Assembly (NCBI RefSeq): GCF_032444005.1
Contig: NC_091289.1
Span: forward strand, 5,890,001-5,954,000
Direction of reading: 5' to 3'
DNA length: 64,000 nucleotides
Origin: Ranitomeya imitator
Lineage: Eukaryota
Shown: in pieces, positions 1-64,000 of the stretch
How the letters are laid out: each line of letters opens with the position of its first letter
How positions within the stretch are numbered: the first letter of the stretch is position 1
The notes under the pieces: model-generated
What the model was told of the DNA's origin: nothing
Seen by the model: the letters and a program-made list of their open reading frames with translations, nothing else
Databases searched by the model: none
Position numbers and translations under genes: made by a program

Positions 1-3000
1 AGGGAGCTCCCCCTAGTGGTGGCTGCAGACAGGATCTTATCATGTATCTCTGTACACAGGGAGCTCCCCCTAGTGGTGACTGCAGACAGGATCTTATCAT
101 GTATCTCTATATACAGGGAGCTCCTCCTAGTGTTGGCTGCAGACAGGATCTTATCATGTATCTCTGTATACAAGGCGCTCCCCCTAGTGGTGACTGCAGA
201 CAGGATCTTATCATGTATCTCTGTATACAGGGAGCTCCCCCTAGTGGTGGCTGCAGACAGGATCTTATCATGTATCTCTGTATACAGGGAGCTCCCCCTA
301 GTGGTGACTGCAGACAGGATCTTATCATGTATCTCTGTATACAGGGAGCTCCCCCTAGTGGTGACTGCAGACAGGATCTTATCATGTATCTCTGTATACA
401 GGGAGCTCCCCCTAGTGGTGACTGCAGACAGGATCTTATCATGTATCTCTGTATACAGGGAGCTCCCCCTAGTGGTGGCTGCAGACAGGATCTTATCATG
501 TATCTCTGTATACAAGGTGCTCCCCCTAGTGGTGGCTGCAGACAGGATCTTATCATGTATCTCTGTATACAGGGAGCTCCCCCTAGTGGTGGCTGCAGAC
601 AGGATCTTATCATGTATCTCTGTATACAGGGAGCTCCCCCTAGTGGTGGCTGCAGACAGGATCTTATCATGTATCTCTGTGTACAGGGAGCTCCCCCTAG
701 TGGTGGCTGCAGACAGGAGCTTATCATGTATCTCTGTATACAGGGAGCTCCCCCTAGTGGTGGCTGCAGACAGGATCTTATCATGTATCTCTGTGTACAG
801 GGAGCTCCCCCTAGTGGTGGCTGCAGACAGGATCTTATCATGTATCTCTGTATACAGAGAGCTCCCCCTAGTGGTGGCTGCAGACAGGATCTCATCATGT
901 ATCTCTGTATACAGGGAGCTCCCCCTAGTGGTGGCTGCAGACAGCATCTTATCATGTATCTCTGTATACAGGGAGCTCCCCCTAGTGGTGACTGTAGACA
1001 GGATCTTATCATGTATCTCTGTATACAGGGAGCTCCCCCTAGTGGTGACTGTAGACAGGATCTTATCATGTATCTCTGTATACAGGGAGCTCCCCCTAGT
1101 GGTGACTGTAGACAGGATCTTATCATGTATCTCTGTATACAGGGAGCTCCCCCTAGTGGTGGCTGCAGACAGGATTTTATCATGTATCTCTGTATACAGG
1201 GAGCTCCCCCTAGTGGTGGCTGCAGACAGAGTCTTATCATGTATCTCTGTATACAGGGAGCTCCCCCTAGTGGTGGCGGCAGACAGAATCTTATCATGTA
1301 TCTCTGTATACAGGGAGCTCCCCCTAGTGATGACTGCAGACAGGATCTCATCATGTATCTCTGTATACAGGGAGCTCCCCCTAGTGGTGGCTGCAGACAG
1401 GATCTTATCATGTATCTCTATACAGGGAGCTCCCCCTAGTGGTGGCGGCAGACAGAATCTTATCATGTATCTCTGTATACAGGGAGCTCCCCCTAGTGGT
1501 GACTGCAGACAGGATCTTATCATGTATCTCTGTATACAGGGAGCTCCCCCTAGTGGTGGCTGCAGACAGGAGCTTATCATGTATCTCTGTATACAGGGAG
1601 CTCCCCCTAGTGGTGGCTGCAGACAGGATCTTATCATGTATCTCTGTGTACAGGGAGCTCCCCCTAGTGGTGGCTGCAGACAGGATCTTATCATGTATCT
1701 CTGTATACAGAGAGCTCCCCCTAGTGGTGGCTGCAGACAGGATCTCATCATGTATCTCTGTATACAGGGAGCTCCCCCTAGTGGTGGCTGCAGACAGCAT
1801 CTTATCATGTATCTCTGTATACAGGGAGCTCCCCCTAGTGGTGACTGTAGACAGGATCTTATCATGTATCTCTGTATACAGGAAGCTCCCCCTAGTGGTG
1901 ACTGTAGACAGGATCTTATCATGTATCTCTGTATACAGGGAGCTCCCCCTAGTGGTGACTGTAGACAGGATCTTATCATGTATCTCTGTATACAGGGAGC
2001 TCCCCCTAGTGGTGGCTGCAGACAGGATTTTATCATGTATCTCTGTATACAGGGAGCTCCCCCTAGTGGTGGCTGCAGACAGAGTCTTATCATGTATCTC
2101 TGTATACAGGGAGCTCCCCCTAGTGGTGGCGGCAGACAGAATCTTATCATGTATCTCTGTATACAGGGAGCTCCCCCTAGTTATGACTGCAGACAGGATC
2201 TCATCATGTATCTCTGTATACAGGGAGCTCCCCCTAGTGGTGGCTGCAGACAGGATCTTATCATGTATCTCTATACAGGGAGCTCCCCCTAGTGGTGGCG
2301 GCAGACAGAATCTTATCATGTATCTCTGTATACAGGGAGCTCCCCCTAGTGGTGACTGCAGACAGGATCTTATCATGTATCTCTGTATACAGGGAGCTCC
2401 CCCTAGTGGTGGCTGCAGACAGGATCTTATCATGTATCTCTGTATACAGGGAGCTCCCCCTAGTGGTGACTGCAGACAGGATCTTATCATGTATCACTGT
2501 ATACAGGGAGCTCCCCCTAGTGGTGGCTGCAGACAGAATCTTATCATGTATCTCTGTATACAGGGAGCTCCCCCTAGTGGTGACTGCAGACAGGATCTTA
2601 TCATGTATTTCTGTATACAGGGAGCTCCCCCTAGTGGTGGCTGCAGACAGGATCTTATCATGTATCTCTGTATACAGGGAGTTCCCCCTAGTGGTGACTG
2701 CAGACAGGATCTTATCATGTATCACTGTATACAGGGAGCTCCCCCTAGTGGTGACTGCAGACAGGATCTTATCATGTATCTCTGTATACAGGGAGCTCCC
2801 CCTAGTGGTGGCTGCAGACAGAATCATATCATGTATCTCTGTATACAGGGAGCTCCCCCTAGTGGTGACTGCAGACAGGATCTTATCATGTATCTCTGTA
2901 TACAGGGAGCTCCCCCTAGTGGTGGCTGCAGACAGAATCATATCATGTATCTCTGTATACAGGGAGCTCCCCCTAGTGGCGGCTGCAGACAGGATCTTAT

Positions 3001-3688
3001 CATATATCTCTGTATACAGGGAGCTGCCCCTAGTGGTGGCTGCAGACAGAATCGTATCATGTATCTCTGTATACAGGGAGCTCCCCCTAGTGGTGGCTGC
3101 AGACAGGATCTTATCATATATCTCTGTATACAGGGAGCTCCCCCTAGTGGTGGCTGCAGACAGAATCGTATCATGTATCTCTGTATACAGGGAGCTCCCC
3201 CTAGTGGTGGCTGCAGACAGGATCTTATCATGTATCTTTGTATACAGGGAACTCCCCCTAGTAGTGGCTGCAGACAGGATCTTATCATATATCTCTGTAT
3301 ACAGGGAGCTCCCCCTAGTGGTGGCTGCAGACAGAATCGTATCATGTATCTCTGTATACAGGGAGCTCCCCCTAGTGGTGGCTGCAGACAGGATCTTATC
3401 ATGTATCTCTGTATACAGGGAGCTCCCCCTAGTGGTGGTTGCAGACAGGATCTTATCATGTATCTCTGTATACAGGGAGCTCCCCCTAGTGGTGACTGCA
3501 GACAGGATCTTATCACGTATCTCTGTATACAGGGAGCTCCCCCTAGTGGTGGCTGCAGACAGGATTTTATCATGTATCTCTGTATACAGGGAGCTCCCCC
3601 TAGTGGTGGCTGCAGTCAGAATATTGTCATGTATCTGTATACAGGGAGCTCCCCCTAGTGGTGACTGCAGACAGGATCTTATCATGTA
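1..3688. repeat. 57-bp minisatellite (~65 units, runs off the window start), in the last intron of the fibulin-like gene
   Basis: Unit cagggagctccccctagtggtggctgcagacaggatcttatcatgtatctctgtata (57 bp = 19 codons), which explains the repetitive ORFs. Confidence 0.97.
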
Positions 3689-4490
3689 AGGTTATACACA
3701 TGGGAAGAAGGAATCAATATCACCATTACACACTGAATGGGAAACCACTGGGTAAATCTGACAGGGAGAAGGACTTGGGGATCCTAGTTAATGATAAACT
3801 TACCTGGAGCAGCCAGTGCCAGGCAGCAGCGGCCAAGGCAAACAGGATCATGGGGTGCATTAAAAGAGGTCTGGATACACATGATGAGAGCATTATACTG
3901 CCTCTGTACAAATCCCTAGTTAGACCGCACATGGAGTACTGTGTCCAGTTTTGGGCACCGGTGCTCAGGAAGGATATAATGGAACTAGAGAGAGTACAAA
4001 GGAGGGCAACAAAATTAATAAAGGGGATGGGAGAACTACAATACCCAGATAGATTAGCGAAATTAGGATTATTTAGTCTAGAAAAAAGACGACTGAGGGG
4101 CGATCTAATAACCATGTATAAGTATATAAGGGGACAATACAAATATCTCGCTGAGGATCTGTTTATACCAAGGAAGGTGACGGGCACAAGGGGGCATTCT
4201 TTGCGTCTGGAGGAGAGAAGGTTTTTCCACCAACATAGAAGAGGATTCTTTACTGTTAGGGCAGTGAGAATCTGGAATTGCTTGCCTGAGGAGGTGGTGA
4301 TGGCGAACTCAGTCGAGGGGTTCAAGAGAGGCCTGGATGTCTTCCTGGAGCAGAACAATATTGTATCATACAATTATTAGGTTCTGTAGAAGGACGTAGA
4401 TCTCGGGATTTATTATGATGGAATATAGGCTGAACTAGATGGACAAATGTCTTTTTTCGGCCTTACTAACTATGTTACTATGTTACTATG
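3684..4490 (+). mobile_element. CR1-clade LINE, 5'-truncated (ORF2 C-terminus plus 3' UTR)
   Basis: Open frame CKVIHMG...EKDLGILV...KANRIMGCIKR...LYKSLVRPHMEYCVQFW...LERVQRRATK...LEKRRLRGDLI...WNCLP, typical of the post-RT region of CR1 ORF2. It ends in (tatgttac)n octamer repeats and is inserted in the 57-bp array. Confidence 0.93.
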
Positions 4491-6842
4491 TATCTCTGTA
4501 TACAGGGAGCTCCCCCTAGTGGTGGCTGCAGTCAGAATATTATCATGTATCTGTATACAGGGAGCTCCCCCTAGCGGTGGCTGCAGACAGTATCTTATCA
4601 TATATCTCTGTATACAGGGAGCTCCCCCTAGTGGTGGCTGCAGACAGGATCTTATCATGTATCTCTGTATACAGGGAGCTCCCCCTAGTGGTGGCTGCAG
4701 ACAGGATCTTATCATATATCTCTGTATACAGGGAGCTCCCCCTAGTGGTGGCAGCAGACAGGATCTTATCATGTATCTCGGTATACAGGGAGCTCCCCCT
4801 AGTGGTGGCTGCAGACAGGATCTTATCATGTATCTCTGTATACAGGGAGCTCCCCCTAGTGGTGGCTGCAGACAGGATCTTATCATGTATCTCTGTATAC
4901 AGGGAGCTCCCCCTAGTGGTGACTGCAGACAGGATCTTATCATGTATCTCTGTATACAGGGAGCTCCCCCTAGTGGTGGCTGCTGACAGGATCTTATCAT
5001 GTATCTCTGTATACAGGGAGCTCCCCCTAGTGGTGACTGCAGACAGGATCTTATCATGTATCTCTGTATACAGGGAGCTCCCCCTAGTGGTGGCTGCAGA
5101 CAGGATCTTATCATGTATCTCTGTATACAGGGAGCTCCCCCTAGTGGTGGCTGCAGACAGGATCTTATCATGTATCTCTGTATACAGGGAGCTCCCCCTA
5201 GTGGTGACTGCAGACAGGATCTTATCATGTATCTCTGTATACAGGGAGCTCCCCCTAGTGGTGGCTGCAGACAGGATCTTATCATGTATCTCTGTATACA
5301 GGGAGCTCCCCCTAGTGGTGGCTGCAGCCAGGATCTTATCATGTATCTCTGTATACAGGGAGCTCCCCCTAGTGGTGACTGCATACAGGATCTTATCATG
5401 TATCTCTGTATACAGGGAGCTCCCCCTAGTGGTGACTGCAGACAGGATCTTATCATGTATCTCTGTATACAGGGAGCTCCCCCTAGTGGTGGCTGCAGAC
5501 AGGATCTTATCATGTATCTCTGTATACAGGGAGCTCCCCCTAGTGGTGGCTGCAGACAGGATCTTATCATGTATCTCTGTATACAGGGAGCTCCCCCTAG
5601 TGGTGGCTGCAGACAGGATCTTATCATGTATCTCTGTATACAGGGAGCTCCCCCTAGTGGTGGCTGCAGACAGGATCTTATCATATATCTCTGTATACAG
5701 GGAGCTCCCCCTAGTGGTGGCCGCAGACAGAATCTTATCATGTATCGCTGTATACAGGGAGCTCCCCCTAGTGGTGGCTGCAGACATTATCTTATCATGT
5801 ATCTCTGTATACAGGGAGCTCCCCCTAGTGGTGACTGCAGACAGAATCTTATCATGTATCTCTGTATACAGGGAGCTCCCCCTAGTGGTGACTGCAGACA
5901 GGATCTTATCATGTATCTCTGTATACAGGGAGCTCCCCCTAGTGGTGGCTGCAGACAGGATCTTATCATGCATCTCTGTATACAGGGAGCTCCCCCTAGT
6001 GGTGACTGCAGACAGGATCTTATCATGTATCTCTGTATACAGGGAGCTCCCCCTAGTGGTGACTGCAGACAGGATCTTATCATGTATCTCTGTATACAGG
6101 GAGCTCCCCCTAGTGGTGACTGCAGACTGGATCTTATCATATATCTCTGTATACAGGGAGCTCCCCCTAGTGGAGGCTGCAGACAGGATCTTATCATGTA
6201 TCTCTGTATACAGGGAGCTCCCCCTAGTGGAGGCTGCAGACAGGATCTTATCATGTATCTCTGTATACAGGGAGCTCCCCCTAGTGGAGGCTGCAGACAG
6301 GATCTTATCATGTATGTCTGTATACAGGGAGCTCCCCCTAGTGGAGGCTGCAGACAGGATCTTATCATGTATGTCTGTATACAGGGAGCTCCCCCTAGTG
6401 GTGACTGCATACAGGATCTTATCATGTATCTCTGTATACAGGGAGCTCCCCCTAGTGGTGACTGCAGACAGGATCTTATCATGTATCTCTGTATACAGGG
6501 AGCTCCCCCTAGTGGTGACTGCAGACAGGATCTTATCATGTATCTCTGTATACAGGGAGCTCCCCATAGTGGTGGCTGCAGACAGGATCTTATCACGTAT
6601 CTCTGTATACAGGGAGCTCCCCCTAGTGGTGGCTGCAGACAGGATCTTATCATGTATCTCTGTATACAGGGAGTTCCCCATAGTGGTGGCTGCAGACAGG
6701 ATCTTATCATGTATCTCTGTATACGGGGAGCTCCCCCTAGTGGTGGCTGCAGACAGGATCTTATCATGTATCTCTGTATACAGGGAGCTCCCCCTAGTGG
6801 TGGCTGCAGACATTATCTTATCATGTATCTCTGTACACAGGA
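4488..6842. repeat. 57-bp minisatellite (~41 units)
   Basis: Same unit as at 1-3688, resuming after the CR1 tail. Confidence 0.97.
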
Positions 6843-7362
6843 GTCTCTCATATGGATCCTTGACTTCCCAATTCACAGATTTACCTTGATAAAGGCCCAA
6901 ATGACTGAAACATTGGCTTGTTTTTTTTTTTTTGTGAAGACATCAATCTCTTTTTTGAATGCATCTCATATCCTTATTTAATTTGCTATTTTTGTGTGCT
7001 GAAGTATTTTCTATATACAGGCAGCTCCCCTTAGTGGTAGCAGCAGACACAATGTTATACTATATTTCCATGTGTTTTCAGGGAATTTGGAGCTCTGGAT
7101 CACGAAATTGAGCTCTAACAGCAGTATAGACATAATAGATAATCAATTAGCACATTTTGTCTTTATTTAGAGTAAAATAAACCCAAATAATGGGAATTCA
7201 GTTGACACCTGGATCCCTTTAATACATGTTGATCTTTTATGTGATATTATGCTGCATTATCAGGGATATAGCTCCATAACCAGTAGTTACAGAAGCCTTC
7301 TCTGATCAGGGATTACTCTTGTGATGCCACACTGTAACTTTCCTTTTATTTTCTTTTTCCAG

Positions 7363-7720
7363 CCAATGTGAGCGGATCACCTGCTTCAACTACCAGGACT
7401 GTCAGAACACCCCGGTGCGGATCTCCTATCATCGCCTCAACTTCCCAATCGGTGTGGTGGTCCCAGCTCAGATTTTCCGCATTTCCCCGTCTCCAGCCTA
7501 TGCTGGAGATAGTATCATCATGGACATCAAGAAAGGAAATGAGGAAAATTATTTCAGCGTTAGAAAATTAAATCCATATACTGGTATCCTCTACATGCAG
7601 AGACCCCTCAGGAAGCCCAAGGATTTCCTGCTGGACGTGGAGATGAAGCTGTATCGCCAGGGAACATTGACAACCTTCCTGTCTAGGATATACATATTTA
7701 TAACTGCGCCTGTCTCCTAA
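7363..7720 (+). CDS. Fibulin-2-like protein, terminal coding exon (fibulin C-terminal domain); upstream exons lie outside the window
   Basis: Acceptor ttttctttttccag|. Frame QCERITCFNYQDCQNTPVRISYHRLNF...QIFRISPSPAYAGD...KGNEENYF...LLDVEMKLYRQGTLTTFLSRIYIFITAPVS* aligns from memory with the human FBLN2 C-terminus (CERTTCHDFLECQNSPARITHYQLNF...LDVEMKLWRQG). AATAAA at 8319-8324. Orthology (FBLN2 or a paralogue) is unresolved. Confidence 0.88.
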
Positions 7721-8732
7721 TATTGCTGTCTTTATAACGAGGACAACAGTAAAGTTACAGGAACCTAAGAAGGGGTCATGGGATGTGTCTATTCATACTG
7801 CAGCATCTCTGGAAACAGGTCCGAGCGAGATCAGCAAGATGGAATATGGGCATCTGGAAATGGGACTAATGTACCCAACAATGTAACCTCCATAACCTCA
7901 GTTATCTGTAGGAAATCAGCGTAATATTTATACTCAGGTGATGGGTTGGGATTTGGTTTGGTTCCATGGAGCAAGTGCTGATGTTTTTTCTTATATTATT
8001 TATCTTTTAAACTGTGGGAATGAGTTAAATCAATGAGGCACCTTGCAGCTCATCCCTCATTGGTGTCACCAGGTTATCGAATATTTCTCATAAACGTTGG
8101 CCACTCCTACAAAATAATGGCAGCTCCCACATTATCGAACGTTCCTTTAAAAGTCACGCTTCTAGTTAATTGTCTTTCGCTCTTTTATATTTTGCGTATG
8201 TTATATTTTAGGGCTTTTGCATTTGCTACCTACAGGGACTGCATGTACCAGATCTGTGGTATTTTATTTATTATGTTTTTAATTTATGTAAATGAATGTA
8301 ACTTTGTTTATTCGCACAAATAAAAAAGGTAATGCTACGCTAATGTTGTCAGTTGTTGCGAATCTCATGGCAGAGGAGATAATGATCCTTCAAGAATTTC
8401 ACAAACTGGAGGTTCAGACAGATTCAAAAAGATCTCAGGATCTCCCAGGGTTACACAAATATGACATTCTATGCAATATGTCTCTCAACCTCCGCATTAG
8501 AGGGCACTGCCCAGCAATAACATGTCAATGTGCTGTTTATTCCAGGCAGTCAGTGTATTTCATTGGTTAGTGTTTACATACAAAAAAATCAGGTTTCACA
8601 CCGCACCCAATTTGGAGGAGAACATAATGCCTGGAGATGGACACAATGGTCGAGGGTGGAGGATCATGGGCGTAGATGAATGAAGCTTTGGCTTCGGATA
8701 TGTTGGCGACTTGGGTCATCACTGACTATTAC

Positions 8733-9114
8733 GCTATGTGCACACGTTGCGGATTTCACTGCGGATCCACAGCGGATTGGATGCTGTGGATTTGCAGCAG
8801 TTTTCCATACGGTTTACAGTACCGTGTAAACCTATGGAAAACAAAATCCGCTGTGCACATGCTGCAGAAAATACCACGCAGAAACGTTGCAGTTTATTTT
8901 CTGCAGCATGTCAATTCTTTGTGCGGATTCCGCAGCATTTTTCATCTGCTCCTCAATAGGAATCCGCCGGTGTAAAACAGCAGGTAAAATCCGCACATAA
9001 AATGCAGGAAATCCATGAGTAATCCGCAGGTAAAATGCAGTGCATTTTACCTGTGGATTTTACAAAAACTGAGCAGAAAAATGTGCACAGAAATCCGCAA
9101 GGTGGGCACATAGC
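8733..9114. mobile_element. MITE (non-autonomous DNA transposon)
   Basis: Terminal inverted repeats gctatgtgcacac ... gtgggcacatagc, with many internal gcggat/atccgc inverted motifs. TSD unclear. Confidence 0.7.
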
Positions 9115-9338
9115 CCTGCACCACTTTATTACACTATTTAGGATATGCACTGAGAGATTCAGCACTCTCCCACACTCCACACGCAAGGAGCTGTAGGTCG
9201 CTGGTTCCTAGATTGGCACCAAGTAGAGGCTAAAAATGAGCCTAATAATAGGAAATGTGACAATAACCAAAAAAAAATACAAAACTATCAAATTTAATCC
9301 ATTGCTGATATGAGGCTACTAATTTGATTTGTTCCTTA

Positions 9339-9739
9339 GGCTTCCTTCACACTTGCGTTGTTTGTAATCCATCGCAATGCGTCGTTTTGGGGAAAAAACA
9401 GATCCTGCAAATGTGCCGGCAGGATGCGTTTTTTGCCCATAGACTTGTATTGCCGACGGATCGTAATGTATGGCCATACGTCGTGCACTGGATGCGTCGT
9501 GTTTTGGCGGACCGTCGGCACAAAAAAACGTTCAATGTAACTTTTTTTGTCTGTTGCGTCCGCCATTTCCTACCGCGTATGTGCAGTCGGAACTCCGCCC
9601 CCTCCTCCCCGGGACATAGAATGGGCAGTGGATGCGTTGAAAAACTGCATCCGATGCCCACGTTGTGGCGAATTTTCACAACGTACGTCGGGCCGACGCA
9701 TTGCGACGGCCCCGTACCGACGCAAGTGTGAAAGAAGCC
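9339..9739. mobile_element. PIF/Harbinger-type MITE
   Basis: 20-bp TIRs ggcttccttcacacttgcgt / acgcaagtgtgaaagaagcc (1 mismatch), flanked by TTA on both sides (9336-38, 9740-42). Confidence 0.85.
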
Positions 9740-10124
9740 TTAGTGACGATGTGATACACATTTGTCTGCTGCAGACAATCTCTGACCGCTGCACTGATCA
9801 TGTGGCTGTATATCATGTCCATAAAGAAAACAGCACATAACATCATTTTCTTTGCAATTTTTATCAATTTGGATTTCATAAGTTTATGTTCAAATACTTC
9901 ATTCTTTCATAATATTCTATTCCCTAATGTGAAAAAAACATCCAGAGTGCGATGCGGGCTCCAACAAAGCTTCCAGGCTGCAGTCACAGCTTTGGTGTGG
10001 GCCGTACATGGGCACATGAGCGCCGCCGAGGAATGAACAGAGATGCTGAGCTACAGGGAAGCGCCTGAGGCCACATTTGTGGGGACCTACCCCTGTGTCA
10101 AGCCTCTATGAAAGCATAAAGGGT

Positions 10125-10311
10125 GGCCTTGTTCACACTAGCAGTATTTGGTCAGTATTTTACATCAGTATTTGTAGCCAAAACCAGGAGTGGAACAATT
10201 AGAGGAAAAGTATAATAGAAACATATGCACCACTTCTGCATTTATCACCCACTCCTGGTTTTGGCTACAAATACTGATGTAAAATACTGACCCAATACTG
10301 CTAGTGTGAAC
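10125..10311. mobile_element. Foldback MITE; right end merges into the 20-bp array
   Basis: ~60-bp near-perfect inverted arms gttcacactagcagtatt...aaaaccaggagtgg / cccactcctggtttt...aatactgctagtgtgaac. Confidence 0.8.
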
Positions 10312-11490
10312 TGTGGACCGGACGTGTGAACTGTGGACCGGACGTGTGAACTGTGGACCGGACGTGTGAAATGTGGACCGGACGTGTGAACCGTGGACTG
10401 GACGTGTGAAATGTGGACCGGACGTGTGAAATGTGGACCGGACGTGTGAAATGTGGACCGGACGTGTGAACCGTGGACTGGACGTGTGAAATGTGGACCG
10501 GACGTGTGAAATGTGGACAGGACGTGTGAAATGTGGACCGGACGTGTGAACCGTGGACTGGACGTGTGAAATGTGGACCGGACGTGTGAACCGTGGACTG
10601 GACGTGTGAAATGTGGACCGGACGTGTGAAATGTGGACAGGACGTGTGAAATGTGGACCGGACGTGTGAACCGTGGACTGGACGTGTGAAATGTGGACCG
10701 GACGTGTGAACCGTGGACCGGACGTGTGAAATGTGGACCGGACGTGTGAAATGTGGACCGGACGTGTGAACCGTGGACCGGACGTGTGAACCGTGGACCG
10801 GACGTGTGAACCGTGGACTGGACGTGTGAAATGTGGACCGGACGTGTGAACCGTGGACCGGACGTGTGAACCGTGGACCAGACGTGTGAAATGTGGACCG
10901 GACGTGTGAACCGTGGACCGGACGTGTGAACCGTGGACCGGACGTGTGAACCGTGGACCAGACGTGTGAAATGTGGACCGGACGTGTGAACCGTGGACCG
11001 GACGTGTGAACCGTGGACCGGACGTGTGAACCGTGGACCGGACGTGTGAAATGTGGACCGGACGTGTGAAATGTGGACCGGACGTGTGAACCGTGGACCG
11101 GACGTGTGAACCGTGGACTGGACGTGTGAAATGTGGACCGGACGTGTGAAATGTGGACCGGACGTGTGAACCGTGGACCGGACGTGTGAAATGTGGACCG
11201 GACGTGTGAACCGTGGACTGGACGTGTGAAATGTGGACCGGACGTGTGAACCGTGGACCGGACGTGTGAAATGTGGACCGGACGTGTGAACCGTGGACTG
11301 GACGTGTGAAATGTGGACCGGACGTGTGAAATGTGGACCGGACGTGTGAAATGTGGACAGGACGTGTGAAATGTGGACCGGACGTGTGAAATGTGGACCG
11401 GACGTGTGAACCGTGGACCGGACGTGTGAAATGTGGACCGGACGTGTGAAATGTGGACCGGACGTGTGAACCGTGGACCGGACGTGTGTA
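10304..11490. repeat. 20-bp minisatellite (~59 units)
   Basis: Unit ggacgtgtgaa(ct/at/cc)gtggacc. Confidence 0.97.
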
Positions 11491-11725
11491 CTGGACCTGT
11501 GGACCGAGGCCAGGATGCCAGTGAAGACCCCTCTGTTTTCACTCGTGGCCCCTGCAGCTGAGGAGACATGACCCCACTGCCAGTGTCTCAGGTCCTCGCT
11601 GCCCCTTCCGCCATCAGGTTTGTTTACACAGAGAACATAAATATTTAAGAATCAGAACAGAATTCTGTAAATATTGAAGTCAGAGAAAGATACAATGTAA
11701 CAACCAGAACCCTCCGCTGGCTCCT

Positions 11726-11927
11726 CCCACAATCCCGCCCCTGGGAACGTCCCGGCAGCAGATTGGACGGCGCAGAGTGAGAAGTTGTAGTGGGCGGGGC
11801 CGCAGTGATTGACGGCAGCGCTGCTCCAGGCTAAATTGTGAGGAGGAAGATGTGAGGCCGCGACTGCCCGGAGCACAGGGGAGGACGGCGGTCAGGATGA
11901 GCTCCAAGCCCGGCGCGGAGCGGGACA
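11726..11927 (+). pseudogene. Duplicated orphan promoter and putative exon 1 of the BORCS6-like gene (no downstream BORCS6 exons follow)
   Basis: Copy of 20600-20801 (offset 8874): GC boxes, inverted CCAAT, ATG at 11897, donor gtgagt at 11928. The copy is cut off by the junction at 13767. Confidence 0.65.
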
Positions 11928-12002
11928 GTGAGTGCGGAGGCCGCGGGTGTGTCCGGGCCTGTAACATCGTGTACAACACAGCGACCAATCCGGAGATGCT
12001 GG

Positions 12003-13500
12003 GGGTGATGTGCTGCCGACCGTGTGTGAGGGGAAGGGGGGCGATGTGCTGCCGACCGTGTGTGAGGGGAAGGGTGGTGATGTGCTGCCGACTGTGTGTG
12101 AGGGGAAGGGTGGTGATGTGCTGCCGACTGTGTGTGAGGGGAAGGGTGGTGATGTGCTGCCGACCGTGTGTGAGGGGAAGGGTGGCGAAGTGCTGCCGAC
12201 CGTGTGTGAGGGGAAGGGGGGCGATGTGCTGCCGACTGTGTGTGAGGGGAAGGGGGGCGATGTGCTGCCGACTGTGTGTGAGGGGAAGGGTGGTGATGTG
12301 CTGCCGACCGTGTGTGAGGGGAAGGGTGGTGATGTGCTGCCGACTGTGTGTGAGGGGAAGGGGGGTGATGTGCTGCCGACCGTGTGTGAGGGGAAGGGGG
12401 GCGATGTGCTGCCGACCGTGTGTGAGGGGAAGGGGGGCGATGTGCTGCCGACCGTGTGTGAGGGGAAGGGTGGCGAAGTGCTGCCGACCGTGTGTGAGGG
12501 GAAGGGTGGCGAAGTGCTGCCGACCGTGTGTGAGGGGAAGGGGGGTGATGTGCTGCCGACCGTGTGTGAGGGGAAGGGGGGCGATGTGCTGCCGACCGTG
12601 TGTGAGGGGAAGGGTGGCGAAGTGCTGCCGACCGTGTGTGAGGGGAAGGGTGGCGAAGTGCTGCCGACCGTGTGTGAGGGGAAGGGGGGTGATGTGCTGC
12701 CGACCGTGTGTGAGGGGAAGGGGGGTGATGTGCTGCCGACCGTGTGTGAGGGGAAGGGGGGTGATGTGCTGCCGACCGTGTGTGAGGGGAAGGGTGGCGA
12801 AGTGCTGCCGACCGTGTGTGAGGGGAAGGGTGGCGAAGTGCTGCCGACCGTGTGTGAGGGGAAGGGTGGTGATGTGCTGCCGACCGTGTGTGAGGGGAAG
12901 GGTGGTGATGTGCTGCCGACCGTGTGTGAGGGGAAGGGTGGTGATGTGCTGCCGACCGTGTGTGAGGGGAAGGGGGGTGATGTGCTGCCGACCGTGTGTG
13001 AGGGGAAGGGGGGCGATGTGCTGCCGACCGTGTGTGAGGGGAAGGGTGGCGAAGTGCTGCCGACCGTGTGTGAGGGGAAGGGTGGCGAAGTGCTGCCGAC
13101 CGTGTGTGAGGGGAAGGGTGGTGATGTGCTGCCGACCGTGTGTGAGGGGAAGGGTGGCGAAGTGCTGCCGACGTGTGTGAGGGGAAGGGGGGTGATGTGC
13201 TGCCGACCGTGTGTGAGGGGAAGGGTGGCGAAGTGCTGCCGACCGTGTGTGAGGGGAAGGGTGGCGAAGTGCTGCCGACCGTGTGTGAGGGGAAGGGTGG
13301 TGATGTGCTGCTGACCGTGTGTGAGGGGGAAGGGTGGTGATGTGCTGCTGACCGTGTGTGAGGGGAAGGGTGGTGATGTGCCGCCGACCGTGTGTGAGGG
13401 GAATGGGGGTGATGTGCTGCCGACCGTGTGTGAGGGAAAGGGGGGGTGACGTGCTGCCGACCGTGTGTGAGGGGGAAGGGTGGCGATGTGCTGCCGACCG
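12003..13500. repeat. 36-bp G-rich minisatellite (~41 units)
   Basis: Unit gatgtgctgccgaccgtgtgtgaggggaagggtggt. Confidence 0.97.
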
Positions 13501-13767
13501 TGGAATAAAGGTGCGCTGTGAGATTGCTGAAAAGCCTGTGTCACTGAGTAATGAGGGAAGGTTTTCTGTCGGTTGTTCTACGTGCGCAGCCAGATGTCCC
13601 CGTGTGCTGGCGAATGCTCCCAGGATGGCGATTACCCGGCTGACCAAGAGGTGGCGCTCAGCAGTGACACCTCCTGGTCACCAAAGCGCTAAAAATGGCA
13701 AACACTGAACCCGCTGCAATGTGAGAGCGACTCGCTGAGCACAAGATTCCGTCTTTTGTCGCTTCTA

Positions 13768-14433
13768 GCTCCCCCTAGTGGTGGCTGCAGACAGAATCGT
13801 ATCATGTATCTCTGTATACAGGGAGCTCCCCCTAGTGGTGGCTGCAGACAGAATCGTATCATGTATCTCTGTATACAGGGAGCTCCCCCTAGTGGTGGCT
13901 GCAGACAGAATCGTATCATGTATCTCTGTATACAGGGAGCTCCCCCTAGTGGTGGCTGCAGACAGGATCTTATCATGTATCTCTGTATACAGGGAGCTGC
14001 CCCTAGTGGTGGCTGCAGACAGAATCGTATCATGTATCTCTGTATACAGGGAGCTCCCCCTAGTGGTGGCTGCAGACAGGATCTTATCATATATCTCTGT
14101 ATACAGGGAGCTCCCCCTAGTGGTGTCTGCAGACAGAATCGTATCATGTATCTCTGTATACAGGGAGCTCCCCCTAGTGGTGGCTGCAGACAGGATCTTA
14201 TCATGTATCTCTGTATACAGGGAGCTCCCCCTAGTGGTGGCTGCAGACAGAATCGTATCACGTATCTCTGTATACAGGGAGCTCCCCCTAGTGGTGGCTG
14301 CAGACAGGATTTTATCATGTATCTCTGTATACAGGGAGCTCCCCCTAGTGGTGGCTGCAGTCAGAATATTGTCATGTATCTGTATACAGGGAGCTCCCCC
14401 TAGTGGTGGCTGCAGACAGGATCTTATCATGTA
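13768..14433. repeat. 57-bp minisatellite (~12 units), start of duplication copy 2
   Basis: Same 57-bp unit, beginning abruptly at the junction. Confidence 0.95.
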
Positions 14434-15250
14434 AGGTTATACACATGGGAAGAAGGAATCAATATCACCATTACACACTGAATGGGAAACCACTGGGTAA
14501 ATCTGACAGGGAGAAGGACTTGGGGATCCTAGTTAATTATAAACTTACCTGGAGCAGCCAGTGCCAGGCAGCAGCGGCCAAGGCAAACAGGATCATGGGG
14601 TGCATTAAAAGAGGTCTGGATACACATGATGAGAGCATTATACTGCCTCTGTACAAATCCCTAGTTAGACCGCACATGGAGTACTGTGTCCAGTTTTGGG
14701 CACCGGTGCTCAGGAAGGATATAATGGAACTAGAGAGAGTACAAAGGAGGGCAACAAAATTAATAAAGGGGATGGGAGAACTACAATACCCAGATAGATT
14801 AGCGAAATTAGGATTATTTAGTCTAGAAAAAAGACGACTGAGGGGCGATCTAATAACCATGTATAAGTATATAAGGGGACAATACAAATATCTCGCTGAG
14901 GATCTGTTTATACCAAGGAAGGTGACGGGCACAAGGGGGCATTCTTTGCGTCTGGAGGAGAGAAGGTTTTTCCACCAACATAGAAGAGGATTCTTTACTG
15001 TTAGGGCAGTGAGAATCTGGAATTGCTTGCCTGAGGAGGTGGTGATGGCGAACTCAGTCGAGGGGTTCAAGAGAGGCCTGGATGTCTTCCTGGAGCAGAA
15101 CAATATTGTATCATACAATTATTAGGTTCTGTAGAAGGGCGTAGATCTCGGGATTTATTATGATGGAATATAGGCTGAACTGGATGGACAAATGTCTTTT
15201 TTCGGCCTTACTAACTATGTTACATGTTACTATGTTACTATGTTACTATG
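14429..15250 (+). mobile_element. CR1-clade LINE 3' fragment (duplicated copy)
   Basis: Near-identical to 3684-4490 with the same insertion point. It differs by a few substitutions (e.g. GAT to TAT, D to Y) and a slightly longer tail repeat. Confidence 0.93.
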
Positions 15251-16458
15251 TATCTCTGTATACAGGGAGCTCCCCCTAGTGGTGGCTGCAGTCAGAATAT
15301 TATCATGTATCTGTATACAGGGAGCTCCCCCTAGCGGTGGCTGCAGACAGTATCTTATCATGTATCACTGTATACAGGGATCTCCCCCTAGTGGTGACTG
15401 CAGACAGGATCTTATCATATATCTCTGTATACAGGGAGCTCCCCCTAGTGGTGGCTGCAGACAGGATCTTATCATGTATCTCTGTATACAGGGAGCTCCC
15501 CCTAGTGGTGGCTGCAGACAGGATCTTATCATGTATCTCTGTATACAGGGAGCTCCCCCTAGTGGTGGCTGCAGACAGGATCTTATCATGTATCTCTGTA
15601 TACAGGGATCTCCCCCTAGTGGTGACTGCAGACAGGATCTTATCATATATCTCTGTATACAGGGAGCTCCCCCTAGTGGTGGCTGCAGACAGGATCTTAT
15701 CATGTATCTCTGTATACAGGGAGCTCCCCCTAGTGGTGGCTGCAGACAGGATCTTATCATGTATCTCTGTATACAGGGAGCTCCCCCTAGTGGTGGCTGC
15801 AGACAGAATCTTATCATGTATCTCTGTATACAGGGAGCTCCCCCTAGTGGTGGCTGCAGACATTATCTTATCATGTATCTCTGTATACAGGGAGCTCCCC
15901 CTAGTGGTGACTGCAGACAGGATCTTATCATGTATCTCTGTATACAGGGAGCTCCCCCTAGTGGTGGGTGCAGACAGGATCTTATGTATCTCTGTATACA
16001 GGGAGCTCCCCCTAGTGGTGACTGCATACAGGATCTTATCATGTATCTCTGTATACAGGGAGCTCCCCCTAGTGGTGGCTGCAGACAGGATCTTATCATG
16101 TATCTCTGTATACAGGGAGCTCCCCCTAGTGGTGGCTGCAGACAGGATCTTATCATGTATCTCTGTATACAGGGAGCTCCCCCTAGTGGTGGCTGCAGAC
16201 AGGATCTTATCATGTATCTCTGTATACAGGGAGCTCCCCATAGTGGTGGCTGCAGACAGGATCTTATCATGTATCTCTGTATACGGGGAGCTCCCTCTAG
16301 TGGTGGCTGCAGACAGGATCTTATCATGTATCTCTGTATACGGGGAGCTCCCCCTAGTGGTGGCTGCAGACAGGATCTTATCATGTATCTCTGTATACAG
16401 GGAGCTCCCCCTAGTGGTGGCTGCAGACAGGATCTTATCATGTATCTCTGTACACAGG
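15248..16458. repeat. 57-bp minisatellite (~21 units)
   Basis: Same unit. About half the length of the corresponding array in copy 1. Confidence 0.96.
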
Positions 16459-16979
16459 AGTCTCTCATATGGATCCTTGACTTCCCAATTCACAGATTTA
16501 CCTTGATAAAGGCCCGAATGACTGAAACATTGGCTTGTTTGTTTTTTTTTGTGAAGACATCAATCTCTTTTTTGAATGCGTCTCATATCCTTATTTAATT
16601 TGCTATTTTTGTGTGCTGAAGTATTTTCTATATACAGGCAGCTCCCCTTAGTGGTAGCAGCAGACACAATGTTATACTATATTTCCATGTGTTTTCAGGG
16701 AATTTGGAGCTCTGGATCACGAAATTGAGCTCTAACAGCAGTATAGACATAATAGATAATCAATTAGCACATTTTGTCTTTATTTAGAGTAAAATAAACC
16801 CAAATAATGGGAATTCAGTTGACACCTGGATCCCTTTAATACATGTTGATCTTTTATGTGATATTATGCTGCATTATCAGGGATATCGCTCCATAACCAG
16901 TAGTTACAGAAGCCTTCTCTGATCAGGGATTACTCTTGTGATGCCACACTGTAACTTTCCTTTTATTTTCTTTTTCCAG

Positions 16980-17337
16980 CCAATGTGAGCGGATCACCTG
17001 CTTCAACTACCAGGACTGTCAGAACACCCCGGTGCGGATCTCCTATCATCGCCTCAACTTCCCAATCGGTGTGGTGGTCCCAGCTCAGATTTTCCGCATT
17101 TCCCCGTCTCCAGCCTATGCTGGAGATAGTATCATCATGGACATCAAGAAAGGAAATGAGGAAAATTATTTCAGCGTTAGAAAATTAAATCCATATACTG
17201 GTATCCTCTACATGCAGAGACCCCTCAGGAAGCCCAAGGATTTCCTGCTGGACGTGGAGATGAAGCTGTATCGCCAGGGAACATTGACAACCTTCCTGTC
17301 TAGGATATACATATTTATAACTGCGCCTGTCTCCTAA
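16980..17337 (+). pseudogene. Duplicated fibulin-2-like terminal exon (intact frame, second copy)
   Basis: Identical translation to 7363-7720, intact acceptor and AATAAA at 17936-17941. It lies downstream of the first copy's polyA signal. Confidence 0.8.
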
Positions 17338-18349
17338 TATTGCTGTCTTTATAACGAGGACAACAGTAAAGTTACAGGAACCTAAGAAGGGGTCATGGGA
17401 TGTGTCTATTCATACTGCAGCATCTCTGGAAACAGGTCCGAGCGAGATCAGCAAGATGGAATATGGGCATCTGGAAATGGGACTAATGTACCCAACAATG
17501 TAACCTCCATAACCTCAGTTATCTGTAGGAAATCAGCGTAATATTTATACTCAGGTGATGGGTTGGGATTTGGTTTGGTTCCATGGAGCAAGTGCTGATG
17601 TTTTTTCTTATATTATTTATCTTTTAAACTGTGGGAATGAGTTAAATCAATGAGGCACCTTGCAGCTCATCCCTCATTGGTGTCACCAGGTTATCGAATA
17701 TTTCTCATAAACGTTGGCCACTCCTACAAAATAATGGCAGCTCCCACATTATCGAACGTTCCTTTAAAAGTCACGCTTCTAGTTAATTGTCTTTCGCTCT
17801 TTTATATTTTGCGTATGTTATATTTTAGGGCTTTTGCATTTGCTACCTACAGGGACTGCATGTACCAGATCTGTGGTATTTTATTTATTATGTTTTTAAT
17901 TTATGTAAATGAATGTAACTTTGTTTATTCGCACAAATAAAAAAGGTAATGCTACGCTAATGTTGTCAGTTGTTGCGAATCTCATGGCAGAGGAGATAAT
18001 GATCCTTCAAGAATTTCACAAACTGGAGGTTCAGACAGATTCAAAAAGATCTCAGGATCTCCCAGGGTTACACAAATATGACATTCTATGCAATATGTCT
18101 CTCAACCTCCGCATTAGAGGGCACTGCCCAGCAATAACATGTCAATGTGCTGTTTATTCCAGGCAGTCAGTGTATTTCATTGGTTAGTGTTTACATACAA
18201 AAAAATCAGGTTTCACACCGCACCCAATTTGGAGGAGAACATAATGCCTGGAGATGGACACAATGGTCGAGGGTGGAGGATCATGGGCGTAGATGAATGA
18301 AGCTTTGGCTTCGGATATGTTGGCGACTTGGGTCATCACTGACTATTAC

Positions 18350-18731
18350 GCTATGTGCACACGTTGCGGATTTCACTGCGGATCCACAGCGGATTGGATG
18401 CTGTGGATTTGCAGCAGTTTTCCATACGGTTTACAGTACCGTGTAAACCTATGGAAAACAAAATCCGCTGTGCACATGCTGCAGAAAATACCACGCAGAA
18501 ACGTTGCAGTTTATTTTCTGCAGCATGTCAATTCTTTGTGCGGATTCCGCAGCATTTTTCATCTGCTCCTCAATAGGAATCCGCCGGTGTAAAACAGCAG
18601 GTAAAATCCGCACATAAAATGCAGGAAATCCATGAGTAATCCGCAGGTAAAATGCAGTGCATTTTACCTGTGGATTTTACAAAAACTGAGCAGAAAAATG
18701 TGCACAGAAATCCGCAAGGTGGGCACATAGC
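18350..18731. mobile_element. MITE (duplicated copy of 8733-9114)
   Basis: Same TIRs, offset 9617. Confidence 0.7.
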
Positions 18732-18952
18732 CCTGCACCACTTTATTACACTATTTAGGATATGCACTGAGAGATTCAGCACTCTCCCACACTCCACACG
18801 CAAGGAGCTGTAGGTCGCTGGTTCCTAGATTGGCACCAAGTAGAGGCTAAAAATGAGCCTAATAGGAAATGTGACAATAACCAAAAAAAAATACAAAACT
18901 ATCAAATTTAATCCATTGCTGATATGAGGCTACTAATTTGATTTGTTCCTTA

Positions 18953-19353
18953 GGCTTCCTTCACACTTGCGTTGTTTGTAATCCATCGCAATGCGTCGTT
19001 TTGGGGAAAAAACAGATCCTGCAAATGTGCCGGCAGGATGCGTTTTTTGCCCATAGACTTGTATTGCCGACGGATCGTAATGTATGGCCATACGTCGTGC
19101 ACTGGATGCGTCGTGTTTTGGCGGACCGTCGGCACAAAAAAACGTTCAATGTAACTTTTTTTGTCTGTTGCGTCCGCCATTTCCTACCGCGTATGTGCAG
19201 TCGGAACTCCGCCCCCTCCTCCCCGGGACATAGAATGGGCAGTGGATGCGTTGAAAAACTGCATCCGATGCCCACGTTGTGGCGAATTTTCACAACGTAC
19301 GTCGGGCCGACGCATTGCGACGGCCCCGTACCGACGCAAGTGTGAAAGAAGCC
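18953..19353. mobile_element. PIF/Harbinger-type MITE (duplicated copy)
   Basis: Same TIRs and TTA TSD, offset 9614. Confidence 0.85.
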
Positions 19354-19738
19354 TTAGTGACGATGTGATACACATTTGTCTGCTGCAGACAATCTCTGAC
19401 CGCTGCACTGATCATGTGGCTGTATATGATGTCCATAAAGAAAACAGCACATAACATCATTTTCTTTGCAATTTTTATCAATTTGGATTTCATAAGTTTA
19501 TGTTCAAATACTTCATTCTTTCATAATATTCTATTCCCTAATGTGAAAAAAACATCCAGAGTGCGATGCGGGCTCCAACAAAGCTTCCAGGCTGCAGTCA
19601 CAGCTTTGGTGTGGGCCGTACATGGGCACATGAGCGCCGCCGAGGAATGAACAGAGATGCTGAGCTACAGGGAAGCGCCTGAGGCCACATTTGTGGGGAC
19701 CTACCCCTGTGTCAAGCCTCTATGAAAGCATAAAGGGT

Positions 19739-19925
19739 GGCCTTGTTCACACTAGCAGTATTTGGTCAGTATTTTACATCAGTATTTGTAGCCAAAACCA
19801 GGAGTGGAACAATTAGAGGAAAAGTATAATAGAAACATATGCACCACTTCTGCATTTATCACCCACTCCTGGTTTTGGCTACAAATACTGATGTAAAATA
19901 CTGACCCAATACTGCTAGTGTGAAC
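19739..19925. mobile_element. Foldback MITE (duplicated copy)
   Basis: Same arms as 10125-10311. Confidence 0.8.
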
Positions 19926-20364
19926 TGTGGACCGGACGTGTGAACTGTGGACCGGACGTGTGAACTGTGGACCGGACGTGTGAACTGTGGACCGGACGTG
20001 TGAAATGTGGACCGGACGTGTGAAATGTGGACCGGACGTGTGAACCGTGGACTGGACGTGTGAAATGTGGACCGGACGTGTGAAATGTGGACCGGACGTG
20101 TGAAATGTGGACCGGACGTGTGAAATGTGGACCGGACGTGTGAAATGTGGACCGGACGTGTGAAATGTGGACCGGACGTGTGAAATGTGGACCGGACGTG
20201 TGAAATGTGGACCGGACGTGTGAAATGTGGACCGGACGTGTGAAATGTGGACAGGACGTGTGAAATGTGGACCGGACGTGTGAAATGTGGACCGGACGTG
20301 TGAACCGTGGACCGGACGTGTGAAATGTGGACTGGACGTGTGAACCGTGGACCGGACGTGTGTA
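19918..20364. repeat. 20-bp minisatellite (~22 units)
   Basis: Same unit as 10304-11490, much shorter array. Confidence 0.96.
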
Positions 20365-20599
20365 CTGGACCTGTGGACCGAGGCCAGGATCCCAGTGAAG
20401 ACCCCTCTGTTTTCACTCGTGGCCCCTGCAGCTGAGGAGACATGACCCCACTGCCAGTGTCTCAGGTCCTCGCTGCCCCTTCCGCCATCAGGTTTGTTTA
20501 CACAGAGAACATAAATATTTAAGAATCAGAACAGAATTCTGTAAATATTGAAGTCAGAGAAAGATACAATGTAACAACCAGAACCCTCCGCTGGCTCCT

Positions 20600-20700
20600 C
20601 CCACAATCCCGCCCCTGGGAACGTCCCGGCAGCAGATTGGACGGCGCAGAGTGAGAAGTTGTAGTGGGCGGGGCCGCAGTGATTGACGGCAGCGCTGCTC
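20600..20700 (+). promoter_or_regulatory. CpG-island promoter of the BORCS6-like gene
   Basis: GC boxes cccgcccc (20608) and gggcgggg (20666), inverted CCAAT (attgg, 20636), and CpG-rich context just upstream of ATG 20771. Confidence 0.55.
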
Positions 20701-20770
20701 CAGGCTAAATTGTGAGGAGGAAGATGTGAGGCCGCGACTGCCCGGAGCACAGGGGAGGACGGCGGTCAGG

Positions 20771-23700
20771 ATGAGCTCCAAGCCCGGCGCGGAGCGGGAC
20801 AGTGAGTGCGGAGGCCGCGGGTGTGTCCGGGCCTGTAACATCGTGTACAACACAGCGACCAATCCGGAGATGCTGGGGGTGATGTGCTGCCGACCGTGTG
20901 TGAGGGGAAGGGGGGCGATGTGCTGCCGACTGTGTGTGAGGGGAAGGGTGGTGATGTGCTGCCGACCGTGTGTGAGGGGAAGGGTGGTGATGTGCTGCCG
21001 ACTGTGTGTGAGGGGAAGGGTGGTGATGTGCTGCCGACTGTGTGTGAGGGGAAGGGTGGTGATGTGCTGCCGACCGTGTGTGAGGGGAAGGGTGGCGAAG
21101 TGCTGCCGACCGTGTGTGAGGGGAAGGGTGGCGAAGTGCTGCCGACCGTGTGTGAGGGGAAGGGGGGCGATGTGCTGCCGACTGTGTGTGAGGGGAAGGG
21201 TGGTGATGTGCTGCCGACCGTGTGTGAGGGGAAGGGTGGTGATGTGCTGCCGACCGTGTGTGAGGGGAAGGGTGGTGATGTGCTGCCGACCGTGTGTGAG
21301 GGGAAGGGGGGTGATGTGCTGCCGACCGTGTGTGAGGGGAAGGGGGGCGATGTGCTGCCGACCGTGTGTGAGGGGAAGGGGGGCGATGTGCTGCCGACCG
21401 TGTGTGAGGGGAAGGGTGGCGAAGTGCTGCCGACCGTGTGTGAGGGGAAGGGTGGCGAAGTGCTGCCGACCGTGTGTGAGGGGAAGGGGGGTGATGTGCT
21501 GCCGACCGTGTGTGAGGGGAAGGGGGGCGATGTGCTGCCGACCGTGTGAGAGGGGAAGGGTGGCGAAGTGCTGCCGACCGTGTGTGAGGGGAAGGGTGGC
21601 GAAGTGCTGCCGACCGTGTGTGAGGGGAAGGGGGGTGATGTGCTGCCGACCGTCTGTGAGGGGAAGGGGGGTGATGTGCTGCCGACCGTGTGTGAGGGGA
21701 AGGGGGGTGATGTGCTGCCGACCGTGTGTGAGGGGAAGGGTGGCGAAGTGCTGCCGACCGTGTGTGAGGGGAAGGGTGGCGAAGTGCTGCCGACCGTGTG
21801 TGAGGGGAAGGGTGGTGATGTGCTGCCGACCGTGTGTGAGGGGAAGGGTGGTGATGTGCTGCCGACCGTGTGTGAGGGGAAGGGGGGTGATGTGCTGCCG
21901 ACCGTGTGTGAGGGGAAGGGGGGCGATGTGCTGCCGACCGTGTGTGAGGGGAAGGGTGGCGAAGTGCTGCCGACCGTGTGTGAGGGGAAGGGTGGCGAAG
22001 TGCTGCCGACCGTGTGTGAGGGGAAGGGTGGCGAAGTGCTGCCGACGTGTGTGAGGGGAAGGGGGGTGATGTGCTGCCGACCGTGTGTGAGGGGAAGGGT
22101 GGCGAAGTGCTGCCGACCGTGTGTGAGGGGAAGGGTGGCGAAGTGCTGCCGACCGTGTGTGAGGGGAAGGGTGGTGATGTGCTGCTGACCGTGTGTGAGG
22201 GGGAAGGGTGGTGATGTGCTGCCGACCGTGTGTGAGGGGAAGGGTGGTGATGTGCCGCCGACCGTGTGTGAGGGGAATGGGGGTGATGTGCTGCCGACCG
22301 TGTGTGAGGGAAAGGGGGGGTGACGTGCTGCCGACCGTGTGTGAGGGGGAAGGGTGGCGATGTGCTGCCGACCGTGGAATAAAGGTGCGCTGTGAGATTG
22401 CTGAAAAGCCTGTGTCACTGAGTAATGAGGGAAGGTTTTCTGTCGGTTGTTCTACGTGCGCAGCCAGATGTCCCCGTGTGCTGGCGAATGCTCCCAGGAT
22501 GGCGATTACCCGGCTGACCAGGAGGTGGCGCTCAGCAGTGACACCTCCTGGTCACCAAAGCGCTAAAAATGGCAAACACTGAACCCGCTGCAATGTGAGA
22601 GCGACTCGCTGAGCACAAGATTCCGTCTTTTGTCGCTTCTATAAACCGGTTTCGGCGCTGGATGCTGTGAAGCGACTGCTCCGTTCTTCGGGCGCCTTCA
22701 CCTTGCACTGCTGATGAGGGTTGTAGTTTTCAGCAGCTGTTTAGGTTCCTATGAATTGGATGTAATTGTAACAAACCCTCAGCTGAGAAGTGGCTCTTCA
22801 ATGCGGAAGAGGGTGGACCCCACTAGTGATTTTTCTGGGGGCTCTAATGAGGTTTCCTGTGTGAACGTGTACCTACAATCTCCAGAACTCGTTTCCCTGT
22901 GTTGTAGCTGACATCAATGTCCGCCATCATGCGCTGCAGAGAAGCAGAGCCGACATCCCCCCCATCGACCTGGAGGTGTTGAAGGACCTGGAGATCCTCA
23001 CTCAGGAAGTTGCACTAAAAGTCGATCAGATGATGAAAAGTTTGAGCGGCACAATCCAAAATGTAAGATCGTACATGAGCGCTATCAGCTGTAGCAGGGG
23101 AGGCGATCAGCGAGACCACGATCAATGGCGCGTGCGACTGATATGGACAAATGCCCCAGAGAGCGGCCCCCTCGTATCTCCAGAGCTGACCACACCTTTA
23201 TTTGCAGATGACGGCGCTCAGCGTGGGATACATCCAGACGTACAGGGATTCTGTGGACAGTCTCGGGGAGTCAGTGGACATGAGCATCAAGGTAGGAGAC
23301 GGAACGACAAGTAGAGAAGGTCGGATACCCCCCCCCCCCCCCCTATTTAATAAAACTCCAATCCTGGAACATCTTTTGTTAAAATTCTACATTGTACTGT
23401 TCCTACTCCAGAGCTGCACTCACTATTCTGCTGGTGCAGTCACTGTACATACAGGATCTAACTCAGGATCAGTAATGTATTATACTCCAGAGCTGCACTC
23501 ACTATTCTGCTGGTGCAGTCACTGTGTACATAGATTACTGATCCTGAGTTACATCCTGTATTATACCCCAGAGCTGCACTCACTATTCTGCTGGTGCAGT
23601 CACTGTGTACATAATTACATTACTGATCCTGAGTTACATCCTGTATTATACCCCAGAGCTGCACTCACTATTCTGCTGGTGCAGTCACTGTGTACATACA

Positions 23701-24047
23701 TTACATTACTGATCCTGAGTTACATCATGTATTATACTCCAGAGCTGCGCTCACTATTCTGCTGGTGCAGTCACTATGTACATACATTACTGATCCTGAG
23801 TTACATCCTGTATTATACTCCAGAGCTGCACTCACTATTCTGCTGGTGCTGTCACTGTGTACATTACTGATCCTGTATTATCCTCCAGAGCTGCGCTCAC
23901 TCTTCCTCCTTCTCTCCGCAGGGGATGTACACCCTGATGGCGCGCTGTGAGGAGCTGGACCGGTCCATGCAGCCCATTCATGCTCTGGCCAAGCAGATCC
24001 GGGAGATTAAGCGCACGCTAGAAATGTTTGAGACGTTGTGTAAATAA
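20771..24047 (+). CDS. BORCS6: BLOC-1-related complex subunit 6 (lyspersin)-like, intron-containing, ~131 aa if exon 1 is as inferred
   Basis: Firm exons 22908-23062, 23208-23291 and 23922-24047, all GT-AG, give ...PPIDLEVLKDLEILTQEVALKVDQMMKSLSGTIQN|MTALSVGYIQTYRDSVDSLGESVDMSIK|GMYTLMARCEELDRSMQPIHALAKQIREIKRTLEMFETLCK*. This matches the recalled human BORCS6 C-terminus (TALSVGCIQTYRDAVDSLGEAVDMSIKGMYTLLARCEEL...EALCK). Putative exon 1 20771-20801 (MSSKPGAERD, donor gtgagt, phase 1) joins in frame but is less certain. AATAAA at 24074. Confidence 0.85.
20877..22375. repeat. 36-bp G-rich minisatellite in putative intron 1 of the BORCS6-like gene (~41 units)
   Basis: Same unit as 12003-13500. 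Confidence 0.97.
23400..23900. repeat. ~70-80-bp degenerate tandem repeat (~6 units) in the last BORCS6-like intron
   Basis: Recurrent ccagagctgcactcactattctgctggtgcagtcactgtgtacat...tgatcctgagttacatcctgtatta. Confidence 0.9.
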
Positions 24048-24453
24048 TTATTGATACTGCGGATTCTATTTTTAATAAACGTATTATTGCACCAAAGATC
24101 CAGCGAGTCCTGAGCAGTCTGTGGCGGAGCTGGGGGCCCCTGGTCTGATCAGCCGGAGCTTCCTGCATGGGATAGGATGGGGGAGGGGAGCTGCGGATAG
24201 TGGGGGTCACTCAGTGCAATCATGAGATTAATTCCATTTATTTTGACAGTTTAAAGTTACAGAAACATCGATACAAAAGAAAAATATAATAATGAAAGAG
24301 GAAAGTGATCTGATTGGCACAACGACCCGCGACCTCGCCGCCATCCAGGAATAGCGCAGCCCATGGCTTCTGTCGGCCAATAAAGTGAAGAGTAAAACGG
24401 AGGAAGGATCGGGGGACGCCGCTGTAAACGTAGATGAAGGGGGTCCGCAGCGT

Positions 24454-27400
24454 CTAGGTCAGAGTCTCTCCTTTAGTGACCTGCAATAGAAAAAGATGAG
24501 TGATCAGATGGCGAAAACCGGACGTAATGGACGAGTCGTCAGACATGAAGCACGGGGGTCTCTGCCAGGCCACAGCACATGCAGAAGAGCGCAGCCACAG
24601 AACAGCACAGAGCACGGCCACGAGCAGACACGGAAATACGCGGCACTCTGTAAATACCTGGTGGGGGGAGGAGCTACAGCTCTGTTCATCCTGAGCCTCC
24701 CAGTTCATGAATAGAATGCTAGAACTACAGTAAAGACTGACAAGATGGAGAGGGGGGTGGGGAGGGATGAAGCTGCAGAAGGGCATGCTATACGGAGGGG
24801 ACTCAGCAGTCCATACCCCCACCCTATCAGCCCAGAGCGGTGGTCAGGTGATGTAGTGATCCGGCTACGGGCTGCTCTCCTGCGCCTGTCCAGTTATGAT
24901 GGGAGCTGGAGATCCACAGGTTAGGACCCGCTATGATCTACTGGGTGGAAGGAAGTCATGGCTTTTTCTAACCGAACCACCACTATTCCCTATCAGAAGC
25001 CTTTACAAGGTGCGTTCACCCCATTAATCTTCATCCGTTTTGTGTGCACAGCTCGCATGCAGACTGATGTGTTGCCGTAGTTACACCCTGTGTAGTCTGA
25101 CACTGCAGTTGTGTGCTGCCGTCCGCCTCCTCTACAGCGTGATGATGAAGAAGAGAGGACAGACACTAATAGATGAGTGGAGCTGTGAACACTAAACGGG
25201 AGGAGGTTTTACATGAAGACCGGGAGCAATGTTGCTTCATTTTCTATTTTAGATACATTAAGACCCCATAACCCCTGCCCCCGCCCTTTAGGATAATGTC
25301 GGCTTCCCCATCACTGGTCCTGGATAGATTTCAGGACTAATAACTAAAGAGACAGAATTACCCAATAGATAAAGAGAGAAAATAATATCAGACATGTCAC
25401 CAGCAGCTTACTGATGGTTTCCAGATAGCAAAGTATTGCTCCAAACTGCAGCACTGATGACTTAAAGGGCCGGTAACGTCTGTAAGTTTACAGTAGTCTC
25501 CCCCTCCTGATTGGAGAAGAGGAGGTGGCTGCATGTTGTTACTCAATGTCCACACAAGCTCATGTTATAGCGGATATTGGGCTCAGCCGCTTCCCCTCAC
25601 AGATGCTGATCTAGCAAATCGTATGTAGAAAATGGGGTGGGGGGAGTTCACACAAAGGGTTAATATCAGGCAAAAAAAAAATCCAACACAACAAGAAGGG
25701 ACAGCAAAGGGGGATGAGACCATGGGGGGTTCATGCAGCACTACAGTTATTCTGCGGTCACCACCATTCCAGAGGGCGGCAGAAAATCAAAAGAAATATG
25801 AAAGTAAGATTCAGAGCAAGAGGCGACGGCTACAATGTAACACGCGGGATCAGTCGCCAGACTGGGGCCCAGGTGCAGCGAGCGCTGTTACTATACGTTT
25901 CCCCTGTGGTGGCGAAAAACAATCCCCCAAAAAACTCCATTCTGGTTTTGGCGACAGAAACCACATTGATCACAAGAGTTCTGCATTATCCGATGTGGAG
26001 AGTGCGGCAGGACCTGTGGTGACAGTGTAGTCATGTGACCGCTCAGGTCCTGTACCCTGCGGGAGTCTGGAAGATCTGAGGAGGAGGAAACTGGCAAGTC
26101 ATCTATAATGTGTGAGTATGTATGAATGTATGTGCTCTGAGTGTGCATACAGGTGTATGTATGTGCTCTGTGAGGCTGGGATCACACATGCGAGAAATAC
26201 GTCCCGAGTCACGCATGGTAATACCCGGCACTGCCGCCGTCACTCAGGAGCGGAGAGTGCGGCCGCATAGCAATACATGCAGCCTCACGCTCCGAGAGAC
26301 GGCGGCAATGCCGGGTATTACCATGCGTGACATGTATTTCTCACATGTGTGATCGCAGCCTGAGTATGTACACACGCGTGTATGTATGTGCTCTGTGAGT
26401 ATGTATACACGTGTATGTGCTGTGAGTATGTATACACGTGTATGTATGTGCTCTGTGAGTATGTATCTGAGTATGTGTGTGTATGTGCTGAGTATGTATA
26501 CACGTGTATGTGCTCTGTGAGTATGTATCTGAGTATGTGTGTGTATGTGCTGAGTATGTATACACGTGTATGTGCTCTGAGTATGTATCTGTGAGTATGT
26601 GTGTGTGTGTGTGTGTATGTGCTGAGTATGCACACACGTGTGCATACACAATGTGTGTATACACTATGTACAGGCATGGTATGTGTGCTCTGTGAGTGTG
26701 TATACACATATGTATGTGCTCTTGGAGTATGTATACACATGTGTATGTATGTGCTCTGTGTATACATGTATGTCCGGGCTTGGTGTATATACCTGTGTGT
26801 ATGTAGTATCCACATTTATAAATCCCCGCTGTTCATAGGTGTAATGATGTCAATAATCGCCTAATGAATGTGTAAAATGCTGCCTACTCATCGAGTGACT
26901 GGATTGTCTATGGTGGAACATAAATCCTTGTTCTCGGCAGCACATCGCCGCTGTACAGGGAGAGACGGATCTGCTAGTGATTGTACAGAGGCCGGAGACG
27001 AGCGACTTCAGTGCTGTCCATCACTCGTATAACGGCCTGAACTCCGCGCATGTGACCACAACCGAGACGTTCCTGTGACGGAGCGATGTGTCACATTGGG
27101 GATCTGCGCCCGGCTCGCCCCTCGCTGCAGAGATGAATGTTGGCGGCTCAGAGTATTGATACAATGTAACACGCAGGATACAAGGTTCTCTGCTCCGATG
27201 CATCCGCCGCTGCGGCCACAGACACGTCATGCAGACTCCCGCGTGTCAGACATGCAGAATGGCCGCAGAGGGCAGCACGTACCCGCGCCTCTATGTACTC
27301 GATCCGCCGCTCCAGAGCCGTCAGCTTCTCGTTCAATGTCGCCAGTCGTGATCGGCAGGACATGTCTGCAAACAAGAGGAGAGGTCAGAGGACAGCGCCG

Positions 27401-28717
27401 GACCCCGGACATCCCACCACCCTGCACATAGGGGGCGCCCTGCACCCAGGACATCCCAGCACCTGCACATAGGGGGCGCCCTGCACCCAGGACATCCCAG
27501 CACCTGCACAAAGGGGGCACCCTGCACCCCGGACATAAGAGGAGAGGTCAGAGGACAGCGCCGGACCCCAGACATCCCAGCACCTGCACATAGGGGGCAC
27601 CCTCCATCCCAGCACCTGCACATAGGGGGCGCCCTGCACCCAGGACATCCCAGCACCTGCACATAGGGGGCGCCCTGCACCAAGGACATCCCAGCACCTG
27701 CACATAGGGGGCGCCCTGCACCCCGGACATCCCAGCACCTGCACATAGGGGGCGCCCTGCACCCAGGACATCCCAGCACCTGCACATAGGGGGCGCCCTG
27801 CACCCCGGACATCCCAGCACCTGCACATAGGGGGCGCCCTGCACCCAGGACATCCCAGCACCTGCACATAGGGGGCGCCCTGCACCCAGGACATCCCAGC
27901 ACCTGCACATAGGGGGCGCCCTGCACCCAGGACATCCCAGCACCTGCACATAGGGGGCGCCCTGCACCCAGGACATCCCAGCACCTGCACATAGGGGGCG
28001 CCCTGCACCCCGGACATCCCAGCACCTGCACATAGGGGGCGCCCTGCACCCAGGACATCCCAGCACCTGCACATAGGGGGCGCCCTGCACCCCGGACATC
28101 CCAGCACCTGCACATAGGGGGCGCCCTGCACCCCGGACATCCCAGCACCTGCACATAGGGGGCGCCCTGCACCCCGGACATCCCAGCACCTGCACATAGG
28201 GGGCGCCCTGCACCCAGGACATCCCAGCACCTGCACATAGGGGGCGCCCTGCACCCAGGACATCCCAGCACCTGCACATAGGGGGCGCCCTGCACCCCGG
28301 ACATCCCAGCACCTGCACATAGGGGGCGCCCTGCACCCCGGACATCCCAGCACCTGCACATAGGGGGCGCCCTGCACCCAGGACATCCCAGCACCTGCAC
28401 ATAGGGGGCGCCCTGCACCCCGGACATGAGGGGAGGTCATCACCGGACATCACCTCACGACATGACAGGCGCCCCCTCAGTATTACACCGCCCTGCACAT
28501 AGGGGGCGCCACTATTCACAATATATTTACACAGTGACATCCTGTCTATGATATCGCGATTACAAGCCCCCGCCTCCGATCTCATGTCGCGATATTCACC
28601 GAATGAGTTGAGGAAGTCGGCGATCTTCTTGATGCTGCTGGTGATCACCTCGATATACTCGCGGTTGGCCCAGTCCTGGTGGATCTCCCGCTGCACCGGG
28701 TCCTCCTGACTCGACAT
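24454..28717 (-). CDS. BRK1: BRICK1, WAVE/SCAR complex subunit (75 aa)
   Basis: Exons 28717-28600, 27365-27283 and 24480-24454 with GT-AG sites give [75 protein letters not shown], nearly identical to vertebrate BRK1. Minus-strand AATAAA at ~24237-24242. Confidence 0.98.
26110..26810. repeat. Degenerate TG-rich simple repeat in BRK1 intron 2
   Basis: Repeated gagtatgtatacacgtgtatgtgct(ctgt) and (tg)n. Confidence 0.9.
27400..28510. repeat. 41-bp GC-rich minisatellite in BRK1 intron 1 (~25 units)
   Basis: Unit tgcacatagggggcgccctgcaccc(a/c)ggacatcccagcacc. Confidence 0.96.
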
Positions 28718-28779
28718 CTTCCGTCTATTCTCCGTGGTCTCCCGGGAGCAGCAGCGCCACCTGCAGGACGAGCCGTCAC

Positions 28780-29030
28780 CTCAGCACGTCACATCCGAGG
28801 CGCCGGCGGCCATCTTTGTACCTGGCGGAGCTGACGTCCCGCAGCCCCAGAGGTCCGCGCTCAGTATCTGCAGCCGCTCCCATAGTTCTATGCGGCAGAG
28901 TGACGTCACAGAAGAGGCCAAATCTCCACCAGCAAAACCGAGAAACGAGAGAAAGAAACCGAGGGCGGAATAATGTACGGGAGGAGAGAGGGACCAAAAT
29001 CCACCGGACCGCGCCCGACAGTGACGTCAT
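28780..29030 (-). promoter_or_regulatory. BRK1 CpG-island promoter with CRE and YY1-type motifs
   Basis: Perfect TGACGTCA palindromes at 28901-28908 and 29022-29029, GCCATCTT (YY1-type) at 28809-28816, high CpG density. Confidence 0.6.
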
Positions 29031-29054
29031 AGAAGGCAGGAGGAGGGGCTTAGT

Positions 29055-32000
29055 GTATCACATCACACAGGAGAGGATTAGATACACGGCTCAGCAGTCA
29101 GTATCACACAGGAGAGGATTAGATACACGGCTCAGCAGACAGGATCACAGGAGAGGATTAGATACACAGCTCAGCAGACAGTATCACACAGGATAGGATT
29201 AGATACACGGCTCAGCAGTCAGTATCACACAGGAGAGGATTAGATACACGGCTCAGCAGACAGTATTACACAGGAGGGGATTAGATACACGGCTCAGCAG
29301 ACAGTATCACACAGGATAGGATTAGATACACGGCTCAGCAGTCAGTATCACACAGGACAGGATTAGATACACGGCTCAGCAGGCAGTATCACACAGGAGA
29401 GGATTAGATACACGGCTCAGCAGTCAGTATCACACAGGAGAGGATTAGATACACGGCTCAGCAGTCAGTATCACACAGGAGAGGATTAGATACACGGCTC
29501 AGCAGTCAGTATCACACAGGAGGGGATTAGATACACGGCTCAGCAGTCAGTATCACACAGGAGAGGATTAGATACACGGCTCAGCAGTCAGTATCACACA
29601 GGAGAGGATTAGATACACGGCTCAGCAGTCAGTATCACACAGGAGGGGATTAGATACACGGCTCAGCAGACAGTATCACACAGGATAGGATTAGATACAC
29701 GGCTCAGCAGACAGTATCACACAGGATAGGATTAGATACACAGCTCAGCAGTCAGTATCACACAGGAGAGGATTAGATACACAGCTCAGCAGACAGTATC
29801 ACACAGGATAGGATTAGATACACAGCTCAGCAGTCAGTATCACACAGGAGAGGATTAGATACACGGCTCAGCAGTCAGTATCACACAGGAGAGGATTAGA
29901 TACACGGCTCAGCAGACAGTATCACACAGGATAGGATTAGATACACAGCTCAGCAGTCAGTAGCACACAGGATAGGATTAGATACACGGCTCAGCAGTCA
30001 GTATCACACAGGAGAGGATTAGATACACGGCTCAGCAGACAGTATTACACAGGAGGGGATTAGATACACGGCTCAGCAGTCAGTATCACACAGGAGGGGA
30101 TTAGATACACGGCTCAGCAGACAGTATCACACAGGATAGGATTAGATACACGGCTCAGCAGACAGTATCACACAGGATAGGATTAGATACACAGCTCAGC
30201 AGTCAGTATCACAGGAGAGGATTAGATACACAGCTCAGCAGACAGTATCACACAGGAGAGGATTAGATACAGAGCTCAGCAGACAGTATCACGCAGGATA
30301 GGATTAGATACACAGCTCAGCAGACAGTATCACAGAGGAGAGAATTAGATACACGGCTCTGCAGTCAATATCACACAGGAGAGGATTAGATACACGGCTC
30401 AGCAGTCAGTATCACACAGGATAGGATTAGATACACGGCTCAGCAGTCAGTATCACACAGGATAGGATTAGATACACGGCTCAGCAGTCAGTAGCACACA
30501 GGATAGGATTAGATACACGGCTCAGCAGTCAGTATCACACAGGAGAGGATTAGATACACAGCTCAGCAGTCAGTATCACAGGAGAGGATTAGATACACAG
30601 CTCAGCAGACAGTATCACACAGGAGAGGATTAGATACACAGCTCAGCAGACAGTATCACACAGGAGAGGATTAGATACAGAGCTCAGCAGACAGTATCAC
30701 GCAGGATAGGATTAGATACACAGCTCAGCAGACAGTATCACAGAGGAGAGATTAGATACACGGCTCAGCAGACAGTATCACGCAGGAGAGAATTAGATAC
30801 ACGGCTCTGCAGTCAATATCACACAGGAGAGGATTAGATACACGGCTCAGCAGTCAGTATCACACAGGATAGGATTAGATACACGGCTCAGCAGTCAGTA
30901 TCACACAGGATAGGATTAGATACACGGCTCAGCAGTCAGTATCACACAGGAGAGGATTAGATACACGGCTCAGCAGACAGTATCACACAGGATAGGATTA
31001 GATACACGGCTCAGCAGTCAGTAGCACACAGAATAGGATTAGATACACGGCTCAGCAGTCAGTATCACACAGGAGAGGATTAGATACACAGCTCAGCAGT
31101 CAGTATCACAGGAGAGGATTAGATACACAGCTCAGCAGACAGTATCACACAGGAGAGGATTAGATACACAGCTCAGCAGACAGTATCACACAGGAGAGAA
31201 TTAGATACAGAGCTCAGCAGACAGTATCACGCAGGATAGGATTAGATACACGGCTCAGCAGTCAGTATCACACAGGAGAGGATTAGATACACAGCTCAGC
31301 AGACAGTATCACAGGAGAGGATTAGATACACAGCTCAGCAGACAGTATCACACAGGAGAGGATTAGATACAGAGCTCAGCAGACAGTATCACGCAGGATA
31401 GGATTAGATACACAGCTCAGCAGACAGTATCACAGAGGAGAGATTAGATACACGGCTCAGCAGACAGTATCACGCAGGAGAGAATTAGATACACGGCTCT
31501 GCAGTCAATATCACACAGGAGAGGATTAGATACACGGCTCAGCAGTCAGTACCACACAGGATAGGATTAGATACACGGCTCAGCAGTTAGTATCACACAG
31601 GAGAGGATTAGATACACGGCTCAGCAGTCAGTATCACACAGGAGAGGATTAGATACACGGCTCAGCAGTCAGTATCACACAGGAGAGGATTAGATACACG
31701 GCTCAGCAGACAGTATCACACAGGATAGGATTAGATACACGGCTCAGCAGTCAGTAGCACACAGGATAGGATTAGATACACGGCTCAGCAGTCAGTATCA
31801 CACAGGAGAGGATTAGATACACGGCTCAGCAGTCAGTATCACACAGGAGAGGATTAGATACACAGCTCAGCAGACAGTATCACACAGGATAGGATTAGAT
31901 ACACAGCTCAGCAGACAGTATCACACAGGATGGGATTAGATACACAGCTCAGCAGTCAGTATCACACAGGAGAGGATTAGATACACGGCTCAGCAGTCAG

Positions 32001-33562
32001 TATCACACAGGAGAGGATTAGATACACGGCTCAGCAGACAGTATCACACAGGAGAGGATTAGATACACGGCTCAGCAGTCAGTATCACACAGGATGGGAT
32101 TAGATACACAGCTCAGCAGACAGTATCACACAGGATAGGATTAGATACACGGCTCAGCAGTCAGTATCACACAGGAGAGGATTAGATACACGGCTCAGCA
32201 GTCAGTATCACACAGGATGGGATTAGATACACAGCTCAGCAGACAGTATCACACAGGATAGGATTAGATACACGGCTCAGCAGACAGTATCACACAGGAT
32301 GGGATTAGATACACAGCTCAGCAGTCAGTATCACACAGGAGAGGATTAGATACACGGCTCAGCAGTCAGTATCACACAGGAGAGGATTAGATACACGGCT
32401 CAGCAGACAGTATCACACAGGATAGGATTAGATACACGGCTCAACAGTCAGTAGCACACAGGATAGGATTAGATACACGGCTCAGCAGTCAGTATCACAC
32501 AGGAGAGGATTAGATACACAGCTCAGCAGTCAGTATCACAGGAGAGGATTAGATACACAGCTCAGCAGACAGTATCACACAGGAGAGGATTAGATACACA
32601 GCTCAGCAGACAGTATCACACAGGAGAGGATTAGATACAGAGCTCAGCAGACAGTATCACGCAGGATAGGATTAGATACACAGCTCAGCAGACAGTATCA
32701 CAGAGGAGAGATTAGATACACGGCTCAGCAGACAGTATCACGCAGGAGAGAATTAGATACACGGCTCTGCAGTCAATATCACACAGGAGAGGATTAGATA
32801 CACGGCTCAGCAGTCAGTATCACACAGGATAGGATTAGATACACGGCTCAGCAGTCAGTATCACACAGGATAGGATTAGATACACGGCTCAGCAGTCAGT
32901 ATCACACAGGATAGGATTAGATACACGGCTCAGCAGTCAGTATCACACAGGATAGGATTAGATACACGGCTCAGCAGTCAGTATCACACAGGAGAGGATT
33001 AGATACACGGCTCAGCAGTCAGTATCACACAGGAGAGGATTAGATACACGGCTCAGCAGACAGTATCACACAGGATAGGATTAGATACACGGCTCAGCAG
33101 TCAGTAGCACACAGGATAGGATTAGATACACGGCTCAGCAGTCAGTATCACACAGGAGAGGATTAGATACACAGCTCAGCAGTCAGTATCACAGGAGAGG
33201 ATTAGATACACAGCTCAGCAGACAGTATCACACAGGAGAGGATTAGATACACAGCTTAGCAGACAGTATCACACAGGAGAGAATTAGATACAGAGCTCAG
33301 CAGACAGTATCACGCAGGATAGGATTAGATACACAGCTCAGCAGACAGTATCACAGAGGAGAGATTAGATACACGGCTCAGCAGACAGTATCACACAGGA
33401 TATGATTAGATACACGGCTCAGCAGTCAGTAGCACACAGGATAGGATTAGATACACGGCTCAGCAGTCAGTATCACACATGATAGGATTAGATACACAGC
33501 TCAGCAGTCAGTATCACACAGGAGAGGATTAGATACATGGCTCAGCAGACAGTATCACACAG
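29055..33562. repeat. 41-bp satellite, left arm (~110 units)
   Basis: Unit ggattagatacacggctcagcagtcagtatcacacaggaga, with higher-order variant blocks. Confidence 0.97.
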
Positions 33563-34414
33563 ACTGCAGAGACCCGTGTGTCGTAACCAGTGCCTTCCCC
33601 CGTCCCACCACTCCGTAATAAAAGATACCAACAATCCTGGATGGGTTGAACAGGTCGGTCACAGTTTTATTATTTGCAAAGTAGAGAAGGGCAATTACAC
33701 ATCGTGACGCACTCATTGCTGAAGGCCCCAGCCGACGACCGCTGGGCCAGCAAGCCGATGAGAGGTTACGAACCTTTGCCCCCCTCTACCTACCGCTGTG
33801 ACGTATATAAAAGAACGTCAACATTTATTTTTTTTTATAAAATTTAAAATTCAAAACATTTTAACAGTAATTGCACAGTACATTTACCAGTTTATAAGGG
33901 AGGGAGGGTGGGACAACAGCTTCCAAGGGTCAGCCGGGGAGAAAGAGGGAGAACCTGGCCCGGTCACTAGAATTTAACCCCTGAGGGTGTGGCCTGACTC
34001 ACCTCTTCTCCCCGGTTGGTCCGCTGGGCGTCCCAATCATGACCTCACCTGGGGAGGTAGTGGGAGGGGGGAATTGGGCACTGCACAGATTTCCCCTCTA
34101 GCTATCCCTTAGGGGCTCTGCAGTCAGAGGCACGTTCCTTATACAGTACCGTGCCTACCAGACTGCAGAGACCCGTGTGTCGTAACCAGTGCTTTCCCCC
34201 GTCCCACCACTCCGTAATAAAAGATACCAACAAACCTGGATGGGTTGAACAGGTCTGTCAGTTTATTATTTGCAAAGTAGAGAAGGGCAATTACACATCA
34301 CGACGCACTCATTGCTGAAGGCCCCAGCCGACCACCGCTGGGCCAGCAAGCCGATGAGAGGTTATGAACCTTTGCCCCCCTCTACCTACCGCCACGGAGG
34401 ATCATGTGTATGAC

Positions 34415-35023
34415 CTACACAGGACTCCGACCCCCACACAACATCATTAGAGCCTGTTCAACACCATCCCGCAAACCCTCCAAGAATATGTCGAGCCCGA
34501 TGTCCGTGAGGTGGATGCCATCTGGTCTCAGCAAAGCAAAATTGTTCCCTTCTAGCTCTTGGTGTCGAACCACAATGCCGTAATTTTCTCTCACAAACTT
34601 CGACATCTTTGTGTTAATCCTTTTTCTTGCGTTTTCGATGGCTTTTACGTCCTTAGCTCCGTGCCAGACCGCTCGAGGTATTATCTCGGACCACACCACC
34701 ACCATATCTGGTAATAAACAGACAAACCGATCGATGTCCGTTGACATTACTGTGTACAGCTCGGCCCCTTTCCGCTTGCCCAAATCATTGCCTCCGGCAT
34801 GTAGCACCAGAACCACCGGCCCCTTGGCCTTCTTAGCGATGTCGACCAACTCCGGGAAGATCTGACGCCACCGGAGCCCTCTGATGCCCCTCCAGTTGAC
34901 TTCCAAATTCGGGAAGCCAAAATTGGTTCCCCCCGTCCTGAGTTTGGCCCTTTTGCATGCCCAGTAGACAAAAGAATGCCCCACTACCCAGACTGTGGGC
35001 CTACAGCTGCCTGTAATAGACAA
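34415..35023 (-). CDS. SGNH/GDSL-family hydrolase (esterase-like) ORF of the Ngaro element, ~200 aa
   Basis: Blocks VWVVGHSF (I), GIRG (II), LHAGGNDL (III) and DGIHL (V, DxxH). No ATG at the start; a splice acceptor lies at 35011/35010. Confidence 0.88.
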   Translation of the reverse strand: MSITGSCRPTVWVVGHSFVYWACKRAKLRTGGTNFGFPNLEVNWRGIRGLRWRQIFPELVDIAKKAKGPVVLVLHAGGNDLGKRKGAELYTVMSTDIDRFVCLLPDMVVVWSEIIPRAVWHGAKDVKAIENARKRINTKMSKFVRENYGIVVRHQELEGNNFALLRPDGIHLTDIGLDIFLEGLRDGVEQALMMLCGGRSPV

Positions 35024-35029
35024 AAAGTG

Positions 35030-38000
35030 TTAGAGCAGGTCTGGTCTTATGTATCTTGCAAAGCATGCGGATTTCCAGCGGCCCATTCTCTGCACCTCGA
35101 CTTCCGATACCCCCGCTCTAGCTGCTTCGGTCGCCGCCCCTATTCGGAATGAATGTGTCCCATATTCCTTTGGAGCCACGCCGAGTGCCTCTAGGCACTG
35201 TCTAAAGATCGCTTGAAATTGATATTTAGTAAGAGGGGACCCGTCCGTGTGTGAAAGAAAGAATCTACCCGGACGTCTTACTAGCGCATAGTTTTTAACT
35301 ATTTTTACGGGGCATATTGGGACGCCTGACGCCTTGACCAATACCCATGTCCCCCTCCCGGTGGGGTCGCATTTGGATCTCCGTACTCTAATGCGCAGAG
35401 CTTCGCTGCATATGACGAGGTCTTCATTGATTAAGCCGCCTACTGATGCGGATTTTGACTGGGGCACTAATTCGCTGATGCGAAGCGCCCCGAAGAAGGC
35501 GATTGCGAACGCTGCAGATATCAGCGTTGCCTCGTATTGCGATTTGCACACCGATGAAGAAATTGCAATTATGTCGGCCAGCAGCCTTAAGGAAACTGGG
35601 CGACGGCATTCCTGACTAGGTTGCCGCCTTCTCCAGCCTTTAACGGCTTCTCTGATGAAAAAATATTTGGTTACGTCCACCCACCCCAGCAGCTGAAAGA
35701 AGAAGGCTATTCCCGACAGATGACGTTGCGCTAATGTCCCCGACGCACCTCCCCGCCTGAGCTTTTCTAAGAGTTCTACTAAGACGTCGCATCTCGCCCG
35801 GTCGCACCTATCGACTGGTCTTCCTTGCGTTAGCGAGCACCACTCCTCCCACGCCTTACCGTAAACCTGCCAAGTCGCCGGTGTCACCGAAGCGCGAATC
35901 AAGGGCATCAGTGATTGGCCACCATGTCCAAGAGGGAAGGAGGACACCGCAGGCCCGACGTTCGCGCCCTGGGGAGGAAGAGTTTGAATGCCTTTGAACC
36001 TCGCAGGTGCTCTATTTGACTGGCGGGTACATCTGGCCGCAGGGTGTCCACCTCCGCAGGAGGAGCATTCGTGTCTATATTTACAGGACCCTTGGAAACG
36101 GCAGTATCCATCGTTAAACAGTAAGCAGGCCCCAGGTCCGCGTACGACCACTGTATTCTGGCCTGCTGCTGTTGAGTGATAAGTGGTCGCTGCAGAAGAG
36201 GGGGGTTGTTTTTGGGACAACATCAGTCGTAACCAAACGTCCGTCGCTTTTACCCCCCAGCCCAAATCCGGTTGCATGGCCAACCGCCTGCGGAACTCCT
36301 CGTCGTACCGTTTCCATGCCGCCCCGCTGTGGCACTTATATGAATTATAAATTAGATCTTGGTAAATAAATAATTCGGAACAACGCTCTGGGTGCTTTTG
36401 GCCCATTATACATCCGAGAACCGCGAAGGCCTGGAGCCAGTTATTCATCGTTTGAGCTATTTTTGGTTTGCTCCTATCTTGTAACCGCTCGCCTACTCTC
36501 CTTTCCTTGTCCACGGACTGTTGGTCGGCAGATAACAGTGACCATATATCTACGTATCCATTATCCCAAATTTTTTGCCTTGTCTCTAACTCAACATGCG
36601 CTCCCAGTGGGCTAACTCCACAGAAAAATGCATCCTTGTGCAGACTAGCTGCCTGGGTGGTGCTAGTGTCAGTTGGTACGCCTGGGCGTGTCAGCTGCTG
36701 AACTAGGGTCTTAATAGCGGCCGCCAGCTCGCTTTCTCCCACATTTTGTATTGTAGAGCGCTCACCGACATCAAGGAACTCACCGCTGTCAGATGCCGGC
36801 CGAGTGTCTCCGGACGGAGGTACTCTGGCTCCTGCCGTGGCGCTGTCCTGGTGCTGGCCGCCCGCCCAGGAGGATGAAGATGGCAGGCCAGCGGCCAGCG
36901 CCGTGGCACGGGGATGTATTCTGCTGCATTGTGTCTGGTGCCGAGCGTCCCCCGGAGAGGGAGGTTCTCCGGCTTCTATTGTCTCGATGGTTCGATGCTG
37001 GCTGGTGGACCGGGGAGGTATGTATGGCGTGTCTCCCCGTGCGTCAGCCCAGGACGGAGCACGTGACGGATGACCTCTGTCGTCTGCTCGAGGATGAGAG
37101 GCTATTGGGGCGCCGATCTCGGCCTGATCGGTAACGGGGGGTGTCAGTGTCTGTTCCCACCGGGTACCCGCTCTGGGTGTCCGGTGAGACTGCCGTCTTT
37201 CGGCATGTGACCGGTACTGCCCGTTGTAACTCCCCGATGTATCTGAGCCGGTTGTGGATGGCGAGCGCCATCTGGAGGAGCGGGATCTGTGGTGGCTCCT
37301 GCGGCTCCTGTATGAGTGGTGTCGGCTTCTGGAGTGGGAATAGCGACAGCTAGAGGGACAGCGGGGACGGTGGTGGGAGTCTACTGATGAGGGTGAGGAT
37401 GATCTGCGGCATCTATGCCTGCGATCGCCCTGTCTAGGGGTTGCGTTAGGTGCATTCACCTCGGGAGTAGGGGGGACGTTACCTTGGCCATGGGGCGTGA
37501 GTGGCGGTGCAGGGGGTAGAGCCGGGGAAGGTGCGGTGACTGTTAAGCTAGCACCGCAATAGGGTGAGCGCAAAAGGGCGGGGACTGATAGGGAACTGTC
37601 TGCGATTAGCGTTTGGGAGCATGGGGGTGTTGGCGGCGCGTAATTTAATGCGGCTGTGTTAGTGTTTGGTGCGACTGTGTGCGTGCTTGGTGCGTACATT
37701 CCTGGCCGCGGAGCGTGCTGGTCGGTCTGGATAGACCAGTCATCACGCTCTGCGGCCGTGTTCGTGGCTCTGGCCCCCGACCGCCCGCCCCCCCGCACAG
37801 GCAACGCCGATGTGCCTGCTTGGGTGACGCGGCGGACCAGGAGTGGGCTGGCCAGAGGTCCACGGTGCTGCAGTCCTGGTGAGGCAGGGGACGCTGCAGC
37901 ACACCGTGGAGGGACCTGGCTCGGGGGGCTTGTGAGCGCTGTTTTTGAGGCGCCCCCCCGACCGATTTGGCGGGTTGGGGCCCCGCCGGCTAAAACTGTG

Positions 38001-38866
38001 CTGCTGATGCTTCCCGGGGAGTTAGTGGGCGGGGCTTGGTGGTCCCAAGCCGGCATCAGGGAGAGGGGACTCCCTGACGCTGCAGGGGACCAGAGGTGTG
38101 CCTGGGCCGGCTGCCCACGCTGGCCCCCGATCCCCCCGAGCGGCTGACACGCCGCCGAGGGGACAGAGGCAGCGGGCGGCCCCCTGCCTGTCCCCACACT
38201 GCAGTGGGATTGCCGGGAGGAAGTGGGGCCGGAAGTGGGTGTGTCCCGCCCAGCCCGCACTGCACTCTGGGAGGCAGGGCGGGCCTGAACAGAATGAGAG
38301 GGCGGCGGGGGTTCCAATACGCGCGTCGGGCCCCGGGTTTCAGAGCGGGGACAGGAAGTGCAGTATGGAGCAGGCACCTGGCACCGGCGGGCAGCGGCGC
38401 CAGAAGCAAGCGCCGAGACGTCCGCCGCGCATCCCGGTGCCACACGTGGGGCAGAAGCACGGCAACTTAGCAGGGCCGGCTCCCCTCCGACACGTAGACG
38501 CACGGGAGGACGGGAAGACCGCCCCGAACGTCTGCCCTGGGGCACCGCTGCGGCCCGGTCAGCCGGAGCGCCGGGGGCTAGTAGCGGGAGCCCCGGACGA
38601 CCGGAGTCTGCAGAGGCAGGGGCCGATACGATGAGCCGGTGAGTGGGGGTTAGTAGCGCTGGGGAGACAGGAGAGGACGAGGCCCCAGGAGGGGGGGTGT
38701 GCAGGGATGGAGCCCTGGGGGACGACGGGGAGGCCTGAGGGGAGGCTAGGGGGTGAGGAGAGGGCACAGGAAGGTGAGCGCCCAGACCAGGATTAGGGGA
38801 TCGCAGCCATTGCTCACCTTCCTGTGCAGCTCCCTGCTGTAGGGCCTCGGTCGTAGGGGCAGCCAT
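35030..38866 (-). CDS. Gag-tyrosine recombinase fusion ORF (1278 aa from ATG 38866)
   Basis: Low-complexity N-terminus, then a DIRS/Ngaro Gag core (YVDIWSLL...NWLQAFAV...WKRYDEEFR...CLLFNDGYC...CKYRHECSSCGGGHPAARC). It is followed by a YR with the full catalytic set: GALRISELV (R), RSKCD (K), GTHSFRIGAAT (HxxR), MGRWKS (W), ARYIRP (Y). No stop codon. Confidence 0.88.
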   Translation of the reverse strand: MAAPTTEALQQGAAQEGEQWLRSPNPGLGAHLPVPSPHPLASPQASPSSPRAPSLHTPPPGASSSPVSPALLTPTHRLIVSAPASADSGRPGLPLLAPGAPADRAAAVPQGRRSGRSSRPPVRLRVGGEPALLSCRASAPRVAPGCAADVSALASGAAARRCQVPAPYCTSCPRSETRGPTRVLEPPPPSHSVQARPASQSAVRAGRDTPTSGPTSSRQSHCSVGTGRGPPAASVPSAACQPLGGIGGQRGQPAQAHLWSPAASGSPLSLMPAWDHQAPPTNSPGSISSTVLAGGAPTRQIGRGGASKTALTSPPSQVPPRCAAASPASPGLQHRGPLASPLLVRRVTQAGTSALPVRGGGRSGARATNTAAERDDWSIQTDQHAPRPGMYAPSTHTVAPNTNTAALNYAPPTPPCSQTLIADSSLSVPALLRSPYCGASLTVTAPSPALPPAPPLTPHGQGNVPPTPEVNAPNATPRQGDRRHRCRRSSSPSSVDSHHRPRCPSSCRYSHSRSRHHSYRSRRSHHRSRSSRWRSPSTTGSDTSGSYNGQYRSHAERRQSHRTPRAGTRWEQTLTPPVTDQAEIGAPIASHPRADDRGHPSRAPSWADARGDTPYIPPRSTSQHRTIETIEAGEPPSPGDARHQTQCSRIHPRATALAAGLPSSSSWAGGQHQDSATAGARVPPSGDTRPASDSGEFLDVGERSTIQNVGESELAAAIKTLVQQLTRPGVPTDTSTTQAASLHKDAFFCGVSPLGAHVELETRQKIWDNGYVDIWSLLSADQQSVDKERRVGERLQDRSKPKIAQTMNNWLQAFAVLGCIMGQKHPERCSELFIYQDLIYNSYKCHSGAAWKRYDEEFRRRLAMQPDLGWGVKATDVWLRLMLSQKQPPSSAATTYHSTAAGQNTVVVRGPGACLLFNDGYCRFQGSCKYRHECSSCGGGHPAARCTRQSNRAPARFKGIQTLPPQGANVGPAVSSFPLGHGGQSLMPLIRASVTPATWQVYGKAWEEWCSLTQGRPVDRCDRARCDVLVELLEKLRRGGASGTLAQRHLSGIAFFFQLLGWVDVTKYFFIREAVKGWRRRQPSQECRRPVSLRLLADIIAISSSVCKSQYEATLISAAFAIAFFGALRISELVPQSKSASVGGLINEDLVICSEALRIRVRRSKCDPTGRGTWVLVKASGVPICPVKIVKNYALVRRPGRFFLSHTDGSPLTKYQFQAIFRQCLEALGVAPKEYGTHSFRIGAATEAARAGVSEVEVQRMGRWKSACFARYIRPDLL

Positions 38867-39091
38867 GGTGGTCAGGAGATCAGGGACGACAACAGCTTCC
38901 AAGGGTCAGCCGGGAAGAAAGAGGGAGAACCTGGCCCGGTCACTGGAATTTAACCCCTGAGGGTGTGGCCAGACTCACCTCTTCTCCCCGGTTGGTCCGC
39001 TGGGCGTCCCAATCATGACCTCACCTGGGGAGGTAGTGGGAGGGGGGAACTGGGCACTGCACAGATTTCCCCTCTAGCTATCCCTTAGGGG

Positions 39092-42075
39092 CTCAGCAGT
39101 ATCACACAGGAGAGGATTAGATACACAGCTCAGCAGTATCACACAGGAGAGGATTAGATACACAGCTCAGCAGTATCACACAGGATAGGATTAGATACAC
39201 GGATCTGCAGTCATCACACAGGAGAGGATTAGATACACGGATCTGCAGTCATCACACAGGAGAGGATTAGATACACGGATCTGCAGTCATCACACAGGAG
39301 AGGATTAGATACACAGGTCAGCAGTCAGTATCACACAGGAGAGGATTAGATACACAGCTCAGCAGTATCACACAGGAGAGGATTAGATACACGGATCTGC
39401 AGTCATCACACAGGAGAGGATTAGATACACGGATCTGCAGTCATCACACAGGAGAGGATTAGATACACAGGTCAGCAGTCAGTATCACACAGGAGAGGAT
39501 TAGATACACAGCTCAGCAGTCAGTATCACACAGGAGAGGATTAGATACACGGATCAGCAGTCAGTATCACACAGGAAAGGATTAGATACACGGCTCAGCA
39601 GTCAGTATCACACAGGAAAGGATTAGATACACAGCTCAGCAGTCAGTATCACACAGGAAAGGATTAGATACACGGCTTAGCAGTCAGTATCACACAGGAG
39701 AGGATTAGATACACGGCTCAGCAGTCAGTATCACACAGGATAGAATTAGATACACAGCTCAGCAGACAGTATCACACAGGAGAGGATTAGATACACAGCT
39801 CAGCAGACAGTATCACACAGGAGAGGATTAGATACACAGCTCAGCAGACAATATCACACGGGATAGGATTAGATACGGCTCAGCAGTCAGTATCACACGG
39901 GATAGGATTAGATACACGGCTCAGCAGACAGTATCACACAGGAGAGGATTAGATACACGGCTCAGCAGACAGTATCACACAGGAGAGGATTAGATACACG
40001 GCTCAGCAGTCAGTATCACACAGGAGAGGATTAGATACACGGCTCAGCAGACAGTAACACACAGGAGAGGATTAGATACACAGCTCAGCAGACAGTATCC
40101 CACAGGAGAGGATTAGATACACGGCTCAGCAGACAGTATCACACAGGAGAGGATTCGATACATGGCTCAGCAGACAGTATCACACAGGAGAGGATTAGAT
40201 ACACGGCTCTGCAGTTAGTATCACACAGGAGAGGATTAGATGCACGGCTCAGCAGTCAGTATCACACAGGATAGGATTAGATACATGGTTCAGCAGACAG
40301 TATCACACAGGATAGGATTAGATACACGGTTCAGCAGACAGAATCACACAGGATAGGATTAGATACACGGCTCAGCAGACAGAATCACACAGGATAGGAT
40401 TAGATACACGGCTCAGCAGACAGAATCACACAGGATAGGATTAGATACATGGTTCAGCAGTCAGTATCACACAGGATAGGATTAGATACACAGTTCAGCA
40501 GACAGTATCACACAGGATAGGATTAGATACATGGCTCAGCAGACAGTATCACACAGGTTAGGATTAGATACATAGTTCAGCAGACAGAATCACACAGGAT
40601 AGGATTAGATACACAGCTCAGCAGTCAGTATCACACAGGATAGGATTAGATACATGGCTCAGCAGACAGTATCACACAGGATAGGATTAGATACATGGCT
40701 CAGCAGTCAGTATCACACAGGATAGGATTAGATACACGGCTCAGCAGTCAGTATCACACAGGATAGGATTAGATACATGGCTCAGCAGACAGTATCACAC
40801 AGGATAGGATTAGATACACAGTTCAGCAGACAGTATCACACAGGATAGGATTAGATACATGGCTCAGCAGACAGTATCACACAGGTTAGGATTAGATACA
40901 TAGTTCAGCAGTCAGTATCACACAGGATAGGATTAGATACATGGCTCAGCAGTCAGTATCACACAGGATAGGATTAGATACACGGCTCAGCAGTCAGTAT
41001 CACACAGGATAGGATTAGATACATGGTTCAGCAGTCAGTATCACACAGGATAGGATTAGATACACAGTTCAGCAGACAGTATCACACAGGATAGGATTAG
41101 ATACATGGCTCAGCAGACAGTATCACACAGGTTAGGATTAGATACATAGTTCAGCAGACAGAATCACACAGGAGAGGATTAGATACATGGCTCAGCAGTC
41201 AGTATCACACAGGATAGGATTAGATACACGGCTCAGCAGTCAGTATCACACAGGATAGGATTAGATACATGGTTCAGCAGTCAGTATCACACAGGATAGG
41301 ATTAGATACACAGCTCAGCAGTCAGTATCACACAGGAGAGGATTATATACACAGCTCAGCAGACAGTATCACACAGGAGAGGATTAGATACACGGCTCAG
41401 CAGACAGTATCACACAGGAGAGGATTAGATACACAGCTCAGCAGTCAGTATCACACAGGATAGGGTTAGATACATGGTTCAGCAGTCAGTATCACAGGAT
41501 AGGATTAGATACACGGCTCAGCAGTCAGTATCACACAGGATAGGATTAGATACACGGCTCAGCAGACAGTATCACACAGGAGAGGATTAGATACACGGCT
41601 CAGCAGTCAGTATCACACAGGATAGGATTAGATACATGGTTCAACAGTCAGTATCACACAGGATAGGATTAGATACATGGTTCAGCAGTCAGTATCACAC
41701 AGGAGAGGATTAGATACACGGCTCAGCAGTCAGTATCACACAGGATAGGATTAGATACACGGCTCAGCAGTCAGTATCACACAGGAGAGGATTAGATACA
41801 CGGCTCAGCAGTCAGTATCACACAGGATAGGATTAGATACATGGTTCAGCAGTCAGTATCACACAGGAGAGGATTAGATACATGGTTCAGCAGTCAGTAT
41901 CACACAGGAGAGGATTAGATACACGGCTCAGCAGTCAGTATCACACAGGAGAGGATTAGATACACGGCTCAGCAGTCAGTATCACACAGGATAGGATTAG
42001 ATACACGGCTCAGCAGTCAGTATCACACAGGATAGGATTAGATACACGGCTCAGCAGTCAGTATCACACAGGATG
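39092..42075. repeat. 41-bp satellite, right arm (~73 units)
   Basis: Same family as 29055-33562, with different variant units (37-bp units, ggatctgcagtcatc, catggttcagc). Confidence 0.97.
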
Positions 42076-42652
42076 GGGATATTGCAGGGTTCAGTATCAG
42101 AATAAATAAATGAATGAAAACCGGATTTATAAACATTAGATTGTTACGATTCCATTGATCCCGTTGTCGTCCGCCATGTTGGATTTGGTCGTTAATGGTC
42201 GGTCAGCAGGGCGGCTCCTGACATTTTCTAGTCGCGACCGCTGTGCGGTTTCTGCTTCTTGCCCGAGTCGTCCATCGCGGGGATCAGGACTTATTATCAG
42301 GGTGTGACGCCGGCTCCTCGTAGCTTTACAATTAGCTTTATACTGAACGAAATCCATCAGCAGCAGAGTCCAGAGGTGCAAGCACTGATACAGTGTAACA
42401 CAAACACTATTTGTATTGATGACGTCACCAATTTTCTAAGTAAATCTATTTGTAAAGATGCTATTGACATGAAATTCTCCCCATATGTCGGTAATATCCT
42501 GTCCGATCCACCCAGGAAAGAAATCACCAGATATGTCCATAAGTTGTGTGCAATAATGAGAAATTATAAAGGGAAAAGGTATTGCACACACTGACATTTA
42601 TTTAATACTTTGTATAAAAGCCTTTCTTTTATTGGTGATGAAGCTTCTAGAC

Positions 42653-42814
42653 CAGGGATCCCCAACTCCAGTCCTCAAGGCCCACCAACATGTCATGTTT
42701 TCAGGATTTCCTTAGTCTTGCCCAGGTAATAATTGCATCACCTGTTCAATGCAAAGGAAATCCTGAAAACATGACCTGTTGGTGGGCCTTGAGGACTGGA
42801 GTTGGGGACCCCTG
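42653..42814. mobile_element. hAT (Charlie-type) MITE nested in the Tc1
   Basis: ~55-bp TIRs cagggatccccaactccagtcctcaaggcccaccaaca... / ...tgttggtgggccttgaggactggagttggggacccctg. Perfect 8-bp TSD TTCTAGAC at 42645-52 and 42815-22 (NTCTAGAN consensus). Confidence 0.92.
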
Positions 42815-43409
42815 TTCTAGACGTCTCCTGGAGAAACTAGTCGCAGACATTGCTCAGGTGAGATTTTGGCCCATTCTTCCACACAAACACTCGTCACATC
42901 CTGAAGTTTCCATGGCTCCTTCTATGAACGCTGATTCTTTAGTTCCTTCCATACATTTTCTACAGGATTCAGATCTGATCTGTTCGGCCATTCCAGCAAA
43001 TTTACGTTCTTCTCTGAAACCAGTTGGAAGCTTCTTTGTGGTGTGTTTGGGATCATTGTCTTACTGAAGTGTCCACCAACGTTTCATCATCTTGGTAGAT
43101 GGCAGCAGATTGTTATCCAGAATGTCTCGGAACATTTGTCCCTTCAGCCTTCAATGACAAAGTTTGCCAGAGCTGAAAATAAGCAGCACACCATGAAGTT
43201 CGCACCTCCAAGCTTCACTGTTGGTGTTTTTGGGGCGATCTGCAGTGCCTTTTGGCCTCCAAACATGTGTTATGGCATTCCAAGAGCTTAATTTGGGTCT
43301 TTTCTGACCAGACTATATTTTCCCAGTATTTAACAGAATAGTCTAAATGTTGTTCAGCAAGCTGTAAACGTGCTTAACATGCTTTTAGTTCAGCAATGGA
43401 GTTTAGTGT

Positions 43410-43625
43410 GGTGAGCGTGCATACAGGCCATAGAGGATGCATAGTGAGCGTGCGTGCAGGTCGTAGAGGATGCACAGTGAGCGTACGTGCAGGTCGTAGA
43501 GGATGCACAGTGAGCGTGCGTGCGTGCAGGTCGTAGAGGATGCACAGTGAGCATGCGTGCAGGTCGTAGAGGATGCACAGTGAGCATGCGTGCAGGTCGT
43601 AGAGGATGCACAGTGAGCGTGCATT
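43410..43625. repeat. ~33-bp tandem repeat (~6 units) inside the Tc1
   Basis: Unit gcaggtcgtagaggatgcacagtgagc(a/g)tgcgt. Confidence 0.9.
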
Positions 43626-44850
43626 AGTTTTTTGTGAAACAATTGTACCTGTTTCACACGTCTTTCTGTAGGTTTCCACAGTTGGTCCGTGGCTCTCAGC
43701 CAACTCGTCTGATAATTCTTTTAACTCCTGTCTGAAATCTTGCAGGGAGCATCTGGTCATGGTTGGTTTATGGTGACATGATGTTCTTTCCACTTCCAGA
43801 TTATGGCCCCAGCGGTGCTCAGTGGACCGTTCAGTAGTTTAGAAATTCTTCTGTAAACAATGTTATTGGGATGTTTTGCAACAATAAGGTTGTGACGGTC
43901 TTGAGACAGCTCGCTGGTGTTTCTTGTGTGGCCCCTTGGTAATGAGACTCCTTTTTATCGGCCATCAGTTGAACCAGCTGATATTATTTGTCACCGAGTG
44001 GCAGGATTGCTTCCTAATTACTGCTAGATCACAGCAGATACCAGGAGTTTTCAAAAACTTTTTGCTCCTCTCGCTCTTCTAGGGATCAAAACTTTTCCCC
44101 CTGTGTCATTTCTCATTATTGCACATCATTTATGGACACCTATGGTGCTTTCTTTCCTGTGTGGATTGGATGTTACCAACATCTGAGGAGAATTTCATGT
44201 CAATAGCATCTTTAGAAAAACAATTACTTAGAAAATTGGTGACGTGTCCAATATTTATACCACTGTATATAGCGATCCCTTTAGGTCAGTCCTGACTGTT
44301 ATTCTTGCATTCTCTTATGGACTGGACGATCCCTGCATCACATTACTGCTCTATTAGTGCATCACAGCCCAGCAACATCCTGTGTTTCCATCTGTCACCA
44401 GCTCTGCTTGCAGGCAGTGAATAGGATTATTCTTGGTAACACTGGGCAGGATTCCTCCTGGATGTGCAGCCGTTCTGGGGGCACAGCACTTCCTAACCTG
44501 TTGCTCTCAGGTTGTTACATGATCTCCGCTGTTCTTTTGATCCCAGGTTTGGAGATCACTGCTGCAGACAAAGCCCTGACCCAAACCATTAGAGCGTACC
44601 GGCGCTGATACAATGTAACAGATTTCTGTCTGTGTCAGTCCTCACTGCTGCTCTGCAATCCGTCCATGAATTGTCGATGGCGGACGCCCACCACACATGA
44701 CGGCGATGTGTAACAGTAAGAAATATAGAGACTTTATTAAAAGACATAGGCAGATACGATACTCCGAGGACAGTGACCACCGTACTATGTAGTGTGTGAC
44801 ATTCAGGACTATAGAGCGGCTCCGCGGCGCCCCCCGGGGTGGGCTCTGTG

Positions 44851-47800
44851 TTATGCGCTCACAGATACCACTTTGCTTAGACCGGAGAAGTAGGATTTCT
44901 CACGCTCGCTCATCACCTCGAAGTGCAGCGGCTGCCGGCAGAAGTTACACTCGGCCGTGGAGTGCGGCTTCAGGTCCAGACCAACCTCCTTCCAGGTGAT
45001 CAGCAGCTTCTCTGTGGAGGGAGACAAAAGGAAAAGCTCAGGGATCGATCCCGAGAAGATCTGCACTCAGCCATTATCTACGCAGCTACGTCCTGAGTGT
45101 AAGATTCACAGCCGGAGAGAAGGTGGGAAGCCCAGAGTAGGGGGTCTGGACTGCTGGGACCCCCAGCAAGCAGAGGGGGTGAGGGTCCGCACTATTCATT
45201 GTCTATATGAGCTTTGTCCAGACTGATCTCTGGCCATCCCATAAATAATGAATGGAGGTAAAGCATGTGCACCCCCCTCCCCTCACTGGGGGTCCCAGCA
45301 GTCAGGTCTCTATGAACAAGGGATACTTTCCAATTTGGGGAATATCCCTTCAATGAAAAAAGGCCAAAACCCACTGTAACCTTATCCTGTACACACAGCT
45401 GTAGGTTTGTGACAATGTATCTGTGCGGCATAGATCTGTCCTGATCACTACACGGATGCGCCGAGGCCATAAAGCTACAGGTTTTACAGGGTCCTCTGCC
45501 CGCTACCACCTCTTATGGATGAACGCTGTGGTTGTAGTGATACAATGTAACAACTTGTGTCCCGTGCAGGAACCCAGTGAGATCTCTCTGCTCTAGGAGC
45601 GCAGGTTTCGACAGGACCCACACCCGGCTCATCCCCTCCGCTCCTATGAATAATACTTAGACTTGGGAGGAGCGTGCCTTTAAGACAATAGTACATACCC
45701 AAGAAGTAGCTCATCATCTGGGGCGTGTGGTGCGGGGTGGGTGCGATCCGCAGCAGCTCCTCTCCACGTGGGACCGTGGGGTAATTAATCGCCTGGACGT
45801 AGATATCGTATTTACTCATCAGCTGGTCGCAGATTTCTGTATTTTTGGCAGCGTCTGCAACCTGGAGGCGAAAATGAAACATGATCATCCGATACTCCGG
45901 CACCGAATGATCCCATTCATGCTGGATTAAAGGACTTTAGGTAACATGTTCCCACTAGCCCCCATGGACCTGTACACTGGGTGCATACTAGAGCCCTGAT
46001 CCCAGTAGATTGCTAATGCTCAGATATTCTGGATTATCGGACGCCGGGCTTTGCCCAATAGTCCGCAATCACCGCTCTCAGTCTTGTGCTAACTTGTATC
46101 CTGTAACTGGGATTAGCTGATGAATACCCGGAGCGGCGCCACCCCGGACACGGTAGTCAGCCTCCCACCACCGCTCCGCCCTGGACACGGTGCCTCACTG
46201 GACACGGTAGTCAGCCTCCCACCACCGCTCCGCCCTGGACACAGTGCCTCACTGGACACGGTAGTCAGCCTCCCACCACCGCTCCGCCCTGGAAACTGCG
46301 CCACCCTGGACACGGTCTTCAGCCTCCCACCACCGCTCCACCCTGGACATTGTGCCACCCTAGACACGGTGCTCAGCCTCCCACCACCGCTCCACCCTGG
46401 ACACGGTAGTGAACCTCCCACCACTGCCTTGTACTGGACATGGTGCCACCCTAAACACAGTGCTCAGCCTCCTACCACTGCTCCACCCTGGACATGGTGC
46501 CACCCTGGACATAGTAGTCAGCCTCCCACCACCACTCTACCCTGGACATTGTGCCACCCTAGACACGGTGCTCAGCCTCTTACCCCCGCTCCGCCCTAGA
46601 CATGGTGCCACCCTGGACACGGTGCTCAGCCTCCCATCACTGCTCCACCCTGGCCAGTCCTTACTCTGATAGGGATGATATGGCTGGGGCAGTGCACCAC
46701 AGGGAGCCCGGCGTCCATCAGCATCTGCCGCAGGAGCTTGACGTTGCGCTGATGCTGGCGCCTCAGGACCTGCCCTTCTTTGCTCTTCAGCACACGGACA
46801 GACGCCATGGCTCCGGCCAGCAGCATGGGCGGTAGGGAGGTGGTGAAGATGAAGCCGGCGGCATAGGAGCGGACCGTGTCGATCAGAGCGCTGGTGCTGG
46901 CGATGTAACCTCCGACGCAGCCGAACGCTTTGCCTGGAGAATAGACGCCGAGCGGTGAACTACGAGGATTCACATCAAATCTAGAAGATCTCCGCTTGCT
47001 GTTAATGAATGGACCATTTACCCAGAGTGCCGGAGATCATATCCATCTTACTCATGACTCCATCACGATCTCCGATCCCCCCGCCCCGGGCGCCATATAA
47101 CCCGACTGCGTGCACTTCATCCACAAACGTGATTGCTCCGTACTCGTGCGCCACGTCGCACAGCTCCTCCAGGGGGCAGACGGCGCCTGCAACAGTCAAT
47201 CGTTAACACATCAGAATAGACATCGACACAAGGAACAAAGGATTCATAAGAAGTTTTACACTCAATCAGAAGACGGCAGATAATGGTGACAAGTCTGCAA
47301 TATCGCCACCAAGTATTTACCGGGAACACGCCCCTCCCCGAGCGACCTGGCGCACACAGCGGCAATAGAGAATGTCCCCAGTAAGTTTATCATCTTCCCT
47401 CTCTGCATAACCCAAAACCTCCGACCTGCAGGATCCTACACGGAGCTCAGGATGCTGCCCTTCCCGTCGCTGGGACCCCCAGGATCCCGAGAACAGGGGT
47501 CTTAAAGTGGTAGTAAGCATGTGTGAACCCTGCGCCATTCACGGTGTATAATGGGGGGGTGCGGTGCTCCATTTATATAATACATGGGAGGGGGGCATAA
47601 GTTTGGGGTGGTCTTAGCAGCCAGAACCTCCAGCAATCGGTAATGTCTATGGGACAAATACTTTAATAAAATATAAAAGCAACTGTGTAACCCACTTTAA
47701 TTTCTTACCAATGCAGCATCACTGCTTGCTGTCAGTGAACGTTAAGCTCTCTAGGTTAGATTTACCTGCACAAATACGATGTTGCATTTGCATCCAGTTT

Positions 47801-50800
47801 AGACAATGCAGTCAGTGACGCAGCTCTGGACTCCCGGCTGATACAATGTATCAGTGTAAGCAAAGAGTATATGTCAGGATGGGAGAGATCCGTGTCGCTT
47901 GTCTACATTGATACATTGTAACAAACGTATTTGCTCCAGATGTGATTAAGCCCATCTGTTTCCATTCACTGACAGCCAGCAGAGGTCCTGAAAATTGGGA
48001 AGAACTGAAAAAAAAAGTTTGTTAGAAAGTTGTAACGTTTTTCTTTCATGCTGGTGAAGCCGCACGACGCTCCACGCACTCACCATCCATGGAATGGACG
48101 GTCTCGAAGGCCACGATCTTGGGGGTGGAGGGGTCGGAGTTCTTCAGCAGCTCCCGCAGGTGAGCCACGTCGTTGTGGCGGAAGATGTACTTGGGCACAC
48201 GGCTGTTGCGGATCCCCTGGATCATGGAGGCGTGATTCCCAGAGTCCGAGTAGATCTCACAACCTAGAAGATCAGGAGTTAAAGTCGCCTTAATACAGTA
48301 TCGCACAGTCCTATAAGCTGTTCTGAAGCTGCGCATGCTGGGACTTGTAGTCCACACAGACTGCATGCTTCACACCACCAGTCCGGCAGATCCTCCCTCA
48401 CTTACCGGGTAACATCTTAGCCAGGGTGAAGAGCGTGGAGTCGTTCGCCACGAAACACGAGGAGAAGAGCAGCGCCGCGTCTTTACCGTGCAGGTCGGCC
48501 AACTCGTGCTCCAGATCCACGTGGAATTTACTCGTGCCCGAGATGTTCCTGGTGCCGCCCGCTCCGGCCCCGTGATATTTCAGGGTCTCACTATAGGAAT
48601 ATACAAGAGCAAATTCTTCTTAAAGGGGAAGTGCATAAAGCAATCTCTGTGGGGCAACATTGCACAGGCATCATGTAATGGTTTGCATAACTGCGATGTG
48701 TCGCCCTGCGGCTGCGGAAGCTTCCTCCTTCTACTACTTGTAACATACGGAGGAAAGCAATAAAAGGAGTCAATATTCTGGATATACGGTATTGCTTCAA
48801 CCTGTGGCCCAACTGCTGTTGTGAAACTACCACTCCCAACATGCAAAAACAAAATGCTGATACATTGTAGGAGGAGGAGGAGGAGGAGGAGAAGGAGGAG
48901 GAGGAGGAGTGGGCGAGTAGATGTCAATCAGCCACAAGCGAGAAGGTGAACATCCAGTATAGATCGTGTATAAAGGAGACGGATCTCTGTACAAAGGGCC
49001 AATTCCTGATCTATTCTAATCCCCGGATCACAGGGGCAGCGGGTCCCTTACACAGAGCTCGGCTTCCATCTGGGTCACGGCACCTCAGAAGCCTGAACAC
49101 TGTGTCCACGTGAGAATGTCCGACGTCACAACACACCGTCTCCATTATAAAAGGACGTTACCCAACCAGGGAGGAACGTGGACCGAAACATGAGAAACAA
49201 GAGGCGACGTGACCCAGATCAGGCCCCGCTAGAAGCAGATTCAGGTCAGGACATAATCACCTCGTTATCGCTCCTTTATCCCATGTGAACGGAGGAAGTG
49301 TAATTATGTTCTATACCATACAGCCTGGGATTAGCCCAGCACATAATGGGGGCCGCACTCCTGGGCCCCCCGGGGAATCGACCTACATTCTAGGTGATAG
49401 GTCACACGGGGGAGACGAGGGGCCGCAGAAACGATCACCGACACGTAATGAAGTCACATTTGGGCTCACTAATAGATCAGGGGACTTTGTTGTTTTGGGT
49501 CACTGGTTCCAAGTGTAGAATGTCTGCAGTGATACATTGTATCCAGGCCATCAGATAGAAGGCGAGCGCTCGGCAGCCTCCTGCACCCACACAGGATAAA
49601 TGCAGCGCCGGCGGGACACGTGCCCCGAGGATCTATACTAACGGGACAAGAGTGCCCCAGTCTGACAACCTGTGCCCTTCTCTGACAACCATTTCTGCTC
49701 CCAGCTTTCAGATCCTGACTGATCCGTTTTCACAGGTCAACCCCTTTAAGAAATGTGAAAATCAAAACTCACACGACCGCTCCGACCACTTCTGGATGGC
49801 GGCTCATCCCCAGGTAATCGTTGCTGCACCAGACTGACACGGACTTCTTACTGACCAGCGAGTCAGAGTAGTCGTCGGCCATGGGAAAGACCTGAGCGCG
49901 GCGGTTGACGGTCTTGAACACGCGGTAGGTGTGGTCGCTTTTTTTTTCTTCTATTTTTTTCTCAAAGAAGTGGTCGTATTGGAACGTGCGCACGGCTGAG
50001 AAAAAAAAAAATTATATATATATATATATACATACATACATACATACATACATACATACACATTACATGAATGCAAAGATTACACAGAAGTGCTGCACCG
50101 GCCGGGGTCTCATCACACCGCGATCGCAGCCGTGCCGGCCTCGTCTTACCAGACGTACAGTGACAGGGTCAGTAAGATCAGGAGTATTTATACTGAGGAG
50201 TGGTTACATACCATTTCTAGATTGTTTCCATTCCTCAGGATGCAGCCTGCAGTGTAAAGCATGGAGGATGTCAATCACCTTTTTACATCACTTGTAGGGG
50301 ATCTTATTTAATATAATTTGCAGGGGTGTAACTATAATAGGTGAAGGCTGTAATTGGAGCCTGGAGGGGCCCATATGTAGCGACTATTACCATTAGCCAT
50401 CTACAATAGTTGGGGGTCCGGTTTGAGACTTCAGGTGACACCGCTGATCATCTGTATACAGAGGGAGGTTTATTACACACTGGATGGACAAGCCATGGCG
50501 GCCCCCATTCTTTACACTGCAGGCTACATCCTGAGAAATGAGGCAGCGAGGAGCGCAGGACGGACAGTTACATTTTGGCATGTTGTCCTGCAGGAGGTGA
50601 GACACCAGTTCGGGCTTCTGGAATTGCTCCAGGACCCTCATCTTCCTCGCCGGCTTCGGATCAGATATGGCCGGCTCCTCGACAGGCAGCGACTTCTGGT
50701 CTGAAAACGTAGAATTCAGGAATGTTTTTCAAACAAGAAAATCCAACGACAATACGGCGAGAATAGCGGGAGCCGAGCCCATGGGGGAGGGGAGTCTGGA

Positions 50801-53800
50801 GCGTAATAGTCACACCTTCATTATAAGCAAGGAGCGGCCCAGGAGCCAAGAGGCGAAGAAGCAGCCGCGACCACTACATATGCTGGATTATAATGGGGGC
50901 GACCATACCGCATCCTGACTGGGGGCGTCCCGATGGGAGCGGTAATTGCAGCAGATTGAGAATTACCCCCTTCTCTTAAAGCTAATAAGCAGCTGTCTAC
51001 AATGGCGGGAGGTGCAGAACGTACCTCTCCGGCGGCTCCGCACTTCGCGCACGTCCTCCTGCAGAGCGAGGCTGGCCTTGCGGAGCACGCTGCTGCTCTC
51101 CTGGCTCAGCTCTCCGGCCAGGAAGGGGCACTTGGACACGCTCTGGTCGACCGGCGCCGGGGACACGGGGCAGGAGACGGCCGCTGCCGGAGGCTTCGTA
51201 TCTGGAGAGAAGAAATACAAATATTCCACTTTATAAGAAGCTGTGTTAGTAATAAATGTCCGATCATCCGGCATCGTGATATCTGAGAGGTGCCGGATTA
51301 CCGGGCGATCAGAGAAGACTACACCCCTCACTGCGCAGCGGATTTATCAGGTCATCGGCCGCAGGATTAAATGGAATCTTACTGAATAAAGTCTGAACCT
51401 AATAAAACATTTGTTACATCACAGAATGACACAGCAAATTAAGATCTGGCAGGACAGAACATTCCAGAACACAAAGAGCGCAGGAGCAGCAGAGTTCAGA
51501 GATAAGGCCGGTGTGTGCCGCACCTCCCGGGTCAGATCCGTCCTCAGGACAGAGGGATCTGCACCAGCAAACTCCGCTCACCCCGCAGTCCTAGAACAAG
51601 TGCCGGATTATCAGATGCCGGATTACAAGAGCGACGGCTCATGCAGATCGGTCCGCGCAGGGGCTGGTGGTGCACGGACCGACCGTGAGTCTCCGGAGCA
51701 CGACGGCCTCAGTATTTCTATGCCGGGGTCGGGAGAGTCGCGGACAGTCCTGGTATTACGGTCAGAGATCGGATCAGGATCCACATGAGCCCAACACTAA
51801 TGTTTGTACCCCACCATCCAGTAATCAGGAGAGTCTGATAATCCGGCACGCGGCCGGTAACTTGTTAAAGTGACAATTTTGCATTCACAAATGACTTATG
51901 TGGTTCCTTCTTTGGAAATCTCAATCGGGTCACTGATGCCAGATTAAAGGAATTTTACATAATGAGACCTTTCTATGGATATTACATCCTGTAATCCGGC
52001 ACATGACCAGCAACAATCTGAGACGTAGAATCTTCAGCCGTGGAAAATCACGAGACGAAGACACGAGTGCGGATCCAGAACCCATGATCCCAGCAGCAGC
52101 ATAGGCACCGGGAGGAAGGAGGGCAGAGGGTGCGGTGCCCCGGGCCCCCAGGAGCTGCGCGGCAGCAGGGACACGATGGCTCTGCCCGGACTGTAGGTCA
52201 CATTAGTCCATAGCAAGTAATGGTAAACTGACTGAACAGAGGACCAGTCTGAGTTTTCATAGATTTCACCAGCCATTGTGCTATTCACACTTCATGTATC
52301 ACATTCATTTGCTTTAGTGGTCACATTAGTCCAGCGGCCGCAGAGCAGCCGGTCCAGAGCGGAGCGCAGCAGCACACGGCGTCACCGGATTCGTGTGCCC
52401 GGGACCTGCCGCTGTTTGCTGTACTGGCGGGAGTAAGGACCGTACAGGAGGCCGATTCTTTTCTTTTAAAATTGTGTTATGGCTGTAACGTGTGGGGGCT
52501 ACAAACGGGGCCTCTAAATAGTAGGTGCTACTAAGGGGAGGCCATGATACAGTGTGGGGCTCATGACACTATGTGGGAGCATTATACTGTGTATAGGGGA
52601 GCTGCACAGGGGGAGACTCGGGACATTATTACATGTAAAGTGGACACTTAATGTTCTAGGGGAACTCAGGTTACTGTGACTATCAAAGGGGCACACAGGG
52701 CAATATTACTTTCTATAGGACAATATGGGCACTGTTTTCTAGAGCACTTGCACCCGGCATTACTATATTATAGGGGGGTGCTTTACCAGTAAGAGGGCAC
52801 AGAGAACCACACAGCAGCAGTAATAGGGACATATGGCAGCAGCGGCTCAGTATTGGGGTATCAGGGGCAGTAATAGGGACACATGGCATCTACCACTATA
52901 TGGGCACCATATGGCAGTAATATCAACATTGGTCTTTGCACAGTGATTATTTTCAGTAACAGCGCGGTCATCTGCTGAGGGTCTCCTACATCCACCATTG
53001 GGGGCGTCACCATAGTGGTAATCAGGGATACCTGGTTAGGGGCCCAGTGAGAAGTTTCGCCCCCTCTGAACCAAACCCCTAGCTACGCCTCTGGATCCCA
53101 GGTTAAAAGAATTTTCTATTTTTTGTATCTTCCGTCCGTCCGGCATTTATAAGACACTGATCTATTGGGATTTCTGGACTGAAATGTTCAATGCTCAGAT
53201 CCTTCTAACCCGTCATCAGTCTGGGTAGAATCAGGAGTCACATCGATTTGTGTTATTCCAGATTAAAGGAATTTTATGGATTTAAAACTTTAGTCATATC
53301 GCAACCAATTATAGAAAAGCAGATAACCGCCCCTCCCCCTCAGGTGAATATTTGCCGTCGAGGTTCCGGCAGATCCAGATCGATGACCTTTGTCGCTCCA
53401 ATGTGACAACCAGCAGTGATCGCTTGTACGTTCAGTCTGTGTCAGCGCCATTGTTTTATAGGGTGAAGTGCAACAGAGTCCAAAGCCCAGAGGACAAAGG
53501 GCGGACTGATATAAATACATAATATCCATGTACTGAAGGTCAGGGACAATTCCAGAACCCTCGGTGGGGGAGGACCCCTAATAAAAGGGATTGGCGCCTC
53601 GCTGCCCAATAATACACTGTGGGGGGAGGGGATATTTGCGCTCAAGGGTTTATTTTAGAGTGCAAGCTCCGTGTGCAGGAATGTCATGTGACCAGCAATG
53701 AGCGTTAGGAACACTACCCCCATCAGGCACCCTCACTGTAGGACAGGTAACCACTGACAGCAATGATGGGAACATGACTAATCTGCAATCAAAGGGAATT

Positions 53801-54115
53801 ACCAGTTAATGGAATATTTTAGGGAATTGCCATTTATGCATTTGTTCATATAATCTAGGCCCAGCGGTTTAACTACAACTCCCAGCATCCCATACACCCA
53901 GGTGACTGCCGGCTCTTACTCTGACCGCTGCTCGACGTCTCCTTGGTCTCCTGGCGGTGCGCAGCGGAGGTGCTGAGCTGGGCGCTGGACAGGGCTCTGG
54001 GCGCCATCATCACAGGGCAGTTCTGGGCATAGGAGATTAGAGATTTGCCGGCTTTCTGGAGGAAGGTCTGCGAGACCCTGGAGAGGAAGGGGCAACGGCG
54101 GACGATTGCCTCCAT
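44851..54115 (-). CDS. ALAS1: 5-aminolevulinate synthase 1 (non-erythroid, mitochondrial), 615 aa
   Basis: Ten coding exons, all GT-AG and phase-consistent: 54115-53920, 51201-51025, 50700-50572, 49995-49773, 48590-48406, 48263-48084, 47186-47022, 46933-46665, 45861-45699, 45011-44851. N-terminus [26 protein letters not shown]; heme-regulatory motifs RCPFL, NCPVM and KCPFL; [11 protein letters not shown]; [10 protein letters not shown]; PLP-lysine SGTLGKAFG; C-terminus [18 protein letters not shown] (ALAS1-type). AATAAA at 44733-44738. Confidence 0.98.
46135..46655. repeat. ~55-bp composite tandem repeat in an ALAS1 intron (~9 units)
   Basis: Recurrent ctggacacggt(agt/gct)cagcctcccaccaccgctcc(g/a)ccctggaca...gcc. 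Confidence 0.88.
47722..47982. mobile_element. Foldback MITE-like element (family also at ~54417-54700)
   Basis: Inverted arms ctgcttgctgtcagtgaacg / cattcactgacagccagcag enclose two GATACAWTGTAWC motifs. Confidence 0.5.
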
Positions 54116-54416
54116 GCTGATCACTGGATCTACGAAGAGACAAGAGTCAAGGTCAGCGGCACAGACCGCAAACAACACTGGAGAGCGACCAAGAACAGAA
54201 AAAAAAAAAAAGTTAAACCAAAAATGTGACATTTGTAACAAAGAAATGACGACAATATCTGTTACCAATCAGTGACTACATTTACCTTCGCAGATTAAGC
54301 ACCTGACCTTATACTTCTCACAGGTGGAGATCCGTAACAATTGCAGCTGTTCTGCACAATCCTTTGTGAGCCGAACACATCGCACAGATCTCCCCCTGTC
54401 CCGATAGTACGAAAGA

Positions 54417-54700
54417 TGCTTTGTATCAGCATTTACAAGACTACTGCTTGTTGTCAGTGAATGGATACCTCCATCTTTACATCTAGTCATAAAAACGGCT
54501 TAGCTCAGATTGTTACAATGTGTCACTGCAGCCATGAAAAAAAAACGTATCCAGAGGATTGTCTAGACTGGAGAAAATTATAACAACAAACTCTCAGCTG
54601 TGAGAAGGAATTAGGCAGAGCAGGTTTTATGACTAGGAGTTAGTATTGATGTATCCGTTCACTGACAGCAAGCAGTAGTCTTAGAAACGAACATACAAGG
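54417..54700. mobile_element. Foldback MITE-like element
   Basis: 28-bp inverted repeat with 2 mismatches (54441-54468 / 54651-54678), extending imperfectly outward. Same arms as at 47722-47982. Confidence 0.55.
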
Positions 54701-55042
54701 CAGGTTTCATACTGTGCCGGAGGTTTCCCACAAATCTTATTTCTTGGCTCCGAGTCACCGTTCATCTGACGCTTCAGAAACAAACAGACCGTGAGACCCG
54801 AGACCGTGACCTAAACTGCGAATTACTACAATCCGCCCCCCCCCCCCCCCCTCCACTTCATCTATTGGAACACAGATAAATATTTACTAAGAAATGTTAC
54901 AATGTTTCTAATCCTGGCCGGTTATTAACCCGCCATCGTCCAGTACAGATAATCACTGCGGCTCCAGTCGTTATCTAGGAGCGATTATAACAATCCGATA
55001 TCAGACAGCAACATTGTATCGTGACAATGGCGCCCGGCCAGG

Positions 55043-55680
55043 ATAATAATAATAATTGTTATTTATATAGCGCCAACATATTCCGCAGCACTTTACAAAG
55101 CGGGGACATGTGCAGACAATAAATTCAGTACAAGTTGAAGCGCTTGAATAGGTCGGGGCTAGGGATCAGTCTGATCGTCTGGGGAAGGGCATTCCAGACA
55201 GCTGGCGCAGCACGAGAGAAGTCCTGGAGACGGAGGTGCGAGGTTCGGATTACGGGGGATGTTAGTCTTAGGTCATTTGTAGAACGGAGGGCACGTGTAG
55301 GGAGATAGACGGAGATGAGAGAGGAGATATAAGGTGGTGCAGAGCTGTGGAGAGCTTTGTGGGTGAGAGAGATGAGTTTATACTGGACCCTGTAGCGAAT
55401 GGGTAGCCAGTGTAATGACTGGCACAAGATGGAGGCATCGGTGAAGCGGCTGGACAGAAATATGACCCTGGCTGCTGCATTCAAGATGGATTGGAGGAGA
55501 AAGTTTGGAAAGAGGGAGAGCGATCAGAAGAGAGTTGCACTAGTCCAGACGAGAATGAATGAGAGCGACAGTGAGAGTCTTAGCAGTGTCAACGGTGAGA
55601 AAAGGTCGGATTCTGGAGATGTTTATAAGATGCAGGTGACAAGAGCGAGTGATCGGATATAGGGAGTAAAGGAAAGTTCA
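55043..55680 (-). mobile_element. L2-clade LINE 3' fragment
   Basis: ORF2 C-terminal peptide NAAARVIF...LHWLPIRYRVQYKLISLTHKALH..APPYISSLI...RALRS...DFSRAAPAVWNALP. The 3' tail is gtaaagtgctgcggaatatgttggcgctatataaataa followed by (tta)n. Confidence 0.88.
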
Positions 55681-55714
55681 GATAGATACAGGGGGATGGG
55701 GGGTCCTCCCTACA

Positions 55715-55994
55715 GGCAGCACGGTGGCTCAGTGGTTAGCACAGCAGCGCTGGAGTCCTGAGCTCAAATCCCACCCAGGACAACATCTGCAAAGAGTTTG
55801 TATGTTCTCCTCGTGTTTGCGTGGGTTTCCTCCGGGTTCTCCGGTTTCCTCCCACATTCCAAAGACATACTGATAGGGAATTTAGATTGTGAGCCCCAAT
55901 GGGGACAGCGACGATAATGTGTGCAAAACTGTAAAGCGCTGCGGAATATGTTAGCGCTATATAAGCAATGAATAATAATAATAATAATAATAAT
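55715..55994 (+). mobile_element. tRNA-derived SINE of the V-SINE type
   Basis: A-box TGGCTCAGTGG (55725), degenerate B-box, conserved core gagtttgtatgttctcc..gtgtttgcgtgggtttcctccggg..ctccggtttcctcccaca, L2-like tail and (aat)n. Confidence 0.88.
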
Positions 55995-56010
55995 ACTACA
56001 GGGGGCACAA

Positions 56011-56174
56011 CCTACAGGCGCACCCTGAATAAACCAGGAGAGAAGGCACAAAATCTCATCATAGGGAAAAGTAAATAATAATAATAATAATAATAATTTA
56101 TATATACTATTTACTTTTCCCTATGATGGGATTTTGTGCCTTCGCTCCTGGTTTATTGAGGGTGCGCCTGTAGG
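56011..56174. repeat. 67-bp inverted repeat (3 mismatches) with a 30-bp AT-rich loop
   Basis: Arm 56011-56077 is the reverse complement of 56108-56174. Confidence 0.93.
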
Positions 56175-56395
56175 AATAATAATAATAACAATAATAATAA
56201 TAATAACAATAATAATAATAATGTAACCTAAAAAAGTCAAGAAAGTGAAGACAAATAGAAACATAAGATAAAATATGAATTAACAGACTGTAGAACCCCC
56301 GAGGAGCGGCCACCTGTGGAACTACAAGTCTCAGCACAGCGGCTGCGCCCGGAGGGGTCTGCAGGCAGGCGGCGGCGGCGGCGGCGGTCACTCAC

Positions 56396-56620
56396 GGTGC
56401 TCGGTGCGGGCGCGGTCGGTGCGGGCTGAGGTCTCTGGCGGAGCCGCAATGTCACCTGGTAATGTAAGGTCTTCCGGCTGATCGCTCACCGTGCCCTGCG
56501 ATCTGCGATTGGTGCAAGCTAACGCCCTCCTCCCGTCACTGACCAATCCCGTTACAGTATAGCGATGACTGACGTCCTTTTGCTACCAATCAATATTAAT
56601 TACATGACTGACGTAACAAA
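56396..56620 (-). promoter_or_regulatory. Probable ALAS1 promoter and non-coding first exon
   Basis: CpG-rich, minus-strand donors gtgagt (56395) and gtgagc (56489), CCAAT at 56508-12 and 56543-47, and TGACGT half-sites at ~56570 and ~56608. Vertebrate ALAS1 has non-coding 5' exon(s). Confidence 0.55.
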
Positions 56621-56942
56621 AAAATGTTCTCGTTGTGATCCCGCCCACTTTTTAAAGGGCCACACGCGTGTTTCGGTCTGTGCCCCGGGATCTGGATTAT
56701 TCGGAGAAGCACCGACCTCAGTACAGATTCCCCGCAGCATTATATGGGAAGAGGGCGCTTTATTACTTAAATGTAAATATTAGTGTCTAAAAAATCATTT
56801 CTGTAATTTGGTTTCATTAAACATGTTGCAGTGTTGGCCGTGTCTGGCCCCGGGCTGCTCGGTGCATTGTGGGTGAGTTCACACAAGAAGTAATATCACC
56901 GGGAATCCAGAAAAATCTGCACTGAATCCATGGTCACCTGTG

Positions 56943-58785
56943 ATGGGAGCGGAGGAGACGGGATGTGCCACTGCCAGGAGCGGAGGAGACGGGATGTGCC
57001 GCAGCCAGGAGCGGAGGAGACGGGATGTGCCGCTGCCAGGAGCGGAGGAGACGGGATGTGCCGCTGCCAGGAGCGGAGGAGACGGGATGTGCCGCAGCCA
57101 GGAGCGGAGGAGACGGGATGTGCCGCTGCCAGGAGCGGAGGAGACGGGATGTGCCGCTGCCAGGAGCGGAGGAGACGGGATGTGCCGCAGCCAGGAGCGG
57201 AGGAGACGGGATGTGCCGCAGCCAGGAGCGGAGGAGACGGGATGTGCCGCAGCCAGGAGCGGAGGAGACGGGATGTGCCGCTGCCAGGAGCGGAGGAGAC
57301 GGGATGTGCCGCAGCCAGGAGCGGAGGAGACAGGATGTGCCGCAGCCAGGAGCGGAGGAGACGGGATGTGCCGCTGCCGGGAGCGGAGGAGACGGGATGT
57401 GCCGCAGCCAGGAGCGGAGGAGACGGGATGTGCCGCAGCCAGGAGCGGAGGAGACGGGATGTGCCGCAGCCAGGAGCGGAGGAGACGGGATGTGCCGCTG
57501 CCAGGAGCGGAGGAGACGGGATGTGCCGCTGCCAGGAGCGGAGGAGACGGGATGTGCCGCAGCCAGGAGCGGAGGAGACGGGATGTGCCGCAGCCAGGAG
57601 CGGAGGAGACGGGATGTGCCGCAGCCAGGAGCGGAGGAGACGGGATGTGCCGCTGCCGGGAGCGGAGGAGACGGGATGTGCCGCTGCCAGGAGCGGAGGA
57701 GACGGGATGTGCCGCAGCCAGGAGCGGAGGAGACGGGATGTGCCGCAGCCAGGAGCGGAGGAGACGGGATGTGCCGCAACCAGGAGCGGAGGAGACGGGA
57801 TGTGCCGCTGCCAGGAGCGGAGGAGACGGGATGTGCCGCAGCCAGGAGCGGAGGAGACGGGATGTGCCGCAACCAGGAGCGGAGGAGACGGGATGTGCCG
57901 CAGCCAGGAGCGGAGGAGACGGGATGTGCCGCAGCCAGGAGCGGAGGAGACGGGATGTGCCGCAGCCAGGAGCGGAGGAGACGGGATGTGCCGCTGCCGG
58001 GAGCGGAGGAGACGGGATGTGCCGCTGCCGGGAGCGGAGGAGACGGGATGTGCCGCAGCCAGGAGCAGAGGAGACGGGATGTGCCGCTGCCGGGAGGGGA
58101 GGAGACGGGATGTGCCGCTGCCGGGAGCGGAGGAGACGGGATGTGCCGCTGCCGGGAGCGGAGGAGACGGGATGTGCCGCTGCCGGGAGTGGAGGAGACG
58201 GGATGTGCCGCTGCCAGGAGCGGAGGAGACGGGATGTGCCGCAGCCAGGAGCAGAGGAGACGGGATGTGCCGCTGCCGGGAGTGGAGGAGACGGGATGTG
58301 CCGCAGCCAGGAGCGGAGGAGACGGGATGTGCCGCAGCCAGGAGCGGAGGAGACGGGATGTGCCGCTGCCAGGAGCGGAGGAGACGGGATGTGCCGCAGC
58401 CAGGAGAGGAGGAGACGGGATGTGCCGCTGCCGGGAGCGGAGGAGACGGGATGTGCCGCTGCCAGGAGCGGAGGAGACGGGATGTGCCGCTGCCGGGAGC
58501 GGAGGAGACGGGATGTGCCGCAGCCAGGAGCGGAGGAGACGGGATGTGCCGCTGCCGGGAGCGGAGGAGACGGGATGTGCCGCTGCCGGGAGCGGAGGAG
58601 ACGGGATGTGCCGCAGCCAGGAGAGGAGGAGACGGGATGTGCCGCTGCCGGGAGCGGAGGAGACGGGATGTGCCGCTGCCAGGAGCGGAGGAGACGGGAT
58701 GTGCCGCTGCCGGGAGCGGAGGAGACGGGATGTGCCGCTGCCAGGAGCGGAGGAGACGGGATGTGCCGCTGTTGGGAGCGGAGGA
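56943..58785. repeat. 31-bp CpG-rich minisatellite (~59 units)
   Basis: Unit ggagcggaggagacgggatgtgccgc(a/t)gcc(a/g). Confidence 0.97.
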
Positions 58786-60162
58786 TCCACCACTACAGTC
58801 TCCTCAGACCACAGGGAAATCTGCAGTAGGATGTGGTGTAGAAGAGCAGTCATCACCCGCAGATTTGTCATCACCTGCAGAGCAGCCATAACTGGAGGAA
58901 AGACTAATGCGTATGTAGAAAGTGCACACCCGAGGTACAGAAAATATCTAAAACTACTTTATTATCACCAAAGCACAAACATGATTAAAAACATTTAAAA
59001 ACAATGCTAACACCCCATCCATGTGCAATAATACATGTATGTGACCCTAGGACATGATACCGTATCAACATAGGCGCTCATAATGGAAGAGCAATATGCA
59101 TGAATAATATAAACACCAAAAAGTTATCATAAGGTCACAACAATCCGGCCGTAAATAATAAAATAACAATCAATTACGTTAATCTTGTTGGCTGAGTGTA
59201 CAAACCATGGACCCTGGAGTGTGGGCGTCCCCACAGGTGTACGCTCCGTGTCTGCAGAAGGGGGTCACATACTGTGACAGGAGGCCGTCCGGAGCCCCTC
59301 ATGGGTGCAAGATCGCACTATACAGATTGCAACAAGAGCGCAGAAAAAACAAAGTTATTATCCCATAATGAATACCTGCAATGTAGAGCCAGGTGGTGAT
59401 CACAGGGGAGAGCCCATGTAAATAGCTAGAGGGTCCCGATAATGGCAGCAGGGGGCCCCTGGATGAAGGGAGCGAGATGGACGGCGTGGATGGCTGGGAG
59501 TGTGGCAGAGCCCACCACTTGTGTCACGGCCGTGGCTTTGTCAGGATTGTTCAGTCCCTGCGGCAGCGGCTCCGTCACATGCAGGACGTCTCTCACAGAC
59601 ACTTTTTTATTCCCAGGAGCCTCAGACTCTGATTCATTTGCATTTTTTAAGTCCCTTTTCTTTTCCATCTTGTATTTGTTGCCATTTTTGTGCCAGTTCT
59701 TCACCTTAGTGCAGTTGCTTTTTGAATTTTGTTCAAATTTTTTTTTTTTTTAATGCTTTTTATTTTTGCCTCTAACTTTTTATTGTGACTTTTTAAGGCA
59801 AAAACTTGCATGCTTTGCTAAAATGTTGTAATATTTGCACCAAAAAATCTGACAAACATAAAATCACTCCGAGGAGGATGGAGAATATTTGCTCCGAAAT
59901 GTTGTGACTCTTTAAAAAGTCACAAGTGAATCAACCAAAAAACATCTGGGCAACAAAACCGCCCCCACATCAGCGAAGATGGAAACAGGAAAACGTAAAA
60001 TAAACTTGCAGTAAAGAATCGGACCCTGAGAGGCGATCCCCCTCCCCGCACTCTCCCACCATCAGATCCCAACACCTGAAACAGCAACACAAAGAGAAAC
60101 GTTCAGCAAGAAACCGAGTAATGATAATGTAACATCGCAATGTAGCAGAAGCAGAAGAAACA

Positions 60163-60420
60163 TTTATTTTTTTACTTATTTATATAGCACCATTAATTCC
60201 GCAGCTTTACAGACATTATCATCACAGTCCCAATGGGGCTCACAATCTACTATTCCTTATGAGTATGTCTCTGGAATGTGGGAGGAAACTGGAGAGCCCG
60301 GAGGAAACCCACGCAAACACGGGGAGAACATACAAACTCCTTGCAGATGTTGTCCTTGGAGGGATTTGAACCCAGGACCCCAGCGCTGCAAGGCTGCAAT
60401 GCTAACCACTGAGCCACCAT
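60163..60420 (-). mobile_element. tRNA-derived V-SINE-type SINE (second copy)
   Basis: Same family as 55715-55994 on the minus strand. Perfect B-box GTTCAAATC (60371-60363) and tail ...gctatataaataag. Confidence 0.88.
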
Positions 60421-61195
60421 ACAGTGCTAACCACTGAGCCACCGTACAGTGCTAACCACTGAGCCACCGTACAGTGCTAATCACTGAGCCACCGTACAGT
60501 GCTAATCACTGAGCCACCGTACAGTGCTAACCACTGAGCCACCATACAGTGCGAACCACTGAGCCACCATACAGTGCTAACCACTGAGCCACCGTACAGT
60601 GCTAATCACTGAGCCACCATACAGTGCTAACCACTGAGCCACCATACAGTGCTAACCACTGAGCCACCATACAGTGCTAATCACTAAGCCACCGTACAGT
60701 GCTAACCACTGAGCCACCGTACAGTGCTAACCACTGAGCCACCATACAGTGCTAATCACTGAGCCACCGTACAGTGCTAACCACTGAGCCACCACACAGT
60801 GCTAATCACTGAGCCACCATACAGTGCTAATCACTGAGCCACCATACAGTGCTAACCACTGAGCCACCATACAGTGCTAATCACTGAGCCACCATACAGT
60901 GCTAATCACTGAGCCACCGTACAGTGCTAACCACTGAGCCACCGTACAGTGCTAACCACTGAGCCACCATACAGTGCTAATCACTGAGCCACCATACAGT
61001 GCTAATCACTGAGCCACCATACAGTGCTAACCACTGAGCCACCATACAGTGCTAATCACTGAGCCACCATACAGTGCTAACCACTGAGCCACCGTATAGT
61101 GCTAACCACTGAGCCACCGTACAGTGCTAACCACTGAGCCACCGTACAGTGCTAACCACTGAGCCACCATACAGTGCTAAGCACTGAGCCACCAC
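60400..61195. repeat. 25-bp minisatellite derived from the SINE 5' end/A-box (~31 units)
   Basis: Unit acagtgctaa(c/t)cactgagccacc(a/g)t, which reads ...ggtggctcagtg(g/a)ttagcactgt on the minus strand. Confidence 0.95.
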
Positions 61196-61196
61196 A

Positions 61197-61725
61197 CTGC
61201 CACGGGCCGGGTGACCCTCCATCTCCCTGTGCCACGGGCCGGCTGACCCTCCATCTCCCTGTGCCACTAGCAGGCTGACCCTCCATTTCCCTGTGCCACG
61301 GGCCGGCTGACCCTCCATATCCCTGTGCCACAGGCTGGCTGACCCTCCATTTCCCTGTGCCACTGGCTGACTGATCCTCCATCTCCCTGTGCCATGGGCC
61401 GGCTGACCCTCCATCTCCATCCCACTGGCCGGCTGACCCTCCATCTCCCTGTCTCACTGGCCAGCTGACCCTCCATCTCCCTGACCCACTGGACAGCTGA
61501 CCCTCCATCTCCCTGTCCCACTGGCCGGCTGACCCTCCATCTCCCTGTCTCACTGGCCAGCTGACCCTCCATCTCCCTGTCCCACGGGCCGGCTGACCCT
61601 CCATCTCCCTGTCCCACGGGCCGGCTGACCCTCCATCTCCCTGTCCCACGGGCCTGCTGACCCTCCATCTCCCTGTCCCACGGGTCGGCTGACCTCCATC
61701 TCCCTGTGCCACTGACCCTCCATCT
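61197..61725. repeat. ~32-bp minisatellite (~16 units)
   Basis: Unit gccacgggccggctgaccctccatctccctgt. Confidence 0.93.
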
Positions 61726-64000
61726 GCGCTGGGCTGCAGTCTCTCTCATCAGTGGCTGTCTCACCTGCCTGATCTACTCTCAGTTGGGCTGTCAGACTGT
61801 CGCCGCCGGTCTCCCCGTCTCAGGCTGCCTCCTGCTTGGGAACGTGACCTTAGGTGGGAATGGGGCACAGTTCACCTGCTGAACCTCCCTCCTAGCACCA
61901 AGCCTGGTGCCTTCATGTCGCTCTTCCCCTCCAGAGCATCGGGGTGCAAAGTTTAGCACCAGCCTGCTCCCCCGCTGACCTGGCACCCCGTCCCACCTGT
62001 CCCCTCCCCCATATGGCCGGTGCACGGGTCCTGTAACCGGCCTCATCATTACTGACCAGATCCTTACGGTCGCAGGTCTGCTACTTTAGAGTTTGCAGCC
62101 AAAAGTGGATCCAGAAGGATCTGGAGAGAATATGGAACATAATAAATATGGTGAGAGGCGACAATGGCGATTTCAGTCATCACGGAATGTAACGCTGATC
62201 CCGAGGCCTCGGCTTGCCTCTCCTAATCCATCTCGTCTTTGCTTTTTCTTGGGAACATTTTATGGGTCAAGTTGGTTCTTTTCACTTCTCGTTCTCAGGT
62301 CAAGTTTAACAATGTAACAAGATGTTACGTGAGCGAAATCTGCAGGAGAGATCTGATCCGTGAGAGCCGAGGAGGAAGAAAAGGAGGATAAAGCCTGAAT
62401 GGCGGAGGGCGGGAAACGTGAGAGGCCGCGTCTTACACAAGGGGCTCGAGCACCTGGCGGCTCACACACCGGGCGGATCCAGAACTCGCAGGATCACGTG
62501 TCTGCAGTTCTAGAGATCTCACTCAGATTTACACAAAGAGGAATAACCGGTCAGAAATCTACAGAGACGGCTCCATCTACAGGATTCAATGTTAATTCAC
62601 GCTCTGAACCATCCGCAATAGATCATTCCGTGCACAAACTGTTTACACGGGACGATGTGCTGCCGAGAATGATGATCAATACAAGGTGTCTCCCATGCAG
62701 ACTTGGTGCGGCCCCTCCACTAGGCCACCGCAGCTGCTCGGGGGTCTGACATTGGCTGCGGTGGTGATGTCACATGTGGCATCCAATCAGTGAGCTCTGC
62801 CAGCTGGGACGGACCACCCCTGCAGAGCTGCTACGCCCCCTGATTGGTGACATCAGCGCCAGCATCCACCTCAGCAGACCCTGAGCCAGCAGCGATGACT
62901 GGGAGATTTCAGCTCTGAAGCTGCGGACATTACAGCTGCTCTGGGATCATTGCCGTTAATGTTCTGTGCCGATGTATGACAGCGCTCGTCGCTCCCCGCT
63001 CCCTCCTCTGGTGCCGCCATATCCGGGTTCTCGGGTGTTTTCTATCTTCTACGCCTTGGGGCAGATCTTATAAAGTACACAATGACTGACACGGGGAAAA
63101 ACTACAACCACCATCATGGATAGCAGCGTCTCATGATGGCAGCACAGTCACAAGCGTATTGACATTTCCCGCTACAGTTACATGTAAAGTGGAACGCCAG
63201 AAAGATAAAGGTTCCCACGTGAACGAAGTCTCAGATACCAGCAGTCATTCTATAAATTATTCTTTTTATATATTTATGGAAACTGTCAACAAGTTGCTGT
63301 TAATCTACAATCAATTACGATATTTGGTCATCATAAACTAATGATATGTTAATGAGTATCAGGAATTTGTTAACAAACCACACCTGGAATGAAAATGAAG
63401 CAATAATGGGATCTGTCAACAGCACCGGCCTACTTGTTTATGGTTTCCAGATAGAGTCTTAAACAAATGTGACACTGCTTATGTCTTGTTACATTTTCTG
63501 ACAGTTTCACCAATATTAATGACAGGAGGAGCATCGCTTCGACCTAATATATGACGTGCAGTGGCGGTCTCGGCTGCTGGGAGTTGTAGTCACAGGCGTC
63601 ACCATTTCAGGCACCATGGGCAGAATGTGGGCGCTGGTTATGGTGGTCTGTTCACACTGTAACAGAAAAGTATCAAACTCATCACAACAGCCACGAAGAT
63701 CACAGACTGTAAGGGGTTAACATTGGGGTCCTGGGTTTTCACACATCCACATTGCTCCACCAGTGGGTTCCCTCTTCCTCAACTGCTAAAATGATGCAAA
63801 CATTTCTGGTTTTGCAATTTGGACAGTTGTGTTGAGTTCTTGCTAAAAAGAACTGAACTCCCCACGAATAAAAAAAAACGACAACTGTCCACAGGCAGAG
63901 GCGGCGGGTCACCGGCAAAGTGGGCCGCACCGGCCACAGATCACTGCTGTCACCGTGGACCCATTTTGGCCATTCCCAATACTATCTCCAGCCTAGGGGA

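Follow-up and report, generated by a model that had tools for sequence, protein, structure and literature searches.

The window, i.e., the whole 64-kb stretch of Ranitomeya imitator DNA that was analyzed, is dominated by satellite sequence, contains no Ns and also carries a segmental duplication of roughly 9 kb. A Ngaro-type element of 5.5 kb occupies positions 33558-39100 on the minus strand, and the remaining long ORFs of the window all lie inside tandem arrays. Read along the minus strand, the element is organized as A1, ORFs, B1, a 34-nt spacer, A2, 115 nt and B2, which confirms the split-repeat order of Ngaro. The repeats and the surrounding satellite are located as follows:

29062-42074 (29062-33562 and 39097-42074), no strand assigned: 41-bp satellite array interrupted by the element (TRF)
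38888-39100, minus strand: split direct repeat A1, 213 nt at the element's 5' end, with 97.7% identity to A2
34159-34392, minus strand: split direct repeat B1, 95.4% identical to B2, with an AATAAA motif inside
34113-34174, no strand assigned: B1-spacer-A2 junction, a candidate recombination site; imperfect palindrome whose arms are the two terminal sequences of the element
33912-34124, minus strand: split direct repeat A2, pairing with A1
33797-33911, minus strand: unique AT-rich segment of 115 nt in the A2-B2 interval, with TATA-like motifs, single-copy within the element
33560-33796, minus strand: split direct repeat B2 at the 3' end of the element, pairing with B1

All four split direct repeats named in the earlier note were recovered. 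A1 (39100-38888) and A2 (34124-33912) differ by five substitutions over 213 nt, B1 (34392-34159) and B2 (33796-33560) by eight substitutions and one 3-nt indel over about 237 nt. The outer ~14 nt of A1 constitute one arm of a terminal inverted motif. The B1-A2 junction folds as DNA with -23.7 kcal/mol (z = -6.6), a stability equaled in 0 of 200 shuffles. Each 41-bp satellite unit matches the terminal arm of the element at 13 of 14 positions, and a pattern search for the terminal-arm motif returned 69 satellite matches against 0.06 expected. The A1 boundary falls within a satellite copy of this motif; both flanks consist of the same 41-bp satellite, so that a target-site duplication and a phase shift look alike. 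Empty or solo sites were not seen within the 64-kb window.

The coding part of the element comprises:

35030-38866, minus strand: Gag-YR (tyrosine recombinase) fusion ORF, 1278 aa, ATG at 38866, stop at 35032-35030
36784-38866, minus strand: N-terminal leader of Gag, rich in proline and serine and including an Arg/Ser-rich block; aa 1-695 if counted from the ATG
35996-36781, minus strand: Gag core (helical domain) with CCCH and CCHC-like zinc motifs; compared with canonical Gag, ~17 codons are lost from the end
35033-35935, minus strand: tyrosine recombinase domain at the C-terminus of the fusion ORF (Pfam PF00589, Phage_integrase)
34415-35029, minus strand: intact SGNH/GDSL hydrolase ORF (Pfam PF13472, 34415-35023) with GHS, GGND and DGIH blocks

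The single stop-free ORF of 1278 aa from Gag to YR, as described earlier, stands: its frame is open over 35033-38905 (1290 aa if counted from a TTG), the ATG at 38866 lies in the context ACCACCATGG, and the first 55 residues after it align with the N-terminus of P0156, a relative from Ranitomeya variabilis. Long Gag leader, Gag core, zinc finger and YR succeed each other without interruption. Over 373 aa, with one 1-aa gap, the leader shows 89% aa identity to P0176 of R. imitator, and its counterpart in relatives is the first exon common to the Gag, YR and hydrolase products. A chance origin of this long ORF from GC-rich or satellite sequence was rejected, as it is non-repetitive and shows homology to frog Ngaro proteins along its whole length.

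A Gag-like ORF1 with a zinc-finger (CH-box) motif, with homology to frog Ngaro ORF1 proteins, is present. The zinc motifs were correctly recognized in the earlier note and lie at 36127-36029, reading C-x7-C-x5-C-x3-H and then C-x2-C-x3-H-x4-C. With aa 108-339 of the gag of Logan contig L001 as a query, tblastn matched 36694-35999, and the Gag core is 42-60% identical to anuran Ngaro Gag proteins. The term 'capsid-tethered' integrase has to be dropped: for an AF2 model of the Gag core (pLDDT 74), Foldseek found nothing below E = 0.3 in PDB or BFVD, and no sequence match in PDB was obtained either, leaving the Gag core unsupported as a recognizable capsid.

The YR is, as claimed, catalytically complete by sequence. 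R1141, K1177, H1250, R1253, W1276 and Y1284 (1290-aa numbering) all occupy invariant or near-invariant columns of a 12-sequence family alignment, and the domain aligns with the H-R-W-Y block of Cre. The identity amounts to 80% with P0155 of D. tinctorius, to 54.6% (tblastn) or 55% (family alignment) with the YR of L001, and to 38-80% with frog Ngaro YRs in the family alignment; by these comparisons it is placed with the Ngaro YRs. Directly after the YR stop, and sharing its frame, follows a hydrolase frame of 204 codons (34418-35029), which is 87% identical to P0179 and 72% to P0181. The earlier note had missed this intact SGNH-hydrolase ORF. No Pfam match to a methyltransferase was found in the element.

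The absence of RT/RNase H was already noticed before and is corroborated here, including a profile check of the other frames. Pfam gave no RT or RNase H match on ten alternative-frame segments, and tblastn with a 609-aa Ngaro pol and three RT/RNase H-containing frog proteins gave none at E<1 across the whole 64-kb window; an RT/RNase H concealed in another frame is ruled out by Pfam and by these four pol queries. Canonical, RT/RNase H-bearing relatives are P0151 and P0153 (R. imitator), P0154 (Anomaloglossus) and L001, the latter extending from gag through pol and YR into the beginning of the hydrolase. Two features mark the place of the loss:

35908-35997, minus strand: tail remnant of the pol (RNase H) ORF in an overlapping frame (translated 35997-35911, stop 35910-35908)
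35991-35999, minus strand: deletion join (gag ..AGGTTCAA / AGGCATTC.. pol tail/YR exon), with P0176 departing after ARF

The remnant, which had been described as RNase-H-tail-like, aligns positionally with the final ~29 residues of pol in L001, P0154 and P0151. It also ends at the same position relative to the YR start as the pol of the relatives, matching the geometry of L001 (pol end at 2769, YR start at 2730). The join, previously put near 36000-36015, is placed instead at about 35993-35998, where P0176 (89-94% aa identity, same family) ends Gag canonically and parts from the window sequence immediately past "ARF". With its 5.7 kb of N, the X. laevis locus L002 was left out of this breakpoint mapping. 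Comparison with P0176 and tblastn agree with the earlier view that nearly the whole of pol was deleted, with Gag and YR remaining in one frame. The loss amounts to ~1.5 kb, beginning 11 codons past the zinc finger and ending ~29 codons before the pol stop; on its 3' side, the deletion stops 0-3 nt short of the first YR exon base. TTCAA is present on both sides of the join.

A second sequence with this join was not found in a search of 1.8 billion representatives, in word-index searches or by exact look-up of the 1278 aa (the join protein queries being pieces of 271 and 111 aa), and the join 23-mer is absent from the JGI metagenomes scanned; this absence is weak evidence because annotation pipelines mask or splice such loci and frog assemblies lay outside the searched set. 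P0012 of Phyllobates terribilis, in which YR comes directly after a Gag core, was rejected as a second RT-less element, its gene spanning 8.6 kb in an intron-containing model. The nearest YR locus within D. tinctorius has a span of 3392 nt for 365 aa; as this implies an intron of ~2.3 kb, the locus is probably full length.

Comparison with relatives predicts that four splice sites, organized in two donor/acceptor pairs, have all been kept in the window in the correct phase:

36777-36787, minus strand: splice donor 1 (GCG/GTGAGT; exon end 36784, phase 1)
35993-35992 (AG), minus strand: YR splice acceptor 1, deduced from the exon junctions of relatives (exon start 35991, phase 1)
35855-35862, minus strand: splice donor 2 within YR (ACG/GTAAGG; exon end 35860, phase 1)
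35010-35029, minus strand: splice acceptor 2 directly after the YR stop (TTTTTGTCTATTACAG/GC; exon start 35010, phase 1)

Donor 1 sits at the divergence point of the RefSeq isoforms P0154/P0167 and P0170/P0003 (..DG/EF.. versus ..DG/V..), and L001 has CAG/GTGAGT at this position. For acceptor 1, the junctions of P0179 (..GEC/IQTL..) and of P0155/P0168 (..NSG/LQSL..) were used. A strong CTCTTCCTCCCCAG/G site at ~35972 was discarded as YR acceptor, being phase 0 and out of frame with the phase-1 donor; the YR exon junctions of the relatives are situated upstream of it. Donor 2 coincides with the point after ..TWQVYG where P0168 and P0181 part, a junction shared by P0179, whereas acceptor 2 (67% pyrimidines upstream) follows from the exon junctions of P0181, P0182 and P0179. 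Upstream of acceptor 1, pyrimidines account for 41% of 29 nt in the window versus 63% of 30 nt in L001. As judged from base composition, the deletion took away the polypyrimidine tract of the YR acceptor.

The earlier premise that gag, RT/RNase H and YR are separate ORFs in relatives is incomplete for the frog lineage. Gag and RT/RNase H can form one ORF, as in P0151 and P0154, and predicted RefSeq models from single loci have the leader spliced to either Gag or YR (LOC142310334 X1/X2, i.e., P0154/P0167; P0170/P0003) or, in the case of P0168/P0181, via a short YR exon onto the hydrolase. Frog Ngaro elements thus appear to possess a coding leader exon that is common to YR and hydrolase via splicing. 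According to the same models, a YR tethered to the Gag leader is a normal product in the frog lineage, and the novelty of the present element is limited to the continuity from Gag core to YR. In the searchable literature, we found no description of a shared coding leader exon in frog Ngaro elements and nothing relevant on Ngaro splicing or RT-less coding derivatives. Retroviral spliced subgenomic mRNAs also join one 5' donor to alternative downstream acceptors to express downstream genes. In the predicted frog Ngaro isoforms, in contrast, the common 5' exon is itself coding, which would place the Gag leader on every downstream protein.

Taken together, the element is probably a non-autonomous copy with an internal deletion, derived from a Ngaro family of anurans, more precisely of dendrobatids and most likely of Ranitomeya. 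A defective derivative is the likeliest reading, and nothing marks the copy as a new kind of mobile element. Since RT/RNase H is absent, the copy is a derivative and not an autonomous Ngaro member. The full-length form of the family would encode Gag leader, Gag core, zinc finger, RT/RNase H, YR and SGNH hydrolase; apart from the ~1.5-kb loss, the repeats, leader, Gag core, YR catalytic residues, hydrolase and splice pairs are intact. The deletion may have occurred as a single event, either by template switch/microhomology (TTCAA), possibly involving a spliced leader-YR RNA, or by a later genomic deletion, and the in-frame continuity of Gag core and YR would be its one-in-three by-product. A plain retro-copy of spliced RNA was rejected, as the acceptor AG is kept at the join and the Gag end of P0176 has no GT on the 5' side. 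If transcribed, the copy could still yield a Gag-related protein, a YR (as the 1278-aa fusion, perhaps also as spliced leader-YR) and the hydrolase. It would be unable to copy itself and would need RT/RNase H in trans from a full-length relative. Its entry into the 41-bp satellite was presumably mediated by YR recombination at a motif mimicking the terminal arm.

Several described systems resemble the element in part. The Ngaro-like retrotransposons of amphibians, e.g., DIRS-53_XT and DIRS-54_XT of Xenopus tropicalis, share the A1..B1A2B2 repeats of ~150-240 bp, a gag-like ORF, a YR followed by an SGNH hydrolase and the lack of a methyltransferase (PMC9210276), whereas the window element is devoid of RT/RNase H, has Gag in frame with YR and carries a ~700-aa leader. 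The full-length frog relatives (P0151/P0153, P0154/P0167, P0168/P0181, L001) are 42-60% identical in the Gag core and 46-80% in the YR, with the same splice positions and phases and the same YR-stop-hydrolase frame layout, yet they keep ~1.5 kb of RT/RNase H between the zinc finger and the YR exon. YR retroelements are known to have non-autonomous derivatives, such as SIRE from VIPER (PMC6681497), and the RT of DIRS-1 works in trans on an RT-deleted construct, trDIRS-1 (PMC7192593). Both SIRE and the engineered trDIRS-1 resemble the window copy in having an internal deletion, retained termini and an RT that can be supplied in trans (PMC6681497, PMC7192593), but SIRE is short and non-coding, while the window copy keeps three of four protein modules intact.

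Some observations speak against a mere deletion derivative. The excision is unusually tidy, with pol removed almost exactly and every other module spared, and both ORFs (4.5 kb) are open despite 2.3-3.4% repeat divergence and an indel; at the mutation load derived from the repeats, both would neutrally remain stop-free only ~12% of the time, considering stops alone. With a chance of this size, the earlier suggestion that ORF integrity hints at selection is weak. As the polypyrimidine tract is lost, the in-frame fusion may be the sole efficient route left for YR expression, an outcome that selection on a propagating lineage would favor and that also counts against the deletion-derivative view.

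It is conceivable, albeit unlikely, that the element belongs to a propagating, protein-coding non-autonomous lineage of the Gag-YR(-hydrolase) type, which would take RT in trans from full-length Ngaro elements, provide its own Gag-related protein, recombinase and hydrolase, and maintain the fusion because the deletion crippled the YR acceptor. Intact ORFs, catalytic residues and splice sites at 2-3% repeat divergence, the lost acceptor tract, the in-frame deletion and the action of the DIRS-1 RT in trans (PMC7192593) would all suit such a lineage. However, no join-spanning protein or contig emerged from the protein, word-index, exact look-up or metagenome searches, Gag ends canonically in P0176, the other copy of this family that was seen, and a ~12% chance of ORF survival is not small. 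More doubtful still is an extended version, in which the copy belongs to, or founded, a trans-mobilized, protein-coding RT-less Ngaro lineage that arose when RT, at the boundary of the YR exon, switched between genomic RNA and a spliced leader-YR RNA; here, the Gag-YR polyprotein would compensate for the lost acceptor tract, and the element's own integrase would be targeted to satellite units mimicking the recombination site.

We regard it as very improbable that the element moves as a Crypton-like, YR-driven DNA element, excised as a circle via its direct repeats and reinserted at junction-like satellite sites without reverse transcription. The YR is complete, the junction is palindromic with an att-like motif recurring in the satellite, direct repeats could give circles, and Cryptons likewise encode a YR and lack RT (PMC3212892). 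Cryptons have no long terminal or split repeats, however, and animal Cryptons carry DUF3504-type YRs (PMC3212892), whereas the window element has the complete Ngaro repeat set and a YR of the Ngaro clade and does not qualify as a Crypton. Moreover, the A1..B1-A2-B2 arrangement is the product expected from the reverse-transcription model of Ngaro (PMC6681497) and could not be rebuilt by one crossover of a unit circle, and empty or solo sites are missing from the window. That the deletion is an assembly artefact, due to reads collapsed or mis-joined in a repeat-rich region, is hardly credible even in a satellite-dominated window with a segmental duplication, since the join lies in unique coding sequence, in frame, with single-copy element sequence on both sides and no Ns.

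In summary, a lone Ngaro copy that has lost pol is what transposon decay ordinarily produces. Among YR retroelements, we know of no described non-autonomous forms that keep their own integrase and Gag and borrow only RT; if the copy represents a family, it would offer a natural system for sorting Ngaro proteins into cis- and trans-acting ones. Two points are of broader relevance and seem more useful. The first is that the coding leader exon of frog Ngaro elements is apparently spliced onto YR and hydrolase. The second is that every surrounding satellite unit contains a near-perfect half-site of the palindromic B1-A2 junction, and the target choice of the YR is therefore directly testable.

The element is a 5.5-kb insert on the minus strand (window 33558-39100), located between two blocks of 41-bp satellite in a window with 0 Ns. 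Its split direct repeats are arranged in the order described for Ngaro elements (PMC9210276), as listed below.

Organization of the Ngaro-type element, in element order, and of its flanks
39100-38888, minus strand: split direct repeat A1, first in element order
between A1 and B1, minus strand: long ORF, then the second ORF (next line)
34415-35029, minus strand: second ORF, an SGNH/GDSL hydrolase, intact, directly after the stop of the tyrosine recombinase (YR) and in the same frame as YR
34392-34159, minus strand: split direct repeat B1
between B1 and A2, minus strand: spacer of 34 nt
34124-33912, minus strand: split direct repeat A2
33797-33911, minus strand: AT-rich unique segment of 115 nt between A2 and B2, with TATA-like motifs
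33796-33560, minus strand: split direct repeat B2, last in element order
29062-33562 and 39097-42074: 13-kb array of the 41-bp satellite, the element being inserted between both blocks

A1 and A2 differ at 5/213 positions, B1 and B2 at 8 positions and by one 3-nt indel. Both B copies carry AATAAA on the sense strand (33666-33671 and 34262-34267); together with the TATA-like motifs these are possible poly(A) and promoter signals. The hydrolase, absent from the earlier note, is an accessory ORF typical of amphibian Ngaro elements (PMC9210276).

Counted from a TTG, the long ORF comprises 1290 codons; from the ATG at 38866 it comprises 1278. As this ATG has a Kozak-like context and the first 55 residues read from it align with the N-terminus of a Ranitomeya variabilis protein, 1278 aa is the sensible product. 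Its C-terminal ~300 aa constitute the YR (Pfam PF00589 match), which aligns with the H-x-x-R...W...Y block of Cre; in a family alignment of 12 sequences, all six of its catalytic residues (R1141, K1177, H1250, R1253, W1276 and Y1284) fall in columns that are invariant or nearly so. The YR part is preceded by a helical Gag core with a CCCH plus CCHC-like zinc motif (36127-36029), and the Gag core in turn by a leader of ~700 aa, rich in proline, serine and arginine. Compared with PDB and BFVD, the AF2-modelled Gag core (pLDDT 74, confident helices 112-190) showed no significant structural similarity to any entry; the term 'capsid' of the earlier note is therefore a positional label only.

Reverse transcriptase/RNase H (RT/RH) was found neither by Pfam in ten alternative-frame segments nor by tblastn over the whole window (E<1) with a 609-aa Ngaro pol (the RT/RH ORF) and three frog RT/RH-containing proteins as queries. 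With Gag and YR of these elements as queries, tblastn gave matches of 1e-81 and 1e-104. A search for relatives among 1.8 billion representatives returned 15,815 matches, and the best 150 of 15,815 were examined. The Gag and YR parts of the query matched different proteins, and no contiguous match over both parts occurred among these 150. All named matches are anuran (Dendrobates tinctorius, Ranitomeya, Anomaloglossus, Dendropsophus, Hyla, Bufo, Pristimantis and Xenopus), the closest ones (87-94% aa) being Ranitomeya proteins, which makes Ranitomeya or a near dendrobatid relative the most likely host. Among the matches listed, P0012 and P0066 match both parts, each being an intron-containing gene model. 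Phyllobates P0012, which is Gag-YR-like, was rejected as a second RT-less element, since its locus spans 8.6 kb, indicating a spliced model.

The relatives also delimit what has been lost. P0151 (R. imitator) and P0154 (Anomaloglossus) are composed of leader, Gag core, zinc finger, RT and RH, P0153 (R. imitator) of RT, RH, YR and hydrolase, while the 4.1-kb Logan contig L001 contains gag (141-1223), pol (940-2769) and YR (2730-3644), followed by the start of the hydrolase. The window element and R. imitator P0176 are members of one family (89% identity over 373 leader-Gag residues, 94% over the zinc finger). P0176 has a canonical Gag end; it agrees with the window through "...RAPARF" and then diverges, which places the 5' side of the join, the point at ~35993-35998 where the Gag core runs in frame into YR, at ~35996-35994. 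The 3' side retains, in an overlapping frame, a tail of ~29 codons that can be aligned with the C-terminal end of pol in L001, P0154 and P0151; relative to the YR start, its stop is placed as in these relatives. Expressed in L001 coordinates, ~1.5 kb is missing, i.e., essentially all of pol and the last ~17 gag codons. The earlier note had described an Ngaro-like element with an intact Gag-YR ORF, and this observation is confirmed; the deletion and fusion it proposed are likewise borne out by the divergence from P0176, the pol-tail remnant and the absence of RT/RH from the window.

Most likely, the element belongs to a known frog Ngaro family and is a non-autonomous copy, deleted for pol and dependent on RT in trans, an action shown for DIRS-1 (PMC7192593). 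That it would represent a propagating RT-less lineage, as the earlier note had considered, we regard as rather unlikely. A join-spanning protein is absent from the best 150 of 15,815 matches, a join-carrying protein (149-474 aa or 61-194 aa) from a 5.8-billion-protein index, a 23-mer across the join has no match in JGI metagenomes, and an exact copy of the 1278-aa product was not found either. All of these negatives come from protein collections and metagenomes, and they are weak because annotation masks or splices repeats. In the case of the nearest YR locus, in D. tinctorius, the gene range implies an intron of ~2.3 kb, which suggests a full-length element. The undamaged ORFs were assessed with a per-lineage mutation load equal to half the pairwise repeat divergence, Ngaro repeats being expected to be near-identical at insertion (PMC6681497); the single repeat indel was too little to model. 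The chance of no stop in either ORF under this neutral, repeat-derived load is ~0.12, which hints at constraint but does not amount to evidence for it.

The B1-spacer-A2 junction (34113-34174) forms an imperfect palindrome (fold -23.7 kcal/mol, z = -6.6), with the terminal sequences of the element itself as its arms. Of these arms, GGCTCTGCAGTCAG has a 13/14 match to the satellite unit in 69 units versus 0.06 expected, and the A1 boundary, which is the 5' boundary of the element, lies inside the satellite motif matching the terminal arm. On sequence grounds this suggests a YR-mediated, homology- or sequence-directed integration into a satellite in which the recombination site of the element is mimicked. 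TATE, with a fixed insertion position in telomeric repeats (PMC6681497), is a comparable case.

The satellite units adjoining the A1 end (39097-39211) are a 37-nt variant without TCAG. At both element junctions, ~15-19 nt of satellite sequence (AGCAG..TATCACACAG) are present, and in a tandem array target duplication and phase shift look alike. The gene models of the closest relatives, D. tinctorius P0001 and P0155 on two different contigs, begin upstream of the element, within a tandem repeat of 17 aa (51 nt), so that related copies in another species also adjoin satellite DNA.

Elsewhere in the window, the other long ORFs were rejected as genes since all lie in tandem arrays: the many 'ORFs' of 200-780 aa on both strands of satellite arrays (1-6841, 13767-16458, 56946-58785 and others) are periodicity artefacts. 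The window also contains two copies (8060-13502 and 17677-22376) of a block composed of 20-bp and 36-bp satellites and unique sequence. The offset between the copies is ~8.9 kb at the 36-bp arrays and for matches close to them, and ~9.6 kb for those lying further upstream. TRF statistics are identical for both 36-bp arrays. The duplication is either segmental or a product of the assembly.

In related elements, RefSeq isoforms of single loci have a common leader and diverge at one fixed point. At LOC142310334, isoforms X1 (P0154, Gag-RT/RH) and X2 (P0167, leader-YR) have 176 residues in common and part after "..SRDG". Dendropsophus P0170 (leader-Gag) and P0003 (leader-YR) split after "..PSGLG", and D. 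tinctorius P0168 (leader-YR) and P0181 after "..TWQVYG", P0181 running on into the hydrolase. The first split point, G-E-(F/Y/C), is conserved and corresponds to a GGTGAGT donor in the DNA of L001 and the window, where the following signals are found.

Splice signals in the window element
Exon end 36784: donor 1, GCG/GTGAGT, phase 1
Exon start 35991: acceptor 1, AAAG/GC, phase 1
Exon end 35860: donor 2, ACG/GTAAGG, phase 1
Exon start 35010: acceptor 2, strong, TTTTTGTCTATTACAG/GC, phase 1, precedes the hydrolase

Since all four are in phase 1, leader-YR and leader-(45 aa)-hydrolase products would be in frame by arithmetic from the coordinates. A further optional intron within the leader would have its donor at window 38819.

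The retained 3' sequence starts 0-3 nt upstream of the first YR exon base, and the polypyrimidine tract of the acceptor has therefore been replaced by gag coding sequence (41% pyrimidines in the 29 nt upstream versus 63% of 30 nt in L001). With this loss, leader-YR splicing may be weakened in the window copy, in which case in-frame read-through would be the main route to YR. A breakpoint at an exon boundary hints that spliced RNA took part, e.g., through a template switch by RT; a plain retro-copy of spliced RNA is ruled out as AG is kept at the join. A microhomology event is equally possible, because "TTCAA(A)" is found on both sides and R-F-N/K is encoded both by the Gag end (A-R-F-N) and by the pol tails of relatives (S-R-F-N/K).

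The leader-YR isoforms of relatives imply that a YR tethered to the N-terminal region of Gag is the normal state. What sets the window copy apart is only that its Gag core and zinc finger continue into YR. The significance attached to deletion and fusion in the earlier note was over-read. The exon structure recurs at several loci in several species, as isoforms predicted by RefSeq, and no description of alternative leader splicing in frog Ngaro elements was found in the searchable literature. Judged from these splice signals and from the isoform pairs P0154/P0167, P0170/P0003, P0168/P0181 and P0156/P0002, the Ngaro elements of frogs seem to be 'complex' retroelements, in which a coding leader exon would be alternatively spliced to YR and, through a YR exon of 45 aa, to the hydrolase.

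What the first reader, a model, noticed from the sequence alone, without database searches (positions are those of the whole stretch)
34112..34174. att-like hairpin at the B1/A2 junction whose arm matches the host satellite: possible satellite-targeted integration
Seen: ggggctctgcagtc (34112-25) and gactgcagagaccc (34161-74) form a 14-bp inverted repeat with 1 mismatch. They enclose a second stem (aggcacg/cgtgcct) and a 15-nt loop. The same arms form the element's outer ends (33562-75; 39088-101). The satellite unit contains ggctcagcagtc, 11/12 identical to the arm, and some units are exact (ggctctgcagtc, e.g. ~30355). At the right end the element merges into the satellite within this motif; at the left end only cag is shared. 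The 35-bp spacer is absent from both outer ends. Known: tyrosine recombinases act on inverted binding arms flanking a spacer, and the internal junction templates the circle junction in the Ngaro model. Inference: the satellite presents ~180 pseudo-att arms and may be a preferred safe-harbour target.
Basis: partly seen in the sequence, partly recalled or inferred. Interest (0 to 1): 0.7.

Follow-up and report, generated by a model that had tools for sequence, protein, structure and literature searches.

The report
Ngaro transposon end-joint hairpin in satellite
The hairpin is real and is the internal place where the two 14-base inverted ends of a frog Ngaro-type jumping gene meet, but this single copy's junctions do not fit a clean recombinase crossover in the look-alike satellite motif, so satellite targeting stays unproven.

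Summary
The 14-bp inverted repeat (34112-25 / 34161-74, one mismatch), the inner 7-bp stem and the 15-nt loop are there. The arm recurs at the left outer end. The satellite carries an 11/12 look-alike, and the 35-nt spacer is missing from both outer ends.

The element (33562-39094, minus strand) is an RT-less Ngaro-type tyrosine-recombinase element. It has split direct repeats, a gag-recombinase ORF and an SGNH hydrolase ORF. It sits in a 41-bp satellite of a dendrobatid frog, probably Ranitomeya.

I read the palindrome as the element's internal copy of its end-to-end joint, the counterpart of the DIRS-1 internal complementary region and a plausible recombinase site.

Satellite targeting is not shown.
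- Only 74 of about 183 units match the arm at 1 mismatch or fewer, all as single direct half-sites.
- The left junction lies 12 nt past the nearest motif, which is not hybrid.
- A 13-bp direct repeat flanks the insert, so the event was not a conservative crossover in the motif.
- The right outer arm now carries satellite letters.
- The repeats differ by 2-4%, so the insertion is old.

New here: 37/38-bp satellite units occur only in the 350 bp next to the right end.

The parts
29062..33562 (.). Left part of the 41-bp satellite array, about 110 units
   Evidence: Tandem Repeats Finder: period 41, 110 copies, 93% matches. Units listed one by one.
33550..33562 (+). Left copy of the 13-bp exact direct repeat CAGTATCACACAG that flanks the insert. 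Its last G is also the first base of the terminal arm.
   Evidence: identical to 39097-39109. Removing 33563-39096 plus one copy restores the satellite phase.
33562..33575 (+). Left outer terminal arm GACTGCAGAGACCC (the 3' end of B2 on the element's sense strand)
   Evidence: (pair I6), 8 and 49: identical to the internal arm at 34161-34174.
33560..33796 (-). Split direct repeat, outer copy (B2 in element orientation)
   Evidence: 95% identical to 34159-34392, with 9 substitutions and one 3-nt indel.
33797..33911 (-). Unique AT-rich segment between A2 and B2. It holds AATAAA on the sense strand at 33829-33824.
   Evidence: Read directly. It lies in neither repeat pair.
33912..34125 (-). Split direct repeat, internal copy (A2)
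   Evidence: 98% identical to 38888-39100.
34112..34174 (.). The finding: a 63-bp palindrome made of a 14-bp arm, a 35-nt spacer and a 14-bp arm. The spacer holds the inner stem (34128-34134 with 34150-34156) and the loop (34135-34149).
   Evidence: (pair I7).
34161..34392 (-). Split direct repeat, internal copy (B1)
34415..35023 (-). ORF with a GDSL/SGNH hydrolase domain, as in amphibian Ngaro elements
   Evidence: Pfam PF13472, E = 1.2e-5, 26.3 bits, below the curated cut-off of 32.9. tblastn of the PF13472-bearing Ranitomeya imitator protein P0014 gives 52% identity at 34433-34921.
35030..37699 (-). Gag-like protein fused to a Cre-like tyrosine recombinase, with no RT or RNase H. The open frame runs on up to 38902 as low-complexity sequence.
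   Evidence: The start at 37699 is taken from the match to P0013.
38888..39094 (-). Split direct repeat, outer copy (A1). It ends at GGGGCTC; from 39095 on the letters are the satellite's.
   Evidence: 4 substitutions in 207 nt, then T/A at 39095, where the satellite has A.
39088..39101 (+). Right outer arm, a hybrid of element and satellite (GGGGCTCAGCAGTA)
39097..39109 (+). Right copy of the 13-bp direct repeat
39101..39442 (.). Block of short satellite units (three of 37 bp, five of 38 bp, one of 41 bp). Such units occur nowhere else in the 7.5 kb of this satellite. The 38-bp units end TCTGCAGTC joined directly to ATCACAC.
39097..42074 (.). Right part of the 41-bp satellite array

Best explanation
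The 63-bp palindrome is the built-in end-to-end joint of a Ngaro-type tyrosine-recombinase element.

On its sense (minus) strand the element reads A1 - gag/recombinase - SGNH hydrolase - B1 - [hairpin] - A2 - AT-rich stretch - B2. The end of B and the start of A carry 14-bp inverted repeats. These are the element's terminal inverted repeats. They meet head to head only at the internal B1/A2 junction, around a 35-nt stem-loop.

By analogy with the DIRS-1 internal complementary region and the published Ngaro/PAT model, this joint serves to rebuild and join the ends of the cDNA. The two arms are the likeliest binding sites of the element's Cre-like recombinase. That step is inferred, not shown.

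This copy is an old, RT-less insertion in a very abundant 41-bp satellite. The arm's likeness to the satellite motif is real. It probably explains why the right end now runs into the satellite in register, either through a homology-assisted join or through later exchange between arm and satellite. It does not show that the family targets the satellite.
For: - Split direct repeats have the arms exactly at their boundaries.
- The palindrome folds far better than shuffles, both as DNA and as sense-strand RNA, and such repeats are rare by chance.
- The recombinase aligns to Cre/Tre over the HxxR...W segment and ends in ARYIR. Pfam PF00589 scores 29.6 bits, above its cut-off.
- The gag part matches the gag of an RT-bearing relative, and the SGNH ORF sits downstream as in Xenopus Ngaro families (PMC9210276).
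- The DIRS-1 internal complementary region is experimentally essential for retrotransposition (PMC7192593). Short junction sequences are thought to define DIRS integration sites (PMC3266345).
- For later exchange with the satellite: the letters at 39095 and 39101 are the satellite's, and 37/38-bp units occur only beside the right end.
- For an old insertion: the repeat pairs differ by about 2% and about 4%.
Against: - The model predicts that the circle junction copies the internal joint, spacer included. No spacer letters are found at either outer end beyond a shared CAG.
- A 35-bp spacer is far longer than the 6-8 bp of characterised Cre/FLP/Xer core sites (my own knowledge).
- No binding or recombination data exist for any Ngaro recombinase.
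- Only one copy was examined.
- Contig depth shows a multi-copy family in several dendrobatid samples, but no ends of other copies could be read.
Confidence: 0.6

Rival explanations
1. The recombinase treats the satellite motif GGCTC(A/T)GCAGTC as a pseudo-att arm, so this family integrates preferentially into the satellite.
For: - The best satellite-to-element local match in 5.5 kb falls on the terminal arm (14 nt, 1 mismatch). Only 20 of 300 shuffled units score as well anywhere. The arms cover about 1% of the element, so the joint chance is roughly 1e-3 (my inference).
- The right end merges with the satellite in register.
- 74 units offer the motif at 1 mismatch or fewer.
- Target preference in Ngaro elements has a precedent in Cafeteria, where it appears tied to ORF1/gag (PMC8547959).
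Against: - The nearest satellite motif to the left junction (33535-33546) is unhybridised and lies 12 nt from the arm.
- The flanks carry a 13-bp direct repeat, so the event was not conservative.
- The spacer is missing at both ends.
- The satellite has no inverted partner arm at any lox-like spacing (read).
- The satellite's summed contig depth on the two end bins is about 1e6, against about 1e3 for the element, so chance hits are not rare. That depth is not a copy number.
- Unchecked notes of this scan place other Ngaro copies of this genome in a host gene (s1-307433).
Confidence: 0.2
2. The hairpin acts mainly at the RNA or single-stranded cDNA level, for example in self-priming, strand transfer, or holding the two ends together. 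It is not the recombinase's crossover site. Integration of this copy was then a non-conservative join of a linear cDNA with short microhomologies: CAG on the left and GCTC or GCAGT on the right.
For: - The fold is very stable on the sense strand.
- DIRS-1 intermediates are mostly linear single-stranded cDNA, and a 3' hairpin has been proposed as a primer (PMC7192593).
- The junctions show microhomology plus a 13-bp duplication or a 28-nt loss, a pattern typical of end joining rather than site-specific recombination.
Against: - The arms lie exactly at the element's ends, as expected of recombinase binding sites.
- The element keeps an apparently intact recombinase.
- No data show priming at this site.
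Confidence: 0.15
3. Movement as DNA. The RT-less element excises and reintegrates as a DNA circle between satellite units, as Cryptons or integrative elements do. The 13-bp repeat CAGTATCACACAG would then be the shared core of attL and attR.
For: - No RT in any frame.
- The layout reads: satellite arm-like motif + core + element arm on the left, and element arm + core + satellite on the right.
Against: - In a tandem repeat, any insertion can be written as a short duplication.
- The split repeats and the deletion-derivative structure point to retrotransposition with RT supplied in trans, which is shown for DIRS-1 (PMC7192593).
- The 2-4% divergence of the repeat pairs is what a retro-copy accumulates with age.
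Confidence: 0.05

Closest known systems
Ngaro-like retrotransposons of amphibians (e.g. DIRS-53_XT and DIRS-54_XT of Xenopus; PMC9210276)
   Same: - Split direct repeats in the order A1-[ORFs]-B1A2B2, of similar size (here 213 and 235 bp; 236 and 152 bp in DIRS-53_XT).
- Gag-like ORF, tyrosine recombinase, and an extra SGNH hydrolase ORF after the recombinase.
- No methyltransferase domain.
   Different: - This copy has no RT/RNase H; gag runs straight into the recombinase.
- A 35-nt stem-loop separates B1 from A2, and a 115-nt AT-rich stretch separates A2 from B2.
- Whether Xenopus families have 14-bp inverted arms at the repeat ends could not be checked, because no sequences were held.
DIRS-1 internal complementary region / circular junction (Cappello model; PMC7192593, PMC3266345)
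   Same: - An internal sequence that repeats both element ends side by side.
- It is thought to template the end joint of the replication intermediate and to define the recombinase's site.
   Different: - In DIRS-1-like elements the two halves overlap on a 3-bp junction, and elements begin and end with that trinucleotide.
- Here the halves are 35 nt apart, and the ends share at most CAG with the internal joint.
- The repeats are direct and split, not inverted terminal repeats.
Cre/loxP-type core sites (13-8-13), and folded single-strand sites of tyrosine recombinases such as integron attC and CTX phage attP (my own knowledge)
   Same: - Two inverted arms of about 13-14 bp.
- A Cre-like catalytic domain.
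- If the inner 29-nt hairpin is extruded, the arms are 6 nt apart.
   Different: - As duplex DNA the spacer is 35 bp.
- No evidence of binding, cleavage positions or strand preference.
Target preference of Cafeteria Ngaro types for endogenous virophages (PMC8547959)
   Same: A Ngaro lineage with a non-random choice of integration site.
   Different: - There the preference was shown on 80 copies and appears tied to ORF1/gag, not to sequence likeness with the element's ends.
- Here there is one copy and no statistics.

Membership tests
Ngaro-like tyrosine-recombinase retrotransposon (order DIRS) | Split direct repeats in the order A1-[ORFs]-B1-A2-B2 | tested here: met
   33912-34124 matches 38888-39100 at 98%, and 33560-33796 matches 34159-34392 at 95%. 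The order fits the minus strand.
Ngaro-like tyrosine-recombinase retrotransposon (order DIRS) | Encodes a tyrosine recombinase | tested here: met
   PF00589 at 29.6 bits, above its cut-off of 27.1. Aligns to Cre/Tre over the HxxR...W segment, and the C-terminus reads ARYIR.
Ngaro-like tyrosine-recombinase retrotransposon (order DIRS) | Encodes reverse transcriptase and RNase H | tested here: not met
   No RVT_1 hit in the ORF. tblastn with the RT-bearing relatives P0012 and P0011 matches only the gag part, in any frame. This copy is a non-autonomous derivative of the family.
Ngaro-like tyrosine-recombinase retrotransposon (order DIRS) | No methyltransferase domain; in amphibians an SGNH hydrolase ORF after the recombinase | tested here: met
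   PF13472 at E = 1.2e-5, below the curated cut-off. The homologous R. imitator protein P0014 carries PF13472. No methyltransferase hit.
Ngaro-like tyrosine-recombinase retrotransposon (order DIRS) | No target-site duplication | tested here: inconclusive
   A 13-bp exact direct repeat flanks the insert. In a 41-bp tandem repeat this cannot be told apart from a 28-nt target loss.
Tyrosine-recombinase core site (lox/FRT/dif type) | Two inverted binding arms of about 11-14 bp | tested here: met
   14-bp arms with 1 mismatch (pair I7).
Tyrosine-recombinase core site (lox/FRT/dif type) | Short (6-8 bp) crossover region between the arms | tested here: not met
   The spacer is 35 bp in duplex form. 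It shrinks to 6 nt only if the inner hairpin 34128-34156 is extruded, which is my inference.
Tyrosine-recombinase core site (lox/FRT/dif type) | Bound and recombined by the cognate enzyme | not testable with these tools
   Needs binding and recombination assays.
Site-specific integration into the 41-bp satellite | The target holds a sequence like the element's site | tested here: met
   GGCTCAGCAGTC is 11/12 identical to the arm. 74 satellite units match at 1 mismatch or fewer, 4 of them exactly, all on the + strand. Only single half-sites are present.
Site-specific integration into the 41-bp satellite | Conservative, reciprocal crossover: target contiguous across the insert, and hybrid sites at both junctions | tested here: not met
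   The left junction is 12 nt past an unhybridised motif, a 13-bp duplication (or 28-nt loss) is present, and the spacer is lost.
Site-specific integration into the 41-bp satellite | Independent copies recur in the same target | not testable with these tools
The Logan contigs are about 150-nt unitigs that break at the repeat ends. Pattern scans found nothing.

The most novel reading that the evidence does not exclude
The Cre-like recombinase of this RT-less Ngaro derivative works on a folded site: two 14-nt arms brought to a 6-nt spacing when the inner hairpin extrudes. It also uses the satellite's GGCTCAGCAGTC half-site as a preferred partner. The 41-bp satellite would then be a landing pad, and perhaps a place of DNA-level excision and reintegration, with CAGTATCACACAG as the shared core.
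Probability: 0.12. Interest if true: 0.75.

Novelty: new member of a known kind. Interest (0 to 1): 0.3.

Why it matters
How tyrosine-recombinase retrotransposons choose and enter their targets is still largely a model. Of the steps in that model, the papers read here report an experimental test only for the DIRS-1 internal complementary region. No Ngaro recombination site is described in those papers.

A family with clear 14-bp terminal arms, a hairpin joint and an intact Cre-like recombinase is a convenient substrate for such tests. If the satellite preference were real, it would be an example of sequence-directed retroelement integration into heterochromatic repeats.

As it stands, the case is an ordinary Ngaro end-joint plus one suggestive but inconsistent insertion.

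Tried and rejected
1. A second copy in the window: blastn of the element against the window found only its own internal repeats.

2. Flanks of relatives through their proteins.

3. Reads. The one sequencing-run run and the one read-laying run gave Logan unitigs of about 150 nt.
   - They show a multi-copy family and a hugely abundant satellite.
   - The listed loose ends are almost all satellite continuing through the empty site.
   - The single non-satellite loose end (X3, before 33560, ending CCCTAC, 2 contigs) may be another subfamily's internal spacer.

4. Exact-pattern scans for the 22-nt start of the arm-bearing repeat in metagenome contigs and viral contigs: 0 hits.

5. Earlier notes searched by sequence: blank.

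6. Satellite born from the element's end: rejected. Likeness does not extend beyond the 14-nt motif. A gapped 21-nt match to the other arm scores below the shuffle mean.

7. A second, inverted arm in the satellite at 6-8 nt or 35 nt spacing: none seen (read).

8. Goodwin and Poulter 2004 (the Ngaro paper) and the Xenopus supplements are not held. Whether other Ngaro families have such arms or a spacer could not be checked.

Full report
**What is there**

The window holds a 41-bp satellite from 29062 to 42074. It is interrupted between 33562 and about 39096 by a 5.5-kb element. The element has two pairs of direct repeats:
- 33560-33796 matches 34159-34392 at 95%.
- 33912-34124 matches 38888-39100 at 98%.

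On the minus strand this reads A1 - ORFs - B1 - A2 - B2, the split-direct-repeat layout of Ngaro/PAT-type tyrosine-recombinase retrotransposons (PMC9210276, PMC8547959).

The minus strand carries a long open frame, 35030-38902.
- Its last 325 residues are a tyrosine recombinase. PF00589 scores above its cut-off. The sequence aligns to Cre/Tre across HSFRIGAA...GRW and ends ARYIR.
- The preceding ~200 residues match the gag part of an RT-bearing relative, P0012.
- A second ORF, 34415-35023, is GDSL/SGNH-like, as in amphibian Ngaro families (PMC9210276).
- No RT or RNase H is left in any frame.
- The closest proteins come from dendrobatid frogs. One Ranitomeya imitator protein is 89-94% identical.

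**The observation**

- The arms at 34112-25 and 34161-74 form a 14-bp inverted repeat with one mismatch.
- Inside lie a 7-bp stem and a 15-nt loop.
- The stretch folds about 5 SD better than shuffles, both as DNA and as sense-strand RNA.
- Repeats of this quality are rare in simulated sequence.
- The arms lie exactly at the ends of the split repeats. They are therefore the element's terminal inverted repeats, brought head to head at the internal B1/A2 junction.

Two details need correcting.
- The right outer 'arm' (39088-39101) agrees with the internal arm only as far as GGGGCTC. The two differing letters are the satellite's. With about 2% divergence between the repeat copies, a satellite origin of those letters is far more likely than mutation (my inference).
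- 74 satellite units, not about 180, match the 12-nt arm core at 1 mismatch or fewer. All are on the + strand.

**Is the likeness to the satellite more than chance?**

The best local match between the satellite unit and the whole element, on either strand, is the arm: GGCTC(A/T)GCAGTCAG, 14 nt with 1 mismatch. 20 of 300 shuffled units do as well somewhere in the 5.5 kb. The arms make up about 1% of the element, so the coincidence is roughly 1 in 1000 (my inference). It is real but not overwhelming, given how many insertions a genome scan sees. Likeness does not extend further, so the satellite is not derived from the element's end.

**Do the junctions fit a recombinase crossover in the motif?**

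They do not fit simply.
- On the right, the element's last repeat runs into the satellite in register with the motif.
- On the left, the satellite ends at ...ATCACACAG, 12 nt beyond its nearest motif (33535-33546). That motif shows no element letters.
- The insert 33563-39096 is flanked by an exact 13-bp direct repeat, CAGTATCACACAG. Removing the insert and one repeat copy restores the satellite phase. In a tandem repeat this equals a 28-nt target loss. Either way the target is not contiguous, as a conservative exchange would leave it.
- The 35-nt spacer, which the published model would copy into the circle junction, is at neither end.
- The satellite offers no inverted partner arm.
- The repeat pairs differ by about 2% and about 4%. 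The insertion is therefore old, and the junctions may have been reworked since.

**A new observation**

Short satellite units of 37 and 38 bp occur only in the 350 bp next to the right end (39101-39442). They occur nowhere else in the 7.5 kb of this satellite.
- The 38-bp units end in TCTGCAGTC, the last nine letters of the arm, joined directly to ATCACAC. This is the same point at which the element meets the satellite.
- This suggests exchange between the arm and neighbouring units after insertion, or local repair at insertion.
- It may mean that the original right end carried the full arm.
- It is suggestive only. The T variant also occurs in four distant units.

**Most likely reading**

The palindrome is the Ngaro counterpart of the DIRS-1 internal complementary region. 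That region is experimentally required for retrotransposition (PMC7192593) and is thought to fix the joint on which the recombinase acts (PMC3266345).
- That the arms are the recombinase's binding sites is inferred from their position, their length (like the 13-bp arms of loxP; my own knowledge) and the Cre-like enzyme.
- If the inner hairpin is extruded, the arms are 6 nt apart. This would give a lox/dif-like geometry on single-stranded or cruciform DNA. It is an idea to test, not a result.

Satellite targeting remains a minority possibility, at about 0.2. Two further rivals cannot be excluded from one copy: a purely RNA/cDNA-level role with an end-joining type of insertion, and DNA-level movement between satellite units.

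**Limits**

- The contigs laid on the stretch are about 150-nt unitigs that break at repeat ends.
- Pattern scans of the metagenome and viral collections found nothing.
- One search does show that the element, including its RT-less interior, is multi-copy in samples of at least three organisms. On the two end bins that hold satellite flank, the summed contig depth (not a copy number) is about a thousand times the element's.
- Unchecked notes of this scan mention other Ngaro copies of this genome in a host gene and elsewhere. Their family is unknown.

**Verdict**

The structure is an expected part of a known kind of element. The att-like reading is plausible, and the satellite-targeting reading is unproven and in part contradicted by this copy's junctions.

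Noticed in passing
window 39101-39442: 37-bp and 38-bp variants of the 41-bp satellite occur only in the ten units next to the element's right end. The 38-bp units join TCTGCAGTC (the arm's last nine letters) directly to ATCACAC. A block in the order 37-38-38-41 is repeated.
   Followed up: partly
window 38764-38827: A second strong hairpin inside the element: a perfect 16-nt inverted repeat (GCACAGGAAGGTGAGC and its complement) with 32 nt between the arms. It lies in the leader just downstream of A1 on the sense strand.
   Followed up: no
window 33797-33911: A2 and B2 are not adjacent. A 115-nt AT-rich unique stretch lies between them and holds AATAAA on the sense strand (33829-33824). Transcripts may therefore end before B2.
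   Followed up: no
window 36779-38902 (minus strand): The long frame upstream of the gag-like domain is open for about 700 codons of Pro/Ala/Ser/Arg-rich low-complexity sequence at 64-69% G+C. A Ranitomeya imitator protein (P0013) starts at the Met at 37699 and is 89% identical. No RT remnant is found.
   Followed up: partly
window 33500-33688 and 38981-39160 (the two end bins that hold the satellite flanks): In Logan contigs of three differently labelled organisms, the summed word depth on these end bins is about 1e6 (X1, X2), about 3e5 (X4) and 2-5e4 (X3). The element's interior reads about 1e3, about 1e3 and about 40. This is a very abundant satellite shared by related frogs.
   Followed up: no
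window 33689-34255: The split-repeat region has 4-8 times the contig depth of the element's interior in X1 and X2. Two copies per element explain only part of this. Solo repeats, or other subfamilies sharing the repeats, are likely, as described for Cafeteria Ngaros (PMC8547959).
   Followed up: no
window 10304-13502 and 19918-22376: Two near-identical blocks each carry a 20-bp and a 36-bp tandem repeat, and the 36-bp arrays have the same copy number (41.6). They sit among 57-bp minisatellite arrays, so a segment of about 10 kb is duplicated in the window.
   Followed up: no
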